Source: Verrucomicrobiales bacterium
Lineage (GTDB): Bacteria; Verrucomicrobiota; Verrucomicrobiia; Verrucomicrobiales; V1-33
Direction: 5' to 3'
Assembly: GCA_044239025.1 (NCBI GenBank)
Contig: JBIICE010000003.1
Location: 1 to 55,939 of the forward strand
Length of the DNA: 55,939 nucleotides
Below are positions 1 to 55,939 of this stretch, piece by piece (position 1 is the first letter of the stretch; each line of letters opens with the position of its first letter). Position numbers and translations under genes: made by a program. Under the pieces are notes generated by a model. The model had not been told where the DNA came from, did no database searches, and saw only the letters and a list, made by a program, of their open reading frames with translations.

Positions 1-511
1 GGAAGCCGCGGAAGGCAGGATCACGGATGCCTCCGGCACGCAGCTGCGGGCAACGGCGGCATTCCGCACGGTAGGCCTCACAGTCATTGTTCTGATGACA
101 CCCGCCGGTCAGAAAGGAGGCATCATGGAGGGACATCACCACAGGAACCTCACGCGGAATCGCCGCGAACAGGGCGCGGTAATCGAGCCACTTCGCGATC
201 CAGTGAAGATGGACTACTTCCGCACCCGCAACCGCAGTCTGCATGTCACCGCGCACGAAGCGACGGCTGCGGCTCCAGAGCGGGGCTTCCGGCACTTTCA
301 CCGCCCAGATCCGCTGGTCGGCAAACCGGTCGAGGTATCGCCGGGAAAGATTGCCGGCCGGGTTGAAATGACGGGCGGCTGGTACGCCCGGTACCCCGCT
401 GCCATGCACCAGCTCGGAGTCGACACCGCTCGTCCGCAGGCCGGCATGCAGACGGAGGGCAGACAGCCCGGCCCCTCCGGTCAGTTCCGAGGTGAGGTGC
501 ACAACTTTCAT
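1..511 (-). CDS. GT4-family glycosyltransferase (WcaC-like), 3' end outside window
   Basis: Not in the ORF track. Manual translation from the ATG at 511 gives MKVVHLTSELTGGAGLSALRLHAGL...VVHLHWI...SLHDASFLTGGCH...C..CPQL, a typical GT4 N-terminus with HLHW and LHDxxxxTGGCH motifs. Confidence 0.85.
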   Translation of the reverse strand, partial: MKVVHLTSELTGGAGLSALRLHAGLRTSGVDSELVHGSGVPGVPAARHFNPAGNLSRRYLDRFADQRIWAVKVPEAPLWSRSRRFVRGDMQTAVAGAEVVHLHWIAKWLDYRALFAAIPREVPVVMSLHDASFLTGGCHQNNDCEAYRAECRRCPQLRAGGIRDPAFRGF

Positions 512-645
512 TGGAACGGGATGCGGTCGGAGGTGCTGCCAGTCAGGATGCGATGCGCTGGCGGGGCTGGTCGGCGACAGAATGCGCCTCCGGGAACGCC
601 GGAGGTCTCGGTTTCCCGAAGAATTCCACCCTTGCTCAGCAGCGT

Positions 646-1500
646 TCAGATCCGGTAGGCAAATAGATTGAGCCTGAAATCCTTGCGGTTATGCACCGGT
701 ATCCGCAGAAATGGCTGCGGTTCTTCCATGGACCCATGAGCGTGCAGCCGGAATCCGGCATCTTCGAGAATCTGCACGAGTCGGCCGAGCTGCTGCGGCC
801 TTCCCTCAAAGGAGTGAAATTCCACAAACAGTCTCCTGACCATATGCAGCCTGTCCTCGCAGTCTCCCAGCACCTCAAGCTCGGACCCTTCAATGTCCAT
901 CTTCAGGAACTCGACTGGTTCCACCAGATAGTCCCTCAGCCTGACGGCCTTGACCCGGATACGGCTCTCGACTTCCCCGGACCCTGAAAGCGCGGCCACG
1001 TGGCCGCCCACCGCCCCGACCGGATCAAACTCCAGTTCGCAGTCGCTGGTCCAAACCGCAGCCTGCACGGTATCCACTCCGCGGAATGGCCGGCAATTGT
1101 ACTGCAGTGCCGCAAAGCAGTCGGGGTCCGGCTCAAAGGCAACGACTCTCGCCTCGGGAAACCGGCGCTTCAGATACGCGGTCACCAGCCCCACATTGGC
1201 ACCACAGTCGAGCATGAACGGCCGAGGCGAGGCTGATTCAAACCGGAAGATCTCCTGGTGGAACTGCTCGCGGTAAAGCCACGCAAACGATGGCCCATCC
1301 ACCACCCGGAAAGACTCGCCGTGCAGCTGGACTTCCACAGGCTGCATCGGAGGCATCGTGTCCAGTCTGGCAAGGACCTTGTCATCTCCGCCCGTTGCGG
1401 GAGCAGCGGAATACCCGCCATGCAACCTCCGCAGACAATCCACGAGGATGGGAGGAAGCCAGCGGGCTGCCACTTGTCTGACTCGCCTTGGAATGTTCAT
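646..1500 (-). CDS. FkbM-family SAM-dependent methyltransferase
   Basis: Motifs LDCGANVG, AFEPDP, LKMDIEGSELEVL and VEFH; lies in a polysaccharide locus. Confidence 0.9.
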   Translation of the reverse strand: MNIPRRVRQVAARWLPPILVDCLRRLHGGYSAAPATGGDDKVLARLDTMPPMQPVEVQLHGESFRVVDGPSFAWLYREQFHQEIFRFESASPRPFMLDCGANVGLVTAYLKRRFPEARVVAFEPDPDCFAALQYNCRPFRGVDTVQAAVWTSDCELEFDPVGAVGGHVAALSGSGEVESRIRVKAVRLRDYLVEPVEFLKMDIEGSELEVLGDCEDRLHMVRRLFVEFHSFEGRPQQLGRLVQILEDAGFRLHAHGSMEEPQPFLRIPVHNRKDFRLNLFAYRI

Positions 1501-1605
1501 GGTAAATGGCTTCTCCCGGACTCCCCCGGAAGGAATGATGCCGGAAGGACTCGGCTGAAGCAGCTGGATAGCGCACGGCTTCCTGCCGATGCGGAGATCT
1601 GCGGC

Positions 1606-2580
1606 TCAGGTCCCCCGGAACAGTTGACGCAGCATGTGCCTCCGCTGGCCCTGGAGCCACTTCCGGGCGTGAGCGGCACCCACGCCACCTCCCGCCTGCA
1701 CCCGATCCAGCAGCGGCGCCAGCAGGTCGGGATTCGACCAGGGAGCACTCAGCTTCGCAACCCTCGCAACTATCCGTCTGAGCTTCCCGGGATCCTCCGA
1801 TCTTACCATCGCTGTAAGCTTCGCGAAAGCGTTGTTGAGGTGAACCGAATTTTCATAGAAATGCCAGACCACGGCACCCGGCAATCCCTGCCAGATGAAG
1901 CCTGCCTGCACGTTGTAGTCTCCCGGAAGCACCGTAAACTCCACACCGGACTCGTAGAGAGCACGGTTGAGCGAGGGCTGATCCCTGAGGCGCCCGGTGG
2001 TCAGTACACTTCTCTTCCATCCATCGTGCCAGAGCGTAAACATCTGCCTCACCTGATCTGAGTCCCGATAGCACCACACACCGCCGTTAACGTAGGTTGC
2101 GTATTTGGCATCCCACTGCAGCTCAATTTCATTACGACGGTCTTCCGACCATACCTGCTCCTCGAGGGTGGAGCCATTGTGATTGGCAACTGCACCGAAA
2201 GCATTGACCCGCGCAAACACGGGCAGAATCGGTCGGCGGACGAATGTGTCGGCGTCAAGGTAGAGGACGTCTCCCTGAACCCATTGCGGCAACTGCGTCT
2301 TGATCCAGCGGTTGCGGAAAATCCCCGCCCCCTGCGGCGTTTTCACATCGATCAGGTGATCGCACACCTTGAGAAGCGGGTGGGCCATGTCCCGCAGAAT
2401 CCGCGCGGATTCCCGGTCGCATAACACCTGAATGCATGCGCCCGGATCGCTGCCGCGGACCGAGAGGGCCGAAACCACAGCCATGTCTGGATACCGCAGC
2501 TGACTGTCGCAAGTTACCACGTAGGCGACCGTCCCTGTGCCGTTATGTGCTGCTGCGTCCACCCTCTCGGAAAGGTTCAT
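1606..2580 (-). CDS. Putative GT-A fold glycosyltransferase (GT8-like / nucleotide-diphospho-sugar transferase)
   Basis: YLDADT (DxD), NGGV, DQPSLN, YN and WHF motifs resemble GT8. Confidence 0.75.
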   Translation of the reverse strand: MNLSERVDAAAHNGTGTVAYVVTCDSQLRYPDMAVVSALSVRGSDPGACIQVLCDRESARILRDMAHPLLKVCDHLIDVKTPQGAGIFRNRWIKTQLPQWVQGDVLYLDADTFVRRPILPVFARVNAFGAVANHNGSTLEEQVWSEDRRNEIELQWDAKYATYVNGGVWCYRDSDQVRQMFTLWHDGWKRSVLTTGRLRDQPSLNRALYESGVEFTVLPGDYNVQAGFIWQGLPGAVVWHFYENSVHLNNAFAKLTAMVRSEDPGKLRRIVARVAKLSAPWSNPDLLAPLLDRVQAGGGVGAAHARKWLQGQRRHMLRQLFRGT

Positions 2581-2730
2581 GGTTGATAGTTGCAGCCCGT
2601 CACCACGGTGCCGGATTCCCCGCGCTCACCACGGTTCCCCCGAGCCTCCGCCATGGTGCCCATCCTCGCCTGCAGCCGCATTCCGTCATCCTCTGCCATA
2701 GCTGTCATTCCCGCATCGTCATGGTTCCTT

Positions 2731-3996
2731 TCATGACCCCTCGGCCGCCGGGAGCATGAGACTCGGGGGCTCGATCCTGATCTCCGGTGTTACGGCGAGG
2801 AGCCCAACCGACGCGTTGTCTCCCGACACCTTTACGGGGATGCCCTTCTGCCAGAAGATCAATTCCCTTGCGGGCAATGCCCAGACTCCCACCGACAGGC
2901 GGTAGTTGCCGGGACTCAGCGGCAGCGGAGGAAGTACCGCCGTCAGATGACCTCCACCATGCGTGTCCGCGTGGTACTGCACATCGTGCGAGCTCTGGAC
3001 AAGGGCTTCATCGGCACTGGTGCGGAGCACAAGGTCGACATGCCAGGAACCCGACGGAAGTCCCGGCAGCACCTTCCATCTGACCGCGAACCCTTCCCCC
3101 GGGTGCAGGGCTGTCAGCAGCCCACCCTGAAGACCGACGAACTGAGGGTCGGAAAAGCAGTGGGCCCACCTTCCTTCCGTCTGCGATTCCGGAACCTGAT
3201 CCATGTTCTCCGCCTGGAGACAGTGATAATGCTCAATGCCTCCTCCGGTGGATCCGGAATACACCACGCGGCCATGGTCCAGAACGAGGACCCGGTCGCA
3301 GATCCGTGCAATCTGGTGCATGTTGTGCCCGACGAGGATAAAGGCACTCTTCATGAGCCGCAGTTCGGAGAGACGGCGGAAGCATTTCGCGTAGAACGCC
3401 ATGTCACCGACCGCGAGAACCTCATCCAGCAGCAGCACATCCGGACAGATGGCGGTCGCCACCGCAAAACCAAGTCTCACGGCCATGCCTGAAGAATAGC
3501 TTTGCACAGGGCTGTCGATGAACTCCCTCAGTTCCGCAAAATCTATGATTTCTTCGATTCCGGCATCGATTTCGCTGCGGCTGAGACCAAGAACTGAGGC
3601 GTTCACATACACATTCTCCCGCCCGGTCAGAACCGGGTTGAATCCGGCCCCCAGCGCAATGAGCGCCCCCACCCGGCCGTGGATAACGGCTTCCCCCGCA
3701 TCCGGCTTGATGAGGCCGTTGAGCATCTTGAGAAGCGTAGTCTTTCCGGCGCCATTGTGACCAATGAGACCGATGCATTCACCCCGTTTGAGTTCGAAGG
3801 AGACATCGCGGACCGCCCAGAATTCCTCCCGCCGGAGGCTCCCTCCGGCAGCCTGCTCCCTTTGCTTTGGAGCGCGGCGAAAGCGGAACTCCGATGCGGC
3901 GTCGGTGATGCCGTACCAGAGAGATCTGCGGAGTGAGCGGCAGAATTTCTTTGATAGTCCCGTGACCCGGACAACGGTATCAGCTTCGCTGTCCAT
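2731..3996 (-). CDS. wzt: Polysaccharide ABC transporter ATP-binding protein with C-terminal Wzt_C-like domain
   Basis: Walker A GHNGAGKTT, ALGAGFNPVLTGREN, signature YSSGM, Walker B LLLDEVLAVGD, and a C-terminal beta domain (LSPGNYRLSVG). Start moved to MDSEAD at 3996. Confidence 0.9.
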   Translation of the reverse strand: MDSEADTVVRVTGLSKKFCRSLRRSLWYGITDAASEFRFRRAPKQREQAAGGSLRREEFWAVRDVSFELKRGECIGLIGHNGAGKTTLLKMLNGLIKPDAGEAVIHGRVGALIALGAGFNPVLTGRENVYVNASVLGLSRSEIDAGIEEIIDFAELREFIDSPVQSYSSGMAVRLGFAVATAICPDVLLLDEVLAVGDMAFYAKCFRRLSELRLMKSAFILVGHNMHQIARICDRVLVLDHGRVVYSGSTGGGIEHYHCLQAENMDQVPESQTEGRWAHCFSDPQFVGLQGGLLTALHPGEGFAVRWKVLPGLPSGSWHVDLVLRTSADEALVQSSHDVQYHADTHGGGHLTAVLPPLPLSPGNYRLSVGVWALPARELIFWQKGIPVKVSGDNASVGLLAVTPEIRIEPPSLMLPAAEGS

Positions 3997-4121
3997 GCGT
4001 CTCTGCCATGTGATGGTGTGCGGGAAAGCCTTTCCGGTTCCCAGGATGGCCGAACCCCGGTGCAGCGCGGTCCTGCGGGCTGAATGGAAACCTTTTTGCC
4101 GACGATGGATACCGCGTTCGC

Positions 4122-5195
4122 TTACGGGTTTCCCGAGAGCTGCAGCCAGTCCGGATGGGCTTCCGCATGCCGGGCGATTTCCTCGAAGATGCTTTCCGGC
4201 GTGCGGGCCGGAGCCCATTCCCAGCACTGCCGCGCAAGGGCTGAATCGAGAACCACCCACGGAAGATCAAATCGCCGGGGTGAGGGATCGGACGAAACAG
4301 GATGCGGGCCAAATCGGGCATCGCACCAGTCGGTCAGCTGCTTTAGCGACCGCGCGGAATCCATCCCCCCGGATGCATTCACGATCCGCGGCTTCGAACT
4401 ATCGGAGCCGGCGGCCATCTGTTTGCGCAGCAACGGCACGAGATCCTCCGGATGCAGGCAGTCCCGGACCTGATGCCCCCCGCCATCAAAGCCAATGTAC
4501 CGCAGCGGACGCCGTCGCAGATGGGAATTGATCCAAAAGGCAAAAATTCCCTGATCGGCGCGACCGAACTGCCCCGCCCCGGCAAGCACCCCGCAGCGGT
4601 TTACATAAACCGGGAATCCGTTAGTCTCTCCGTATTCCAGCGCGAGGACCTCACTGGCAATTTTCGTGGCCCCGTAAAGAGAAACCGGTGCAGCGGTGCT
4701 GAATGCTTCGCTGATCCCTGCTGCAGACACCCCCGGAGGCAGCGGACCGTCCCTGCCTGGCTGATAGGCATCGCCGCGGACTGCGACATCCAGACCAGCC
4801 AGTGGCGGAATGCTGTAGACGCGACTCGTGCTCAGCAGCATGAACCCAGCCCCATCCCGCCGGCATTTCTCGAGCAGATTCACCGTACCGAGCAGGTTGT
4901 GCTCGATGAGTTGGCGGCTGGTGGTGCGTCCATCGGCCCCCGCGAGCACGCTGGGATTGGCAGCACAGTCGATGATCCAATCGACCGCGGGCAAGGCATC
5001 CACATCGCTCTGACAGCGCAGATCCCCATGGATCACAGGGATGCCCATGCGCTGAAGCCGCCGCCGATGGTGCTCACTGCCGGCACGGCTGAGATTGTCC
5101 ACCCCATGAAGGCTCGACGCCACGCCGTCGGCGCGGAGAGCGCAGGCAAGGGTTGCACCGACAAACCCAGAGGCTCCCGTAATCAGAATTCTCAT
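4122..5195 (-). CDS. NAD-dependent epimerase/dehydratase (CDP-paratose 2-epimerase/RfbE-like)
   Basis: MRILITGASGFVG Rossmann motif, LSTSRVY, YGATK (YxxxK), GHQVRD. Confidence 0.88.
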   Translation of the reverse strand: MRILITGASGFVGATLACALRADGVASSLHGVDNLSRAGSEHHRRRLQRMGIPVIHGDLRCQSDVDALPAVDWIIDCAANPSVLAGADGRTTSRQLIEHNLLGTVNLLEKCRRDGAGFMLLSTSRVYSIPPLAGLDVAVRGDAYQPGRDGPLPPGVSAAGISEAFSTAAPVSLYGATKIASEVLALEYGETNGFPVYVNRCGVLAGAGQFGRADQGIFAFWINSHLRRRPLRYIGFDGGGHQVRDCLHPEDLVPLLRKQMAAGSDSSKPRIVNASGGMDSARSLKQLTDWCDARFGPHPVSSDPSPRRFDLPWVVLDSALARQCWEWAPARTPESIFEEIARHAEAHPDWLQLSGNP

Positions 5196-5196
5196 T

Positions 5197-6246
5197 TCAC
5201 TGCTTCTGGTCATGCGCCGCAACGATCTCCCGGAAGGTTTCCGCCAGTCCCTTGGTGAGATCCCACTGCGGATAGTGATTTCTCATCTTCGAAAGGTTGG
5301 AAACGTAGCAGATGTGGTCGCCCTGGCGGTTCTGGTCGACGTACTGCCACCGCATCGGTTTTCCGGTGATTGATTCCACCAGCTGAAAGGCCTCGAGAAT
5401 GGAGATGGAATTAGCGGGACCGCCGCCAATGTTGTAGACTTCCGCAATCCTCGGTTTGGCAATGAACTGATCGATGAAACGCACCACATCCTCGCTGTGA
5501 ATGTTGTCTCTGACCTGCTTGCCCTTGTATCCGAAGACATTGTACTGTCGCTCCTCGAGGTTGCACTTAATCAGGTAGGATAGAAATCCGTGGAGCTCGA
5601 CCCCTGAGTGATTCGGCCCGGTCAGGCATCCCCCGCGCAGACAGCAGGTCGGGATGCCGAAGTACCGACCGTACTCCTGAACCATGATGTCCGCGGCCAC
5701 CTTGGATGCCCCGAAAAGCGAGTGTTTGGACTGATCGATCGAAAAGTCCTCGGGAATGCCGGCCGTGTAGGCCGGATCGGAGTACTCCCAGCGGGTCTCG
5801 GTTTCGTGCAGGGGAATCAGATTCGGGCGGTCACCATATACTTTGTTGGTGGACATGTGAACGAAGGGACTTTCTGGACAATACTGCCGGACCGCTTCCA
5901 GAAGGTTCAGCGTGCCCACCGCATTGGTTTCGAAATCATCGAAAGGTATCGCCGCAGCACGATCATGCGATGGCTGTGCTGCCGTGTGGACGATCGCCTG
6001 CGGCCGGAGTTCCCGGAGCAGGGCCAGGATACCCTGTCGGTCACGGATATCGACCTCGTGATGACTGAAGCTGCTGCCGAGCCTGTCACAGAGCCTCCGC
6101 TGATTCCAGCGGGTGTCGCCCTCGGCACCGAAGAACACGGCCCGCTGGTTATTGTCGACGCCATGCACGTGCCACCCAGCTCCAGCAAAGTAGGAAGAGA
6201 CTTCTGAGCCAATCAGCCCGGATGATCCAGTGACGAGTATGTTCAT
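5197..6246 (-). CDS. NAD-dependent epimerase/dehydratase (CDP-paratose 2-epimerase/RfbE-like)
   Basis: [47 protein letters not shown]; has FGASK at the YxxxK position. Confidence 0.9.
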
Positions 6247-6679
6247 GCTTAGCTGTGTAGTGTGTGATGGTTTGGTGGACGATAGAAGATTTTCCGGCGG
6301 CCGAGTCAGGCGAACATTCGATGGGAGGGATGAGGGTGCGCCACTGGAGATCATGTGGCCGGATGTTGCGTGCCTCAGGCATGACACTGGTGCCCGGCAC
6401 TGTCACTGCAAAGTCGTTCTCGTACTTTTCCGCCCGCCTTTCAAGAGCTTCCAGCAATTCCTGCCGGGAGCCTATCCGGGAACGCTACCGCACTTGGCCG
6501 GAGTTTCGTTCAGGCCATTTCCAGGGATTTTCCGTCTTCTGCTCCGAGCGCCACCTCCCGCTATATGCGGCAGCGGGTGCCGTGCCATGTGGACACCCCG
6601 CTGGACCGCCCCAAAACGGGCACCGTTCCTGCAGCGCTAACGCGTGGGTGTGGCCCCTCGGCCGATGTTGACGTCATGC

Positions 6680-8113
6680 CTACCTTCCTCCCCTCCCGAA
6701 AATCGTGACATAGGCAGTCTTCACCACGATCACAAAATCGAGCAACAGTGAAAAATTGCGGATATAAAAGAGGTCGTAGGAGAGTTTAGCCCTCGCGTCA
6801 TTGACATCCTGACCATAAGGATAATTGACCTGCGCCCAGCCCGTCAGGCCCGGCCTCACGAGGTGACGAAGATCATACAAGTCGATTTCCTGGCTGTATC
6901 GTTCGGCGCACCGGATCCACTCCGGTCTCGGTCCGATCAGGCTCATGTCCCCCCTGAGAATATTGTAGATCTGGGGTAGTTCATCAAGCCGATAGCGCCG
7001 CAGGAATCCACCTCCTGGAATGATGCGCTTGTCTCCGAGAGTCGTGGTCCCTCCACTGGACCCGACTGACATGGTGCGGAATTTGACGAGATTGAACGTT
7101 TTGCCGAACCGACCCCGGCGTTCCTGAAAGAAGAGCACGGGACCAGGGGATGCCAGCCGAACGTAGGCGGCTATGCAGATCATGGGGAGCAGACCGGCTA
7201 CCGCCAGAAGCAACGATGCGATCACGTCGAAGGTGCGCTTCAGAGCTTCGTGGACCGTCTTGGATCCCAGCCGGAACCCGCTTTGGAAGATCCAGTCGGG
7301 AGTGACGGAATCGAGGCTTACCTTCTTCAGGTGAGCCTCGTGAAAGCCTTCCCACGTGTAGACCGGCACACAGCCGAGATGGGTCCCGATGAGCGTACTG
7401 AACTGCTTCATGGAAAGTGATTCCACGGACGGGCCCAGCACAATCGCGAGAGCGCAATCCGGCCTTCCGTCAAATGCGAGAAAGATCTGTTCGGGAGAAG
7501 ACATTTTTCCGAGTTCAATCCGGATGGCATTTCCATGCCATTCCTGCTGCGCGAGTTCCCCACTGAGCCGAGTCAGTTCCGAATCGGTCCCAACAACGGC
7601 CACGGTTGGTGTCCCCTTGATCCGGCGCTGGTGGGAATCGATGGCCCTTCTGAGAAAGAGCGACACACCAAAGAAAAGCAGGGGCCACGAGAGGAGAAGT
7701 CCACGGCTGGGCAACCGAAGCGAACCATAGGTCAGGGCCACGCTGATGATGGCGGTGGAGAGGATCGCGCCACCTGCCAGATAAAGCAGGTGCTCGACCG
7801 CAAACCGCAGCGAGAGAAAATCCTCCTTCGGGCGATACCCTCCACTGGCTGCTACCGATCCCAGGCAGATGATCATGGGAACCACGGCGATCATGACCGG
7901 TTCAAGATTGGTTTTCCAGATGATGGAAAACGTGTAGAAAATTCCAGCCGCGACGATGAGATCGAGCAGAAACAACCTCAGGGCCGAGGATTGCCCCTGA
8001 TGAAGCAGCAAACCTTCCGGAATGTCGGACGCTGAAAAACCCTTGACCGAAGCGCCCCGATGGAATCGACCCGGAGTCGTCAGTGATTGTGTTTCCTCCA
8101 GCACAGCGCTCAT
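6680..8113 (-). CDS. Priming polyprenyl-phosphate sugar transferase (WcaJ/EpsB-like)
   Basis: N-terminal TM helices; C-terminal KRTFD, KFRTM, RLDELPQ, GDMSLIGPRPE, PGLTGWAQV and KLSYDLFY motifs. Confidence 0.93.
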   Translation of the reverse strand: MSAVLEETQSLTTPGRFHRGASVKGFSASDIPEGLLLHQGQSSALRLFLLDLIVAAGIFYTFSIIWKTNLEPVMIAVVPMIICLGSVAASGGYRPKEDFLSLRFAVEHLLYLAGGAILSTAIISVALTYGSLRLPSRGLLLSWPLLFFGVSLFLRRAIDSHQRRIKGTPTVAVVGTDSELTRLSGELAQQEWHGNAIRIELGKMSSPEQIFLAFDGRPDCALAIVLGPSVESLSMKQFSTLIGTHLGCVPVYTWEGFHEAHLKKVSLDSVTPDWIFQSGFRLGSKTVHEALKRTFDVIASLLLAVAGLLPMICIAAYVRLASPGPVLFFQERRGRFGKTFNLVKFRTMSVGSSGGTTTLGDKRIIPGGGFLRRYRLDELPQIYNILRGDMSLIGPRPEWIRCAERYSQEIDLYDLRHLVRPGLTGWAQVNYPYGQDVNDARAKLSYDLFYIRNFSLLLDFVIVVKTAYVTIFGRGGR

Positions 8114-8291
8114 AAGGTCCTCTAAATCAGTCGATCCTGTGCGAGTACGAAATGGACCGCAAGCGAGAAACGACGCCTTTTGCTCGACCTGCGGTGACTG
8201 GCGGATCCGCGGTCAACGTTACTTGCATTTCCGCGATGTTACCATGGAATGAGCTTTATTCCAATGGATTCCTCGGATTTGTGTCGCTTCC

Positions 8292-10385
8292 TTAATCCTG
8301 CGTGTTCGTGGCGCGGTCTGCCTTAATGTAAGGGTCGTATCTGTAGTTGTAATAGTAACTATAGACCCCTGAACGCTGACGGTTCAGGATCACTCCGGCA
8401 AGCCTTCCGCCGGCCCGCGTGAGGTTCTCCAGCGCGCGTTTAACCGCCCGTCGGGGGGTGTGACCGGCCCTGACGACCAGGCAGACGGAATGCACATGCG
8501 GCAGCATGATGATGGCATCGCTGACGGAGTTCACTGGTGGGGTATCCACCACAATGCGGTCAAATTGCTGCTGCGCCAGTTCCATCATGTCACCGAAGGC
8601 CGCCTGGGCGAGAAGGTCCGCCGGTTGAGGGCTCCTGCCTCCTGCCAGGATGACCGTGAAATTGTCTACAGTGGTCTGGGAGCAGGCATCCGCGAAGGTA
8701 CACAAGCCGCTCAGATGCTCGGAAAGGCCAGGTTGCTTCTCTCCACTCCCGTCTTCCTCGGCGGGCTTGAGCGCGTCCTCCAGCACTTTCTGCTGCGATG
8801 GTCTCCGCATGTCGGCATCGATCAGGAGGGTACGCAGGCCGCGCTGGGCAAAGGCGACCGCAAGGTTGGCCGAGGTGCGGCTTTTGCCCTCACCTGGAAG
8901 TGCGCTGGTCACGAGGAAAATGCGGCGGCGGGACTCATCACCGAGAAGGCTGAGAGCGGCGCGGAGGGTTCTGTAGGCCTCTGCCTGGAGCGAGTTGCGG
9001 TCCGCAACGGCAGCGACTCCCTGACTGCGTCGCTTTTCGACGCTGTCATCCGGGACAGAAGCCAGCACCGAAATTCCCAGTTCCGACTCGAGGTGCTCCA
9101 CTGACTGGTAGGTCTGATCGAGGCGGTCGATCAGGAAAATGAGCGCCAGACCGATGGCAAGGCCGGCGAGGGCGGCTTTGGACAGCATGCTTCCGGTCCT
9201 CGACATGGGCGTCGAGGGAAGAAGGGCCGCCTCGGCGATGGTGACGGGAACGCGGTCGGCGGCCTTTTCCTTCATTCCGATTTCGGCAATCCGGTTGGTC
9301 ACTTCATTGTAGCGTTTCTGAACCGAATCGACCTCAGACATGAGAATCCGGAAAGGAACCATGACCTTGGACAGTTCCGAGTTGCCTTCGTTCACCTGGG
9401 CAATGGCTTCCTGGATCTGCTTTTCCACAAGTGCGGCCTGACTGGCACGTTCTTTGAGCAGAGGCACCGCCTCTGCCAGGAGTCTCCGGAGGGTCTCTGC
9501 GGCAGCAGCCACGTTTTCGCTGGCCTGGATGTAGCGAGGGTGCTGATCGAGGTAGCGCTTCTTGATCTGTTCGAAGACCGCTTCCTGTTCTTTGAGTTCG
9601 GAGTTCGCCTCGGCGACCTTGGGGATTCCAGCGAGGGTGCTGATCTGCAGCAGTTCCTTTTCGGAGCCTGGAGCGACGGTGTTCGCCCTGGCAAGGTCAG
9701 CTTCGATCTGTCCCCGCTGACTCCGCACGCTGAGGAGTTTATCGCTCAGCTCGGTGGCCCCGGTTCCCGGGGCTTGTCCATCCTTTTCGAGCGGGAGGTC
9801 CTTGTGCTTGAGGCGAAATTCGCTGACAGCGTTCCGCGCAGCAGTGAGTTCCGACTCCAGCCGCTTGGCCTGATCCTTCAGATAGTCGGTGGCTACTCCA
9901 CTGCGGGAACTGCGGTCAGTGGTGGAGCGGTCGAGGTAGGCTGCTACCACAGCGTTGGCAAGTTTCTGTGCCCGTACTGGATCCACATCGGAGGCAACCA
10001 CATCAATGAGCCTCGTGCGCCCGCGAACCCTGCTGGCGACCTTGTTGCGCAGCGTTTCGACGATGGCGGAATCGGTTTGTCCGCTTTTGCGCAGCTCGTC
10101 ATAGAGATCGATCTCTCGTGCCGCAGCGAGCAGCACGCCGTCGCCCATGAGGCTTTCGGCTACGGTGGACAGGTAATCGGAACCAGCCGGGTTATCTTTT
10201 TTGACGCCTTCGACTTTGAGGATCACGTCCTCCTGCTGAGCCACTTCGATAACAGCGCGGGAGGAGTAGACCGCGACTTGACGCTGCATCCAGGCGAAGG
10301 TGGACAGCATGGTGACGATCACCGCCAGCAGGATGAGCCACCAGAATCGGAAAAGCAGGAGTCTTAGTCGGTTTTTATCGATCAT
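8292..10385 (-). CDS. wzc: Polysaccharide co-polymerase / tyrosine autokinase
   Basis: Two TM helices flank a coiled coil; AEAYRTLR, Walker A TSALPGEGKS, LIDADMRRP, VVDTPP, and a C-terminal Tyr cluster YSYYYNYRYDPY. Confidence 0.93.
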   Translation of the reverse strand: MIDKNRLRLLLFRFWWLILLAVIVTMLSTFAWMQRQVAVYSSRAVIEVAQQEDVILKVEGVKKDNPAGSDYLSTVAESLMGDGVLLAAAREIDLYDELRKSGQTDSAIVETLRNKVASRVRGRTRLIDVVASDVDPVRAQKLANAVVAAYLDRSTTDRSSRSGVATDYLKDQAKRLESELTAARNAVSEFRLKHKDLPLEKDGQAPGTGATELSDKLLSVRSQRGQIEADLARANTVAPGSEKELLQISTLAGIPKVAEANSELKEQEAVFEQIKKRYLDQHPRYIQASENVAAAAETLRRLLAEAVPLLKERASQAALVEKQIQEAIAQVNEGNSELSKVMVPFRILMSEVDSVQKRYNEVTNRIAEIGMKEKAADRVPVTIAEAALLPSTPMSRTGSMLSKAALAGLAIGLALIFLIDRLDQTYQSVEHLESELGISVLASVPDDSVEKRRSQGVAAVADRNSLQAEAYRTLRAALSLLGDESRRRIFLVTSALPGEGKSRTSANLAVAFAQRGLRTLLIDADMRRPSQQKVLEDALKPAEEDGSGEKQPGLSEHLSGLCTFADACSQTTVDNFTVILAGGRSPQPADLLAQAAFGDMMELAQQQFDRIVVDTPPVNSVSDAIIMLPHVHSVCLVVRAGHTPRRAVKRALENLTRAGGRLAGVILNRQRSGVYSYYYNYRYDPYIKADRATNTQD

Positions 10386-10464
10386 GAGGCTGGTGAAAAT
10401 CAGTTATCCTGGGTGGTACGCCGGGAGCCAGAGTTTTGCTAGTGGCAAGTGGATTTCTCGGAGG

Positions 10465-11082
10465 TCAGAAGAGCCTTTCCTTGGCTTCGATGTGATCTCC
10501 GGGCGAGATACGGATGCGCTGGGCCTCTCTGCGGTCGGCAGCGTCCACCTTGATGACCGAACCGGACTTTCTGGTGATGACTACTTTGGAGTTGGCAAGC
10601 CTTGTGAAGCCGCCAGCCTGACTGATGGCATCCAGGAGGGTCAGTTCTCCGGATTCGGGGAAGTAATAGGGGCCCGGTCTTCCTACGGCACCTTCGAGAT
10701 TGAATCGTTCGCGGGTCTTTTCGAGTACCGTAACGGTAACCACTGGTTTGACGAGGAAGCCTCTGCGGAGCGCCGCCTCGATGGCAGCGGCGGCCCCTTT
10801 GACGCTGCTGCCGCTCACGGTTAATTCGCCGACGAGAGGCAGGGTGACTGTGCCATCGGGAGCCAGCCGGACCTTCGCGTCGAGTTCGGGTTCCTGGAAG
10901 ACCCTGACTTCGATCAGATCGGAGGGTTTCAGTACATAATCCAGCTTGGATGAGGAAGACAGCGGAGCGGCGGGGGCGGGCGCATCCATTTCGCTGGGCG
11001 ACGGCACTGCGGGAGGGCGAGCCTGACCCATCGCCAGAGTCGCTGATACCAGAAATGCAAAGACTTCTCCAGAAATACGCAT
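10465..11082 (-). CDS. Polysaccharide export protein (Wza-like Poly_export + SLBB domains)
   Basis: Signal peptide; YVLKPSDLIEVRVFQEPEL, DGTVTLPLVG, GAVGRPG.Y, LLDAISQAGGFT. Confidence 0.88.
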   Translation of the reverse strand: MRISGEVFAFLVSATLAMGQARPPAVPSPSEMDAPAPAAPLSSSSKLDYVLKPSDLIEVRVFQEPELDAKVRLAPDGTVTLPLVGELTVSGSSVKGAAAAIEAALRRGFLVKPVVTVTVLEKTRERFNLEGAVGRPGPYYFPESGELTLLDAISQAGGFTRLANSKVVITRKSGSVIKVDAADRREAQRIRISPGDHIEAKERLF

Positions 11083-11179
11083 GGATGACTATCGCCTCAG
11101 GTGGCAGGATGAAAAGGGGAAACTTGCCGCAGTGAATGGTAGGAGAAGACCAGTGCCTAAGTGTCTGGGGCTCGGTGGT

Positions 11180-12634
11180 CTAGGGAATGGGAGCGGAGTT
11201 GCCGGACATTTCGTCGTGACGGGCGGCGAGGTCCGGCAGATTGAGCGCCCGGTAGGCAAAGGCTAGGGAGCGGTGGGTGGCTGGACTATCTGGCCCCATC
11301 CGGGGGAGTGCCGCGCTGAGTTCGGTGACGGCATCGGTATAGCGGCCCATGAGGAGAAAGATACGCCCCTTGGTTTCCCGGGCGATGGGGAGATCGGGCT
11401 GCCGGGCGAGCACGGACTCGGTCAATTCCATCGCGTAATCGACGGGAGGTTCTTCTTCCAGAATGATAGCGCGTGCGAAGTGGACTGCGACCAGCGGAGC
11501 GGTCGGCTGCTGGCGGAAAGCGAGGTCGAGATGGGTCTTGGCGAGGGCGGAATCGTTGTTGCGCAGTGCTGCTGCGCCGAGGGCAAAGTGAAGCACGCCA
11601 TTATCACCGCCCCTGGCAATGAGGTCATTGATCATCCCGGTAGCCGCCACGGCGGAAGGTCCGTTGCTGTTCTGGATGCGGATAAGTTCGTCGAGGAGGC
11701 GGCGGTTGGAGGGATCGTATTCGAGTCCTTTGCGCACGTGTCCGAGGATTTCCTCCGAAAGTTCTCCTTCCTTGGTTCTGAGGCTTTCGATCCAGTCGGC
11801 GTAGATGGTGGCAGCGGCGGCCGCGTAGCGCTGGTCGCCCGTGCGTTTGAGGCCCGTGATGAAGTTCTCGATGGCCCCATCGAATTGGCCGAGGAGGACG
11901 AGCGACTGGCTGTAGCCGATTCTTGCTGAGGTGTCTTCCTGAACGGAGTTCTCTGTTCTTGGTTTGAAGAACTGGGTGGCTCGGCCGGCCCACTGCCGGG
12001 TTCCTTCGGAGTCCCCCAGTCCTTTTGAGACAAATGCGAGGGGAAGCATGCAATCGCCGCTCCGGTCGGCGAGACCAAGGAGGTACTGTCTCGCTTTGTT
12101 CCAGTTTTTTTCCTGAAGGTAAAACTCTCCCAGCAGGCGACGGGCTTCATCCATCTCGGGATCGTCGGTGGCGGCCCGGAGGAGATATCGTTCGTAGGCG
12201 GCCTTCACCTCGGGAGTCTTGTCTCTGGCGAGCAGCCATGTGGTCTTGGCCATGTGCAGCAGGGCCGGGGGATAGGCAATGAACGACTTGTCATCGAGGG
12301 GAGCCACTTTGCGGATGAGATGTTCGGCCGAGTCGAATCTCTCGAGGCCGGTGAGGCTGGTCGCGAGGTCGAAGGTATGCTCGCTGCGGCGATTGCCGAA
12401 AACCGGATTACGGCTGCTGATTTCGAGAAGGCGTTCGCAGGCAACGCGGGCACCAGCGAAGCTTCGGGCGGCCAGCGATGCGGTTTTGGCAAACGCAAAC
12501 CGGTCGTGGACCTTGAGGTCGCTCCACTGCGAGCGGTAGACGTATCCGACAATCGCCGCGAGGAAGAAAATCAGGGAAGGGAGACCGATCCAAAGGTCCC
12601 TGAGATTCCGGTTTGCCAGCCATTTTTCGAGCAT
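11180..12634 (-). CDS. Membrane-anchored tetratricopeptide-repeat protein
   Basis: N-terminal TM helix followed by TPR-like helices (ARRLLGEFY, LHFALG, RETKGRIFLLMGRY, THRSLAFAY). Confidence 0.8.
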   Translation of the reverse strand: MLEKWLANRNLRDLWIGLPSLIFFLAAIVGYVYRSQWSDLKVHDRFAFAKTASLAARSFAGARVACERLLEISSRNPVFGNRRSEHTFDLATSLTGLERFDSAEHLIRKVAPLDDKSFIAYPPALLHMAKTTWLLARDKTPEVKAAYERYLLRAATDDPEMDEARRLLGEFYLQEKNWNKARQYLLGLADRSGDCMLPLAFVSKGLGDSEGTRQWAGRATQFFKPRTENSVQEDTSARIGYSQSLVLLGQFDGAIENFITGLKRTGDQRYAAAAATIYADWIESLRTKEGELSEEILGHVRKGLEYDPSNRRLLDELIRIQNSNGPSAVAATGMINDLIARGGDNGVLHFALGAAALRNNDSALAKTHLDLAFRQQPTAPLVAVHFARAIILEEEPPVDYAMELTESVLARQPDLPIARETKGRIFLLMGRYTDAVTELSAALPRMGPDSPATHRSLAFAYRALNLPDLAARHDEMSGNSAPIP

Positions 12635-12646
12635 GGGTTCAGTGGG

Positions 12647-14254
12647 TCAGGGTTGTCCGAGGTTCCTGCCGAGCTGGGAGCGCAGCTGCAGCCCCGCCTC
12701 ATTGAAGAGCTGGTACATCGCGATCTCATCGTCTGGCTGAAAGGGAATGTCACCGGTCCACGCGGCGTGGACCAGCATCTGCGGCCGCTCGGCATCGTCT
12801 TTGGGATTGATGCCGTGTCGGAGCCAGGCGACGAATTCACGTGATCGTTTCAGGAGGAACATCGGCAGGTTTCCCGGTGAGACGGCGGGCGGATCGCTGG
12901 AGATCCATTGCCCGTCCGGACCGAGTGCCGAACAGAGAACCTCAGCGCGTTCGAACCGCGGCCTGCGTAACTGGAAGCGGCGGAAGGACTCGGCTCCCGG
13001 AAACAAGTTTCCCGGGGAATCGCTGAGAACGCGCCATCCCATGGCCTCATAATTCGCTGCGATACTCTTGAATCCCCGGAAGGGAGCGTGAATGCTGATG
13101 GTGATCTGAAGCGTTTCCTTCCTGAACTCCCATCGGCTTGCTTTTGCACTGAAGCGGAAAGCGATGGCGGGATTGTCCTGAGGCGTCTGCTGAGACCAGC
13201 CTTCGAGTTTCTCCGTCAGGTTGAACGGAAGAGTCTCGGTCTGCACCGGCAAACTGTCTCCCGTCAGCGAGGTGGACACGAGGTCCCGGAAATGGCGGAG
13301 TGAGGCGGCACCGGGCAGGCACATGGCGAGGGCGAGGACCATGGCCGCCCATCCCGGAATGCCGAAGGTCGGAACTGATGGCGGCGGCGGTTCTGCTGGT
13401 GCATCGGTCCGTTTTGCGGAGTTCCTGCGGGGCATCGAGAAAAATGCCAGCAGACGGTCAAAGCAGAACACGAAGAGCGCCGCCACCAGCAGGAGGCTGA
13501 CACAGAAGAAAGTGTACATGGGCTGCTGCCAGACATCTCTTTCCTCCGTATAAAGCCACTCGATCCCAAGGGTAACGGCGGCGATGTTCAATCCCATGGC
13601 CACCACGGCGGTAGCGATGACGAGGATTACCAGGTGCCATGCGGGCCGGTGCCGCAAGGCGGCGAGCAGAATTGCCCCGCCCAGGATAAGGGGAATTCCG
13701 TGAATGCCGGCGGTCGCTGCGGCCACGGTTAGGCCCTGGCCAGGAAGCTCAATCCATGGACCAGATACGGCATGGAGAACATTCCGGAGATCCAGGAATG
13801 AGCTGGCGAGCCTGGTGGAATAATCGCTGGCCCATTTCGTCCATGCCTGCTCCATGCCGAAGGGGAGGGGAACGGCACAGGCCATCAGCGCAAGGGGGGC
13901 CAGTGAACGTTTCAACCCGGCCGTCCCGTTGGAACGCCAGGCAGAAGCTGCGACAGCGGCAAGAACGGAGTGCGCCACGAGTTCCGGGGCGCGCAGCACG
14001 GCTCCCAGCAGAATTCCCATCGCGCTCGCCAGCCATAAGGGCGAGGCCCATGGTGTGGGCTGCCCGGGAGGTGGGGCGGGGTCGGTCCCGGAAATGTCAG
14101 GCCGCCGGAGCAGCCAGCATCCGAGCGCCCACCCGAGGGGCAGCAGGGCCATTCTGACGGGGGAAATGGCCCACAGATTCATGGCGAGCCAAACTGCCAC
14201 CGGAACGGCAAGCAGGGAGGCGACGAGCAGAAGAAATTTGGTGGGGCGGGTCAC
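12647..14254 (-). CDS. Exosortase-like (EpsH/XrtU-like) membrane protein with C-terminal EpsI-like domain; catalytic residues apparently absent
   Basis: About 8 TM helices; VPLP, ASSFLD..V.H...G..IELP...LTV match the exosortase core; periplasmic C-domain with ..Y...GW. GTG start at 14254 is a best guess. Confidence 0.75.
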   Translation of the reverse strand: MTRPTKFLLLVASLLAVPVAVWLAMNLWAISPVRMALLPLGWALGCWLLRRPDISGTDPAPPPGQPTPWASPLWLASAMGILLGAVLRAPELVAHSVLAAVAASAWRSNGTAGLKRSLAPLALMACAVPLPFGMEQAWTKWASDYSTRLASSFLDLRNVLHAVSGPWIELPGQGLTVAAATAGIHGIPLILGGAILLAALRHRPAWHLVILVIATAVVAMGLNIAAVTLGIEWLYTEERDVWQQPMYTFFCVSLLLVAALFVFCFDRLLAFFSMPRRNSAKRTDAPAEPPPPSVPTFGIPGWAAMVLALAMCLPGAASLRHFRDLVSTSLTGDSLPVQTETLPFNLTEKLEGWSQQTPQDNPAIAFRFSAKASRWEFRKETLQITISIHAPFRGFKSIAANYEAMGWRVLSDSPGNLFPGAESFRRFQLRRPRFERAEVLCSALGPDGQWISSDPPAVSPGNLPMFLLKRSREFVAWLRHGINPKDDAERPQMLVHAAWTGDIPFQPDDEIAMYQLFNEAGLQLRSQLGRNLGQP

Positions 14255-14561
14255 GGTGGCGCAGTCTCGTCGCGGGAAAATGAGTTCGGCAACCGATGGA
14301 ACAGTTCTGCCCCGGGGATCGCTGGCGCACGCAGACGACTCCGTGACCATGACCAGGAAGGAGGTTCCGATCGGCCGGAACGACCGCACCGCAGTCGAGA
14401 CAGTTGTGCCGTGTTTCCCGCCGGCATGACTGGGTTCGGCACCACCCCGACAGCGCATCGGCTTACTTCTAGGAGCGGGATCGACGTGGTCATCTTCACT
14501 CCATGCACAAAGGATCCGGTGGGACGGTAGGTTGCGTCCCTTTGTGATCTTCGCGGCAGTC

Positions 14562-16127
14562 TCAGAACTGGACGGACAACTGGCAGCCTATCCGGTTGTT
14601 GCTGAAGTCGACCCCCTGGTTATTGGAGGAGTTGTCCCGGAACTCATAGAAAGCAGTGAGGGATGCCCTTGTGGTGAAACGCCAGGAAAGCGACGCCGTG
14701 AGAGAGAGGAAATCGTCCTGTCGGCCCCCGAATGCATCCTGTTCGTCGGCATTGAACTCATCTGACTGATAGGCCACCGAAGCTGTTGCGCTCAACGTGT
14801 CGGTGAGGCCCTGACTTACGGACAGGGAAACGGTGGTGAAGTTGATGCTGCTGCCTCCGTTCACGGGAGAGCCGGTGACATTCCGGTTGAAGCCGAGCGA
14901 GACGGACGTGCGATCGGCCGCCTGCCAGTTTCCGGATACCGAGGCAACCCATCCGGGCCCGCTGCTCGTGGCACCATTGAAGTTACCGATCTGAGGACCG
15001 AAAGATGCCGTAAAACCCGTCTTGGGGGTAGCCTGCCAGGCGGCGGTGAAATTGATGGTGCTCCAATCTCTGTTGTCGTATCCATCCTGCTCCATGGTGG
15101 ACCATCCGTAGTTGATGCCGCCGCGGAGTTTAGGACTGAACTCGTAGTCGAATCCTGCGTTGAGGGCCCATGTCTGGGTACCGAGAAGATCTTCTTCGTA
15201 GTCGAAGGCATTCCAGTTGCCGCTGGCGACCAGCCGCACCTTGCCGGTGAGACTGTAGGCAGCACTCAGGGACGCGCCATAGGATTGGCGGGTTGCAAAG
15301 TTTCCGGCCCAACGGTCTGCCGAATTCATCTGGGAGGCGAAGAGACTTCCGCTCAGTGCGAGATCGCTGAGGTTGCGGCTTGCGGAAATACCGGCGTTGT
15401 AGTTCCACCCGCTTAGGTCGTCATTCTCGAGATAACTCTGATAGGATGCTCCCGCGGTCAGGGAGAGGCTGTGGAAGAGCCCACTGCCTGGAAGATTGTA
15501 CGAGGACGAGATACCATTGTTCAGGATGACATCGGAACTCTGGTCTTCTCCATCGCCTGCGAAACGGATGTTGTCATCGTATGTGGCACCTGTGAAGAGG
15601 GACACACTCCACGGTTTCTGGACGTCTGGATTCGCCGGAGTGCTCGGGTCGCCCGCGAAGGCGCTGCCGGCTGCCTCGAGAACCGAGGCACTGGAAGAGG
15701 CTGCGGGAGCACCCTCGGCAGCCGCCGGGGTTGCCGCCATCGGGGCCGCCTCCGCGGCGGAGGCCGCAGGACTGATGCCGGAATTCAGCGGGGAGGCGGG
15801 CAGTTCGGCCGGGATGGAAGCCGCGGCTGGTTGGGCTGGGGTGTTGCGGGCGGAATCCGCTGGAGTTCCGCTGGAGTCCGCAGGTGGTTCCTGCGGAGCA
15901 GAGGGTGCCCCTGGAGCGGAGGCATTGGATGACGGGGGCGCAGCATCGGATGTGCCCGTGGCGAGGCCGAGGGTGAGGTCCGGGTATTCCGGGAGTACGC
16001 TGCTTGATTCCGTCTCGATGGGCGCTCCGCCGCCGATGAGGTCTTCGAGTGGAACAACTGCCGCACTCAGATTGCCCCCTGAAGCCAGGGAGATACCGAA
16101 GGCTCCCCCGGCTAGCCAGCGGGTCAT
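14562..16127 (-). CDS. EPS-locus outer-membrane beta-barrel with N-terminal Pro/Ala/Ser-rich linker
   Basis: YDDNI motif, alternating amphipathic beta strands, C-terminal Phe (GCQLSVQF). Start uncertain (16127-16244). Confidence 0.8.
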   Translation of the reverse strand: MTRWLAGGAFGISLASGGNLSAAVVPLEDLIGGGAPIETESSSVLPEYPDLTLGLATGTSDAAPPSSNASAPGAPSAPQEPPADSSGTPADSARNTPAQPAAASIPAELPASPLNSGISPAASAAEAAPMAATPAAAEGAPAASSSASVLEAAGSAFAGDPSTPANPDVQKPWSVSLFTGATYDDNIRFAGDGEDQSSDVILNNGISSSYNLPGSGLFHSLSLTAGASYQSYLENDDLSGWNYNAGISASRNLSDLALSGSLFASQMNSADRWAGNFATRQSYGASLSAAYSLTGKVRLVASGNWNAFDYEEDLLGTQTWALNAGFDYEFSPKLRGGINYGWSTMEQDGYDNRDWSTINFTAAWQATPKTGFTASFGPQIGNFNGATSSGPGWVASVSGNWQAADRTSVSLGFNRNVTGSPVNGGSSINFTTVSLSVSQGLTDTLSATASVAYQSDEFNADEQDAFGGRQDDFLSLTASLSWRFTTRASLTAFYEFRDNSSNNQGVDFSNNRIGCQLSVQF

Positions 16128-16329
16128 CCCCGTTCCGGAATCCTGAAGCGGGGAGATGGGTGTTTCGCCGAGGAGGCGGAACTTCTCCTGAAAGAAAGTA
16201 TCCGGACGGCGGCGGACGGCGTTTTTTTGATTTTTGGGGGGCACAGCAGGAATTTAGCTAAAAAGTTGGCGGAAGCGGCTGGCGTGGGAAGGTGTTCCTC
16301 CTACGCTTAGGCGATGGGCGGAGCCTCGG

Positions 16330-17022
16330 CTAATCCGTCGGTTCAAAGGTGGTCGCAGGCTCACTCGGAAATTTCATCGGCCGATAAAAAATGTCAAGTG
16401 GGCTTCCGACGAACTCGGGTCTCATCCCAGGGAAAGCCCAGAGCCATCCTCCCACGTCACCGTTCTCGAGGGCGGCCCGGACCGCCGCATCGGTGGCGTT
16501 GTCGATCTCCGCGAGAGCCACTGCGGGTTCCTGACCCCGGCCGACCGGTTGCTTCCCGGAAGGCACAATCGACTTCCCGGTGGCGACCGGTTGTTTTCCG
16601 GAGGGATCGCTTGCGTCGTTCTGCCGTTCGGCAAAGGCGGCCGAACGCCGGATGGCTCGTTTGGCCTCGGCCGTGATGCGGCTGGCAAAGTCAGGCCGCA
16701 TGCCTGCCGCGGTTGCTGCCACGATGGGAGCGAGGAGGGGTTGTGCTTCGCAGACTTCCCCCACGCGGGTCACGAAATCGTTCGGCCATTCCCGCACGGC
16801 CGCAGCAATGAGAGCGGATGCAGCCACGTCATCGGATGGGGAGAGAGACCGGGCACGTCCGGTGAAGTCTGCGAGGATCTTGTCGGGCGCATCAGTGCCC
16901 TCCCAGGCAGCGGCGAGTTCCGCTACGAGGGTGTCGCGGCGCACGGCAGCGAGGGGCGGGCCTGCCGACAGAGTGCCGGCGAGCAGCATGCTGATCGCGG
17001 CAACGAGGTGAAGGTTGTTCAT
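16330..17022 (-). CDS. Secreted Ala-rich hypothetical protein, first gene of the EPS operon
   Basis: Signal peptide MNNLHLVAAISMLLAGTLSA, Ala-rich helices, duplicated SGKQPV motif; lies just downstream of the AT-rich promoter region. Confidence 0.7.
   Translation of the reverse strand: MNNLHLVAAISMLLAGTLSAGPPLAAVRRDTLVAELAAAWEGTDAPDKILADFTGRARSLSPSDDVAASALIAAAVREWPNDFVTRVGEVCEAQPLLAPIVAATAAGMRPDFASRITAEAKRAIRRSAAFAERQNDASDPSGKQPVATGKSIVPSGKQPVGRGQEPAVALAEIDNATDAAVRAALENGDVGGWLWAFPGMRPEFVGSPLDIFYRPMKFPSEPATTFEPTD
16542..16601 (-). repeat. Short coding direct repeat (SGKQPV x2)
   Basis: gaccggttgcttcccgga and gaccggttgttttccgga on the + strand. Confidence 0.7.
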
Positions 17023-17086
17023 GAATTTGCTCTTCTGGTCAAGAGTTCACTTACATCGGGCGGAAGCCCGGCGAAAAGTTCAGGTT

Positions 17087-17115
17087 AGTTAACGAGAGTG
17101 TAGCTGTAGCGTCAA
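17087..17115 (-). promoter_or_regulatory. Candidate sigma70 promoter for the EPS operon within an AT-rich divergent intergenic region
   Basis: Minus strand reads TTGACG-N17-TTAACT about 65 nt upstream of the ATG at 17022; the -10 match is weak. Confidence 0.35.
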
Positions 17116-17420
17116 TTGAAATTATCAGAAATTCTGGGAGTTTCTTGATTTTCGGTATCGCCTCTTTTTTTTAAAGACTTCTGTTGGTCCACCTGTTATC
17201 GGTTTCCCGGGGTGTGTCGACCTAAGGCGTTCGGGATGAACCAGGAGTTGCCGCCGAAGAGTCGTGCGGCTATGAGCAAGAGGCTGGAGTGGTGAGGCTT
17301 CCGCTTGCGCATTTTATGGGTCGTGTAAATTCCCCTGATGCAGCTTTTTGGCATTCCGGCACGGTCTGTGATGGATGGCGGCGGGGCGGCGGTGGAAATG
17401 GCCCCGGGGAGGTCCGTTTC

Positions 17421-18092
17421 ATGAAGGCGGGGCGGGGTGGGTGGGGGAACTGGCTGCTGGTGGCCCTGCTGGCTGGGAGTTCCGCGGTGCTGTGGCTGCA
17501 GTGGCGGTGGACTCCGGAACCGGGGCGTTTTTCAGACCGGAAGCAGGAGGCGGAACGGTCCTGGCAGCGACTGGAAGGATGCCGCATGGTGGCCTATGGG
17601 GCCAACGATGGTGACAGTTTCAAGGTGGACACGGGGAACGGCGAGCATGTTTTCCGGCTGTATTTTGTTGACTGTCCCGAGAAGCAGCGGCACCCGGCGA
17701 ACGGGGATCGGTTGGCCGACCAGGGGATTTACTTTGGCGGGCTCGGGGAAAGCGGCGTTCTGCTGGCGGGTGCGGCGGCGCGGGAGTTCACCCTGAAGAA
17801 GCTGCGGGCTGGGACTTTTGCGGTGGTGACACGGTGGGAGAAGGTTTTCGACAGCGGGCGTTTTTACGGGCACGTGCTGGTGCCCGGGCCTGATGGCCGC
17901 ATGGAAGATCTTGCGGAACTGCTGGTGGCGGCGGGCCTTGCGAGGATCCATACGCTGGGGTCGGACCATCCCGGAAGAGGTCGTGAGCGGGACGTGCGGC
18001 GGCGGTTGCTGCTACTGGAGGCGGAGGCGCGGAGCGCGGGCCGCGGGGCATGGGAGAATGGCGCAAAACGGCCTGGCAAGGGGCAAGGGTAG
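17421..18092 (+). CDS. Thermonuclease (SNase) family protein, membrane-anchored
   Basis: N-terminal TM; DGDSF, RLYFVDCPE, DSGRFYG, LVAAGLA, EAEARSAGRGAW. Confidence 0.85.
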   Translation: MKAGRGGWGNWLLVALLAGSSAVLWLQWRWTPEPGRFSDRKQEAERSWQRLEGCRMVAYGANDGDSFKVDTGNGEHVFRLYFVDCPEKQRHPANGDRLADQGIYFGGLGESGVLLAGAAAREFTLKKLRAGTFAVVTRWEKVFDSGRFYGHVLVPGPDGRMEDLAELLVAAGLARIHTLGSDHPGRGRERDVRRRLLLLEAEARSAGRGAWENGAKRPGKGQG

Positions 18093-18097
18093 GGTAC

Positions 18098-19000
18098 ATG
18101 CATCGCTTCATGACTGAGCCGATTCCGCGACGCCCTTTTCTCCTGGGTGGCCTTGGGCTGCTGCTGCTGGGCCGGGGTGAGGGGTCGGCTCCGGTGGATG
18201 GGACGCTGCGGGGCGTGCTGGAGCGGGTTTACATTGGCTGGTCCGAGGCCATGCGCCGGAGTGATCTGACGGGGTTTTCGCGTCATACCTCGAGATACCG
18301 GCAGATGTGTCTGCGGAACGAGGTGATATCGCTGCGCCAGCCGTGGCCGCGCGCGGTATTCCGGGGAATTGTGCAGGCTCCTCCGCTGCAGGGACTGAAC
18401 TGCGTCGATGCGGCGGAGCATGGGGACACGGCGCGTCTGGCGTATTTCGGCAGAGTGGATTTCGGTCTTGAGGCAGGGGGAGGGGAGAACCCTGTGGTGC
18501 TGCGGTTTCTGCGGGAACCGGATGGCTGGAAGTTCGACTGGATCCAGTATGTGAACCTTGGTCGTGACGAGGCCGCCCGGCAGGCGGTGCGGCGAGGCGA
18601 CCGCAAATGGCTGGAGTCGCCGCAGTTTCAGCTGACGGGCATCTATCCCGAGGTGCCGAAGCCGTGCCGGGAGCCTTATCAGGTGGCCGGTCTTTCCGTG
18701 GTGGCCGCGGGGTGCCGGGTCACGGTGGAGCTCAATGGCGGTGTGCACCGGGAGACGGTCGAGAACGACACCGGCGGCCGGGTCATCACGGGAGGCTTGC
18801 AGAAGGGGGTGAATTCGGTGGTGATTCAGCCGGCGGTGCTCCCTGGAGCCAACGCGGTACGGCTGCAGGTGGCCGTGCTGACGCGTCAGGGTTCCGCGGC
18901 GCGGGAACTGTGGAAGTGGTCGCCTCCCGACCCGGCGGAACGTTGGAAGGGCCGGTACGATGCCAGTATTTTCGTGCGGTCGGCGGCGGCGGTGCGCTGA
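18098..19000 (+). CDS. Exported hypothetical protein (possible twin-arginine-like signal)
   Basis: RRPFLLGGLGLLLLG N-terminus; protein-like composition; co-oriented with neighbours. Confidence 0.65.
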   Translation: MHRFMTEPIPRRPFLLGGLGLLLLGRGEGSAPVDGTLRGVLERVYIGWSEAMRRSDLTGFSRHTSRYRQMCLRNEVISLRQPWPRAVFRGIVQAPPLQGLNCVDAAEHGDTARLAYFGRVDFGLEAGGGENPVVLRFLREPDGWKFDWIQYVNLGRDEAARQAVRRGDRKWLESPQFQLTGIYPEVPKPCREPYQVAGLSVVAAGCRVTVELNGGVHRETVENDTGGRVITGGLQKGVNSVVIQPAVLPGANAVRLQVAVLTRQGSAARELWKWSPPDPAERWKGRYDASIFVRSAAAVR

Positions 19001-19087
19001 AAGAGGCAGCGCATGAGCTTCGGGGTCATTGCTCCGGTCAATGGCAGGGCACTGCAGATTCAATGAGCAAAAAGGCACGCCGCGGGT

Positions 19088-22000
19088 ATGCTCCGCGGCA
19101 TGAGATCATCGATTTTCCCAATCGTCCGGCCAAGATGTGGTGATGTCGGCAACCGGGCGACCACTGGTCCCCGGGGCAGGGTTTGGCGTTTCCGCGTGGC
19201 CGGGCTGTGGAGTTGCCTGCTGGCGGTTATGCTGTCAGCAGGGCGGACCTGTGGTGCCGATGCCGATGTGCCGGGGACACTGCGGGAATGGGTGCCGTGG
19301 GTGCTGCGGGGGGAAGCCGGCAGAAACAGTCCGCGGGATGCGGCGGCCGGAGACAGGCGGCAGGCCGTCTGGCCGGGAGAGCTGCAACTGGAGGCAGAGG
19401 GGACGGGCGGACGGTTCCAGATGACCGTGAAAGCGTTCGACGGGTCCTGGCTGCGGCTGCCTGGCAACGGAGACGCATGGCCCCGGGAGGTGACCCTTGG
19501 GGGCACTCCGGTGGCGGTGGTAGCCCGGGAGGGAATTCCTGCGGTGCGGCTCGAAGCGGGTCAGCACACGCTGGGCGGTGTCTTTGTCTGGCCTGCGGGT
19601 ATGCCCGAAAAGATTCAGGTGCCTCCGGACATCGGAATCCTGCGGCTGTCGGTGGAAGGCAAGGCCGTGGAGGTTCCGGGATGGGATGCGGACGGTTCGC
19701 TCTGGCTCAGGCGGACGCGGGCCGAGGCGGCCGACCGGGATCTGCTGACTCTGAAAGTCTACCGGGTGATCGAGGATGGAATTCCCATGTGGCTGCGGAC
19801 GGAGATTGAGCTGAGCGTCTCCGGGAAGAGCCGCGAGGAGGAACTGGGCTACGCGCTTCCCGAGGGCTGGCAGCCCGCAGCGGTGACCGGGCCGCTGCCC
19901 TGCGCACTCGACCGGGATGGCAGGCTCCGCGTGCAGGTGCGGGCCGGCAAATGGCAGATCGGGGTCGATGCTTTCCGCACGCAGGCGGATGGGAACTTCC
20001 GTCACGCCGCGGGCCGGAAGCCGCTGGTGGAACAGGAACTGATTGCCTTTCAGGCCGATCCTGCGCTGCGGGTGGTGGAGCTGCGGGGTCTGGTTTCCGT
20101 TGATGTGGCGCAGACCACCATGCCAGAGCGCTGGCGTCGGCTACCGCTCTGGCTTTGGGATACGGCGCAGCCTTTTGCGCTCGAAGAGAAGATGCGGGGC
20201 ATGGGAGAACAACGGGCACCGGGGCTTCGGTTTGAGCGCGAGTTCTGGCTGGATGAGGATGGCCGTGGCTTCACGTGGCGGGATCGGCTCAGCGGGAGCG
20301 GTCAGAATACCTGGCGGCTCGATGCCGCGGCGGGGCAGGAACTGGGTTCCGTCAAGATCGATGGAGAAGGTCAGCTCATCACGAGGCATCCGCTGAGCGG
20401 CACCTCCGGGGTCGAGGTACGGCGGCGCGATCTGAACCTCACGGCGACGGGCCGCGCGGGATTTGACGGTTCCGTGCATGCGACCGGCTGGCTGGCGCAT
20501 GCCGAGAGTCTGGAGGCGAAGCTGCATCTTCCGCCGGGCTGGCGGCTGCTGGCAGTATTTGGGCCCGAATGGTCGCAGGGCGACTGGCTGACGTCCTGGT
20601 CGCTGCTCGATGTGTTTCTTGTGCTGATGCTGGGGCTGGCGGTGCAGCGGCTGCATGGGCTGGGAGCGGGACTGGTGGCGGTGGCTGCGCTGATTCTCCT
20701 CTGGAAGGAGCCAGGGGCTCCGCGCTGGAGCTGGGGAGTGCTGCTGGCCCTGAGTGCGCTGCTGCGGGTGGTTCCGGCGGGACGGGCGGCCGCTGTGCTG
20801 CGCTGGGGATTTGGACTGGCGGCACTGGTCTTTGCCGTGGTGAGCGTTCCCTTTGTGAGCCGTCAACTCACCGGCATGCTGCATCCACAGGTGGAGACCC
20901 TCCGCAGTGGATCCGCGTTTGTGCCGGGAGCGTCAGTCATGGCAGCCGAGAGTTCGATGCGGGCGGCGATGCAGGACGACGGTGTGCAGACCCGCGCCGT
21001 GCAGCAGCAGGCGGTGAAGTCGAATCTGCTTTATGACAGCAAGGCGAAGATCCAGACAGGCCCGGCGATTCCGCAATGGGACTGGCGGACCGTGAATTTT
21101 GGCTGGCGTGGGCCGGTGACTCCGGAGCAGCGGGTACGGCTGGTTCTGTTGCCGGCGCTGCCGCAGAGAATCCTGACCCTTGCGCGGATTCTGCTGCTGC
21201 TGGGTCTCGCGTACCTGCTGCTGCGCCCGGGGCGGGAAACGAGGGCCAAGGCTCCGCCCGTTCCGCCGGCGGCTCCGGCGGTGGCCCTTGCGGCCCTGCT
21301 GCTGATGGTGAGCGGGATGCCGGCCGGTGCGCAGCAGGAGGCGCGGGAGAACGCGCTGGCTCCGGAAAGGGTGCCGGGGTCGGCGCTGCTGCGCGAACTG
21401 AAGGCGGAACTGCTGAAGGTGCCCGATGCGTTTCCCGGGGCTGCCGAGATCCCGGCGGTGAAGCTCCGGCTGGTTGACCGCGTCCTGACGATGGAGGCGG
21501 TGGTTCATGCGGCGGCCGAGTGTTCCATTCCGCTGCCGGGGCAACTCTCCGCCTGGTCTCCGCAGGAAGTCACTGTTGATGGCCAGAGTGCTCCCGCCCT
21601 TTCCCGGCATGATGGGTTTCTGCAGGTGGCGGTGAGCGCTGGCGTGCACCGGGTGACGGTGCGGGGTTGGCTTCCCCCTGGAAGCGAGTGGCAGTGGACG
21701 TACGCCCTTAAGCCCCGGACCGTTGAAATCGAGGCTCCTGGCTGGACGGTCACAGGAGTGCGGCCCGATGGCGTGCCCGAGGGTCAGGTTTTCTTTGCAC
21801 GGCAGCAGGCCGACCCCACAGGAGAAGCGGCCTACGACCGGCGGGATTTCGAGGCCGCCGTTGCCGTGGAGCGGCGTCTTGAACTGGGGCTCGTCTGGCA
21901 AGTGCGGACGAAGGTCATCCGGCTTTCCGGTGAAGGCAAGGCCGTCGCGTTCCGTTTGCCGCTGCTGGCGGGGGAACGGGTCCTGACGTCCGGAATCACG

Positions 22001-23260
22001 CCGATGGGCGACCAACTGGACGTGCGGCTGGGGGCGGGGGACCGGGAATTCGCGTGGGAAAGCGAGATACCGGTGCAGGAATCGATTGAGCTGAGGGCCG
22101 ATGCGGAGGGCCGCTGGGTGGAGCGGTGGTTTCTGGAGACCTCGCCCGTATGGAATGTCGCGCTGGGCGGGCTGGCGCCGGTTTTCAGCCGGGGTTCCAC
22201 CGACCTTGTGCCGGGTTGGTTTCCCTGGCCCGGGGAGTCCGTGACGCTGACCGTGTCGCGGCCCGAAGCGGTGACCGGGGAGACCACCACCGTGCGCCGC
22301 GTGCGGCAGGAGACCGCAGCCGGACGGCAGCGGCGGACGACCACCCTGACCCTGGACATTGAAGCGAGCATGGGGCGGGATTTCGGGGTCGCGCTGGAAT
22401 CCGGGGCGGAAATCGCGGGGCTGACCCTCAATGGGGAATCCGTTCCCGTGCGGCGGGAGGGCAGCGGCGTGATGGTTCCGGTACGGCCGGGCAGTCAGGA
22501 AGTGGTGCTGAAGTGGAACCGGGCTGCCGAACTGGGAACCTTGGTGGGAACCGACCGGGTTGGTCTGCCCGTGGAGAGCTCCAACATCACGCAGAGGCTG
22601 GCGCTGCCGGAAGACCGCTGGGTTCTGTGGGTACGCGGTCCGCTCATTGGTCCGGCCATCCGGTTCTGGGCGGTGCTGGCGGGTGCGGTGGTTTTTGCGT
22701 TGGTGCTCGGAGGTCTGCCGTTTTCGCCGTTCACGAGGCTGCAGTGGGCGCTGCTCCTCATGGGGCTGACGCAGGTTCCGCTCGTGGCCGGCGGCGGGCT
22801 GGTGCTCTGGTTTTTCTGGCTTGGCTGGCGCGGGTCGCCTCAGGGAATGCGGCCGGGATCGTTGGGGTTCAATGCGTCGCAGGTTCTGCTGGGTCTGGGA
22901 GTGCTGCCGGTGATTGTGGTGGTGGCCATGGTGCTCTACAATGGCCTGCTCGGAAAGCCGACGATGTTCCTTCTGGGGGCGGGTTCGTACCGTACCACGC
23001 TGCAGTGGTACCAGGCGCGCGGCGGGCTGCAGTTGCCGGGACCGGAAGCGGTCTCCGTATCGATCTGGGTCTACCGGGGGCTCATGCTGGCGTGGTCCGT
23101 CTGGCTGGCGCTGACCCTGCTGCGCATGGCGAAGTGGGCTTGGCAGCAGTATGCGGCGGGCGGGCTCTGGGCCAGGCCGCCGGCCGCTGAGCCCGCCACG
23201 GGGGAAACCCGACCCGCGGAAGTCCCCGCTGACGCTCCGGAACCCGGGAACGCCGGATGA
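19088..23260 (+). CDS. Large integral membrane protein of unknown function, internally duplicated
   Basis: 1390-aa ORF with a signal-like segment, beta-rich extracytoplasmic regions and two multi-TM clusters. True start probably slightly downstream. Confidence 0.8.
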   Translation: MLRGMRSSIFPIVRPRCGDVGNRATTGPRGRVWRFRVAGLWSCLLAVMLSAGRTCGADADVPGTLREWVPWVLRGEAGRNSPRDAAAGDRRQAVWPGELQLEAEGTGGRFQMTVKAFDGSWLRLPGNGDAWPREVTLGGTPVAVVAREGIPAVRLEAGQHTLGGVFVWPAGMPEKIQVPPDIGILRLSVEGKAVEVPGWDADGSLWLRRTRAEAADRDLLTLKVYRVIEDGIPMWLRTEIELSVSGKSREEELGYALPEGWQPAAVTGPLPCALDRDGRLRVQVRAGKWQIGVDAFRTQADGNFRHAAGRKPLVEQELIAFQADPALRVVELRGLVSVDVAQTTMPERWRRLPLWLWDTAQPFALEEKMRGMGEQRAPGLRFEREFWLDEDGRGFTWRDRLSGSGQNTWRLDAAAGQELGSVKIDGEGQLITRHPLSGTSGVEVRRRDLNLTATGRAGFDGSVHATGWLAHAESLEAKLHLPPGWRLLAVFGPEWSQGDWLTSWSLLDVFLVLMLGLAVQRLHGLGAGLVAVAALILLWKEPGAPRWSWGVLLALSALLRVVPAGRAAAVLRWGFGLAALVFAVVSVPFVSRQLTGMLHPQVETLRSGSAFVPGASVMAAESSMRAAMQDDGVQTRAVQQQAVKSNLLYDSKAKIQTGPAIPQWDWRTVNFGWRGPVTPEQRVRLVLLPALPQRILTLARILLLLGLAYLLLRPGRETRAKAPPVPPAAPAVALAALLLMVSGMPAGAQQEARENALAPERVPGSALLRELKAELLKVPDAFPGAAEIPAVKLRLVDRVLTMEAVVHAAAECSIPLPGQLSAWSPQEVTVDGQSAPALSRHDGFLQVAVSAGVHRVTVRGWLPPGSEWQWTYALKPRTVEIEAPGWTVTGVRPDGVPEGQVFFARQQADPTGEAAYDRRDFEAAVAVERRLELGLVWQVRTKVIRLSGEGKAVAFRLPLLAGERVLTSGITPMGDQLDVRLGAGDREFAWESEIPVQESIELRADAEGRWVERWFLETSPVWNVALGGLAPVFSRGSTDLVPGWFPWPGESVTLTVSRPEAVTGETTTVRRVRQETAAGRQRRTTTLTLDIEASMGRDFGVALESGAEIAGLTLNGESVPVRREGSGVMVPVRPGSQEVVLKWNRAAELGTLVGTDRVGLPVESSNITQRLALPEDRWVLWVRGPLIGPAIRFWAVLAGAVVFALVLGGLPFSPFTRLQWALLLMGLTQVPLVAGGGLVLWFFWLGWRGSPQGMRPGSLGFNASQVLLGLGVLPVIVVVAMVLYNGLLGKPTMFLLGAGSYRTTLQWYQARGGLQLPGPEAVSVSIWVYRGLMLAWSVWLALTLLRMAKWAWQQYAAGGLWARPPAAEPATGETRPAEVPADAPEPGNAG

Positions 23261-23306
23261 CATCCGGCAGGGCTTGCGCACCGGGGTCGCGCTGGTATGA
23301 ACGGGC

Positions 23307-24506
23307 ATGCCGGTGGTGGCTTGTTACTGTCAGGATTTCCTCAAAGCGGACATGCAGCATGTTCACAGGCAGATCGTGTCGCTGCGCCGGTGGCTGCCCC
23401 GGGTGATCACCCAGAAGCGGGCGCAAGCCGCGCGGTTTCCATTTGAAGCCAAGCGGATTACGGTACTGCCCCCCCCGAGGTGGCGGAATGCGCGGCGCTG
23501 GTGGTACCGGCGGGTGCGGCACGAACCCCTTGTGATTCCCGAGGGAAGGGTGCGGGAACTGCTGGAGGCGGTCTTCCGCAGCGAGGCAGAAGTGGTGCAT
23601 GTGTTTTTCGGTCACATTGCGGTGATGCTGCTCCCATTTCTGCGGGTCTGTCCCCGTCCGGTGGTGGTGTCGTTTCACGGAGCCGATGCGGGCGTGGATC
23701 TCGGGCAGGAATCGCATGCCGCAGCGCTGCGGGAAGTATTTGCGCGAGCCAGTCTGGTGCTGGCGCGGTCCGTGGCGCTGCTGGACGATCTCGCGGCCGC
23801 GGGATGTCCGCGGGAAAAGCTCCGGCTGCAGCGGACTGGCATTCCATTGGACGAATGGCCATTTGTGGAACGCCGGCCGCCGGAGGATGGCAGCTGGCAC
23901 TTTCTGCAGGCCTGCCGTCTTGTTCCCAAGAAGGGACTGGTCTGCACGCTGCGGGCCTTTGCGGAGATCGGCAAGGCGCTGCCGCGGGCCAGCCTGACAC
24001 TTGCGGGTGATGGTCCCCTTGGCACCGAACTCCGGCGGGAGGCTGACCGCCTCGGATTGGCTGGCCGGGTGAACTTTCCGGGATTTCTTGACGCCGCGGA
24101 CCTGCGGCAGGCGATGGGGCGGGCGCATGTGTTTCTTCATCCGAGTGAAACTCCGGCGGACGGGAACCGGGAGGGAGTTCCCAATGCGATGCTGGAGGCG
24201 ATGGCGACCGGCCTCCCCGTGCTGGCGACGCGGCATGGCGGCATTCCGGAAGCCATCGACGACGGAAGGAATGGCTGGCTGGTGCAGGAAGGGGATGCGG
24301 CGGCCCTTGCGGAAGCGGCGCTCAGGCTCTGCGCGGATCCCGGAGGGTACGCCGCCATGGCGGGCGCCGCGCACTGCCTCACGCGGGAACGTTTTGAACG
24401 TTCGGGACAGACTCTCGTCCTTGAAGCGCTTTACGACGAGGCGAGGCAGCGCGGGGTGCCGCCGCGGAAGACATTTTCCTGCGGTGGAAATCCTGTGGCG
24501 ACCTGA
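23307..24506 (+). CDS. GT4-family glycosyltransferase (WcaL-like)
   Basis: HVFFG, SFHGAD, RLVPKKG, EGVPNAMLEAMATGLPVLATRHGGIPE (ExxxxxxxE). Confidence 0.92.
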   Translation: MPVVACYCQDFLKADMQHVHRQIVSLRRWLPRVITQKRAQAARFPFEAKRITVLPPPRWRNARRWWYRRVRHEPLVIPEGRVRELLEAVFRSEAEVVHVFFGHIAVMLLPFLRVCPRPVVVSFHGADAGVDLGQESHAAALREVFARASLVLARSVALLDDLAAAGCPREKLRLQRTGIPLDEWPFVERRPPEDGSWHFLQACRLVPKKGLVCTLRAFAEIGKALPRASLTLAGDGPLGTELRREADRLGLAGRVNFPGFLDAADLRQAMGRAHVFLHPSETPADGNREGVPNAMLEAMATGLPVLATRHGGIPEAIDDGRNGWLVQEGDAAALAEAALRLCADPGGYAAMAGAAHCLTRERFERSGQTLVLEALYDEARQRGVPPRKTFSCGGNPVAT

Positions 24507-24541
24507 CTATGGAATGCAGGTCACCCACTGTTTTCCGTCCG

Positions 24542-25312
24542 ATGAATTCCTTCCTCCGCCTGCTGCCCGTGCTTCTGCTGATGGTTCCGGCGTTCCCCTG
24601 CCCTGCCGAGGACAAGCGCATCGAGGCCTTCAGCCGGATTCATTATCACCGGGATGGCACCCGCACCGAATCACTCAAGGACGGCACCGGAACGCGCATC
24701 AGGGAAAAAACCTACAACGAGAACAGCGTGCTTGCCTTCGTGCGGGAATTCGAGACCGACCGAAAGGGGCGGCTGCGCAACGGAGTGATCTACGACGGTA
24801 AGAAGAACGTCCTCGGCTCGATGTATTATGGATACGACAGCGCCACGGATCAGATTGTCGAAGAGCGGCTGTTCAATGCGAAGGGGCGGATCATCCGGCG
24901 GCTATTCTATCCCGGGGCGCTCAAGGACCCGCGGTTTGCCAAGCGTTTCGTGGCATTCAACTACGATCCGGACAATCCGGATGGCAAGCCGGTGGCGGAC
25001 ACCAAGGATGTGAAGCCGGTGCGGCCGGTGGAGCAGGCCCAGGACAGTTTTGATCCGGGGACGCCGATGGGGAAAGGGCCGGCACCTTCGCTCCATGGGG
25101 CAGCCAAGCCATCCGAGGCACCCTCCTCGTCAGGCACGGCGAAACCGGCCGGTCGCTCCTTTCTGCCGCAGCGCAAGCCCGGAGGAACCGCGGGCGCTCC
25201 GGCACCGGCTCCCGCGCCGGCGGCCCCGAAACCAGCCGCTCCGGCACCATCGGCACCGCGACCGACGGATCCCCTGCCCCTGCCACCTGCCCCGGTCAAG
25301 CCGCGCACCTGA
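24542..25312 (+). CDS. Secreted hypothetical protein with short beta-hairpin repeats and Pro/Ala/Lys-rich tail
   Basis: Signal peptide MNSFLRLLPVLLLMV; repeated Y/F-x-x-x-G units; PAPAPAAPKPAAP tail. Confidence 0.7.
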   Translation: MNSFLRLLPVLLLMVPAFPCPAEDKRIEAFSRIHYHRDGTRTESLKDGTGTRIREKTYNENSVLAFVREFETDRKGRLRNGVIYDGKKNVLGSMYYGYDSATDQIVEERLFNAKGRIIRRLFYPGALKDPRFAKRFVAFNYDPDNPDGKPVADTKDVKPVRPVEQAQDSFDPGTPMGKGPAPSLHGAAKPSEAPSSSGTAKPAGRSFLPQRKPGGTAGAPAPAPAPAAPKPAAPAPSAPRPTDPLPLPPAPVKPRT

Positions 25313-25333
25313 GTCCGACCACCTTACTTCTGC

Positions 25334-26785
25334 ATGCATCCTGGCACTCTTCTGACTTCCCTGGTTTCCGCGGCGGCTGTGACAGGCATCTGGTGCTGGT
25401 CGCAGTATGAAACCGGGCGGCTGCGCCGGGGCCCGGAAGCCGGAAGCGGGCGTCAGGCGGGCAGCGAAGCGTCCGTTTCCGGGGCCACGGCCACAGTGGA
25501 GGCGCATGCCCTGCTGCAGCGTCAGGCTGCCGGACTGGAGTCGCGCGTCGGAGAACTCGAGAAGGAAAACCGGGAACTTCGCGAGAAGCTGGCGGCTGCC
25601 CTTGAGGCGTCCAAACCGCCTCCCGATCCCGGGACCGTGGCGAACCGGATTGCGGGGCTGCGCGAACTGGAATTCCGGAAGCTGCCGGAGTGGGTGCCGA
25701 CGGCACCGGATGAGATCGTGAAGCAGCTCACGGGGGCCCGCCGGGCATCGATCGACGAGGGGAAGGCAGCGCTGCGCGTGCGGGCGTGGCGGGCGATGGG
25801 ATTTGTGCCCGACCAGTTTGATTTCCGGGACGCGGCGGCGAGCCTCGCGGCGATGAAGCCCTATGGTTTCTGGGATGCGGAGACCGGGAGATTTCACTAC
25901 CAGAAGGATGCGTCGCTGCAGCGGGCCGATAGCCGGGAGCAGTTTGCGGGAGCCCTCCTGCCGGTGCTGCTGGCGCAGAATTTTCCGCCGGCGGCGCAGA
26001 GTTGGGAGGCGACGGACAATGATGATGCGGCGCGGGCGGCACTCTCGCTGATTTACGGCGATGCGAACTTCACAAGGGTCCGCTTCAGCATTTCGGACCA
26101 GATGAACACCAACTACGACAAGGGGCAGGCACCACCGGCACCGCCGCCGTCGTACAACGCACCGCAGTTCATGGGTGAGACCTGGAAGTGGACCGAGGAC
26201 CAGGGCAATCTTTTCGTGCAGACCCTGCATGGGTCGGGAGGGTTGGCAGCCGTGAATGCGGCGTACCAGCGGCTTCCGCAGAGCACCGCCGAGATTCTGC
26301 ATCCCGATACCCTCTACCTGGCCAATCCCCCGTTCCGTCCGGACGAAGTGGAACTCGACCGTGCCCCGGTGCGCGGCAAGGCGCCGTATTTCAGCAACGT
26401 GGCGGGTGAACTGGCCTGTTATTTCCTGCTGCGACCGTGGGCAGATGTGGATTTCAGCACGGCGGCATCGGAAGGATGGAAAGGGGACCGGTATCTTGTC
26501 TACCCTGGAGCAGACGGCCGGGGCGACCATGTGCTGTGGCGGTCCCAGTGGATGACCGGGAAGGATGCGGAAGAATTTCACGCGGCGCTGCGGCGGATTC
26601 TCATGCAGCGCTACAGCATCCCATGGCAGCCCGAGTACGACATTTCGGCAGAGCGGTTTGCGGTGGACGAGCCGGGCCGGGCCATCCGCATCGTGCGGCA
26701 GGGAGCAGCCGTGACCCTGATCGATGCCACGGATGGCAGCTTTGCCGAAGCGCTCGCGGCGGCCTTTCTGCCCGCGCAGCAGTGA
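25334..26785 (+). CDS. Membrane-anchored coiled-coil + zincin-like (Hvo_1808/DUF6782-like) protein lacking the HExxH motif
   Basis: N-terminal TM and coiled coil; LRELEF, GFWD, GDA, G..FV, PQSTAEILHPD, GE and EGWKGD resemble this family from memory. Confidence 0.7.
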   Translation: MHPGTLLTSLVSAAAVTGIWCWSQYETGRLRRGPEAGSGRQAGSEASVSGATATVEAHALLQRQAAGLESRVGELEKENRELREKLAAALEASKPPPDPGTVANRIAGLRELEFRKLPEWVPTAPDEIVKQLTGARRASIDEGKAALRVRAWRAMGFVPDQFDFRDAAASLAAMKPYGFWDAETGRFHYQKDASLQRADSREQFAGALLPVLLAQNFPPAAQSWEATDNDDAARAALSLIYGDANFTRVRFSISDQMNTNYDKGQAPPAPPPSYNAPQFMGETWKWTEDQGNLFVQTLHGSGGLAAVNAAYQRLPQSTAEILHPDTLYLANPPFRPDEVELDRAPVRGKAPYFSNVAGELACYFLLRPWADVDFSTAASEGWKGDRYLVYPGADGRGDHVLWRSQWMTGKDAEEFHAALRRILMQRYSIPWQPEYDISAERFAVDEPGRAIRIVRQGAAVTLIDATDGSFAEALAAAFLPAQQ

Positions 26786-26804
26786 GCGGTCAGAGGCCCG
26801 GAAA

Positions 26805-27299
26805 TCAGCGCCGGGCGGCAGCGGTGGTTTCCTTCTGGAAGGCGGAAAGGAAGAGCAACCCGGCGGCGATGCAGATGGCACTGTCGGCCACGTTGAAGGC
26901 AGGCCAGTGATAGCCGTGGTATTCGAAGTCGAGGAAATCGACGACGTAGCCGCGCAGGATGCGGTCGAGCAGATTGCCGAAGATTCCGGACAGCAGAAGG
27001 GCCACGGCCACCTGGCTCAGTCTCGTCGGAAAGGCATTGGTTTTCCAGAGCCAGGCGATGAAGCCGAGAGCTGCGAGCGAGACCCCGCCGAACACCCAGT
27101 TGGCCCTGGCGGTGCCGTTGGCCATGCCGAAGGCGATCCCGGTATTGTGGACGCGCACGAGATTGAAGAATCCTTCGATGACCGGAAAGCCCGCGTGCGT
27201 GGTTTCCGTGGGAGCCGCGAACGAGCGGACGCACCACTCCTTGGTGATGAAGTCGAGCAGGAAAAGGGGGAGGGTCAGGAAGAGAAAGTAGCGTCGCAT
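26805..27299 (-). CDS. lspA: Lipoprotein signal peptidase II
   Basis: LDFITK, NTGIAFG, GNLLDR, VVDFLD, WPAFNVADSAIC. Confidence 0.95.
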   Translation of the reverse strand: MRRYFLFLTLPLFLLDFITKEWCVRSFAAPTETTHAGFPVIEGFFNLVRVHNTGIAFGMANGTARANWVFGGVSLAALGFIAWLWKTNAFPTRLSQVAVALLLSGIFGNLLDRILRGYVVDFLDFEYHGYHWPAFNVADSAICIAAGLLFLSAFQKETTAAARR

Positions 27300-27339
27300 G
27301 AAATCAGAGAAGCTGCGTTGGAGCGGGATGGGCGCGCCG

Positions 27340-28848
27340 TCATGGGGAACTTTGCCCGTCCGGGCGTGGTGCCCTCGCGGTGGCCGGAAGGAAGGGAATC
27401 CATGCGTCGCGTTCGCGCGGACGGCCGACGATGAGGAATCCGCCTGTGCTGCCGTGCGTTTCCATGAAGCTGCGGAAGGCAGCGGCACCAGCCAGCGGAA
27501 CGACCTCGCGCCGGGCGCTGTCGCTCATGTGAAGCAGGGCATCACCCTGCTTCAGGAGGCCCCGGAAGGGAGAATCGTCCGCGATGGACTGCACACAGAG
27601 TCCGATGGATTCCTCGAGGCCGAGGAGATTGCGCTCATAGCGGCGGAGCGGCCGCAGGGAAAGTCCGAGGACGGTGTCCGTGCCGCCCGGGGCTTCCGGA
27701 GGCAGCGCGCGATCGAAGTCTGCCACCTTGAGCCGGCAGCTGACCGCTTCTTTGCCGCGCCGGATGGTGAGGGTAATGGTGGAACCGACCGGGTAGGTGC
27801 GGAGCGCCCGCCGGTATTCTCCCGTGCTGGTGACGCGGCGACCGTCGAGGGCTTCAATGATGTCGTCCTTGCGGAGGCCCGCCGACTCGGCAGGCGAACT
27901 GCGGGCGACACCGCGGACGATCAACGCTTCCGGCTCGCTGCCCGTCTGGTAGTAATTCTCCGGCCAGTCATCGACGGTCAGGCCGAGGTACGTGCGCGGG
28001 CGCGAGCGGTTGAGAAAGCGGTCGAGGGCATCGGCGATGTCGTTCGACGGAATGGCAAGGCCATACCCTTCGGCGGAGGCGTCATCGTCCGGGCCCATGA
28101 GCTTGCGGGTAACCATGCCGATGATGTCGCCCCGGAGGCTGACGAGCGGGCCTCCGGAATTGCCTGGGTTGATGGTGCAGGTGGTCTGCAGGTATGTGGT
28201 GTAGGTATCGCTGACGCGGCGGTCGCGTTTGCTGATGATGCCGTGCGTCACGGTTTCGCTGAGGTTGAACGGGCTGCCGAGGGCGAGGACCATGTGTCCG
28301 GCGCGGACTTTGTCGGAGTCAGCGAGACTCAGGGGGTTGAAGCGTTCGCCGGGCGAGCGCGGTTCCACCTGGAGGACTGCGAAATCGAGCTGATCATCCT
28401 TGTCCACGAGGGCGGCCTTCCGGGGAATTTCTTCGCCGTGGAGGGTGACCGTGAGCGAATCGAGGCCGCCTTCGATGACGTGCCAGTTGGTGATGACATG
28501 ACCGTCCCGGGTTACGATGGCTCCCGAGCCGACCCCGGGCTCGCGGGATTCGGCGGTGGTTTCCTCCGGAGCCCGACCGGGCCGCAGGATGGGTTCGGTG
28601 GTGGCAACGCGGCGTTCCACGTGAATGCTCACAACACCGGGCAGGACCTGCTGGACGACCGAGGCGAGTTCGTCATTGAGCGCCGTCGCCAGAGGCGTCT
28701 GTGCGAGCCGGATTTCCGGCAAGGGATTCGCTGCGGGGCCGTCGGCCGCCGCCTTCTGCTGCTCCCGTCCGCGCCATGCATAACCGAGCGACGCTGCGGC
28801 CACGAGAGCGGCAACCGCGGTCAGCCAGGAAAAGGGTGCCGATGGCAT
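27340..28848 (-). CDS. HtrA/DegP-family trypsin-like serine protease with PDZ domain(s)
   Basis: GSGAIV, TNWHVI (His), DFAVL (Asp), INPGNSGGPL (Ser), YLGL and SPAESAGLRKDDII (PDZ). Confidence 0.93.
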   Translation of the reverse strand: MPSAPFSWLTAVAALVAAASLGYAWRGREQQKAAADGPAANPLPEIRLAQTPLATALNDELASVVQQVLPGVVSIHVERRVATTEPILRPGRAPEETTAESREPGVGSGAIVTRDGHVITNWHVIEGGLDSLTVTLHGEEIPRKAALVDKDDQLDFAVLQVEPRSPGERFNPLSLADSDKVRAGHMVLALGSPFNLSETVTHGIISKRDRRVSDTYTTYLQTTCTINPGNSGGPLVSLRGDIIGMVTRKLMGPDDDASAEGYGLAIPSNDIADALDRFLNRSRPRTYLGLTVDDWPENYYQTGSEPEALIVRGVARSSPAESAGLRKDDIIEALDGRRVTSTGEYRRALRTYPVGSTITLTIRRGKEAVSCRLKVADFDRALPPEAPGGTDTVLGLSLRPLRRYERNLLGLEESIGLCVQSIADDSPFRGLLKQGDALLHMSDSARREVVPLAGAAAFRSFMETHGSTGGFLIVGRPRERDAWIPFLPATARAPRPDGQSSP

Positions 28849-28909
28849 GCCATGAAATGCTTCCGGCGGCCGTTGAATGCAAACCGGAATGAATCCGGGC
28901 GCGCTGCGT

Positions 28910-29386
28910 TCACGGTTGACCCGCGGGCGGGTGCGGCGGCTGCAGTTCCGCGATTCTCAGACGGTTGAATTTCGCGGAGTAGGTGACCTTGAGGTCGAGG
29001 GGCTGGCCGGGTTTGAGTTGAGCGATCCAGGCGAGCTGGGTGGGATCGTGAGTCCATTTGCCATCAGGCTGACGGGTGCCGCCCGTGGCGATGGTGACGA
29101 CGAGGCCGACGAGCGACTGGGGCTGCGGCGCGGAACTTCCGGTGGCCGGTTCGGACCGGGTGATTTTGGCTTTCAGCGAAGTCTTGCGGTCGCTGATGGT
29201 TTCCACGACGCCGACGATCCGGCCCGAGAATCCGGCAGCCTCCGTGGGCACGCCGCCATCGGTGACCTTGGGAACCTCGGGTCTGGGTGCCTCCGGGGGT
29301 GGCGGAGGTGACGGCGGATCGTCGGCGAAGGCCGCCCGGATCAGGAGGCCGGCGGCCATGGAAACGAGAAAGAGGCGGGGCGGCAT
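28910..29386 (-). CDS. Secreted hypothetical protein
   Basis: Signal peptide ending AFA, Pro-rich linker, small beta domain; fits the minus-strand gene run. Confidence 0.6.
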   Translation of the reverse strand: MPPRLFLVSMAAGLLIRAAFADDPPSPPPPPEAPRPEVPKVTDGGVPTEAAGFSGRIVGVVETISDRKTSLKAKITRSEPATGSSAPQPQSLVGLVVTIATGGTRQPDGKWTHDPTQLAWIAQLKPGQPLDLKVTYSAKFNRLRIAELQPPHPPAGQP

Positions 29387-29478
29387 GGGGGCACGGAGGC
29401 GACAGCTCCATCATGCATAGCGTGCTGACTGGCGGACCGGAGCGAGGTCATTCCCCCGCATGCGCGTAGCTCCGCGTT

Positions 29479-30228
29479 TCATCCGCGGGCGACCGTGAGA
29501 ACGGCGACCGTGTCGGCTCCGCCGTCCCTGCGGAGCACCGCGCTGCAGGCGTTGGCGGTTGAGCCCGTGGTGAGGACATCGTCGATCAGCAGGATGGACC
29601 GGCCGTGGGTGAGCCGCCGGGCACGCCAGCGGAGTGCAAAGGCCCCTTTGAGATTGCCAAGGCGGTCGTCGCGCCGGAGCGCCGCCTGAGTGGAGGTGTA
29701 GCGGGTACGTCGGAGGACACGGGCAAACGGGAATCCGGAGAGCCGGGCGAGCGAGCGGACCAGTTCTTCCGACTGATTGAACTCGCGTTCGCGGAAGCGT
29801 TGCGGGTGGAGCGGCACCGGGACGAGCAGCCAGTCACTGCGTCCGGCGATGCGGGGGTCGGCGAGACCCTGCGCGAGAAGGCGGGCGAGCGCTTCGCGGA
29901 GGGCGATGCGCCGGCCGTATTTGAAACGGTGAATGGCCTCGCGGACGGGACCGCGGCTGAGCCATGGGGCCACGGCGAAGTCGAACTGCTGGCGTCGGCC
30001 GAGGCAGTTCGGACAACTGAAGGACGAACCGATGGCTCCCTGAAACGGTTCCGCGCAGATGGCGCAGAAGGGAGGTTCCACGGGTCGGGCCGCACGGGAG
30101 CAGGCGCGGCAGAATCCGGGGGTGGCGCGGTCGTCGAGCGGGTCGTCGCAGGCAACGCAGCGCGCGGGCCAGAGCAGGCCGGCGGCGGCGCGGGTCCAGT
30201 CGCGGAGAATGGCAGGGGCGCCGCTCAT
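29479..30228 (-). CDS. comF: ComF-family protein (zinc ribbon + phosphoribosyltransferase fold)
   Basis: Four CxxC pairs, [30 protein letters not shown]. Start overlaps the upstream stop (ATGA). Confidence 0.9.
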
Positions 30229-30614
30229 GCCGGCTGATGGGGTGGGCCCGGCGGGGGGAGCGGGTGGGTAGCGATGAGGTAGTCGGCCACTGGCTGTCCG
30301 CCGATCAGGTGTTCGGTGAGGATGCGTTCGAGGACTTCCGGTGAGCAGCTGTGGTACCATGTGCCGTCCGGGTAGACGACTGCGATAGGACCCTGGGAGC
30401 AGAGGCGCAGGCAATTCGCTTTGGTGCGGAAGACCACCGGGGCAGTACCGCCGCTCAGCTTGAGTTCCGCGAGGCGCTTCTTGAGGAAATCCCATGAGGC
30501 GAGCGATGCCTCGCGCGGGCAGCATTTCGGTTCCGACTGATCGGCACAGAGGAAGATGTGGCGCTGGATTCCGGGAATGCCGAGCGGCCCGGCGATGCTG
30601 GCCAGTGATTCCAT
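30225..30614 (-). CDS. Thioredoxin-like [2Fe-2S] ferredoxin
   Basis: HIFLC...KCC...[20 protein letters not shown]...EHLIGG. Confidence 0.9.
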
Positions 30615-30629
30615 GGCAGCGGGAGAAAG

Positions 30630-31208
30630 TCAGCGGCGCATGGCCCCGAAGTTCACTTCCTTTTCGATCCGTTCGCCACCGGGCATCAGTTTGCTTTGTC
30701 CGTCACCGTGGAAGTCCGACCGTTCGACGGCCCATGGCTGGTTGGGGTAACGGAAGGGTTCGTACTCCCCGGCGGGGATCTGATCGGGAATGTAGCTGGG
30801 ATCCTTGAGACCCGCGGTGATGCCCATTTCCTCCTGGCGTTCACCTTTCTGTTTGCGCTCCATGCGCAGCTCCGCGGGGCAGAACCAGGAATTCCGGTCC
30901 ATGCCATAGGGTTTCATGGTCTGCATCCACCATTCCCAGAGCTGGTCTTCGCTGACGTCAGCTTCCTCGTCGTCGGCCCCGGGTTCCTGGGGCCATTCGT
31001 GCTTGTCGACGATGTAATTGTTCAGCGCGGCCCCGAAGTTCCGGAGGCGCTGCATGCAGGCGAGCGAGTCGGCGCGTTTGATCCAGCGGGAGTAGCTCAC
31101 GAGGGCGACGAGGGAGAGCAGCATGACGATCACGATGACCAGCATGATCTCGATGAGCGTGATGGCGCGGCGGGAGCGGAGGTGCTGGAGGGAACGCGGG
31201 AGGGTCAT
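30630..31208 (-). CDS. Prepilin-type N-terminal cleavage/methylation protein (PVC-type pseudopilin)
   Basis: A|ITLIEIMLVIVIV, C...LR..G.A...Y, FCPA, and a C-terminal H-x9-GG variant of the H-X9-DG motif. Confidence 0.85.
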   Translation of the reverse strand: MTLPRSLQHLRSRRAITLIEIMLVIVIVMLLSLVALVSYSRWIKRADSLACMQRLRNFGAALNNYIVDKHEWPQEPGADDEEADVSEDQLWEWWMQTMKPYGMDRNSWFCPAELRMERKQKGERQEEMGITAGLKDPSYIPDQIPAGEYEPFRYPNQPWAVERSDFHGDGQSKLMPGGERIEKEVNFGAMRR

Positions 31209-31265
31209 GAGCGGGGGTGGGCAGCCCGTCAGGATAGCGGGAACCTCCCGGCGGTAAAGGAGGAT

Positions 31266-34200
31266 TCAGGCGGTCGGGACGAGCCTGTGGAGGCGGAATC
31301 CGTTTTCGCCGAGAGTTTTCGTGCAGAGGGACACGAGATGATCATGGTGCGTGAAAAGGAACACCTGGGTGCGCGTGGCCATGGCGGCGAGCACCGGTAG
31401 CATCGCGCAGGTGCGGTCATCATCGAAGGTGACGAGGAGGTCATCGAGGATGAGAGGCATGGGCTCATGGGAACCGAGATGGGCTTCGAGGGCGGCGAGC
31501 CGCAGCGCCAGGAAGAGCTGATCGCGGGTTCCTTCGCTGAGGTGTTCCACGGCAACGGAGCGGCCGTTCCGGCGCAGGGCGGTGAGGATCGGTTCGTCGT
31601 CGTCGCTGAAATCTGTCTGCAGGCCCGCGAAGGCGTTTCTGGTGATGGTGGCAAAGATTTCGCCCGAGCGGCGCAGCATGGGTGCCTGGTTGGCTTCGCG
31701 GAACCGGGCAATGCTTTCCTCAAGAAAAGAAGTGGCGAGGCGGAGGCGGAGGAACCGGGCGGCATCTCCGCGGAGAGATGCAGCGATCGAGGCAGCGGCC
31801 TGGCGGGCGTCTGCGGCGGCGCTGCCGGCGAGTTCGAGGCGGGCGAGTTCGCGCCGGGCGTCGGTGAGTTCCTGGTGGGCGCGCTGGTGGGCATCGCGGG
31901 CAGCCGAGAGGGTGGCGGCGGCTTGCTGGTGGCGGAAGGCAAGGTCGGCACCGTCTTCCGATTCCATGCTGCCGAGGAAGGAAGCGAGCGGCTGGCCGCG
32001 GGCCGCCCCGGCGAGGGTACCCGTGAGGGTGTTGATGCGGTCCCGGAGCGTGGTGCGCGATTCGAGAGCGGCGGCGAAGGGATCGAGTTCCTCCACGGAA
32101 GCGAGGTGGGCAGAGTGGAGGAGATCGCTCAGGAGAGCCGAAGCCGCGCTGGCACTGCTGCGGGTGTGCTGGAGGCTGTCGCGGGCGGTCTCGAGCTGCG
32201 CGGCGAGCTGCCGGTGGTGCTGGTCGGCGGTGCGGGCGGCCGCGAGGGCCTTCCAGAGCGCGGCCTCCGTGGCTTCGGTATCGGTTGCGGGAATGGAGAA
32301 CCGTGCCGCAGTGCAGGCGATCCGTTCCGCGCAGTCGTGCTGCGCGACGGAGAGGGCTTCGGCCTGGGCTGAGCGGGAAAGCCAGGCATCGAACAGGGAG
32401 AGCAGCTCCGCCCGTTGTCCGAGGAGGGATCTGCCGGTTCCGGGAGAGCAATCCGGCGGGAGGCCCGCCGCGGAGCAGGCCGCTTGCCATGCGGTGGTGG
32501 CGGCCTCGTGCTGGCTGGTGATGCGGGCGATGGCTTCGTCGAGCGCGTGGAGCTGCTGGGTGAGTTCGGCAATCTGCTGCTGCAGCGCGCGATGGTCGGC
32601 AGCGGCAGCGGTGGCCGACTGGAAGCGCGCGGTCGCTTCTGCGAGGAGCGAGGGGAAGCCGGAGGAAGGAGGGGAGCCGAGGGCGGCGGCGAGTGTCTGC
32701 GCGGCGGCATGGACCGTGGCTTCCTGGCGGGCGAGCGCAGCGGCGGTCTGGTCGCGGCGCGCGAGGGCGTCGCGGAGGCGGTTCCATGTGGCGCGCCATT
32801 CCTCCATTTCCGCGGGGGTGCGCGGAGTGAGGCCGCTGGGTTGCCAGATCTCCTGCCATTCCGTGGAAGCCTGAGCGGAATCCGCGGCAAGGGAGGCGGC
32901 CTCGGCTTCGGCCTGCTGGGCGGCAGCGGCAGCGGCGAGGATCTGGGAACGTTTTTCCGCGGCCTGGGCGACGGTTTCGGCTTCATGGCGAAGCCGGTCC
33001 GCCAGTTCGTCAGCGGCGAGGAGCGCATCCTCGAATGGGGCGGCGTGGGGTTCCGGCGATTGTCCTCCGAGCCATGCCCTGCGGAGCTGGCTCCACCGTT
33101 CGGTGCGGAGCTGCCGGGCCGAGGCGAGATCGGCTTCCGATGGAATGGTGCCGCGGCGTTCGAGCCGTTGCAGTTCCGCCGAGAGATCGGTGGCGCGGGA
33201 TGCCGCGCTGGCGCGGCGCTGCGCAGCGTCGGCAAGACGGCTTTCGAGGCGGGCGAAGCGCTCGCGGAAGCTCCGGATGGTGGTGTCGAGCGGGACCGGC
33301 AGGGCGGCTACGGTCGCCGGGTCGTGATGGGGGAGGCCGAGGGGCGCGAGGAAAGCGATGACTTCCCTGCTGGCGGAGGCGAAGGCCACGCGGGCTGGTT
33401 CGAGGGAGGTGTGGGCTTCCGTGGCTTCGGTGCCGGTGCGGAGGGCGGTCCCGATGGCAGCGGGGTCGCTAACCGGAAGGAAGGCGAGTTTCTGCCCGGC
33501 CGCGGCCTTTCGCTGGACAAGGCCGGCTTGCTGCCTGCGGTGCTCGGCGAGTTGTTCGGCCACGGCGGTCAGCTGGTCGGCCGCCTCCGTGACCGCGAGC
33601 GCGGTGGCTGCGGTGATGCGGAGGGATTCGATGGCGTGGAGGTCCGTGAAGGGGAGTCCCTGCGTGGCCATGCTGCTGCGGAGGGCAGGTTCGGCTGCGC
33701 TGAGTTCCCGCTGGAGGGCAGCGAGCGCTTCCCGGCGCTGCCGGTAGGCACCGAGTTCGGAATGCAGCGCTTCGATTTCTGCGGCGTGAGCGAGGAGGTC
33801 GGGCTGGGTCCGGCAGTCGGCGAGGGCGGCAGCCAGTTCGGCGGCGCGGCGTTCTTCTTCGGCGGCACGGCTGGCGGCCTGCTGCCCGGCGGCGCGGGCG
33901 CTGCGGCAGCGCTCGGGGAAATCGGCGGGCAGTTCCGGCATGGGCCGCAGGCTTTCGAGCTGCTGGATGGCCTCGCGGTAGCTGGCGAGGGGCACGAGGG
34001 CGTCCTTGCAGCGCTGGAGCCAATCGCATTTTTCCGCGAGGGTGTCGATTTCCTGCTGGTGGCGGGCGAGTTCGGATTCCGCGGCCTCGATTCTGCGGGA
34101 GAGGCTGGTCCACTGTTCCGGGGGAACGACCGCGTCGCGGGATTCCCGGATTTTTTCGTTATAGGCTTTGACGGCCGGACGGATGGTGACACTGGCGTGG

Positions 34201-34730
34201 GCTCTCCCAGCGAAGAGGCGGCGGGCGTCGTCTCGGAGGGCCGCAAGGACCCGCTGGACCGGGGTGCCACCGAGGCTTGCCGAGAAAATGGTGGTTCCGA
34301 GCTGACCTTTTCCTTCGAGGAGCGCCGCGGCCCCGGCGCGGAGGCCCGTGCTGCCGAGGCCGAACATCGTTTCGAAGAACGGGCGGTCGACGCTGCCGAG
34401 GAACGGAACGAGGGCATCATCGGGCAGACTGGAACCCTCCCTGTCGAGGAGCGTGCGCTGGTTTCCCTTGCGGCGCTGGAAGGCAAGCGTCTGGCCGTTT
34501 CCGTTTTCGATTTCCGCGGCCAGCCGCAGGTCCGTGAAGCTGTGGAGGAAGTTGTCTCCCGTCTGTGCGGGGATTCCGTAGAGGAGCTGGGTGATGCCGC
34601 GGAGCAGCGAACTTTTGCCAGCTTCGTTGGGTCCATGGATGACATGGAAATCCGGGTGGTCGGAGCCGAACGCAAGGTTGAGACCGGTGAACGGGCCCCA
34701 TGCGGGAATGGCCAGCTGGCGGAATCTCAT
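31266..34730 (-). CDS. yhaN: YhaN-like AAA/SMC-type ATPase (SbcC-like)
   Basis: Walker A GPNEAGKSS, long coiled coil, LSEGTRDQL signature, Walker B LILDDLLVTFDD, FTHH. Confidence 0.88.
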   Translation of the reverse strand: MRFRQLAIPAWGPFTGLNLAFGSDHPDFHVIHGPNEAGKSSLLRGITQLLYGIPAQTGDNFLHSFTDLRLAAEIENGNGQTLAFQRRKGNQRTLLDREGSSLPDDALVPFLGSVDRPFFETMFGLGSTGLRAGAAALLEGKGQLGTTIFSASLGGTPVQRVLAALRDDARRLFAGRAHASVTIRPAVKAYNEKIRESRDAVVPPEQWTSLSRRIEAAESELARHQQEIDTLAEKCDWLQRCKDALVPLASYREAIQQLESLRPMPELPADFPERCRSARAAGQQAASRAAEEERRAAELAAALADCRTQPDLLAHAAEIEALHSELGAYRQRREALAALQRELSAAEPALRSSMATQGLPFTDLHAIESLRITAATALAVTEAADQLTAVAEQLAEHRRQQAGLVQRKAAAGQKLAFLPVSDPAAIGTALRTGTEATEAHTSLEPARVAFASASREVIAFLAPLGLPHHDPATVAALPVPLDTTIRSFRERFARLESRLADAAQRRASAASRATDLSAELQRLERRGTIPSEADLASARQLRTERWSQLRRAWLGGQSPEPHAAPFEDALLAADELADRLRHEAETVAQAAEKRSQILAAAAAAQQAEAEAASLAADSAQASTEWQEIWQPSGLTPRTPAEMEEWRATWNRLRDALARRDQTAAALARQEATVHAAAQTLAAALGSPPSSGFPSLLAEATARFQSATAAAADHRALQQQIAELTQQLHALDEAIARITSQHEAATTAWQAACSAAGLPPDCSPGTGRSLLGQRAELLSLFDAWLSRSAQAEALSVAQHDCAERIACTAARFSIPATDTEATEAALWKALAAARTADQHHRQLAAQLETARDSLQHTRSSASAASALLSDLLHSAHLASVEELDPFAAALESRTTLRDRINTLTGTLAGAARGQPLASFLGSMESEDGADLAFRHQQAAATLSAARDAHQRAHQELTDARRELARLELAGSAAADARQAAASIAASLRGDAARFLRLRLATSFLEESIARFREANQAPMLRRSGEIFATITRNAFAGLQTDFSDDDEPILTALRRNGRSVAVEHLSEGTRDQLFLALRLAALEAHLGSHEPMPLILDDLLVTFDDDRTCAMLPVLAAMATRTQVFLFTHHDHLVSLCTKTLGENGFRLHRLVPTA

Positions 34731-35980
34731 GCGTCAGCTCCGGTGGTGGCGAGGGATTCGAGAATGATGGCCTGGACGTCAGCCATGAGAGCAGCGTGGT
34801 TTTCCGGTGTCAGTTCCTGCAGGAGGTCCTCGCGCAGTTCGCCCGGGAGGAGCTGCAGCATGTCGGTGCATTCTGCGGGGATCGCGCGGGATTCGGGGAC
34901 CGCTGCCGCGAGGAGTTCAAGGACCCCTGCGGTGAGGGCATCGCGTTGGGCGAGAGTGGCGGGATCGATGACCGGGCTGGTGCGGACAATGATTTTTTCG
35001 AGCCAGAGGGCAGCCGGGCCGAATTCAAGGGCGGCGGCCACGCCGAGAGCAGTCCATTTGTCCGGACGGCGGTGAAAGTCGCCATGGAGGGTCGTGGCTC
35101 CCGTGAAAGTGAGGCGGGTCGCGACAAGGCGGTCACCTGCGGCCTGCACGGCGGAGCGGAGGGCGGCGACGAGGCGCTTTTCCACATCGTCCGCCGTGGG
35201 GAGGCCGCCGACATCCACTTCGATCTGTTCCCAGCGCATGACATCGAGGTCGCGCCACTCCACCGACTGGACGCTCAGCTGACTGCTCACGGTGACGAGG
35301 CGGCAGCCACGGGGGCCGCATTCTCTGGCGTGCCGGCCCTGGCAGTTTCCGGCAAACACGATCCACGGACTTTCGCTGATGATGGCGGGCTGGTGAATGT
35401 GGCCGAGCGCCCAGTAATCGTATCCCCTCGAGACGAGGTCCGGAACCGTGCAGGGGGCATAGGTCCCGTGTTCCGTGCTGCCTGTGAGACTGGTGTGGAG
35501 GAGGCCGATATTGAAGCGGCCGGGAACGGCGGCAGGATATTCGATGGCGAGATTCTCCGGCACGGCGCGGTCCGGGAAGCCGCGCCCGTGAATGACCGCA
35601 GCGGTTCCGGGCACTTCCCTTGATTCGGCGGTGCGGGTGGAGAACGAGTGAACGTTTTCCGGCAGAGGGAGCCGGCGGGTAATCACTGAAGCGGCATCGT
35701 GGTTGCCCGCGATGAGGTAGACCGGAATGCCCTCGCGCTGCAGCAGGTGCATCTGGGCCCGGAAGAAAAGGCCCGTGCTGTAATCGCGCCAGTCGCCGTC
35801 GTAGAGGTCTCCGGCGATGACCACGAAGTCCACCCGTTCGGCGATCGCGAGTTGCACCATGTTCTCAAACGCCCGGCGGGTCGCTGACCGGATGAGGTCA
35901 GTGGGAGCATCCTCCCGGCAGGCGAGGCCGTGGAGAGGGCTATCGAGGTGAGGGTCGGCGACGTGGAGGAAGCGGAGCAT
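34727..35980 (-). CDS. yhaO: YhaO/SbcD-like DNA repair metallophosphoesterase
   Basis: DPHLD, AGDLYD, GNHD, LLHT, LGHIH, QGRH..E motifs; stop overlaps the yhaN start. Confidence 0.9.
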   Translation of the reverse strand: MLRFLHVADPHLDSPLHGLACREDAPTDLIRSATRRAFENMVQLAIAERVDFVVIAGDLYDGDWRDYSTGLFFRAQMHLLQREGIPVYLIAGNHDAASVITRRLPLPENVHSFSTRTAESREVPGTAAVIHGRGFPDRAVPENLAIEYPAAVPGRFNIGLLHTSLTGSTEHGTYAPCTVPDLVSRGYDYWALGHIHQPAIISESPWIVFAGNCQGRHARECGPRGCRLVTVSSQLSVQSVEWRDLDVMRWEQIEVDVGGLPTADDVEKRLVAALRSAVQAAGDRLVATRLTFTGATTLHGDFHRRPDKWTALGVAAALEFGPAALWLEKIIVRTSPVIDPATLAQRDALTAGVLELLAAAVPESRAIPAECTDMLQLLPGELREDLLQELTPENHAALMADVQAIILESLATTGADA

Positions 35981-36158
35981 GGACGATTTCCAACGGTGGA
36001 GTCGTGCAACTATGGCATCGAAGCCCCGGGTCGGCAAGCGGGTCCCGCGCTTGTGTTGACGGGATTGGGAATCGGGGGAACGCTGGGGATCCCTGTCCGC
36101 GGGCTTTCCGGTGCCGCGGTCGGCGGGACCCATACCCTATTTCACGTACTTTTCTGTC

Positions 36159-38114
36159 ATGAACGAACGCAAGACCCTCGATGAACGCGCTGCGATGACC
36201 GACCTTGAGCGGCTGCGGCATTCCTGTGCGCATGTCATGGCGACGGCGATTCTGCGGATCTGGCCCGACGCGCAGTTTGCGTACGGGCCGCCGATCGAGA
36301 GTGGGTTTTACTATGACTTCGAGATGGCGCACCGCCTGACGCCCGATGACTTCGAGAAGATCGAGGCGGAAATGCGGAAGATTGCCAAGGAGAACCAGAA
36401 GTTCGAGAAGCGGGAGATCACGCGGGAGGAAGCGAAGCGTCTCGCCGGAAGCGGGCGTCTGGGCGGGCTGACGGAGCGCCCTGGGAATGCGAGCCGCTTC
36501 AAGCTTGATCTGATCGACCGGATTCCGGAGGGCGAGGAGATTTCCTGTTATCAGAACGGGGAATTTCTGGATCTCTGTGCCGGGCCGCACGTCGGCTACA
36601 CATCGAAGTGCAAGAACGTGAAACTGATGGCGGTATCCTCCTCATTCTATCTGGGGGATGAGACGAAGGGGCAGCTGCAGCGGCTTTACGGGACGGCCTT
36701 TGAGACGAAGGAGGAACTCGAGCAGCATCTGGTGGCGCTGGAGGAAGCGAAGAAGCGGGACCATCGGAAACTGGGGCGTGAACTGCAGCTGTTCCACATT
36801 GATGAGGATGTGGGCCAGGGACTCATTCTGTGGACGCCGAAGGGCGCGATCCTGCGTCAGGAGCTGCAGAACTTCATCAGTGCCGAGCTGACAAAGCAGG
36901 GTTACAGCCAGGTTTTCACGCCGCATATCGGCAAACTGACCCTGTACAAGACGAGCGGGCATTTTCCCTATTACAAGGACAGCCAGTTCGGGGCGATCAT
37001 CGAGAACGACGAATTTCAGAAATGTGCCGATGCCGGCTGCGGCTGTGCGGAGGTGCTGCACCGCCTCGACGCTGTTTCGCAGCGGCTGGCGGATGGGATC
37101 AATGAGCGCTCCGGCAAGGAGGTGATTCCGCCTGAGCGGATTCTGCCCGATGACCAGTTGCTCGATGGCTTCATGCTGAAGCCGATGAACTGTCCGCATC
37201 ACATCAAGATTTTCGACAGCGCGCCGCGCAGTTACCGGGATCTGCCCGTGCGGCTGGCGGAATTCGGCACCGTGTACCGCTGGGAACAGAGCGGCGAGCT
37301 GAATGGGATGACGCGCGTGCGCGGTTTTACGCAGGACGATGCGCACCTCTTCTGCACTGAAGACCAGGTGGCCGGAGAAGTGCTGGGCTGTCTGAGTCTG
37401 GTGAAGACCGTGCTGACGACCCTCGGGATGACGAATTACCGGGTGCGGGTCGGGCTGCGCGATCCTGATTCCAACAAGTACACGGGGACGCCGGAGAACT
37501 GGGACAAGGCGGAGGCGGCCTGCCGGAGTGCGGCCGCGACCCTGGGCGTGCCCTTCACGGAGGAACCAGGCGAGGCGGCGTTCTACGGGCCGAAGATTGA
37601 CTTTGTGGTGAAGGATGTGATCGGACGGGAATGGCAGCTGGGAACGGTGCAGGTCGACTACAATCTGCCGGTGCGGTTTGATCTGAGCTACATTGGTGCC
37701 GACAACCAGCGGCATCGTCCCGTGATGATTCACCGGGCACCGTTTGGGAGCATGGAACGGTTCACGGGAGTGCTCATCGAGCACTTTGCGGGGGCCTTCC
37801 CGGTATGGCTGAGCCCCGAGCAGGTGCGGGTGATGACCATTTCCGAAAAAGCCGGGGAATTTGCGCAGTCGGTGCATGAGCGGCTGCGGTCGGCCGGTCT
37901 GCGGGTGACTCTGGATGATGCCTCCGAGAAGATCGGGGCGAAGATCAGGAATGCACAGCTGGAGAAAGTTCCCTACATGCTGGTGATCGGGCAGAAGGAA
38001 GCGGAGGCCGCCAGCGTGGCTGTGCGGCACCGGGTGCGCGGCGACCTTGGCGTGCAGTCCGTCGAGGCCTTTCTGGAAGCCGTCACGGCTGAAGTGCGCG
38101 ACCGCAGTCTCTGA
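36159..38114 (+). CDS. thrS: Threonine--tRNA ligase
   Basis: HSCAH and DLCAGPH editing motifs, KPMNCPHH, RVRGFTQDDAH, AFYGPKID, HRAPFGSMERF, anticodon-binding domain. Confidence 0.98.
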   Translation: MNERKTLDERAAMTDLERLRHSCAHVMATAILRIWPDAQFAYGPPIESGFYYDFEMAHRLTPDDFEKIEAEMRKIAKENQKFEKREITREEAKRLAGSGRLGGLTERPGNASRFKLDLIDRIPEGEEISCYQNGEFLDLCAGPHVGYTSKCKNVKLMAVSSSFYLGDETKGQLQRLYGTAFETKEELEQHLVALEEAKKRDHRKLGRELQLFHIDEDVGQGLILWTPKGAILRQELQNFISAELTKQGYSQVFTPHIGKLTLYKTSGHFPYYKDSQFGAIIENDEFQKCADAGCGCAEVLHRLDAVSQRLADGINERSGKEVIPPERILPDDQLLDGFMLKPMNCPHHIKIFDSAPRSYRDLPVRLAEFGTVYRWEQSGELNGMTRVRGFTQDDAHLFCTEDQVAGEVLGCLSLVKTVLTTLGMTNYRVRVGLRDPDSNKYTGTPENWDKAEAACRSAAATLGVPFTEEPGEAAFYGPKIDFVVKDVIGREWQLGTVQVDYNLPVRFDLSYIGADNQRHRPVMIHRAPFGSMERFTGVLIEHFAGAFPVWLSPEQVRVMTISEKAGEFAQSVHERLRSAGLRVTLDDASEKIGAKIRNAQLEKVPYMLVIGQKEAEAASVAVRHRVRGDLGVQSVEAFLEAVTAEVRDRSL

Positions 38115-38133
38115 AGCTTCCGCCTTCCTCCGG

Positions 38134-38991
38134 TCATTCCGGGAGGCTGGCTTCGACGACGACCGGGAGGTGGTCCGAGAGAGCTTCCAGTCTGGATTTC
38201 CATGCTTTGGAGTCCGGGAATACAAGGTCGGCGCGGTGGACGCTGCGAAATTTCCATTTCTGCTGCGGATGGAAGAAGAGATGGTCGATGGGTTCCTGCG
38301 GATTGATGGCGGGCCATGTGGGCGGGGCGGTGTCCTGCCAGCAGATTTGCCATGAGCCGAGCAGCGGGGCCAGGGAGGCATCGGCCGTGGATGCATTCCA
38401 ATCGCCGGCGAGGACCGCCGGGACACCTTCCTTCTGGCTGCGGAAGAACGCGAGGATGGCGTTGGTCTGGGATGCCCGGATGCTGTCCTTGAGGTGGTCG
38501 AGGTGGGTGCCGGCGAAGAGGAAGGGGCGACCGCTGAAGGGAGGTTTCAGTGCAAGGGCAAGCAGGGCGCGAGGCTCGAATCCATCGGGTGCGGGGAGTT
38601 TGACACGGTGTTCGCGGAGGATTTCGAAACGGGTGAGGATGGCTTCGCCGTAGGAACCTCCCTGAAAGGGCATGGCTTCGCCGAAGGCCGCCTTGAGGCC
38701 GGTCAGTTCCGCAAGCCTTGCGGGAAGGTCGGTGCCGCGGGCGCGGGTGGTTTTCACATCGACTTCCTGGAGAGCGATGGCGTCGGGTTGGAGGATGCGG
38801 ATGATTTCGGCGAGGCCTTCGTGCGGGTGGGAATTGTCCGGGCCGCGGCCGCCGAGGATATTCCATGAGACGAAACGCACGACCCGCTCCGTGCGGTTGG
38901 GTTCCGGGAGCGGATCCGGCAGTTTCGGGCTGTCGGCGGAAGCCGCGAATCGGGTCGTGGCGAGGACAAGGAGGACGAAGGCACGCATCAT
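38134..38991 (-). CDS. Secreted endonuclease/exonuclease/phosphatase family protein
   Basis: Signal peptide; SWNI, LQEVD, THLD, AGDWN, IDH, SDHLPV. Confidence 0.9.
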   Translation of the reverse strand: MMRAFVLLVLATTRFAASADSPKLPDPLPEPNRTERVVRFVSWNILGGRGPDNSHPHEGLAEIIRILQPDAIALQEVDVKTTRARGTDLPARLAELTGLKAAFGEAMPFQGGSYGEAILTRFEILREHRVKLPAPDGFEPRALLALALKPPFSGRPFLFAGTHLDHLKDSIRASQTNAILAFFRSQKEGVPAVLAGDWNASTADASLAPLLGSWQICWQDTAPPTWPAINPQEPIDHLFFHPQQKWKFRSVHRADLVFPDSKAWKSRLEALSDHLPVVVEASLPE

Positions 38992-39065
38992 CGGGCAACG
39001 GCGTGTCCGGAGCGGCCTTCGTCAACTCCGCAGCGGCGGGAGCCACGGCGTGGGCACCCCGGTGA

Positions 39066-39530
39066 TCACTTTTTCTTTTCCTTGTCGGCTTCGCATTGGC
39101 AGAGCCATTCCGGGGCGCTGCAGCCGTCGCAGGTTTTGGTGTTGTACTCCATGCGGGCGGTGATCGCTTTGGCATCGCTGGCGGTGCGGAACTGCAGGAT
39201 GAGCCAGCCGCCTTCCGGGACGACCGGCAGCGTGAACCCGTCGGCTTCCGGCTTCACCTCGAGCTTCACCGGTTTGGCGCGGTCGCCGGTCGTGGCGGTG
39301 AGCGTCTGCGAGCTGACCGCGACTGGTTTCATGTCCTTGTCGAGGAGCGCGATGTGGAAGCGGCCTTTTTTTACGGTGACTTCGCCGTGCATGGATTCAT
39401 CCTTGCTGAATTCGAGGATACGGCCGCCGTGAGGACCACGTTCGACGCCTTCGTGGGCGGTCAGGAGGGAAACGGTACCGGCGAGCGTGAGGGCGATGAC
39501 TTTCATGGTCTGCGTGGTTGTGTGGTTCAT
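39066..39530 (-). CDS. Small exported metal-efflux accessory protein
   Basis: Signal peptide, HEGVERGPHGGR, C-terminal CDGC-x6-CQC; overlaps the RND stop codon. Confidence 0.75.
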   Translation of the reverse strand: MNHTTTQTMKVIALTLAGTVSLLTAHEGVERGPHGGRILEFSKDESMHGEVTVKKGRFHIALLDKDMKPVAVSSQTLTATTGDRAKPVKLEVKPEADGFTLPVVPEGGWLILQFRTASDAKAITARMEYNTKTCDGCSAPEWLCQCEADKEKKK

Positions 39531-42500
39531 GGTTGTTGTGGGTTTGCTGTCAGGAAAACGGGGGTGCCGCTGGGCGGCGCTGCGCGGCGGCTGGCATTCC
39601 TTCCGAAGAGCCAGAAAGCGGCCGGGGTGACCATGAGATCGAGGAAGGTCGAGCTGATGAGGCCGCCGGCCATGACGACGGCGACCGGGTGAAGGATTTC
39701 CTTGCCCGGCTCGCCGGCGGAGAGGACGAGCGGAACAAGGGCCATGCCGGCGCTCAGTGCGGTCATGAGGACGGGGACGAGGCGTTCGAGCGTGCCGCGG
39801 ATGATCATGGACCGGCTGAAGGATTCGCCCTCGTGCTGCATGAGATGGAGGTAGTGACTGATCATCATGATGCCGTTGCGGGCGGCGACCCCTCCTACGG
39901 CAATGAAGCCGACGATGGTGGCGATGCTGATGTTACCGATGAGGTGTGCCGTGAGCGCGAGGCCTCCGATGAGGGCCAGCGGAATATTGAGGAGGACCTG
40001 AAGGGCGAGCGAAAGGCTCTGGAAGCAGGTGGTCAGAAGGACCGTGACGATGAGGAGAACGAGGCCAAAGGAAATGGCGATCCTGCGGGCCGCGGCTTCC
40101 CTGGCCTGGAATTCGCCTTCAAAGCGCAGCGCATAACCCTCCGGAAGAGAGACTCTGCTGCGGACGAGGGATTCCCAGCGCTGGGCAAGCGACGCGAGGT
40201 CGCGCGAACCGGTGTTGGCGCTGATGACGATGCGGCGCTGCGCGTTCTCGCGTCGCACGACGCTGGGGCCCGACGTTTCCCGGACCGAGGCGATGAGGGC
40301 GAGCGGGATGCGCCCGCCAGGGGTCTCGATGAGGAGATCCCCGATGGCGGTCGGGTGGCGACGCCATGATTCCGGGAGACGCAGCACGAGGTCGAAGGTG
40401 CGCTGGCCTTCGCGCAGTTCCGCCAGCAGGCGCCCGCCGACCAAGGTCGACACCTGGCTGCTGACGTCATTGGGCGTGACCCCGTGGACCCGGGCCCGCT
40501 CGCGGTCGACCGCGATGCGGAGCTGGGGGATGGGGACCTGGGCTTCGAGGGAGACATCGGTGAGGCCCGGCACCTGGCGGGCGAGTTCTCTGACTTCTGC
40601 GCCTTTGGAACGGAGAACATCAAGTTCCGGGCCCGAGATTTTGACGGCAATCTTCGCGGAGACGCCACTGAGCATGTGGCTGAGGCGGTGGCCGATGGGC
40701 TGACCGACATTGACCACCGTGCCCGGAATGCTGCCGAGCTTCGCACGGATTTCAGCGAACACGGCGTCGCGCGGGCGGCCGCGTCCGTGGAATTCGACAT
40801 CGAATTCATTGACGCTGACCGGCATGACGTGGTCATCGCGTTCGGCGCGTCCGGCGCGGCGGCCGACCGAGCGGACTTCCGGAATGGTCTGGAGGAGACG
40901 GACGGCGGTTTCTCCGGTTTCGTTGGACTGGGCCAGCGAGGTACCGGGAGCACCAACGAGAGAGATGGTAGCGCTGCCCTCGTTGAAGGTCGGGAGGAAT
41001 TCGCGGCCCATGGAAGGGTAGAGCGTGAGGGCCGCCAGCAGGAGGATGCCTGCGAAGGCGAGGACCAGCGCCGGGGCGGCGAGAGCCGCACGGAGGAAGG
41101 TGTGCCGCACGAGCCACTTCATGAGGCGCACGGCGGGGCCGTCGTGATGGGCCGCGGGGCCAGCGCGGGGACGCAGCAGAAACGAGCAGAGGACCGGAAT
41201 GACTGTGAGGCTGACGACGAACGAGGCGGCCATGCTGGTGATGGTGGCGACCGCGATCGGTGTGAAGAGTCGGCCTTCGAGGCCTTCGAGGCCGAGCAGG
41301 GGGAGAAAGACGAGGATGACGAGAACCGTGGCGTAGAGAATCGAGTGGCGAACCTCGCCCGAAGCGGCAGCGATGACCTGCAGGCGTGGCCGCGGAGATG
41401 CGGAGGCGGCATTGCTGCGGAGGCGACGCCACACATTTTCGACATCGACGATGGCATCGTCGACGACCATGCCGATGGCGACGGCGAGCCCGCCGAGCGT
41501 CATGGAATTGACACTGACTCCGGCGAGACGGAACATGATGATCGTCACCGCGAAAGACAGGGGAATGGCCGTGAGCGTGACGAGAGTGGTGCGGACATTC
41601 GTCAGGAACAGCAGGAGCACTGCGGCCACCATGATGGCTCCATCGCGGATGGCTTCACGGAGGTTGCTGATGGCGTGATCGATGAAGTCGCCCTGCCGGA
41701 AGAGGACTTCGAGGCGCACGCCCCGAGGAAGCGTGGGCTGAAGTTCCCGGAGGGCTGCTTCGATGGCCCGGGTCAGCTGGAGAGTATCGGTCCCCGGGGC
41801 CTTGTCGATGCTGAGGATGACACCCATGGATCCGTTGATGCTGGCATCGCCGCGCATGGGCGCGACTCCTTCGCGGACGGCGGCCACGTCGCTGATGAGA
41901 ATGGACTGGTTCTCCGCACGGCGGACGACCGTGGCGGCAATATCCTCCGGGCGGACCGAGAGGTTGAGCTGACGCACCATGATTTCGCGCGAGCCGTCCT
42001 GGAGGTAGCCGCTGGTGGCATTGCCCGACGCGGTGGTGACCGCGTGTTCCAGTTCCGCGAGGGTGACGCCCGCGGCGGCCATGCGCCGGAGATCAGGCTG
42101 GACTTCCAGCTGCCGGACGCCACCGCCGATGGTGAGGACTTCGGCGACGCCGCTGATGCTCTGGAGGCGGCGGCGGATCGTCCAGTCGGCTAGGGTTCTC
42201 AGCTGGGGAGTGGGTATGGAACCGTCATCGCAGCGGAGCCCGACAAGAAGGATTTCGCCCATGAGAGACGATACTGGGGTCATGCCGGCTCTGACGCCGG
42301 AGGGTAGCGTGCGCAGGGTGGGCTGGAGCCGTTCCTGGACCTGCTGGCGTGCCCGCAGGAGGTCGGTGCCCCAGGCGAATTCCGCGAAGACGAGCGAGAG
42401 TCCGACATCGGAATCCGAGCGGAGGCGGTCGAGTCCGGCAAGGCCCTGGAGGGCGGCCTCGATGGGCTGCGTGATGATGGCTTCCGTTTCCTCCGGGGCG

Positions 42501-42706
42501 AGTCCGGGGGCTTCCGTGAGAACGGTGACCGTTGGTCTGGTCATGTCCGGGAGGACCTCGACGGGGAGTTCCGTGAGCGTGCTGGCTCCGGCGAGGAGGA
42601 CGAGGAGGGCGGACGTGAGGACCGCGGCGCGATGGCGCAGCGAGAAGCGGATGAGACCGTCGAGCGCACCCTGGGACGGCGGCTCCGGTGGAGGAGGCCC
42701 GGTCAC
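39527..42706 (-). CDS. CzcA/CusA-family heavy-metal RND permease
   Basis: LPVEVLPD, GLAPEETE, MTLGGLAVAIGMVVDDAIVDVEN, GLEGRLFTP, ERLVPVLMTA. GTG start overlaps the MFP stop. Confidence 0.93.
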   Translation of the reverse strand: MTGPPPPEPPSQGALDGLIRFSLRHRAAVLTSALLVLLAGASTLTELPVEVLPDMTRPTVTVLTEAPGLAPEETEAIITQPIEAALQGLAGLDRLRSDSDVGLSLVFAEFAWGTDLLRARQQVQERLQPTLRTLPSGVRAGMTPVSSLMGEILLVGLRCDDGSIPTPQLRTLADWTIRRRLQSISGVAEVLTIGGGVRQLEVQPDLRRMAAAGVTLAELEHAVTTASGNATSGYLQDGSREIMVRQLNLSVRPEDIAATVVRRAENQSILISDVAAVREGVAPMRGDASINGSMGVILSIDKAPGTDTLQLTRAIEAALRELQPTLPRGVRLEVLFRQGDFIDHAISNLREAIRDGAIMVAAVLLLFLTNVRTTLVTLTAIPLSFAVTIIMFRLAGVSVNSMTLGGLAVAIGMVVDDAIVDVENVWRRLRSNAASASPRPRLQVIAAASGEVRHSILYATVLVILVFLPLLGLEGLEGRLFTPIAVATITSMAASFVVSLTVIPVLCSFLLRPRAGPAAHHDGPAVRLMKWLVRHTFLRAALAAPALVLAFAGILLLAALTLYPSMGREFLPTFNEGSATISLVGAPGTSLAQSNETGETAVRLLQTIPEVRSVGRRAGRAERDDHVMPVSVNEFDVEFHGRGRPRDAVFAEIRAKLGSIPGTVVNVGQPIGHRLSHMLSGVSAKIAVKISGPELDVLRSKGAEVRELARQVPGLTDVSLEAQVPIPQLRIAVDRERARVHGVTPNDVSSQVSTLVGGRLLAELREGQRTFDLVLRLPESWRRHPTAIGDLLIETPGGRIPLALIASVRETSGPSVVRRENAQRRIVISANTGSRDLASLAQRWESLVRSRVSLPEGYALRFEGEFQAREAAARRIAISFGLVLLIVTVLLTTCFQSLSLALQVLLNIPLALIGGLALTAHLIGNISIATIVGFIAVGGVAARNGIMMISHYLHLMQHEGESFSRSMIIRGTLERLVPVLMTALSAGMALVPLVLSAGEPGKEILHPVAVVMAGGLISSTFLDLMVTPAAFWLFGRNASRRAAPPSGTPVFLTANPQQP

Positions 42707-43806
42707 GGAGTGGCTCCTTTCCTGCGGAGGCTGAGGGTGGCAAGGAGGGCGAGGAGGAGGCCGCTGGTGGCTGCGAAGAACATCGCATGGGCATTCCATG
42801 GGGAAGCGGCCGCGGCGCTTCCGGCGGCTGCGGCGCGCGCGGCCGCGATCTGTTCCCTGGTCATTTCGCTGCCGTCCTCGTTGTGAGGATGGCCGTGCGC
42901 TGCGTCCCTGGCCTCCCGCAGGCTGACGCTGCTGGTGGCTGAGGCCAGGTTCCATGCGCCGCGGGTGACAACCTCGTCGCCCGGAAGCAGGCCGCTGACG
43001 ACTTCCACCGCATGGTCATTCTGGATGCCAGTGATGACCGGAGTGCGGAGGAAGGCATGTTCGAGTTCGTAGTCCCGGACCATTACGAAGTGTCGGCTGC
43101 CATCGTTGAGGAGGGCCGTGCGGGGGATGGAAAGGACGCCTTCACGGCGGGCCGTGACGATCGTGAATTCCGCCCGCATGCCGGGACGGAGCAGCCGGTC
43201 CGGATTGGCGACGTGAAAGGCCGCTTCCAGCGTGCCGTCGCGGGGGTTGGCCTCAGCGGCGAGGTGGGCGACTGGTGCTTCAAAGACCTTGTCCGGGAGG
43301 GTGGCGACGCGGATGCGGGCCATCTGGCCTTTCTGGAGCGCGGTAGCGAGATGCTGAGGGATATGGGCGGAGGCTTCGACCGTTTCGGTGCTGATGATTT
43401 CGGCCAGGGCATCGTCCGGGGTGACAGGCTGGCCCGGGGCGATGTTCACGGTGGAGACGATACCTGAGAGGGGGGCCGGCAGCATGATGGTCGGAGGGGG
43501 GTCGCCCGGCTGGCGGCTTTCGATCCACGCGACTTCGTCGCCCTGGCTGATTTCCTGATCGGGAACGACGAGCACGGAAGCGGCGCGGCCGGGGATGCGG
43601 CTGCTGACGATGGCGCGTTTGCCCGGGAGGACCCTGAGGGAGCCGAGCGCGAAGATGGTTTCCTCGAACGTGGTTTCCTCGGCTTCCGCGGTTTCGAGAT
43701 CAAGGAGGGCGGCCTCCGCCTCGCGGAGCCGAACCATATTCTGGAGTCGGGCAGATTCCTCCGAGACGGCGGTGGCGGTGGCAAGCAGGATCAGGAAGAG
43801 TTTCAT
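42703..43806 (-). CDS. CzcB/CusB-family membrane fusion protein with C-terminal His motif and TM extension
   Basis: VSSRIPG, APLSGIV, LLRPGM, SIPRTAL, VEVVSGLLPGDEVVTRGA. Confidence 0.9.
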   Translation of the reverse strand: MKLFLILLATATAVSEESARLQNMVRLREAEAALLDLETAEAEETTFEETIFALGSLRVLPGKRAIVSSRIPGRAASVLVVPDQEISQGDEVAWIESRQPGDPPPTIMLPAPLSGIVSTVNIAPGQPVTPDDALAEIISTETVEASAHIPQHLATALQKGQMARIRVATLPDKVFEAPVAHLAAEANPRDGTLEAAFHVANPDRLLRPGMRAEFTIVTARREGVLSIPRTALLNDGSRHFVMVRDYELEHAFLRTPVITGIQNDHAVEVVSGLLPGDEVVTRGAWNLASATSSVSLREARDAAHGHPHNEDGSEMTREQIAAARAAAAGSAAAASPWNAHAMFFAATSGLLLALLATLSLRRKGATP

Positions 43807-45011
43807 GGCCGGGTCTGAGCGATCGCAGATTCGAAGCGGATGCGGGCGAGGTGGAAGTCGCGGCGGACGTCGAGTCCGGTGGCGCGCAGGGCGAGTTGCT
43901 GTTCGCGGGCGCGCAGCAGGGTGGCGAAGGGGCACTCGCCCTGCTGCCATGCTTTTTCGAGCTGACTGGTCTGGGCGGCCGCGGCAGGCAGGAGCGACAG
44001 GCTGATGCGGGCGGAGAGGCTTGCGAGTGACTCCATTTCGCGGCGGGCGGCCTCGGTTTCCGCGGCGATCAGAGAGCCGAGGGCATGGAGTTCCGCCGTG
44101 GCGCGCGTGGCCTCCGCGCGGGCGGATGCGATTTCTCCCTCATTGCGGTTCCAGAGCGGCAGAGGGACCGAGAGGCGCAGGCCGGCAAAGCCTGTGGTCT
44201 GAGTGGAACCGCTGGACCTCTGGTACTCGGGGCCGCCGGTGAGACCGGCCGACCAGTCGTCCCAGCGGCGGGCTTTGGCGAGATCGGAGGCGGTACTGGC
44301 GGCGGCGACGCGGGCGAGTGCGAGCTGGTAATCGGGGCGGCCCTGCCATACCGGGGAGGTGGCGGGGGCGGTGGGTTCGGCGAGAGCACCGGTGAGATTC
44401 AGAGAGTCGGCAGGGGCCAGTCCGAGGGATGGCTTGAGGCGCTCCTGATGGGCTTTCAGTTCGCCCTCCAGTCTGGCGGCCTCGAGTTCAGCGCGGGCGG
44501 CCTCGAGTTCGGCCTGGCTGGCGTCGGTGGCCGGGGCTTCCCCAGTGGTGGCGCGGAGTGCGGCGGCGGCCGCGAGGCTGCTGCTCAGGGACGCCTGCTC
44601 CGTGGCGAGCGATTTCCGCGAAGCGAGGGCGAGCATCTGGACGGCGACGGAACGGGCTTCGGCGATGAACCGGCGTTCGGCTTCACGCACTTCGAGGGCG
44701 GCGGCGGCGAGCTGCTGCGATCCGAGTTTCTTTTCGATGGCGAGCCGACGGGTGACGGGGAAAGCCTGCTCAAGCGAGAAGACGACCGCGGCGGGATTGA
44801 GACTGTTCTGGGGACGCCAGTCGACGGAAGCACGCGGGTTCGGGATTTTGCCCGTGCCCCTGAGGCGGGCCGTGGCCTCATCGATGGCGGAGCGGGCGAC
44901 GCGGAGTCCGGGGTGATGGCCAGAAACACGCGCGGGAATCGATTCCAGCGGGAGGGAGAGGACTTCGGCGGCCGCAAGGGAGGGCGCGAGGCACAGGAGA
45001 AATCGGTACAT
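43803..45011 (-). CDS. CzcC/TolC-family outer-membrane factor
   Basis: PNP, RPD, LSVPLPLWNRNEGEI; Ala-rich coiled helices; sits ahead of the MFP and RND genes. Confidence 0.88.
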   Translation of the reverse strand: MYRFLLCLAPSLAAAEVLSLPLESIPARVSGHHPGLRVARSAIDEATARLRGTGKIPNPRASVDWRPQNSLNPAAVVFSLEQAFPVTRRLAIEKKLGSQQLAAAALEVREAERRFIAEARSVAVQMLALASRKSLATEQASLSSSLAAAAALRATTGEAPATDASQAELEAARAELEAARLEGELKAHQERLKPSLGLAPADSLNLTGALAEPTAPATSPVWQGRPDYQLALARVAAASTASDLAKARRWDDWSAGLTGGPEYQRSSGSTQTTGFAGLRLSVPLPLWNRNEGEIASARAEATRATAELHALGSLIAAETEAARREMESLASLSARISLSLLPAAAAQTSQLEKAWQQGECPFATLLRAREQQLALRATGLDVRRDFHLARIRFESAIAQTRP

Positions 45012-45113
45012 GAAAGGATCGGTCTGAACTGAGAGGTCCAGCGCGTGACCGGAGGCCGGCTGCAGCACGGGATGACACGGATGCTTCCGGCGAGGTGGCC
45101 GGTTCCGTGTTTC

Positions 45114-45557
45114 TCAGATCCTCAGAGAGACCGATCGATGAATGAAATGGGGCTCGCCCCCCGTGCCGCCGCGGCCGGGTGGGGGCGGTCGTGGCAGCGG
45201 GGCGCGCGCCTCATGGCTGGTTTCGCCTCCGCAGGCCGGAAGCCATGGGGGCCAGAGGCATACCCATACGGGAGGCAGGAGGCCGACTGTGATGCTGGCG
45301 GTGGCGGCATCGAGAGAAGCGACGTCCTCGTCGTGGTGGTCATCGCCATCGGGGTGCTGGTGATCGCTGCCACCGTCCCCGTGTTCATGGTGGCCTGCGG
45401 CAGAACACTCCGCTTCGTCGTGGCAGAGGCTGCAGCACGCGGCGCGGGCGATGCCGCTGCATTCGCAGATCCAGCCGCGGTGAAGACCCTGAGCGGGCAG
45501 GCAGGCGACTGCTGCAAGGGCGAGCAGTGCGATGAGCCGGCGCAGGCTGGAGAACAT
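45114..45557 (-). CDS. Cys/His-rich leader protein upstream of the metal-efflux operon (CzcI/DUF2946-like)
   Basis: Signal-like N-terminus, CEC/CCxxC, HHEH..HQH..HH, C-terminal ARAPLPRPPPP...SVSLRI. Confidence 0.65.
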   Translation of the reverse strand: MFSSLRRLIALLALAAVACLPAQGLHRGWICECSGIARAACCSLCHDEAECSAAGHHEHGDGGSDHQHPDGDDHHDEDVASLDAATASITVGLLPPVWVCLWPPWLPACGGETSHEARAPLPRPPPPGRGGTGGEPHFIHRSVSLRI

Positions 45558-45673
45558 GGGGAAGGCTGGCACAGACTGCTGACGCTGCCAACATCATTTG
45601 TGCGGCGGGCTGCTCGGCACCGGGGAAAGGAATGCGTGGACGGGAGCGTAGCGCTCCCTAGAGTATTTCCGTC

Positions 45674-48001
45674 ATGAATTTCCGTCTCGTTCCTCCATTC
45701 CTTCTGGCTTTGGCGTTTACTGCCCGGGGGATGGATCCTGTGGCGAAGGCCGATCCGTCGATTGCTGCGGATGCGCCGCCCGGGCATTCCGTGCATGGTG
45801 ACAGCTTCAATGAAGGGCCGCGGAGGAGGCTACCTCTGATTCCCGGGTGTGGCGACGTCAGTTTCCCGGTGACCTCGGCTCATCCCGAGGTGCAGGCGTA
45901 TTTCAATCAGGGGGTCGCGCAGCTGCATGGGTTCTGGTACTGGGAAGCTGAGCGCTCCTTCCGGACGGTGCTGCAGCTGGATCCGGGCTGCCTGATGGGG
46001 CACTGGGGGATGGCGATGGCGAATCTTGAGAATGAGGAGCGCGCCCGGAAGATCATCGGGAAAGTGAGCGATGAAGCGCTGCAGTCGGCGACTCCGCGGG
46101 AAAAGGCATGGATGGAGAGTGCGCGGAAATTCTTCCGTGAGAAGAAGAATGACAACGAGCGGAAGGACGCGGCGCGGAATCTGGTGAAGGATATGGAGCG
46201 GATTGCCCTGGACTATCCCGAGGACACCGAGGCCAGGGCCATGGCTGTCTGCTTTGTCTGGCGGAATCAGTACCGGCTGGGGATGGAGGCGGGCAGTCAT
46301 CTGGCGACCGATGCCCTCGCGCGTCAGGTTCTGGAGAAAAATCCTCGTCATCCGGTCCACCACTATTTGATTCATCTGTGGGATCACGAGCGGCCGAAGC
46401 AGGCATTGGAGGCAGCGGCGCAGTGCGGGCCGAGTGCTCCGGGGGTGGCGCACATGTGGCACATGCCTGGGCACATCTACAGCGACCTTGAGCGCTGGGC
46501 CGATGCGGCCTGGCAGCAGGAAGCGGCAGCGCGGGTGGATCATGCGCAGATGATCCGGCATCGGATTTTTCCGGATCAGATTCACAACTTTGCGCACAAC
46601 AGCGAGTGGTGGATCCGGAATCTCAATCATCTGGGTCAGGTGAGGAAAGCGCTCGGGATTGCGCGCAACATGATCACGATGCCGCGGATTCCGCGTTCGA
46701 AGCAGGTGGCGGACAAGCCGAACCAGGTGTTCGAGGAAGGCGGGAGCTGCTGGCAGTATGGCCGCAACCGGCTGCTGGAGACCCTGCTGCGCTGGGAACT
46801 GTGGGATGAGATTCAGGCGCTGGAGGGATCAGTATATCTGCTGCCCGGAAAGGAGTTCGAGGATCAATGGAAGCCGGAGCAGCTCCTGGCCCTGGCGTGC
46901 TACGGGAAGGGAGATGCGGTGAATGGGAGACGGTGGCTGGCAAAGCTCGAGGAGCGGCAGGCGGGAGCCGAGCGGGAGAGGGCGCAGGCCGTGGCGGCTG
47001 CCGAGGAGAAGGCCCGTGGGGAGAAGAAGAAGGAAGAAGAGGTGAAGAAGGCCGGCGAGGAAGCCGGGAGAGAGGCCGGCAAGCGGGTCAATCAGCTGCA
47101 GTATCCAGTGCGCGAACTGCAGGTGCGGGATCACCTCGCGAACGGGCGGATGGAGGAGGCGCGTCCCCTGATGGCTGAGCTGAAGGAAGTTCCCGAGCAC
47201 CGCATGGCGATGCTGCATCTGGCCCTCGGGGACCGGGACAAGGCAGTGGATGTGGCGAAAGGTTTTGCGGAACGGTCGCCGCGGCATGCGCAGCCGATGG
47301 CGCTGCATGCGTGGCTGCTGTGGGAGGCCGGCAAGCGGGACGAGGCGCTCGCGGTTTTCGGGAAGCTCCGTGAAGTGGCGGCTGTGGCGGATCCGGGACT
47401 TCCGGTTCTGGCGAGGCTCCAGCCCGTCGTGGAGGCGGCGGGATGCGGAGCGGAATGGCGTCTGCCACCGCCGCCGCCGGGTGATCTTGGGGGGCGGCCG
47501 GATCCGGGCAGTCTGGGGCCCATGGAATGGCATCCGTGGGATGCTCCGGCGTGGAGCGCACTGGATGCGGCGGGAGCGGCCGTGGAAAGCGGCCAGCTCA
47601 AGGGGAAGGCGCATGTCCTGATTTTCTTTCTGGGGAATGCCTGCACGCACTGCAATCAGCAGATCAAGGCCTTTGCGGATCAGCAGCAGCGCTTCGCGGA
47701 GGCGGGGCTTCCGGTTCTGGCGATCAGCACGGACCCGCCGGCTGAGGTGGCGGCGACCGGCAATCCGCCGCCGTTTCCGGTGTATTCCGGGGCCGACGGC
47801 AAGTCCTTCCGCGCCTTCGATGCGTGGGATGAATTCGAGGACAAACCACTGCACGCGACCTGTCTGATTGATGCGTCCGGAAAGGTGCGGTGGCAGCATG
47901 TGAGCTACGAACCGTTCATGCTGCCTGAGTTTCTGCTGGAAGAGGCGCAGCGGCTGCTGCGGGTTCCGGGGGTCCCGGGGGAGGGTGTGGCGGTGCGCTG
48001 A
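45674..48001 (+). CDS. Secreted His-motif TPR protein fused to an AhpC/TSA-like redoxin domain
   Basis: Signal peptide; QAYFNQGVAQLHGFWYWEAERSF, HHYLIH, HMWHMPGHIY; C-terminal FFLGNACTHC and LIDASGKVRWQ. Confidence 0.85.
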   Translation: MNFRLVPPFLLALAFTARGMDPVAKADPSIAADAPPGHSVHGDSFNEGPRRRLPLIPGCGDVSFPVTSAHPEVQAYFNQGVAQLHGFWYWEAERSFRTVLQLDPGCLMGHWGMAMANLENEERARKIIGKVSDEALQSATPREKAWMESARKFFREKKNDNERKDAARNLVKDMERIALDYPEDTEARAMAVCFVWRNQYRLGMEAGSHLATDALARQVLEKNPRHPVHHYLIHLWDHERPKQALEAAAQCGPSAPGVAHMWHMPGHIYSDLERWADAAWQQEAAARVDHAQMIRHRIFPDQIHNFAHNSEWWIRNLNHLGQVRKALGIARNMITMPRIPRSKQVADKPNQVFEEGGSCWQYGRNRLLETLLRWELWDEIQALEGSVYLLPGKEFEDQWKPEQLLALACYGKGDAVNGRRWLAKLEERQAGAERERAQAVAAAEEKARGEKKKEEEVKKAGEEAGREAGKRVNQLQYPVRELQVRDHLANGRMEEARPLMAELKEVPEHRMAMLHLALGDRDKAVDVAKGFAERSPRHAQPMALHAWLLWEAGKRDEALAVFGKLREVAAVADPGLPVLARLQPVVEAAGCGAEWRLPPPPPGDLGGRPDPGSLGPMEWHPWDAPAWSALDAAGAAVESGQLKGKAHVLIFFLGNACTHCNQQIKAFADQQQRFAEAGLPVLAISTDPPAEVAATGNPPPFPVYSGADGKSFRAFDAWDEFEDKPLHATCLIDASGKVRWQHVSYEPFMLPEFLLEEAQRLLRVPGVPGEGVAVR

Positions 48002-48074
48002 GGCGCTGCAAGTGGCGCTGGTCGGGGGTTGACGGGGAGAGGGGAGGAGGCAACTTTCTCCGTATCCCTGCCGC

Positions 48075-48923
48075 ATGAACTCTCCGCGCCATCTGCTTCC
48101 TGCCTTTGTGCTGGCTGCTGCCGTGGTGGCGGGATCGTGCCGGAAGGCTCCGCTGGCCGCGTCCGAGGCCGTGGCCGGGCTTCGCCCGGAGGAAGCCGGG
48201 GAGAAGACCACCGAGCCCGGACGTGAGGAACTGGATGGTGCGCTCGCTGCCATCCGCGGGGGTCGGGTCGATGCCGCCATGGCGATGCTGGCTCCGCTGG
48301 CGGAGAGGAGCGGGAGTGGGCCGGCGCTGACCGACGCCCGGAGGATTCTCGGCGAGATTCATCTCGACCGGTTGTTTTCGCGGGTTCCCATGCCGGGGAA
48401 GTACGAGTACACCGTGGGCCGTGCGAAGGGGGATAATCTCCATTCCATAGCCAGCCGTTTCCGTTCCACGGTCACCTTCCTGCAACGGGTCAACCAGCTC
48501 CCTGGCAGTGTCATTCATCCCGGCGACCGTCTGGTGGTTTGTCCGCTGGATTTCACGGTGGAGATTGACCTCCGGGGGAAGCGTGTGACGGTCCGCAGAG
48601 ACGGGAAATTCTTCCGGGACTATGCCGTGAGCGGAGTGGAGCTGCCGATGGCCACGCTGCCGGAGCATGCCGTCGTTGCCGAGACTTCCGGCTGGATCGG
48701 GGATCGCCGCATCCGTCCGGATGCGCCCGAATTCAGCGGGGCGGCGAAGCGGCTGCAGGTGACGGTGGCGGAGGCGGTGACGGTGGTGCTGCGGACGCCG
48801 CCTGATTCCGGGGAAGCCGCCAGCCCATCGTTGTTCCTTGCCGAACCCGATCTCGGGGAGCTGGCCACCCTTATCCGGCCTGGGACGCCCGTGCGTTTTC
48901 GGATCGATTCCCTGCAATCCTGA
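48075..48923 (+). CDS. Lipoprotein with LysM domain and degenerate L,D-transpeptidase-like (YkuD) domain
   Basis: Lipobox VAGSC; YTV..GDNLHSIASRF...LQRVNQL....IHPGDRL (LysM); VEIDL..KRVTV..DGKFFRDYAV...DLGEL..LIRPGTPV. Confidence 0.75.
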   Translation: MNSPRHLLPAFVLAAAVVAGSCRKAPLAASEAVAGLRPEEAGEKTTEPGREELDGALAAIRGGRVDAAMAMLAPLAERSGSGPALTDARRILGEIHLDRLFSRVPMPGKYEYTVGRAKGDNLHSIASRFRSTVTFLQRVNQLPGSVIHPGDRLVVCPLDFTVEIDLRGKRVTVRRDGKFFRDYAVSGVELPMATLPEHAVVAETSGWIGDRRIRPDAPEFSGAAKRLQVTVAEAVTVVLRTPPDSGEAASPSLFLAEPDLGELATLIRPGTPVRFRIDSLQS

Positions 48924-48963
48924 ATTCCCCACTCCTTTCCTTCCCTTCCCTTCCTTACCTGCC

Positions 48964-49926
48964 ATGAAGCACGCACCGCTTGAATTCGAGAAGCCGATAT
49001 TTGCTCTCCAGGAACAGCTTGAGGAGATGCTGCGCCGAAGTTCCGGGCAGGACATCAATCTGGCGAAGGAAGCCGACGCCATCCGCGTGAAGCTCACGGA
49101 ACTCAGGGAGAGCACCTACCGGAATCTGAGCGCTTGGCAGCGGATTCAGATCGCGCGGCATCCGGCGAGGCCCTACATGCTGGATTACGTGGGACAGTGC
49201 TTCACCGACTTCATGGAACTGCATGGCGACCGGCACATTGGGGATGACCATGCCATGCCCGGCGGCTTCGCGCGGCTCGGGGGACGGCGTGTCGTGGTGA
49301 TTGGTCATCAGAAGGGACGCGATACCAAGGAGAATCTGAAACGGAACTTCGGCTGTGCGCATCCCGAAGGTTACCGCAAGGCGATGCGCCTGATGCGGCT
49401 GGCCGAGAAGTTCCGCCTCCCTGTGGTCTCTCTCATCGACACGCCGGGGGCCTATCCCGGCATTCAGGCCGAGGAACGGAACATTGCGGAAAGCATCGCC
49501 TTCAATCTGCGGGAAATGATGACCCTCACGGTGCCGGTGGTGGCGGTGGTGATCGGCGAGGGCGGCAGCGGCGGGGCGTTGGGAATCGGTGTGGCCGACC
49601 GCGTTCTCATGATGGAGAACGCCTACTATTCCGTGATCAGTCCCGAAGGCTGTGCGGCCATCCTCTGGAAAGACCGGAAGCATGCCCCCGAGGCCGCCGA
49701 GGCCCTGCGGATCACGGCCACCGACCTGCTGCAGTTCGGCATCGTGGATGAAGTCATTCCCGAACCGCTCGGCGGGGCGCATTATGACGCCGTGGCGGCC
49801 GCTGCCTCGCTCAAGGCAGCCCTCATCCGCCATCTGGATGCCCTGTCCGGGCTGCCGGCCGGGGAACTCCGCCGCGGCCGTTATGCCAAGTTCCGCAAGT
49901 TCGGAGCTTTTTCGGAAGGTGCCTGA
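48964..49926 (+). CDS. accA: Acetyl-CoA carboxylase carboxyltransferase alpha subunit
   Basis: LEFEKP, ARHPARP, ELHGDR, PEGYRKA, IDTPGAYPG, GEGGSGGAL, SVISPEGCAAILW. Confidence 0.98.
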   Translation: MKHAPLEFEKPIFALQEQLEEMLRRSSGQDINLAKEADAIRVKLTELRESTYRNLSAWQRIQIARHPARPYMLDYVGQCFTDFMELHGDRHIGDDHAMPGGFARLGGRRVVVIGHQKGRDTKENLKRNFGCAHPEGYRKAMRLMRLAEKFRLPVVSLIDTPGAYPGIQAEERNIAESIAFNLREMMTLTVPVVAVVIGEGGSGGALGIGVADRVLMMENAYYSVISPEGCAAILWKDRKHAPEAAEALRITATDLLQFGIVDEVIPEPLGGAHYDAVAAAASLKAALIRHLDALSGLPAGELRRGRYAKFRKFGAFSEGA

Positions 49927-50036
49927 CGCGGACAGCCTGTCTGGCCCTCTGATAACTGTTAGAATGGGGCGCTGCGCCCATTGCGCATCATAAATCTCCC
50001 CAATTCCTGCGGTTACACTAGTTCTAGGGATAGCAG

Positions 50037-50080
50037 ATGATCTGTTTATCATTGACCTTGAGAGCAGTGATCACTATCAG
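50037..50080 (+). promoter_or_regulatory. Candidate sigma70 promoter with palindromic operator sites for the MCO operon
   Basis: TTGACC(50052)-N17-TATCAG(50075) in an AT-rich gap; ATGAT-N6-ATCAT at 50037-50052; AGTGATCACT palindrome at 50066-50075. Confidence 0.4.
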
Positions 50081-50229
50081 GGCGAGTTTTCTTTGAAGTT
50101 CGCGGCCGAGGTTTGTGACCGTTTCCGTGAAAGCAGACGGGGGCACCCATCTCTTGCATGGGGTGGTGCACCGGACTTGTGGGCCCTGTCCTGCGGGCGT
50201 CAGAGATATCCTGATTTCCCTGTATACCC

Positions 50230-53200
50230 ATGAACGCCAGCCGACGAAATTTTCTGCAGACAGCCGCGGCGGGAGTGGCCGCGGCGGCCCATCCACTGAC
50301 TGCTGCCGATCCCTATGCGCCCGCCGAACCGGGTCTCGCGGGCCAGTGGTTTGCGAAAGGGCGGCAGCACATTCTTCCGAAGTGGGCTTTTGATGGGTAT
50401 CGGCCGACTCCCGGGGTGGCGGCCAATCCGGCGCGGTTGCTGGCCTTTCCGGCGACGCCGGCATGGGTGAGCGACGCCCCGTGGACCGCGCAGCGGGGGA
50501 ATGCGCAGGCATTCGGCGATGGAAGCGGGGCGCCCGGGAAGTCCTTTCATGGGATTGCCGCGGAATGGAACGGCGTGCTGATCGGAGGGAATGCGCCTGG
50601 CAAGACCGCGTGGGAAACGATGAAGGAGCGGGTTCTGCCGACAAGGGTATCCGAGTACAAGGCGGGTCCGCTGGACACGGCGAAACGGAACTGGGCGGCC
50701 TATGATGACCGGGTGCGCTGCTACCGGATTCCGGTGCAGGAAGTGCTCGCTCCCCTGCATCCGGAGGCTCCGCATCCGGCGCTGCTGTATGGGTATGCGG
50801 GAATCGTTCCGGGTCCGACCTTCCGATTCCGCCATGGCATGCCGGTGGTGGTTCGTTTCGACAACCAGCTGCAGACCGAGATCTCAGTCCACCATCATGG
50901 CGGACACAATCCGTCGCACAGCGATGGCTTTCCCTCTTTCTACGCGCTGCAGGGAAAAGCCCGGGATTACCTTTATCCCAACATTCTTCCCCTCCGCCAG
51001 AACGAGGGCGATGCGGAAATGGACTATGGCGAAGGCCAGTCCACCACGTGGTACCACGACCATGCGCTGGACGCGACAGCCTTCAACGTGTCGCATGGCC
51101 TGGCGGGCTTCGCACTCTGGTTTGACGAACTGGAGCTGAAGCTGATACGTGATGGCGTGCTGCCTGGCCTTGGGGCGGTTTCGGCTGTCGAGGGCACCAT
51201 TTCCGCGGCGGAGTACAAAGCCTGGGTGGATGGCTGGAAAGAGCTGTACACGGACCGGGGTCCGCTCTCGCTTGAGTGGGCGGCGCTGATGGTGAAGGCC
51301 GGAGTGGTGCCGCGCGAGTCGGCGCTCCCATCATACCGTCCCGCAGCGGGGGACGCGCAGAAGGTGGACGCGGCGGCGCGGGAGGGCACTGGGCGGGGTT
51401 TCTATCACCTGCGGCCCGGGAAGGGTGAGCCGGGGGTGGGCACACCGTACTTCAATCCCTACGACCTGCCCATCGTGCTCCAGGACCGCATCATCAGCCG
51501 GACAACTGGCCAGATTGTGTATGACACGGACGGTCACAACGGCTACATCGGAGACATACAGCTGGCCAATGGCCGCCCATGGCCGGCCTTGCGGGTCAAA
51601 AAGCGGAAGTACCGGCTGCGGCTGCTGGATGGATCGAACGCGCGGATTTACCGGCTGCGGTTTCTGGATGGTCAGACCTTCCGGCTGAAACCCACTCCCG
51701 ACGGCATGCTGGAGCCGGATCGGATACCGGCCGGGACCCTCGAGGCGCGCTCCATGGATTTCTTCCGGATCGGGAAGGATTCGTGGCTGTGGCCCTCGCC
51801 CCGCCGCATGAAGTCGGTCCTGCTGAACATGGCGAACCGGGCGGACGTGGTGGTCGATTTCCGGGAATGGTACGAAAAGGCGAAGGCGGCGGGCCGACTC
51901 AATGCAGACGGTCACGCAGAATATTACCTCGTGAATACCATGCCGCAGTATGACGGGCGTGGTCCCAAGGGACCTCTGGCGGAAGACGCCGGGGACCCTC
52001 AGGTTTTTCCGCTGCCCTTCCAGCTCAATGGAGCCAATCCGGTCACGGCAGCCATGGTGGCGGCTGGGGTGGTTCCGGGTGCACTGCTCGGCGACGGAGC
52101 CGGCGGCCAGATGACAGAACTGGAGCAGCCTGTGGGGCTGATCCGTTTCATCATCGAGGACGATGAGGGAGAGGGACCAGACGCCCCTGAATGGCGCGGG
52201 GAGACGACGCTGCTGCGGCCGCGCCACGCGATCCGGGATGACGAGGTAATGGCGGTGCGGGAATTCGTCTTCGAACGCGGCAAGGGAGCCTGGATGGTAA
52301 ACGCGCGCTTCTACGACCCAACGATTTCGAACGCCAGTCCGGTCATTGGGATCAAGGGTCAGAAATTCCGGGTGCCGGACGGCAGCAAAGAGGAGGCGCA
52401 GCGGGCGGAAAAGGAATCGCTGACCTATGCCGAGGAGTGGATTCTCCGGAATGGTGGCGGTGGCTGGTGGCATCCGATCCACATTCACCTCGAGGGGCAT
52501 CAACTGGTCGGCTACGAAAAGGATTTTCCGGCCGATGGGCTGATTGATGCCGATGGGGTCCTCGGGGCTCCGGCCCAGGCAGCCATGGCTCCACTGCCGG
52601 CATGGCCGGAGCTGGTGGGTCGTTTCGGGCTCGATACGCTGCGTGCACCGCAGATCACCAATCCGATTCGGGACATGCTCATCAATCCGCGTCCGGTCCA
52701 TCTGACCGAGGAATTCCGGAAGCGGAATCCCTCCTTCCGGGTAGCCCTCGCCTCGCCGCATCCGGGAGCATCGCTTTTTCCGGCGCTGCGCGAAGGCGGC
52801 ATCGCTCTTGAACTGGAGAAGGCGGCCGTGCAGCCATGGAGGGCGGCCATCAACCGGATCCTTGATGCGCTCGCCGAATTCAGGAACTCGTGGGCAGGCG
52901 AGATGACCGGGAACCACGACACCCAGGCGCTGGGTCCGAACACGGTGGCGCGGATCCGCATGCGGTTCCGGACGTGGACGGGACCTTTTGTGTTTCACTG
53001 TCACAATGTCGAACACGAGGACATGCGCATGATGTTCAATTTCGAACCGGTCATGCGTCTCACGGGGCCCCAGCCCGGGAGCCGTCCCGTGCAGCCGAAT
53101 AGCCATGATCCCAACGTGGCTCCTGCCGCCCGGACGCATGGCCAGGACGTCACCGACCTTCAGACCAATGCGAATGCCGTTGGTGAAATGCCATGGGAGA

Positions 53201-53301
53201 AGCGCGACGGATTTCCGCATTTCCACGAGGAACCGGTACCCTTCACCCCAGTCGACCGGGTCGCGGACCCGCTCATCAAACCCCGTCCTCAGCAGCAGTA
53301 A
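50230..53301 (+). CDS. Tat-exported multicopper oxidase (bilirubin oxidase/CotA-like), unusually large
   Basis: SRRNFL Tat motif; all four Cu motifs present: HHH (50890), WYHDH (51049), HPIHIH (52471), HCHNVEHEDMRM (52996). Confidence 0.93.
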   Translation: MNASRRNFLQTAAAGVAAAAHPLTAADPYAPAEPGLAGQWFAKGRQHILPKWAFDGYRPTPGVAANPARLLAFPATPAWVSDAPWTAQRGNAQAFGDGSGAPGKSFHGIAAEWNGVLIGGNAPGKTAWETMKERVLPTRVSEYKAGPLDTAKRNWAAYDDRVRCYRIPVQEVLAPLHPEAPHPALLYGYAGIVPGPTFRFRHGMPVVVRFDNQLQTEISVHHHGGHNPSHSDGFPSFYALQGKARDYLYPNILPLRQNEGDAEMDYGEGQSTTWYHDHALDATAFNVSHGLAGFALWFDELELKLIRDGVLPGLGAVSAVEGTISAAEYKAWVDGWKELYTDRGPLSLEWAALMVKAGVVPRESALPSYRPAAGDAQKVDAAAREGTGRGFYHLRPGKGEPGVGTPYFNPYDLPIVLQDRIISRTTGQIVYDTDGHNGYIGDIQLANGRPWPALRVKKRKYRLRLLDGSNARIYRLRFLDGQTFRLKPTPDGMLEPDRIPAGTLEARSMDFFRIGKDSWLWPSPRRMKSVLLNMANRADVVVDFREWYEKAKAAGRLNADGHAEYYLVNTMPQYDGRGPKGPLAEDAGDPQVFPLPFQLNGANPVTAAMVAAGVVPGALLGDGAGGQMTELEQPVGLIRFIIEDDEGEGPDAPEWRGETTLLRPRHAIRDDEVMAVREFVFERGKGAWMVNARFYDPTISNASPVIGIKGQKFRVPDGSKEEAQRAEKESLTYAEEWILRNGGGGWWHPIHIHLEGHQLVGYEKDFPADGLIDADGVLGAPAQAAMAPLPAWPELVGRFGLDTLRAPQITNPIRDMLINPRPVHLTEEFRKRNPSFRVALASPHPGASLFPALREGGIALELEKAAVQPWRAAINRILDALAEFRNSWAGEMTGNHDTQALGPNTVARIRMRFRTWTGPFVFHCHNVEHEDMRMMFNFEPVMRLTGPQPGSRPVQPNSHDPNVAPAARTHGQDVTDLQTNANAVGEMPWEKRDGFPHFHEEPVPFTPVDRVADPLIKPRPQQQ

Positions 53302-53322
53302 ACCGCGACGCTCCGACACCGC

Positions 53323-53940
53323 ATGCAAACGCTCCTCACATCACTGCTGACCGCCCTTGCCGGGGCTGGACAGAAACCCGCGCGGGCACGGCGCTCCGAT
53401 CTTTTTGCGGATACGGAGGTGACCGATCAATTTGGCCGCCGCCATCGCTTCCGCACGGACCTTGTGCGTGACCGGGCCGTGATCATCAACACGATGTTCA
53501 CCGTCTGCCGGGGAAGTTGTCCGGGTACCAGCGAGACGCTGCAGCGTCTGCGGGAACCGCTGGGACGGGTCTTCGGAAAGCGTGTCACTCTGCTGTCGCT
53601 CTCCCTTGATCCAGCGAGGGACAATCCCGAGGTGCTGCGGAAGTATGCCGGGCTTTACGGGGCCGGCGAACCAGCACCGCCTGGGCAGCCTGAATGGCAC
53701 TTTCTGTCGGCGGGAGAGAAAGAGACGGAGGTGCTGCGCCGCTCGCTGGGGTTCTATGATCTGAATGCGCGCATTGATGGAGACATCACGCGGCATGCCG
53801 CGCTCCTGCTGTTTGGGAACGACCGGGCGAACCGATGGTCGACCTCGCCGTCGCAGATCCGCGACGGGCTCATCTGGGAACCGCTGCGGCGAGTCCTTGG
53901 CGACACGCCGGCAGAACGATTCGGGATCGAGGAAGGCTGA
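53323..53940 (+). CDS. SCO1/SenC-family copper chaperone
   Basis: DQFG, FTVCRGSCP (CxxxC), SLSLDPARDNPEVLRKY, WHFL, conserved His (RHAA). Confidence 0.9.
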   Translation: MQTLLTSLLTALAGAGQKPARARRSDLFADTEVTDQFGRRHRFRTDLVRDRAVIINTMFTVCRGSCPGTSETLQRLREPLGRVFGKRVTLLSLSLDPARDNPEVLRKYAGLYGAGEPAPPGQPEWHFLSAGEKETEVLRRSLGFYDLNARIDGDITRHAALLLFGNDRANRWSTSPSQIRDGLIWEPLRRVLGDTPAERFGIEEG

Positions 53941-53958
53941 ACCATTTACGCTGCTGAT

Positions 53959-55939
53959 ATGAAATTTCTGACTTCTGCCGTTCTCCTGTTATTGCTTGGA
54001 CCAGCGGCGGCGCAGCTTCCAGCTGATCAGGTGCGGGCCGCGACCAACAAGGCACACCTTGTGGGACACGAGGACGAGGCACTGCTCGCCCGCATCGAGG
54101 ATGCGCTTGCCACCTGGGATCCGCGCAATCTCACGAGTCCCTACGTTAAGGAAATGCAGACCGACCGCGGGAAGAAGCACGCCCTGCGGCGCCCTGATCT
54201 GGCTGAATTCATCGCAGATCCGGATGCGGCGCTGGCTCTCGGGAAGGCTCTCTTCTGGGAGATGCGCGCGGGCAGCGATTATGGGGCGAGGGGCGTCACC
54301 CAGGCCGGCACGGAAATCGTCTTCGGAACAGCCTGTGCCTCGTGTCACTACCGATTCGGAGCCGATGCCCGGAACCGGAACACATCTGCCATGGCACTGC
54401 AGGCGTGGGAAACCTTTGTTCAGGAACGGAATCTTTCCGCGGACCAGCCCGATGACGTGCCTTTTGCGCAGCGCAGCCGCAAGTATGATCCGGCAGCGGA
54501 TGGCAACGTGAGCCGGAACGCCTGGGAATTCCAGAAGACCGCCAACAGTCACCGCCTTGTCGGCTCGCAGGGAGTCATACTGCGCAAATTCGCTGGCCTC
54601 CGGGCGGATGGCAGTGAGATTTCCGGGCTTCTGCCCGCGACCCCGACGGTCAAGGGATACCGGGATATGTTTGCGGTGGGTGGCGTGGTTTCCCCTGACG
54701 GAGCAAACCGGACGCGGCAGATCACACGGCGCAATTCACCGACGGTCATCAATTCCGTTTTCGCAGACCGCCAGTTTCATGACGGACGAGCGGAATCAAC
54801 CTTCAACGGCTATTCGATCTTCGGGGATTACGACAAGCGGGTCATTCTCAAGAAGGCATCCTTCACGCGGAACGCGGATGGATCGTTCCAGGTGAGTTCC
54901 TTTCATCCTGCGACCGTGGCGATTCCGCTGGCCTCGCTGGCCTCGCAGGCCGTCGGTCCTGTCGTGAACGAGGTCGAGATGTCACACTACGGACGGACCT
55001 TCCATGACCTCGCGGTGAAGCTGCTGGATGCGAGGCCCCTTGCCGATCAGAAGGTAGCGGCGGGGGATTCGCTGCTGGCGGGCTATCTGGGAGGCGATGC
55101 GACGTACCGGCGGCTCATTCAGCAGGCCTTCCGGGCAGAGTGGTGGGCGGATGACGGCGAGACGCCCGCGGAGGGAGGGTTCACTCCTCTGAACCGTTAT
55201 GCCCCGATTGACCGGAGGGATCTGCCGACGCCGGTTCCGGCAGGGAGCAAGGACCGTCTCCTGATCAATAATTTCAGTCTCTTCTGGGGGCTTTCGGTGA
55301 TGCTGTACGAATCGGTACTGGTTTCGAATCAGTCACCGTTCGATGACATGCTGCGGGGCAAGGGGGATTCTGTGGAGGCCACGTGGCGGCGGTACGTGAC
55401 CGCTGAGCTGGCCCGGCTGGATGAGGGAACCCGCGTGGTGCCGGAAGAACCGAGACTCCCGGGAGCCAATGGTGGGGGTACGGAGCATCCGGACGAGGTC
55501 ATCCGGAAGGCTCAGCTGGACAAGCTGATCACGCTGAATGCGCCGCCGGTGCTGACGGGAACGGCCATGTTCCAGCGCGGCCTGCGGGTTTTTGTGCGCA
55601 ACTGTGCCGAGTGCCACGTTCCTCCCTATTTCAGCAATGCGGGTGAGGTGGAACTGGGGCCTGACATTCCGAAACCGATCGCCAAGCTGCACGGTCATGC
55701 GCTGGTGCGGACGTCGCTGGCGGATGCCTTCAAGGAGCGGCTTATTTCCGAGGGCTTCCATCCGGGTGGGGTGACCGACGCCAACCGCGGCGTTCTCGGG
55801 AACCGCCTTTATTTCTTTGATCAGGAGAGGCTCCCGGTCATCACGGGACTGGGGATTCCGCTCATGATCGAGAACATGCCCATCGATGCGGTGATGCCGC
55901 TGTCCTTCAATCAGACGACGCCCCCGCCCCGGCAGCCGC
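53959..55939 (+). CDS. Large diheme cytochrome c peroxidase/MauG-family protein (SACCP/CorB-like), 3' end outside window
   Basis: Not in the ORF track. Open frame from the ATG at 53959 to the window end (~660 aa): signal peptide, LGKALFW, CASCH (54334), RNSPTVIN, QFHDGRA, SLASQAVGP..NEVEMS, NFSLFWG..YE..LVS..SPFD, CAECH (55603). Confidence 0.9.
   Translation, partial: MKFLTSAVLLLLLGPAAAQLPADQVRAATNKAHLVGHEDEALLARIEDALATWDPRNLTSPYVKEMQTDRGKKHALRRPDLAEFIADPDAALALGKALFWEMRAGSDYGARGVTQAGTEIVFGTACASCHYRFGADARNRNTSAMALQAWETFVQERNLSADQPDDVPFAQRSRKYDPAADGNVSRNAWEFQKTANSHRLVGSQGVILRKFAGLRADGSEISGLLPATPTVKGYRDMFAVGGVVSPDGANRTRQITRRNSPTVINSVFADRQFHDGRAESTFNGYSIFGDYDKRVILKKASFTRNADGSFQVSSFHPATVAIPLASLASQAVGPVVNEVEMSHYGRTFHDLAVKLLDARPLADQKVAAGDSLLAGYLGGDATYRRLIQQAFRAEWWADDGETPAEGGFTPLNRYAPIDRRDLPTPVPAGSKDRLLINNFSLFWGLSVMLYESVLVSNQSPFDDMLRGKGDSVEATWRRYVTAELARLDEGTRVVPEEPRLPGANGGGTEHPDEVIRKAQLDKLITLNAPPVLTGTAMFQRGLRVFVRNCAECHVPPYFSNAGEVELGPDIPKPIAKLHGHALVRTSLADAFKERLISEGFHPGGVTDANRGVLGNRLYFFDQERLPVITGLGIPLMIENMPIDAVMPLSFNQTTPPPRQP

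Follow-up and report, generated by a model that had tools for sequence, protein, structure and literature searches.

Do a giant multicopper oxidase (MCO), a SCO1/SenC-family protein (SCO), and a large diheme protein encoded side by side belong to one system, and what could such a system do? The question is raised by a stretch of 55,939 nucleotides from a Verrucomicrobiales bacterium, here called the window, which is a whole contig. The three genes lie in this order on its + strand, with intergenic gaps of 21 nt (53302–53322) and 18 nt (53941–53958) (Table 1). The first-pass annotation had described three co-oriented genes with gaps of these lengths, and the ORF coordinates agree. It had also placed an AT-rich promoter region in front of them. 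The 303-nt spacer upstream of the MCO gene is a possible candidate promoter region. The claim holds weakly, the GC content being about 0.58 against 0.64 for the genome, and the site scan found neither a sigma-70-like nor a terminator-like site in the spacer.

Table 1. Positions in the window of the trio genes and of the motifs discussed in the text.
Feature	Position	Strand	Basis
Spacer upstream of MCO gene, 303 nt	49927..50229	+	between accA stop and MCO start
MCO gene, 1023 aa, three-domain type	50230..53301	+	ORF; Pfam
Twin-arginine motif S-R-R-N-F-L, residues 4–9, Tat signal	50239..50256	+	TIGR01409
MCO Cu motif 1, H221-x-H223	50890..50898	+	invariant, 20-sequence family alignment
MCO Cu motif 2, H276-x-H278 (WYHDH)	51055..51063	+	invariant, 20-sequence family alignment
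MCO Cu motif 3, W746-W747-H748-P-I-H751-I-H753	52465..52488	+	invariant, 20-sequence family alignment
MCO Cu motif 4, H923-C924-H925-xxx-H929-xxxx-M934	52996..53031	+	invariant, 20-sequence family alignment
MCO C-terminal tail (ARTHG..DVT ... GE(M/L)PWE)	53032..53298	+	tail comparison; invariant residues in family alignment
SCO1/SenC-family protein, 205 aa, without hydrophobic leader	53323..53940	+	ORF; Pfam; hydropathy
SCO Cu-binding C62-R-G-S-C66, then P67	53506..53520	+	at least 90% conserved in 70 sequences
SCO His158, third Cu ligand of Sco proteins (presumed)	53794..53796	+	invariant/near-invariant in 70 relatives
Diheme CCP_MauG-family protein, first 660 of 1061 aa	53959..55939	+	ORF open at 3' end; Pfam
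Diheme heme motif 1, C126-A-S-C-H130	54334..54348	+	invariant in diheme family alignment
Diheme His274 at inter-heme Trp position	54778..54780	+	profile alignment to 1eb7
Diheme distal pocket Q330...P334...E340	54946..54978	+	invariant in diheme family alignment
Diheme heme motif 2, C549-A-E-C-H553	55603..55617	+	invariant in diheme family alignment

Completion and conservation of the trio

Since the window is the whole contig, the diheme gene in it is incomplete and breaks off at the 3' end. Retrieval of the downstream sequence, a check proposed in the first-pass annotation, completed it. Only one contig, C152 (G000), starts with an exact 127-nt overlap to the end of the window. The reading frame goes on there at positions 128–1332 (stop codon at 1330–1332), giving a full length of 1061 aa. 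In a genome of the same genus (G003), the complete trio lies on a single contig. Its diheme protein aligns throughout residues 14–1061, at 89% identity, which supports the join. An exported diheme protein of more than 660 aa had been proposed; the join gives 1061 aa, and the protein starts with a hydrophobic (Sec-type) leader, a hydrophobic N-terminus being seen in 21 of 24 family members.

Gene order was compared from both ends. Anchored on the MCO, among the best 80 of 264 relatives in GTDB genomes, SCO is directly downstream of MCO in 41/41 close-clade loci with room, and the diheme gene is next after SCO in 36/36. Anchored on the diheme gene, in 26 loci on JGI metagenome contigs, SCO is found upstream in 22/23 loci and MCO in 20/20. 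Conserved synteny, which the first-pass annotation had proposed to look for, is seen from either side. In a count over 40 loci, MCO is present in 40, SCO in 40, and the diheme gene in 38, both misses being contigs that end early; no fourth conserved gene was found around the trio in these loci. The three proteins show the same two-tier similarity pattern. Within the same 80 relatives, the distant MCO clade keeps SCO in 19/23 loci, while the diheme gene is downstream in 3/16 and elsewhere in the locus in 5/16. Its frequent absence there indicates that MCOs of the wider kind can work without it. Across some 60 loci of Verrucomicrobiota and Planctomycetota, members of the trio hardly ever occur apart; a cultured carrier is Singulisphaera acidiphila. 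The trio is a tightly conserved, dedicated unit inherited together. Within the genus, the giant MCO was found in only 2 of 13 genomes. Lake-water metagenome runs contain the DNA of the window, and so constant a trio in Verrucomicrobia and Planctomycetes living in lakes suggests an unstudied enzyme system.

Features of the three proteins

The MCO contains large insertions and ends in a conserved tail of 89 aa. It matches Cu-oxidase_3 (38.0 bits; cut-off 21) and Cu-oxidase_2 (40.7 bits; cut-off 20.4) of Pfam. The Pfam TAT_signal match is weak, and NCBIfam TIGR01409 gives 18.2 bits against a cut-off of 16.7. Of 26 family members, 25 have the RR motif, and the other one is N-terminally truncated. 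With all four copper motifs invariant in 20 sequences, the description as a 1023-aa Tat MCO with intact Cu ligands is borne out. Among solved structures, bilirubin oxidase (2xll) is the closest, at E 9e-30, with CotA at about 1e-24. Aligned residue by residue to 2xll, W746 falls on Trp396; H748 lies two residues further on. Related MCOs from loci in which no diheme gene is seen also have an equivalent of W746, and so this residue is not specific to the trio. Met makes up 2.2% of the MCO and the densest 30 aa hold 4 Met, corresponding to the T1 motif; no Met-rich region was found by residue composition over stretches of 30 aa. The top NCBIfam match, which is sub-threshold, is CueO (104 bits; cut-off 525).

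The SCO matches SCO1-SenC of Pfam (37.7 bits; cut-off 22.8). C62xxxC66 is invariant also in a further SCO alignment, and His158 is at what we take to be the third Cu ligand position of Sco proteins. A hydrophobic leader is seen in 0/45 close-clade SCOs versus 16/18 distant-clade SCOs. The absence of a signal peptide is judged by hydropathy alone (threshold 2.0), and the SCO of the window is borderline with a maximum of 1.82. The close-clade SCO is probably not an ordinary envelope-anchored chaperone; an encounter with the MCO in the cytoplasm, ahead of Tat export or in the course of it, is more likely. Of the envelope SCO chaperone proposed in the first-pass annotation, the Cu triad and a predicted docking on the MCO support the chaperone part, while the missing leader argues against the envelope part.

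The docking was predicted, as had been suggested, for the planctomycete MCO and SCO from one locus (L039; 785 and 201 aa, with their own alignments), which are 50% identical to the MCO and SCO of the window, whose own proteins are larger. The median ipSAE for this pair is 0.88, against 0.00 for the best of 3 controls; in calibration, the ipSAE mark was reached by 58/80 solved complexes and 2/110 mismatched pairs. At least 57% of contacts agree among the runs, and the pLDDT of the partners is at least 83. Residues of the MCO in the predicted interface are more conserved (0.83) than average (0.67), and the interface takes in D931-M932-R933 of Cu motif 4 and W989 and E990 of the tail. The SCO copper site in this interface faces the MCO surface beside the T1 and trinuclear ligand motifs. 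Docking of the close-clade SCO on the MCO is a high-confidence prediction. Together with the missing leader, this suggests cytoplasmic Cu loading or Tat co-export. Both the leaderless close-clade SCO and its predicted docking go beyond the first-pass annotation.

The diheme protein matches CCP_MauG of Pfam (54.7 bits; cut-off 25.6), and it is the only PF03150 gene product in this 94%-complete genome. The top PDB matches of its C-terminal part are BthA (6nx0) and MauG. By homology, heme motif 1 would hold the peroxide-reactive heme and heme motif 2 the six-coordinate heme. Q330, P334, and E340 align with Q104, P108, and E114 of Pa CcP. Tyr944 aligns with Tyr294 of MauG and with Met275 of Pa CcP. 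His274 aligns with Trp94 of Pa CcP (1eb7), equivalent to Trp93 of MauG, and at this inter-heme position 23 of the 24 family members have His and one has Tyr. A Trp two residues before the second CxxCH, presumably the place of Trp199 in MauG, is absent here. The protein can be called MauG/BthA-like at its six-coordinate heme, with a Tyr in the place of the heme-ligating Tyr of both enzymes, and is unlike MauG and bCcP with respect to the inter-heme Trp.

Possible function of the trio

The trio could be a self-contained oxidase module in which SCO loads the MCO, the diheme protein acts on the MCO, and the MCO oxidises an extracytoplasmic substrate. This reading is favoured tentatively, and its chance of being right is put at a little under one half. 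The leaderless SCO would bind the folded MCO in the cytoplasm and supply copper. It would then either be released or be exported with the MCO via Tat as a passenger. In the periplasm, the MauG/BthA-type diheme protein would be brought by H2O2 to a high-valent state and act on the MCO, most likely by oxidising an aromatic residue, which would finish or tune the enzyme. Such a step would parallel the action of MauG on methylamine dehydrogenase, that of MbnH on MbnP, and the proposal for mtoX-SCO1-mauG. The mature MCO would oxidise an extracytoplasmic substrate, which could be a metal ion or a phenolic. We infer both this substrate and the target of the diheme protein. Two AlphaFold models were both poor (mean pLDDT 55 and 52). 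The inter-heme Trp is important in MauG; its replacement by His and the missing Trp199 equivalent count against a maturase. The Tyr ligand is no proof of a maturation role either, because BthA with the same ligand is a competent peroxidase.

It might be speculated, although this is somewhat unlikely, that the diheme protein is a working peroxidase and not a maturase. It would clear H2O2 around the MCO or its substrate, or take electrons from the blue copper of the MCO, making O2 and H2O2 parallel oxidants of one substrate. Small cupredoxins donate electrons to ordinary bCcPs. The Gln/Pro/Glu pocket and both hemes are intact, and as the sole CCP_MauG gene of the genome, it may double as the periplasmic peroxidase of the cell. 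BthA, with a His/Tyr heme and Ser257 for the bridging Trp, is described as turning over H2O2 (PMC6405878). However, a housekeeping enzyme is not expected behind MCO-SCO in every locus with room (36/36 and, for the MCO, 20/20), nor is it expected to be missing from most genomes of the genus. Besides, Tyr here takes the place of the Met ligand that bCcP hemes accepting electrons typically have, and a bCcP is only a third as large as this protein. Chance adjacency of three independently acting genes is hardly credible. The lack of promoter or terminator signals delimiting an operon in the site scan would fit it, but it is contradicted already by the synteny counts, which show order and orientation preserved across two phyla in practically all loci with room, by the gaps of 18–21 nt, and by the confidently predicted MCO-SCO interface.

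The MCO could also be an extracellular oxidase that acts on Mn(II), Fe(II), or iodide and has SCO as its copper supplier or as a subunit; the diheme protein would then assist in the second electron step or in dealing with reactive oxygen by-products. MCO+SCO1 adjacency is the hallmark of McoA/MnxG (PMC13689576) and of IoxA with IoxB/D/F (PMC9415286), Mn oxidation in Pseudomonas is reported to require cytochrome c maturation genes (PMC13689576), MCO-SCO-MCO arrays in some distant relatives resemble ioxA-B-C, and the DNA is present in lake-water metagenome runs. This reading is nevertheless unlikely: the likeness to McoA, MnxG, and IoxA is one of gene order as described, the nearest solved relatives, bilirubin oxidase and CotA, act on organic substrates as well, and no secretion or outer-membrane genes are conserved beside the trio in 40 loci. 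A role in copper homeostasis, with a CueO-like cuprous oxidase, Sco as copper buffer, and a peroxidase that counters oxidative stress caused by copper, is improbable. CueO is the top NCBIfam match, and a CopA-like P-type ATPase is encoded two genes upstream in a small-form relative (G037, L015), but the CueO score is far under the family cut-off, the MCO is without a Met-rich region, and the 40 loci share no conserved gene for a copper regulator, CopA, or a CusF-like protein.

Comparison with known systems

No description of an MCO-SCO-giant-diheme trio was found in the literature searched, which agrees with the first-pass annotation as far as the full trio is concerned. Pairs of MCO and SCO1 are known precedents, being contained in mcoA/mnxG operons (PMC13689576). 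In the McoA/MnxG and IoxA systems, as in the trio, the gene for an exported MCO has one or more SCO1/SenC genes behind it, whose products are proposed to be its copper chaperones (PMC13689576, PMC9415286). These reviews name no diheme CCP_MauG gene in the operons and call the function of IoxE unclear (PMC13689576, PMC9415286). Compared by description, the MCO of the trio differs in its 1023 aa and its own insertions and tail. In bilirubin oxidase of Myrothecium verrucaria (2xll), Trp396 forms an adduct with His398 at the T1 copper (PMC6757100), and in the alignment this Trp is kept as W746. Unlike bilirubin oxidase and CotA, the MCO of the trio is twice the length, Tat-exported, bacterial, and provided with a dedicated SCO and diheme protein. 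Tat export of heterodimers has been described (PMC10924467). The trio resembles such "hitchhiker" cases in that the MCO alone bears the twin-arginine signal and the signal-less SCO is predicted to bind it; the available parts of the Tat-hitchhiker literature searched contain no Sco protein or MCO exported in this way.

MauG makes TTQ, and MbnH makes Kyn174 in MbnP (PMC11951088). The diheme protein of the trio shares with both the CCP_MauG fold family, two c-hemes, the Gln/Pro/Glu pocket, and a gene beside that of a candidate protein substrate, and with MauG also the Tyr aligned with Tyr294. MbnH (6e1c) is the best profile match of its C-terminal domain (3e-21), although the overall similarity to MauG and MbnH is low (E about 1e-6 with a single sequence). 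Its length is three times theirs: some 420 aa separate the heme motifs, and some 330 aa are inserted after heme 2. It differs from MauG in the His for Trp93 and the lack of a Trp199 equivalent. BthA of Burkholderia thailandensis (6nx0), the top single-sequence PDB match of the C-terminal part (6.6e-07), likewise has a His/Tyr six-coordinate heme and no bridging Trp (PMC6405878). It differs in its length of 477 aa, in Ser257 in place of His at the bridge, and in its restriction to Burkholderia, and the available part of its description mentions no neighbouring MCO or SCO (PMC6405878).

The closest precedent in gene order is the mtoX-SCO1/senC-mauG operon of methanethiol oxidase, described in Hyphomicrobium sp. 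VS and Ruegeria pomeroyi and conserved in many bacteria; there, SCO is proposed to be the source of Cu, and the MauG homologue to form a Trp-derived cofactor (PMC5739008). As in the trio, the genes stand operon-like in a row: that for a Cu enzyme first, then SCO1/SenC, then a MauG-like diheme gene (PMC5739008). The Cu enzyme is an SBP56 protein there and a multicopper oxidase in the trio, and the MauG homologue is sometimes fused to SCO1 (PMC5739008). The trio differs further in its diheme protein of about 1060 aa with His for the inter-heme Trp, and in its SCO without an export signal. With this operon and the MCO+SCO1 pairs as precedents, the idea of the trio is less unprecedented than the first-pass annotation stated.

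The gene trio and its completion on a second contig

Open reading frame calls and Pfam assignments confirm the three co-oriented genes that the first-pass annotation had described at the 3′ end of the window, with gaps of 21 nt between the multicopper oxidase (MCO) and SCO genes and 18 nt between the SCO and diheme genes. The window is a complete contig, and the genome (4.35 Mb, 375 contigs) is 94% complete. The sequence downstream of the window, which that annotation had proposed to retrieve, was recovered on C152, a second contig of the same assembly. C152 is the sole other contig containing the last bases of the window and overlaps its end by exactly 127 nt. The diheme frame continues on C152 to a stop codon at nucleotides 1330–1332, giving a protein of 1061 aa. 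In G003, a genome of the same genus, all three genes are on one contig, with identities of 93% (MCO), 89% (SCO) and 89% (diheme, residues 14–1061). Because of the overlap and this single-contig trio, the join is considered sound. The start of C152 is covered by short contigs from other samples (runs X2–X4), and one X2 record extends 289 nt past its left end. This coverage is consistent with the join.

Positions of the trio genes and of neighbouring or related features
Feature	Location	Strand	Description
MCO ORF	window 50230–53301	+	1023 aa; Pfam Cu-oxidase_3 and Cu-oxidase_2
SCO ORF	window 53323–53940	+	205 aa; Pfam SCO1-SenC
Diheme ORF	window 53959 to contig end	+	660 aa, still open; Pfam CCP_MauG
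Amphipathic SCO N-terminus	window 53323–53390		example from the window
TPR-AhpC gene	window 45674–48001		775 aa
SIR2-like gene	L001 (G000:C152) 1431–2537		Pfam SIR2_2
CHAT-domain gene	L001 (G000:C152) 2562–5762		1066 aa
Fourth ORF	L038 1800–2957	-	
Fourth ORF	L059 16579–17559	+	
Fourth ORF	L043 3384–4643	+	
Small-form locus	L015 (G037:C9) 1583–3847 and 9546–10886		order diheme-MCO-SCO
Small-form diheme	L016 (G020:C181) 3988–6153		721 aa

The 303-nt spacer 5′ of the MCO gene had been described as an AT-rich promoter region. Its GC content is slightly reduced (about 0.58), but promoter and terminator scans gave no match upstream of the MCO gene, nor any after the diheme stop. Farther upstream, Pfam identifies accA, a LysM protein gene and a TPR-AhpC fusion, which an ORF clustering of 40 loci does not link to the trio elsewhere. 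The TPR-AhpC protein has an unusual architecture, in which an N-terminal TPR region and a Lys/Glu-rich helical stretch are followed by a C-terminal AhpC/TSA peroxiredoxin domain. It is encoded 2 kb upstream of the oxidase module and is not kept beside the module elsewhere.

Downstream of the diheme gene, C152 contains a SIR2-like gene and then a CHAT-domain gene. These are unrelated to the trio, and therefore the module ends with the diheme. The SIR2-like gene directly follows the diheme stop and matches Dsr1/ThsA in PADLOC (E 6.5e-16), and the product of the next gene combines the CHAT domain with a lipase-like alpha/beta segment. Judging from these domains, the two look like a candidate anti-phage defence pair.

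Conservation and distribution of the trio

A pattern scan with one genome per GTDB species yielded 264 MCO relatives, of which the best 80 were kept. According to their titles, these 80 are mostly from Planctomycetota, with a few from Verrucomicrobiota that include the window's nearest relatives. An MCO tree of 34 rows, made with a quick method, contains two clades, and the base of the window's clade is not settled in it. Loci were assigned to the close clade at summed tblastn bits of at least 450. Ten loci with tandem MCO genes (L075–L077, L081, L084, L085, L089, L091, L095 and L097) were moved to the distant clade by hand because their summed bits were inflated. In the close clade (47 of the best 80 loci), SCO is directly 3′ of MCO at each of the 41 loci whose contig leaves 800 nt or more, and the diheme is 3′ of SCO at each of the 36 that leave 2500 nt or more. 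In the distant clade (the other 33), SCO follows MCO at 19 of 23 loci. A diheme is elsewhere in the locus at 5 of 16 distant loci and downstream at 3 of 16, one of these three being L072, which fell into this group although its MCO, accompanied by SCO and diheme, is a truncated member of the close clade.

The reverse search started from the diheme on JGI metagenome contigs and covered 26 loci; SCO was upstream in 22 of 23 cases and MCO in 20 of 20. An internal deletion in the contig accounts for the single SCO miss. The conserved MCO-SCO-diheme synteny for which a neighbourhood search had been suggested is thus seen from both ends. The ORF clustering covered 39 of the 80 loci plus the window, with short contigs and the distant clade left out. 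Only the trio is common to its loci (MCO in 40, SCO in 40, diheme in 38). A fourth ORF of about 320–420 aa without a Pfam family is found beside the trio at 15 of the 40 loci, all planctomycete, and is absent from the window. Its position is sometimes upstream and sometimes downstream, and one copy has a weak match to a Tat signal. Three of these loci are listed in the table, and there are 12 more.

Among 40 genomes of relatives, the giant MCO (>90% identity) is present in only two of the 13 other genomes of the same genus. Small forms are seen in two relatives, G020 and G037, with an MCO of about 600 aa accompanied by SCO and a diheme of 720–800 aa. At the G037 locus, where the diheme gene comes first, a CopA-like P-type ATPase with YHS and HMBD domains is encoded two genes upstream, and the SCO ORF (446 aa) has about 220 extra C-terminal residues without a known family. 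The culturable strains Singulisphaera acidiphila DSM 18658 (locus L059) and Tautonia sp. JC769 also have the module, which is therefore directly testable.

A HMMER search with the full-length diheme against 1.84 billion representatives returned 561 proteins (representatives of 50%-identity clusters) at E ≤1e-30, a count that includes shorter relatives besides the trio form of about 1000 aa. The wider long-diheme family is therefore large. One metagenome protein, P0105 (1183 aa, contig L122), joins MCO residues ~280–773 directly to diheme residue ~248 onward. It was considered as a "Rosetta stone" fusion and rejected. The last copper motif, the whole SCO and heme 1 are missing from it, and it probably reflects a deletion or a misassembly.

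Sequence features of the three proteins

The MCO contains the four copper-ligand motifs HxH, HxH, HxxHxH and HCHxxxHxxxxM, which are invariant in all 20 members of the family alignment. It scores above the Pfam cut-offs for Cu-oxidase_3 (38.0 against 21) and Cu-oxidase_2 (40.7 against 20.4), and the nearest solved structures are bilirubin oxidase (best PDB match, E 9e-30) and CotA. On sequence criteria it can be placed among three-domain multicopper oxidases, in the bilirubin oxidase/CotA/CueO branch. The Tat signal is weak in Pfam and above the cut-off of NCBIfam TIGR01409, and 25 of the 26 family members have a twin-arginine motif. The 1023-aa Tat MCO with intact copper ligands reported earlier is accordingly upheld. 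Met-rich segments near the T1 site are typical of CueO. The MCO has no Met-rich segment (Met 2.2% overall) and scores 104 bits on NF008205 (CueO) against an NCBIfam equivalog cut-off of 525, so that identity as a CueO-type cuprous oxidase was rejected.

Compared with bilirubin oxidase and CotA (510–540 aa), the protein has an N-terminal extension, several insertions and a conserved C-terminal tail. W746, two residues before the first His of HxxHxH, aligns with Trp396 of bilirubin oxidase, which is covalently bound to the T1 ligand His398 (PMC6757100, in part). The tail and W746 were each considered as a mark of diheme-linked MCOs. Neither discriminates, because the tail (70–90 aa, ARTHG..DVT ... 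GE(L/M)PWE) is shared by the entire close clade, and the Trp occurs in every relative found, these having been retrieved with a pattern that includes the W746 motif.

The SCO protein has a PF02630 domain (37.7 bits, cut-off 22.8). Conservation across 70 sequences extends to C62, C66, P67 and H158, which are invariant in the family alignment, and the protein can be classed from these as SCO1/SenC-type, with a thioredoxin-like domain carrying CxxxC and a distal His. Another contig of the genome carries a further SCO gene, of the ordinary kind. The SCOs of the close clade have 14–27 non-hydrophobic residues before the fold. By hydropathy alone (12-residue window before CxxxC, Kyte-Doolittle mean of at least 2.0), 0 of 45 have a hydrophobic leader, and the maximum of the window's SCO is 1.82. 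By the same criterion, 16 of 18 SCOs of the distant clade have an obvious leader. The membrane anchor, lipobox or signal peptide expected of SCO1/SenC chaperones was thus not seen in the close clade by hydropathy. The first-pass annotation had proposed a dedicated envelope system; the synteny counts support the dedicated trio, and the hydropathy makes an ordinary envelope-anchored SCO improbable. Many of the leaderless SCOs start with a short amphipathic pattern, hydrophobic-hydrophobic-x-x-L-L-x-x-L, then P-P-R-x-R.

The diheme has a CCP_MauG domain (PF03150, 54.7 bits, cut-off 25.6) and the heme motifs CASCH at 126 and CAECH at 549, both invariant in the 24 members of its family alignment. 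By these features it can be assigned to the bCcP/MauG superfamily, and it is the only PF03150 gene of the genome. Attachment of c-type heme requires Sec export, with which the hydrophobic N-terminus of 21 of the 24 members agrees; the earlier description as an exported diheme of more than 660 aa fits the completed protein. The two motifs are 423 residues apart, against about 150 in solved peroxidases, and the solved peroxidases matched have total lengths of 308–345 residues. Heme 2 is followed by about 330 inserted residues, which are variable and for the most part helical.

In a profile alignment to Pseudomonas aeruginosa CcP (1eb7), N259 corresponds to Asn79, and Q330, P334 and E340 to Gln104, Pro108 and Glu114, all of them invariant in the family. 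We take Gln, Pro and Glu to be the distal residues at the peroxide-reactive heme, and Asn to be a Ca-site residue. Q103, P107 and E113 of MauG are named in PDB titles. H274 occupies the position of 1eb7 Trp94 and MauG Trp93 (His in 23 of 24 members, Tyr in one), and an invariant Tyr (944 in the window's protein, 949 in the family member P0122) aligns with 1eb7 Met275. In canonical bacterial cytochrome c peroxidases the electron-accepting heme has His/Met ligation (Met275 in 1eb7) and a Trp stands between the hemes. Identity as such a peroxidase was rejected on these two replacements.

The segment FKTPSLRN...FY of the completed diheme aligns ungapped with MauG 262–294, which puts Tyr944 on MauG Tyr294. 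By this alignment the six-coordinate heme site is of the MauG/BthA type, with Tyr as the putative axial ligand. The best solved relatives of the C-terminal part are BthA and MauG, and by profile that domain matches MbnH best. MauG Trp199, the surface Trp of hole hopping, is located two residues before the second CxxCH, where 0 of 24 family members have Trp. Equivalents of MauG Trp93 and Trp199 were thus not found in these 24 members. According to excerpts of PMC6405878, the His/Tyr heme sets MauG and BthA apart from canonical peroxidases, and MauG Trp93 is midway between the hemes, where BthA has Ser. The small-form diheme of G020 retains the inter-heme Trp (NFWDGRA) together with the FY Tyr, and the change from Trp to His is therefore specific to the clade of about 1000 aa.

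AlphaFold2 models of the window's MCO (20-row alignment, mean pLDDT 52.1) and of the diheme P0122 (24-row alignment, 55.3) are too poor for domains or interfaces. A Foldseek search of the PDB with the diheme model returned no match at E ≤0.001, and the non-significant top rows are MauG chains.

A predicted MCO-Sco complex and relations to known systems

Structure prediction on pairs, as suggested by the first-pass annotation, was run for MCO and SCO of the planctomycete locus L039 (785 and 201 aa, each with its own alignment), which are about 50% and 42% identical to the window's proteins. The median ipSAE is 0.88 and the best of three controls 0.00, on a calibration, only rough with user alignments, in which 58 of 80 solved complexes reach the mark, as do 2 of 110 mismatched pairs. 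Run-to-run contact agreement is at least 57% and partner pLDDT at least 83. We know of no solved Sco-MCO complex, and it therefore seems unlikely that the prediction merely reproduces a known structure. SCO is thus predicted to dock on the MCO. In window numbering, the MCO side of the interface comprises E217, L240, D281, T426, Q428, H436, R577, F694, D696, P697, D931-M932-R933 inside the T1 motif and W989-E990 in the tail. The mean conservation of these positions is 0.83, compared with 0.67 over the full protein. On SCO, the contacts fall on the residue within CxxxC, on the segment surrounding H158 and on the C-terminus, and R171 and R190 are among the predicted contacts. The amphipathic SCO N-terminus is outside the confident part of the interface. 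The twin-arginine motif on the MCO only, the leaderless SCO (by hydropathy) and the predicted complex would suit a Tat hitchhiker pair, in which one of two stably bound partners carries the signal for both.

The trio is a conserved unit whose three proteins have different targeting signals and intact cofactor sites. Sco may meet the folded MCO before export, and would then either load copper at that stage or be carried out along with the MCO. Few enzymes besides the MauG-like dihemes are known to build protein-derived cofactors by long-range oxidation. The short list of targets for these dihemes has MADH and MbnP as known ones and MopE/CorA and MtoX as probable ones. Once exported, the MCO might be acted on by the diheme in the way that MauG-family enzymes treat a protein encoded next to them: MauG on MADH and MbnH on MbnP (PMC11951088, in part), with a similar action of a MauG homologue proposed for MtoX (PMC5739008, in part). 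That the diheme matures the MCO is the favoured but tentative reading, which falls somewhat short of an even chance. The lack of the Trp93 and Trp199 equivalents in the family and the occurrence of related MCO-SCO pairs without a diheme speak against a strict MauG analogy and lower its standing. For the same reasons a role of the diheme as a peroxidase or redox partner, though unlikely, carries real weight, and BthA, with the same Tyr, is a real peroxidase in the sections available of PMC6405878.

Smaller weight is given to a metal or halide oxidase, which would be compatible with either maturation or a peroxidase role, and to copper homeostasis, against which the missing Met-rich window and the low CueO score argue. 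A joint reading is rather improbable: Sco would be a stable copper subunit that docks in the cytoplasm over the side of the MCO near T1 and is exported as a Tat hitchhiker, and the diheme, a new MauG/BthA branch with His replacing the bridging Trp, would modify an aromatic residue of MCO-Sco in the periplasm. The site could be, for example, W746-H748 at the position of the bilirubin oxidase adduct, or W989 in the tail. If so, a three-component copper/heme oxidase of a new kind would exist in freshwater Planctomycetes and Verrucomicrobia.

Sco proteins are usually pictured as active outside the cytoplasm alone, with copper reaching MCOs after export. Binding of a Tat substrate by a Sco inside the cytoplasm would alter this picture of copper loading. 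Returning to maturation, an MCO as client would add a new target class for dihemes. It could also account for the need for cytochrome c maturation genes in some MCO-dependent Mn oxidation (PMC13689576, in part). The module sits in abundant, little-studied freshwater bacteria.

The trio had been proposed to be uncharacterised, and no description of an MCO-SCO-giant-diheme trio was found in the literature searched, in which subscription journals are thinly covered; but its parts have precedents. As far as the excerpts consulted go, adjacency of MCO and SCO1 is known for McoA/MnxG (PMC13689576) and IoxA (PMC9415286). The distant relatives L081, L089, L091, L095, L097 and L075–L077 have tandem MCO-SCO-MCO(-SCO) arrays, with hydrophobic leaders on their SCOs, and in layout only these arrays resemble the published ioxA-ioxB-ioxC iodide oxidase cluster. 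Unusual traits of the trio are the leaderless Sco predicted to bind a Tat substrate, the diheme of about 1060 aa and the His at the inter-heme position. The arrangement of copper enzyme, SCO1 and mauG is known for the methanethiol oxidase MtoX (PMC5739008, in part). The trio and the mtoX operon share the order copper enzyme-SCO1/SenC-MauG-like, conserved across taxa, whereas the copper enzyme is an MCO here (by Pfam) and an SBP56/MtoX protein there. The novelty can thus be considered as a new combination, with an MCO as the copper enzyme in this layout.
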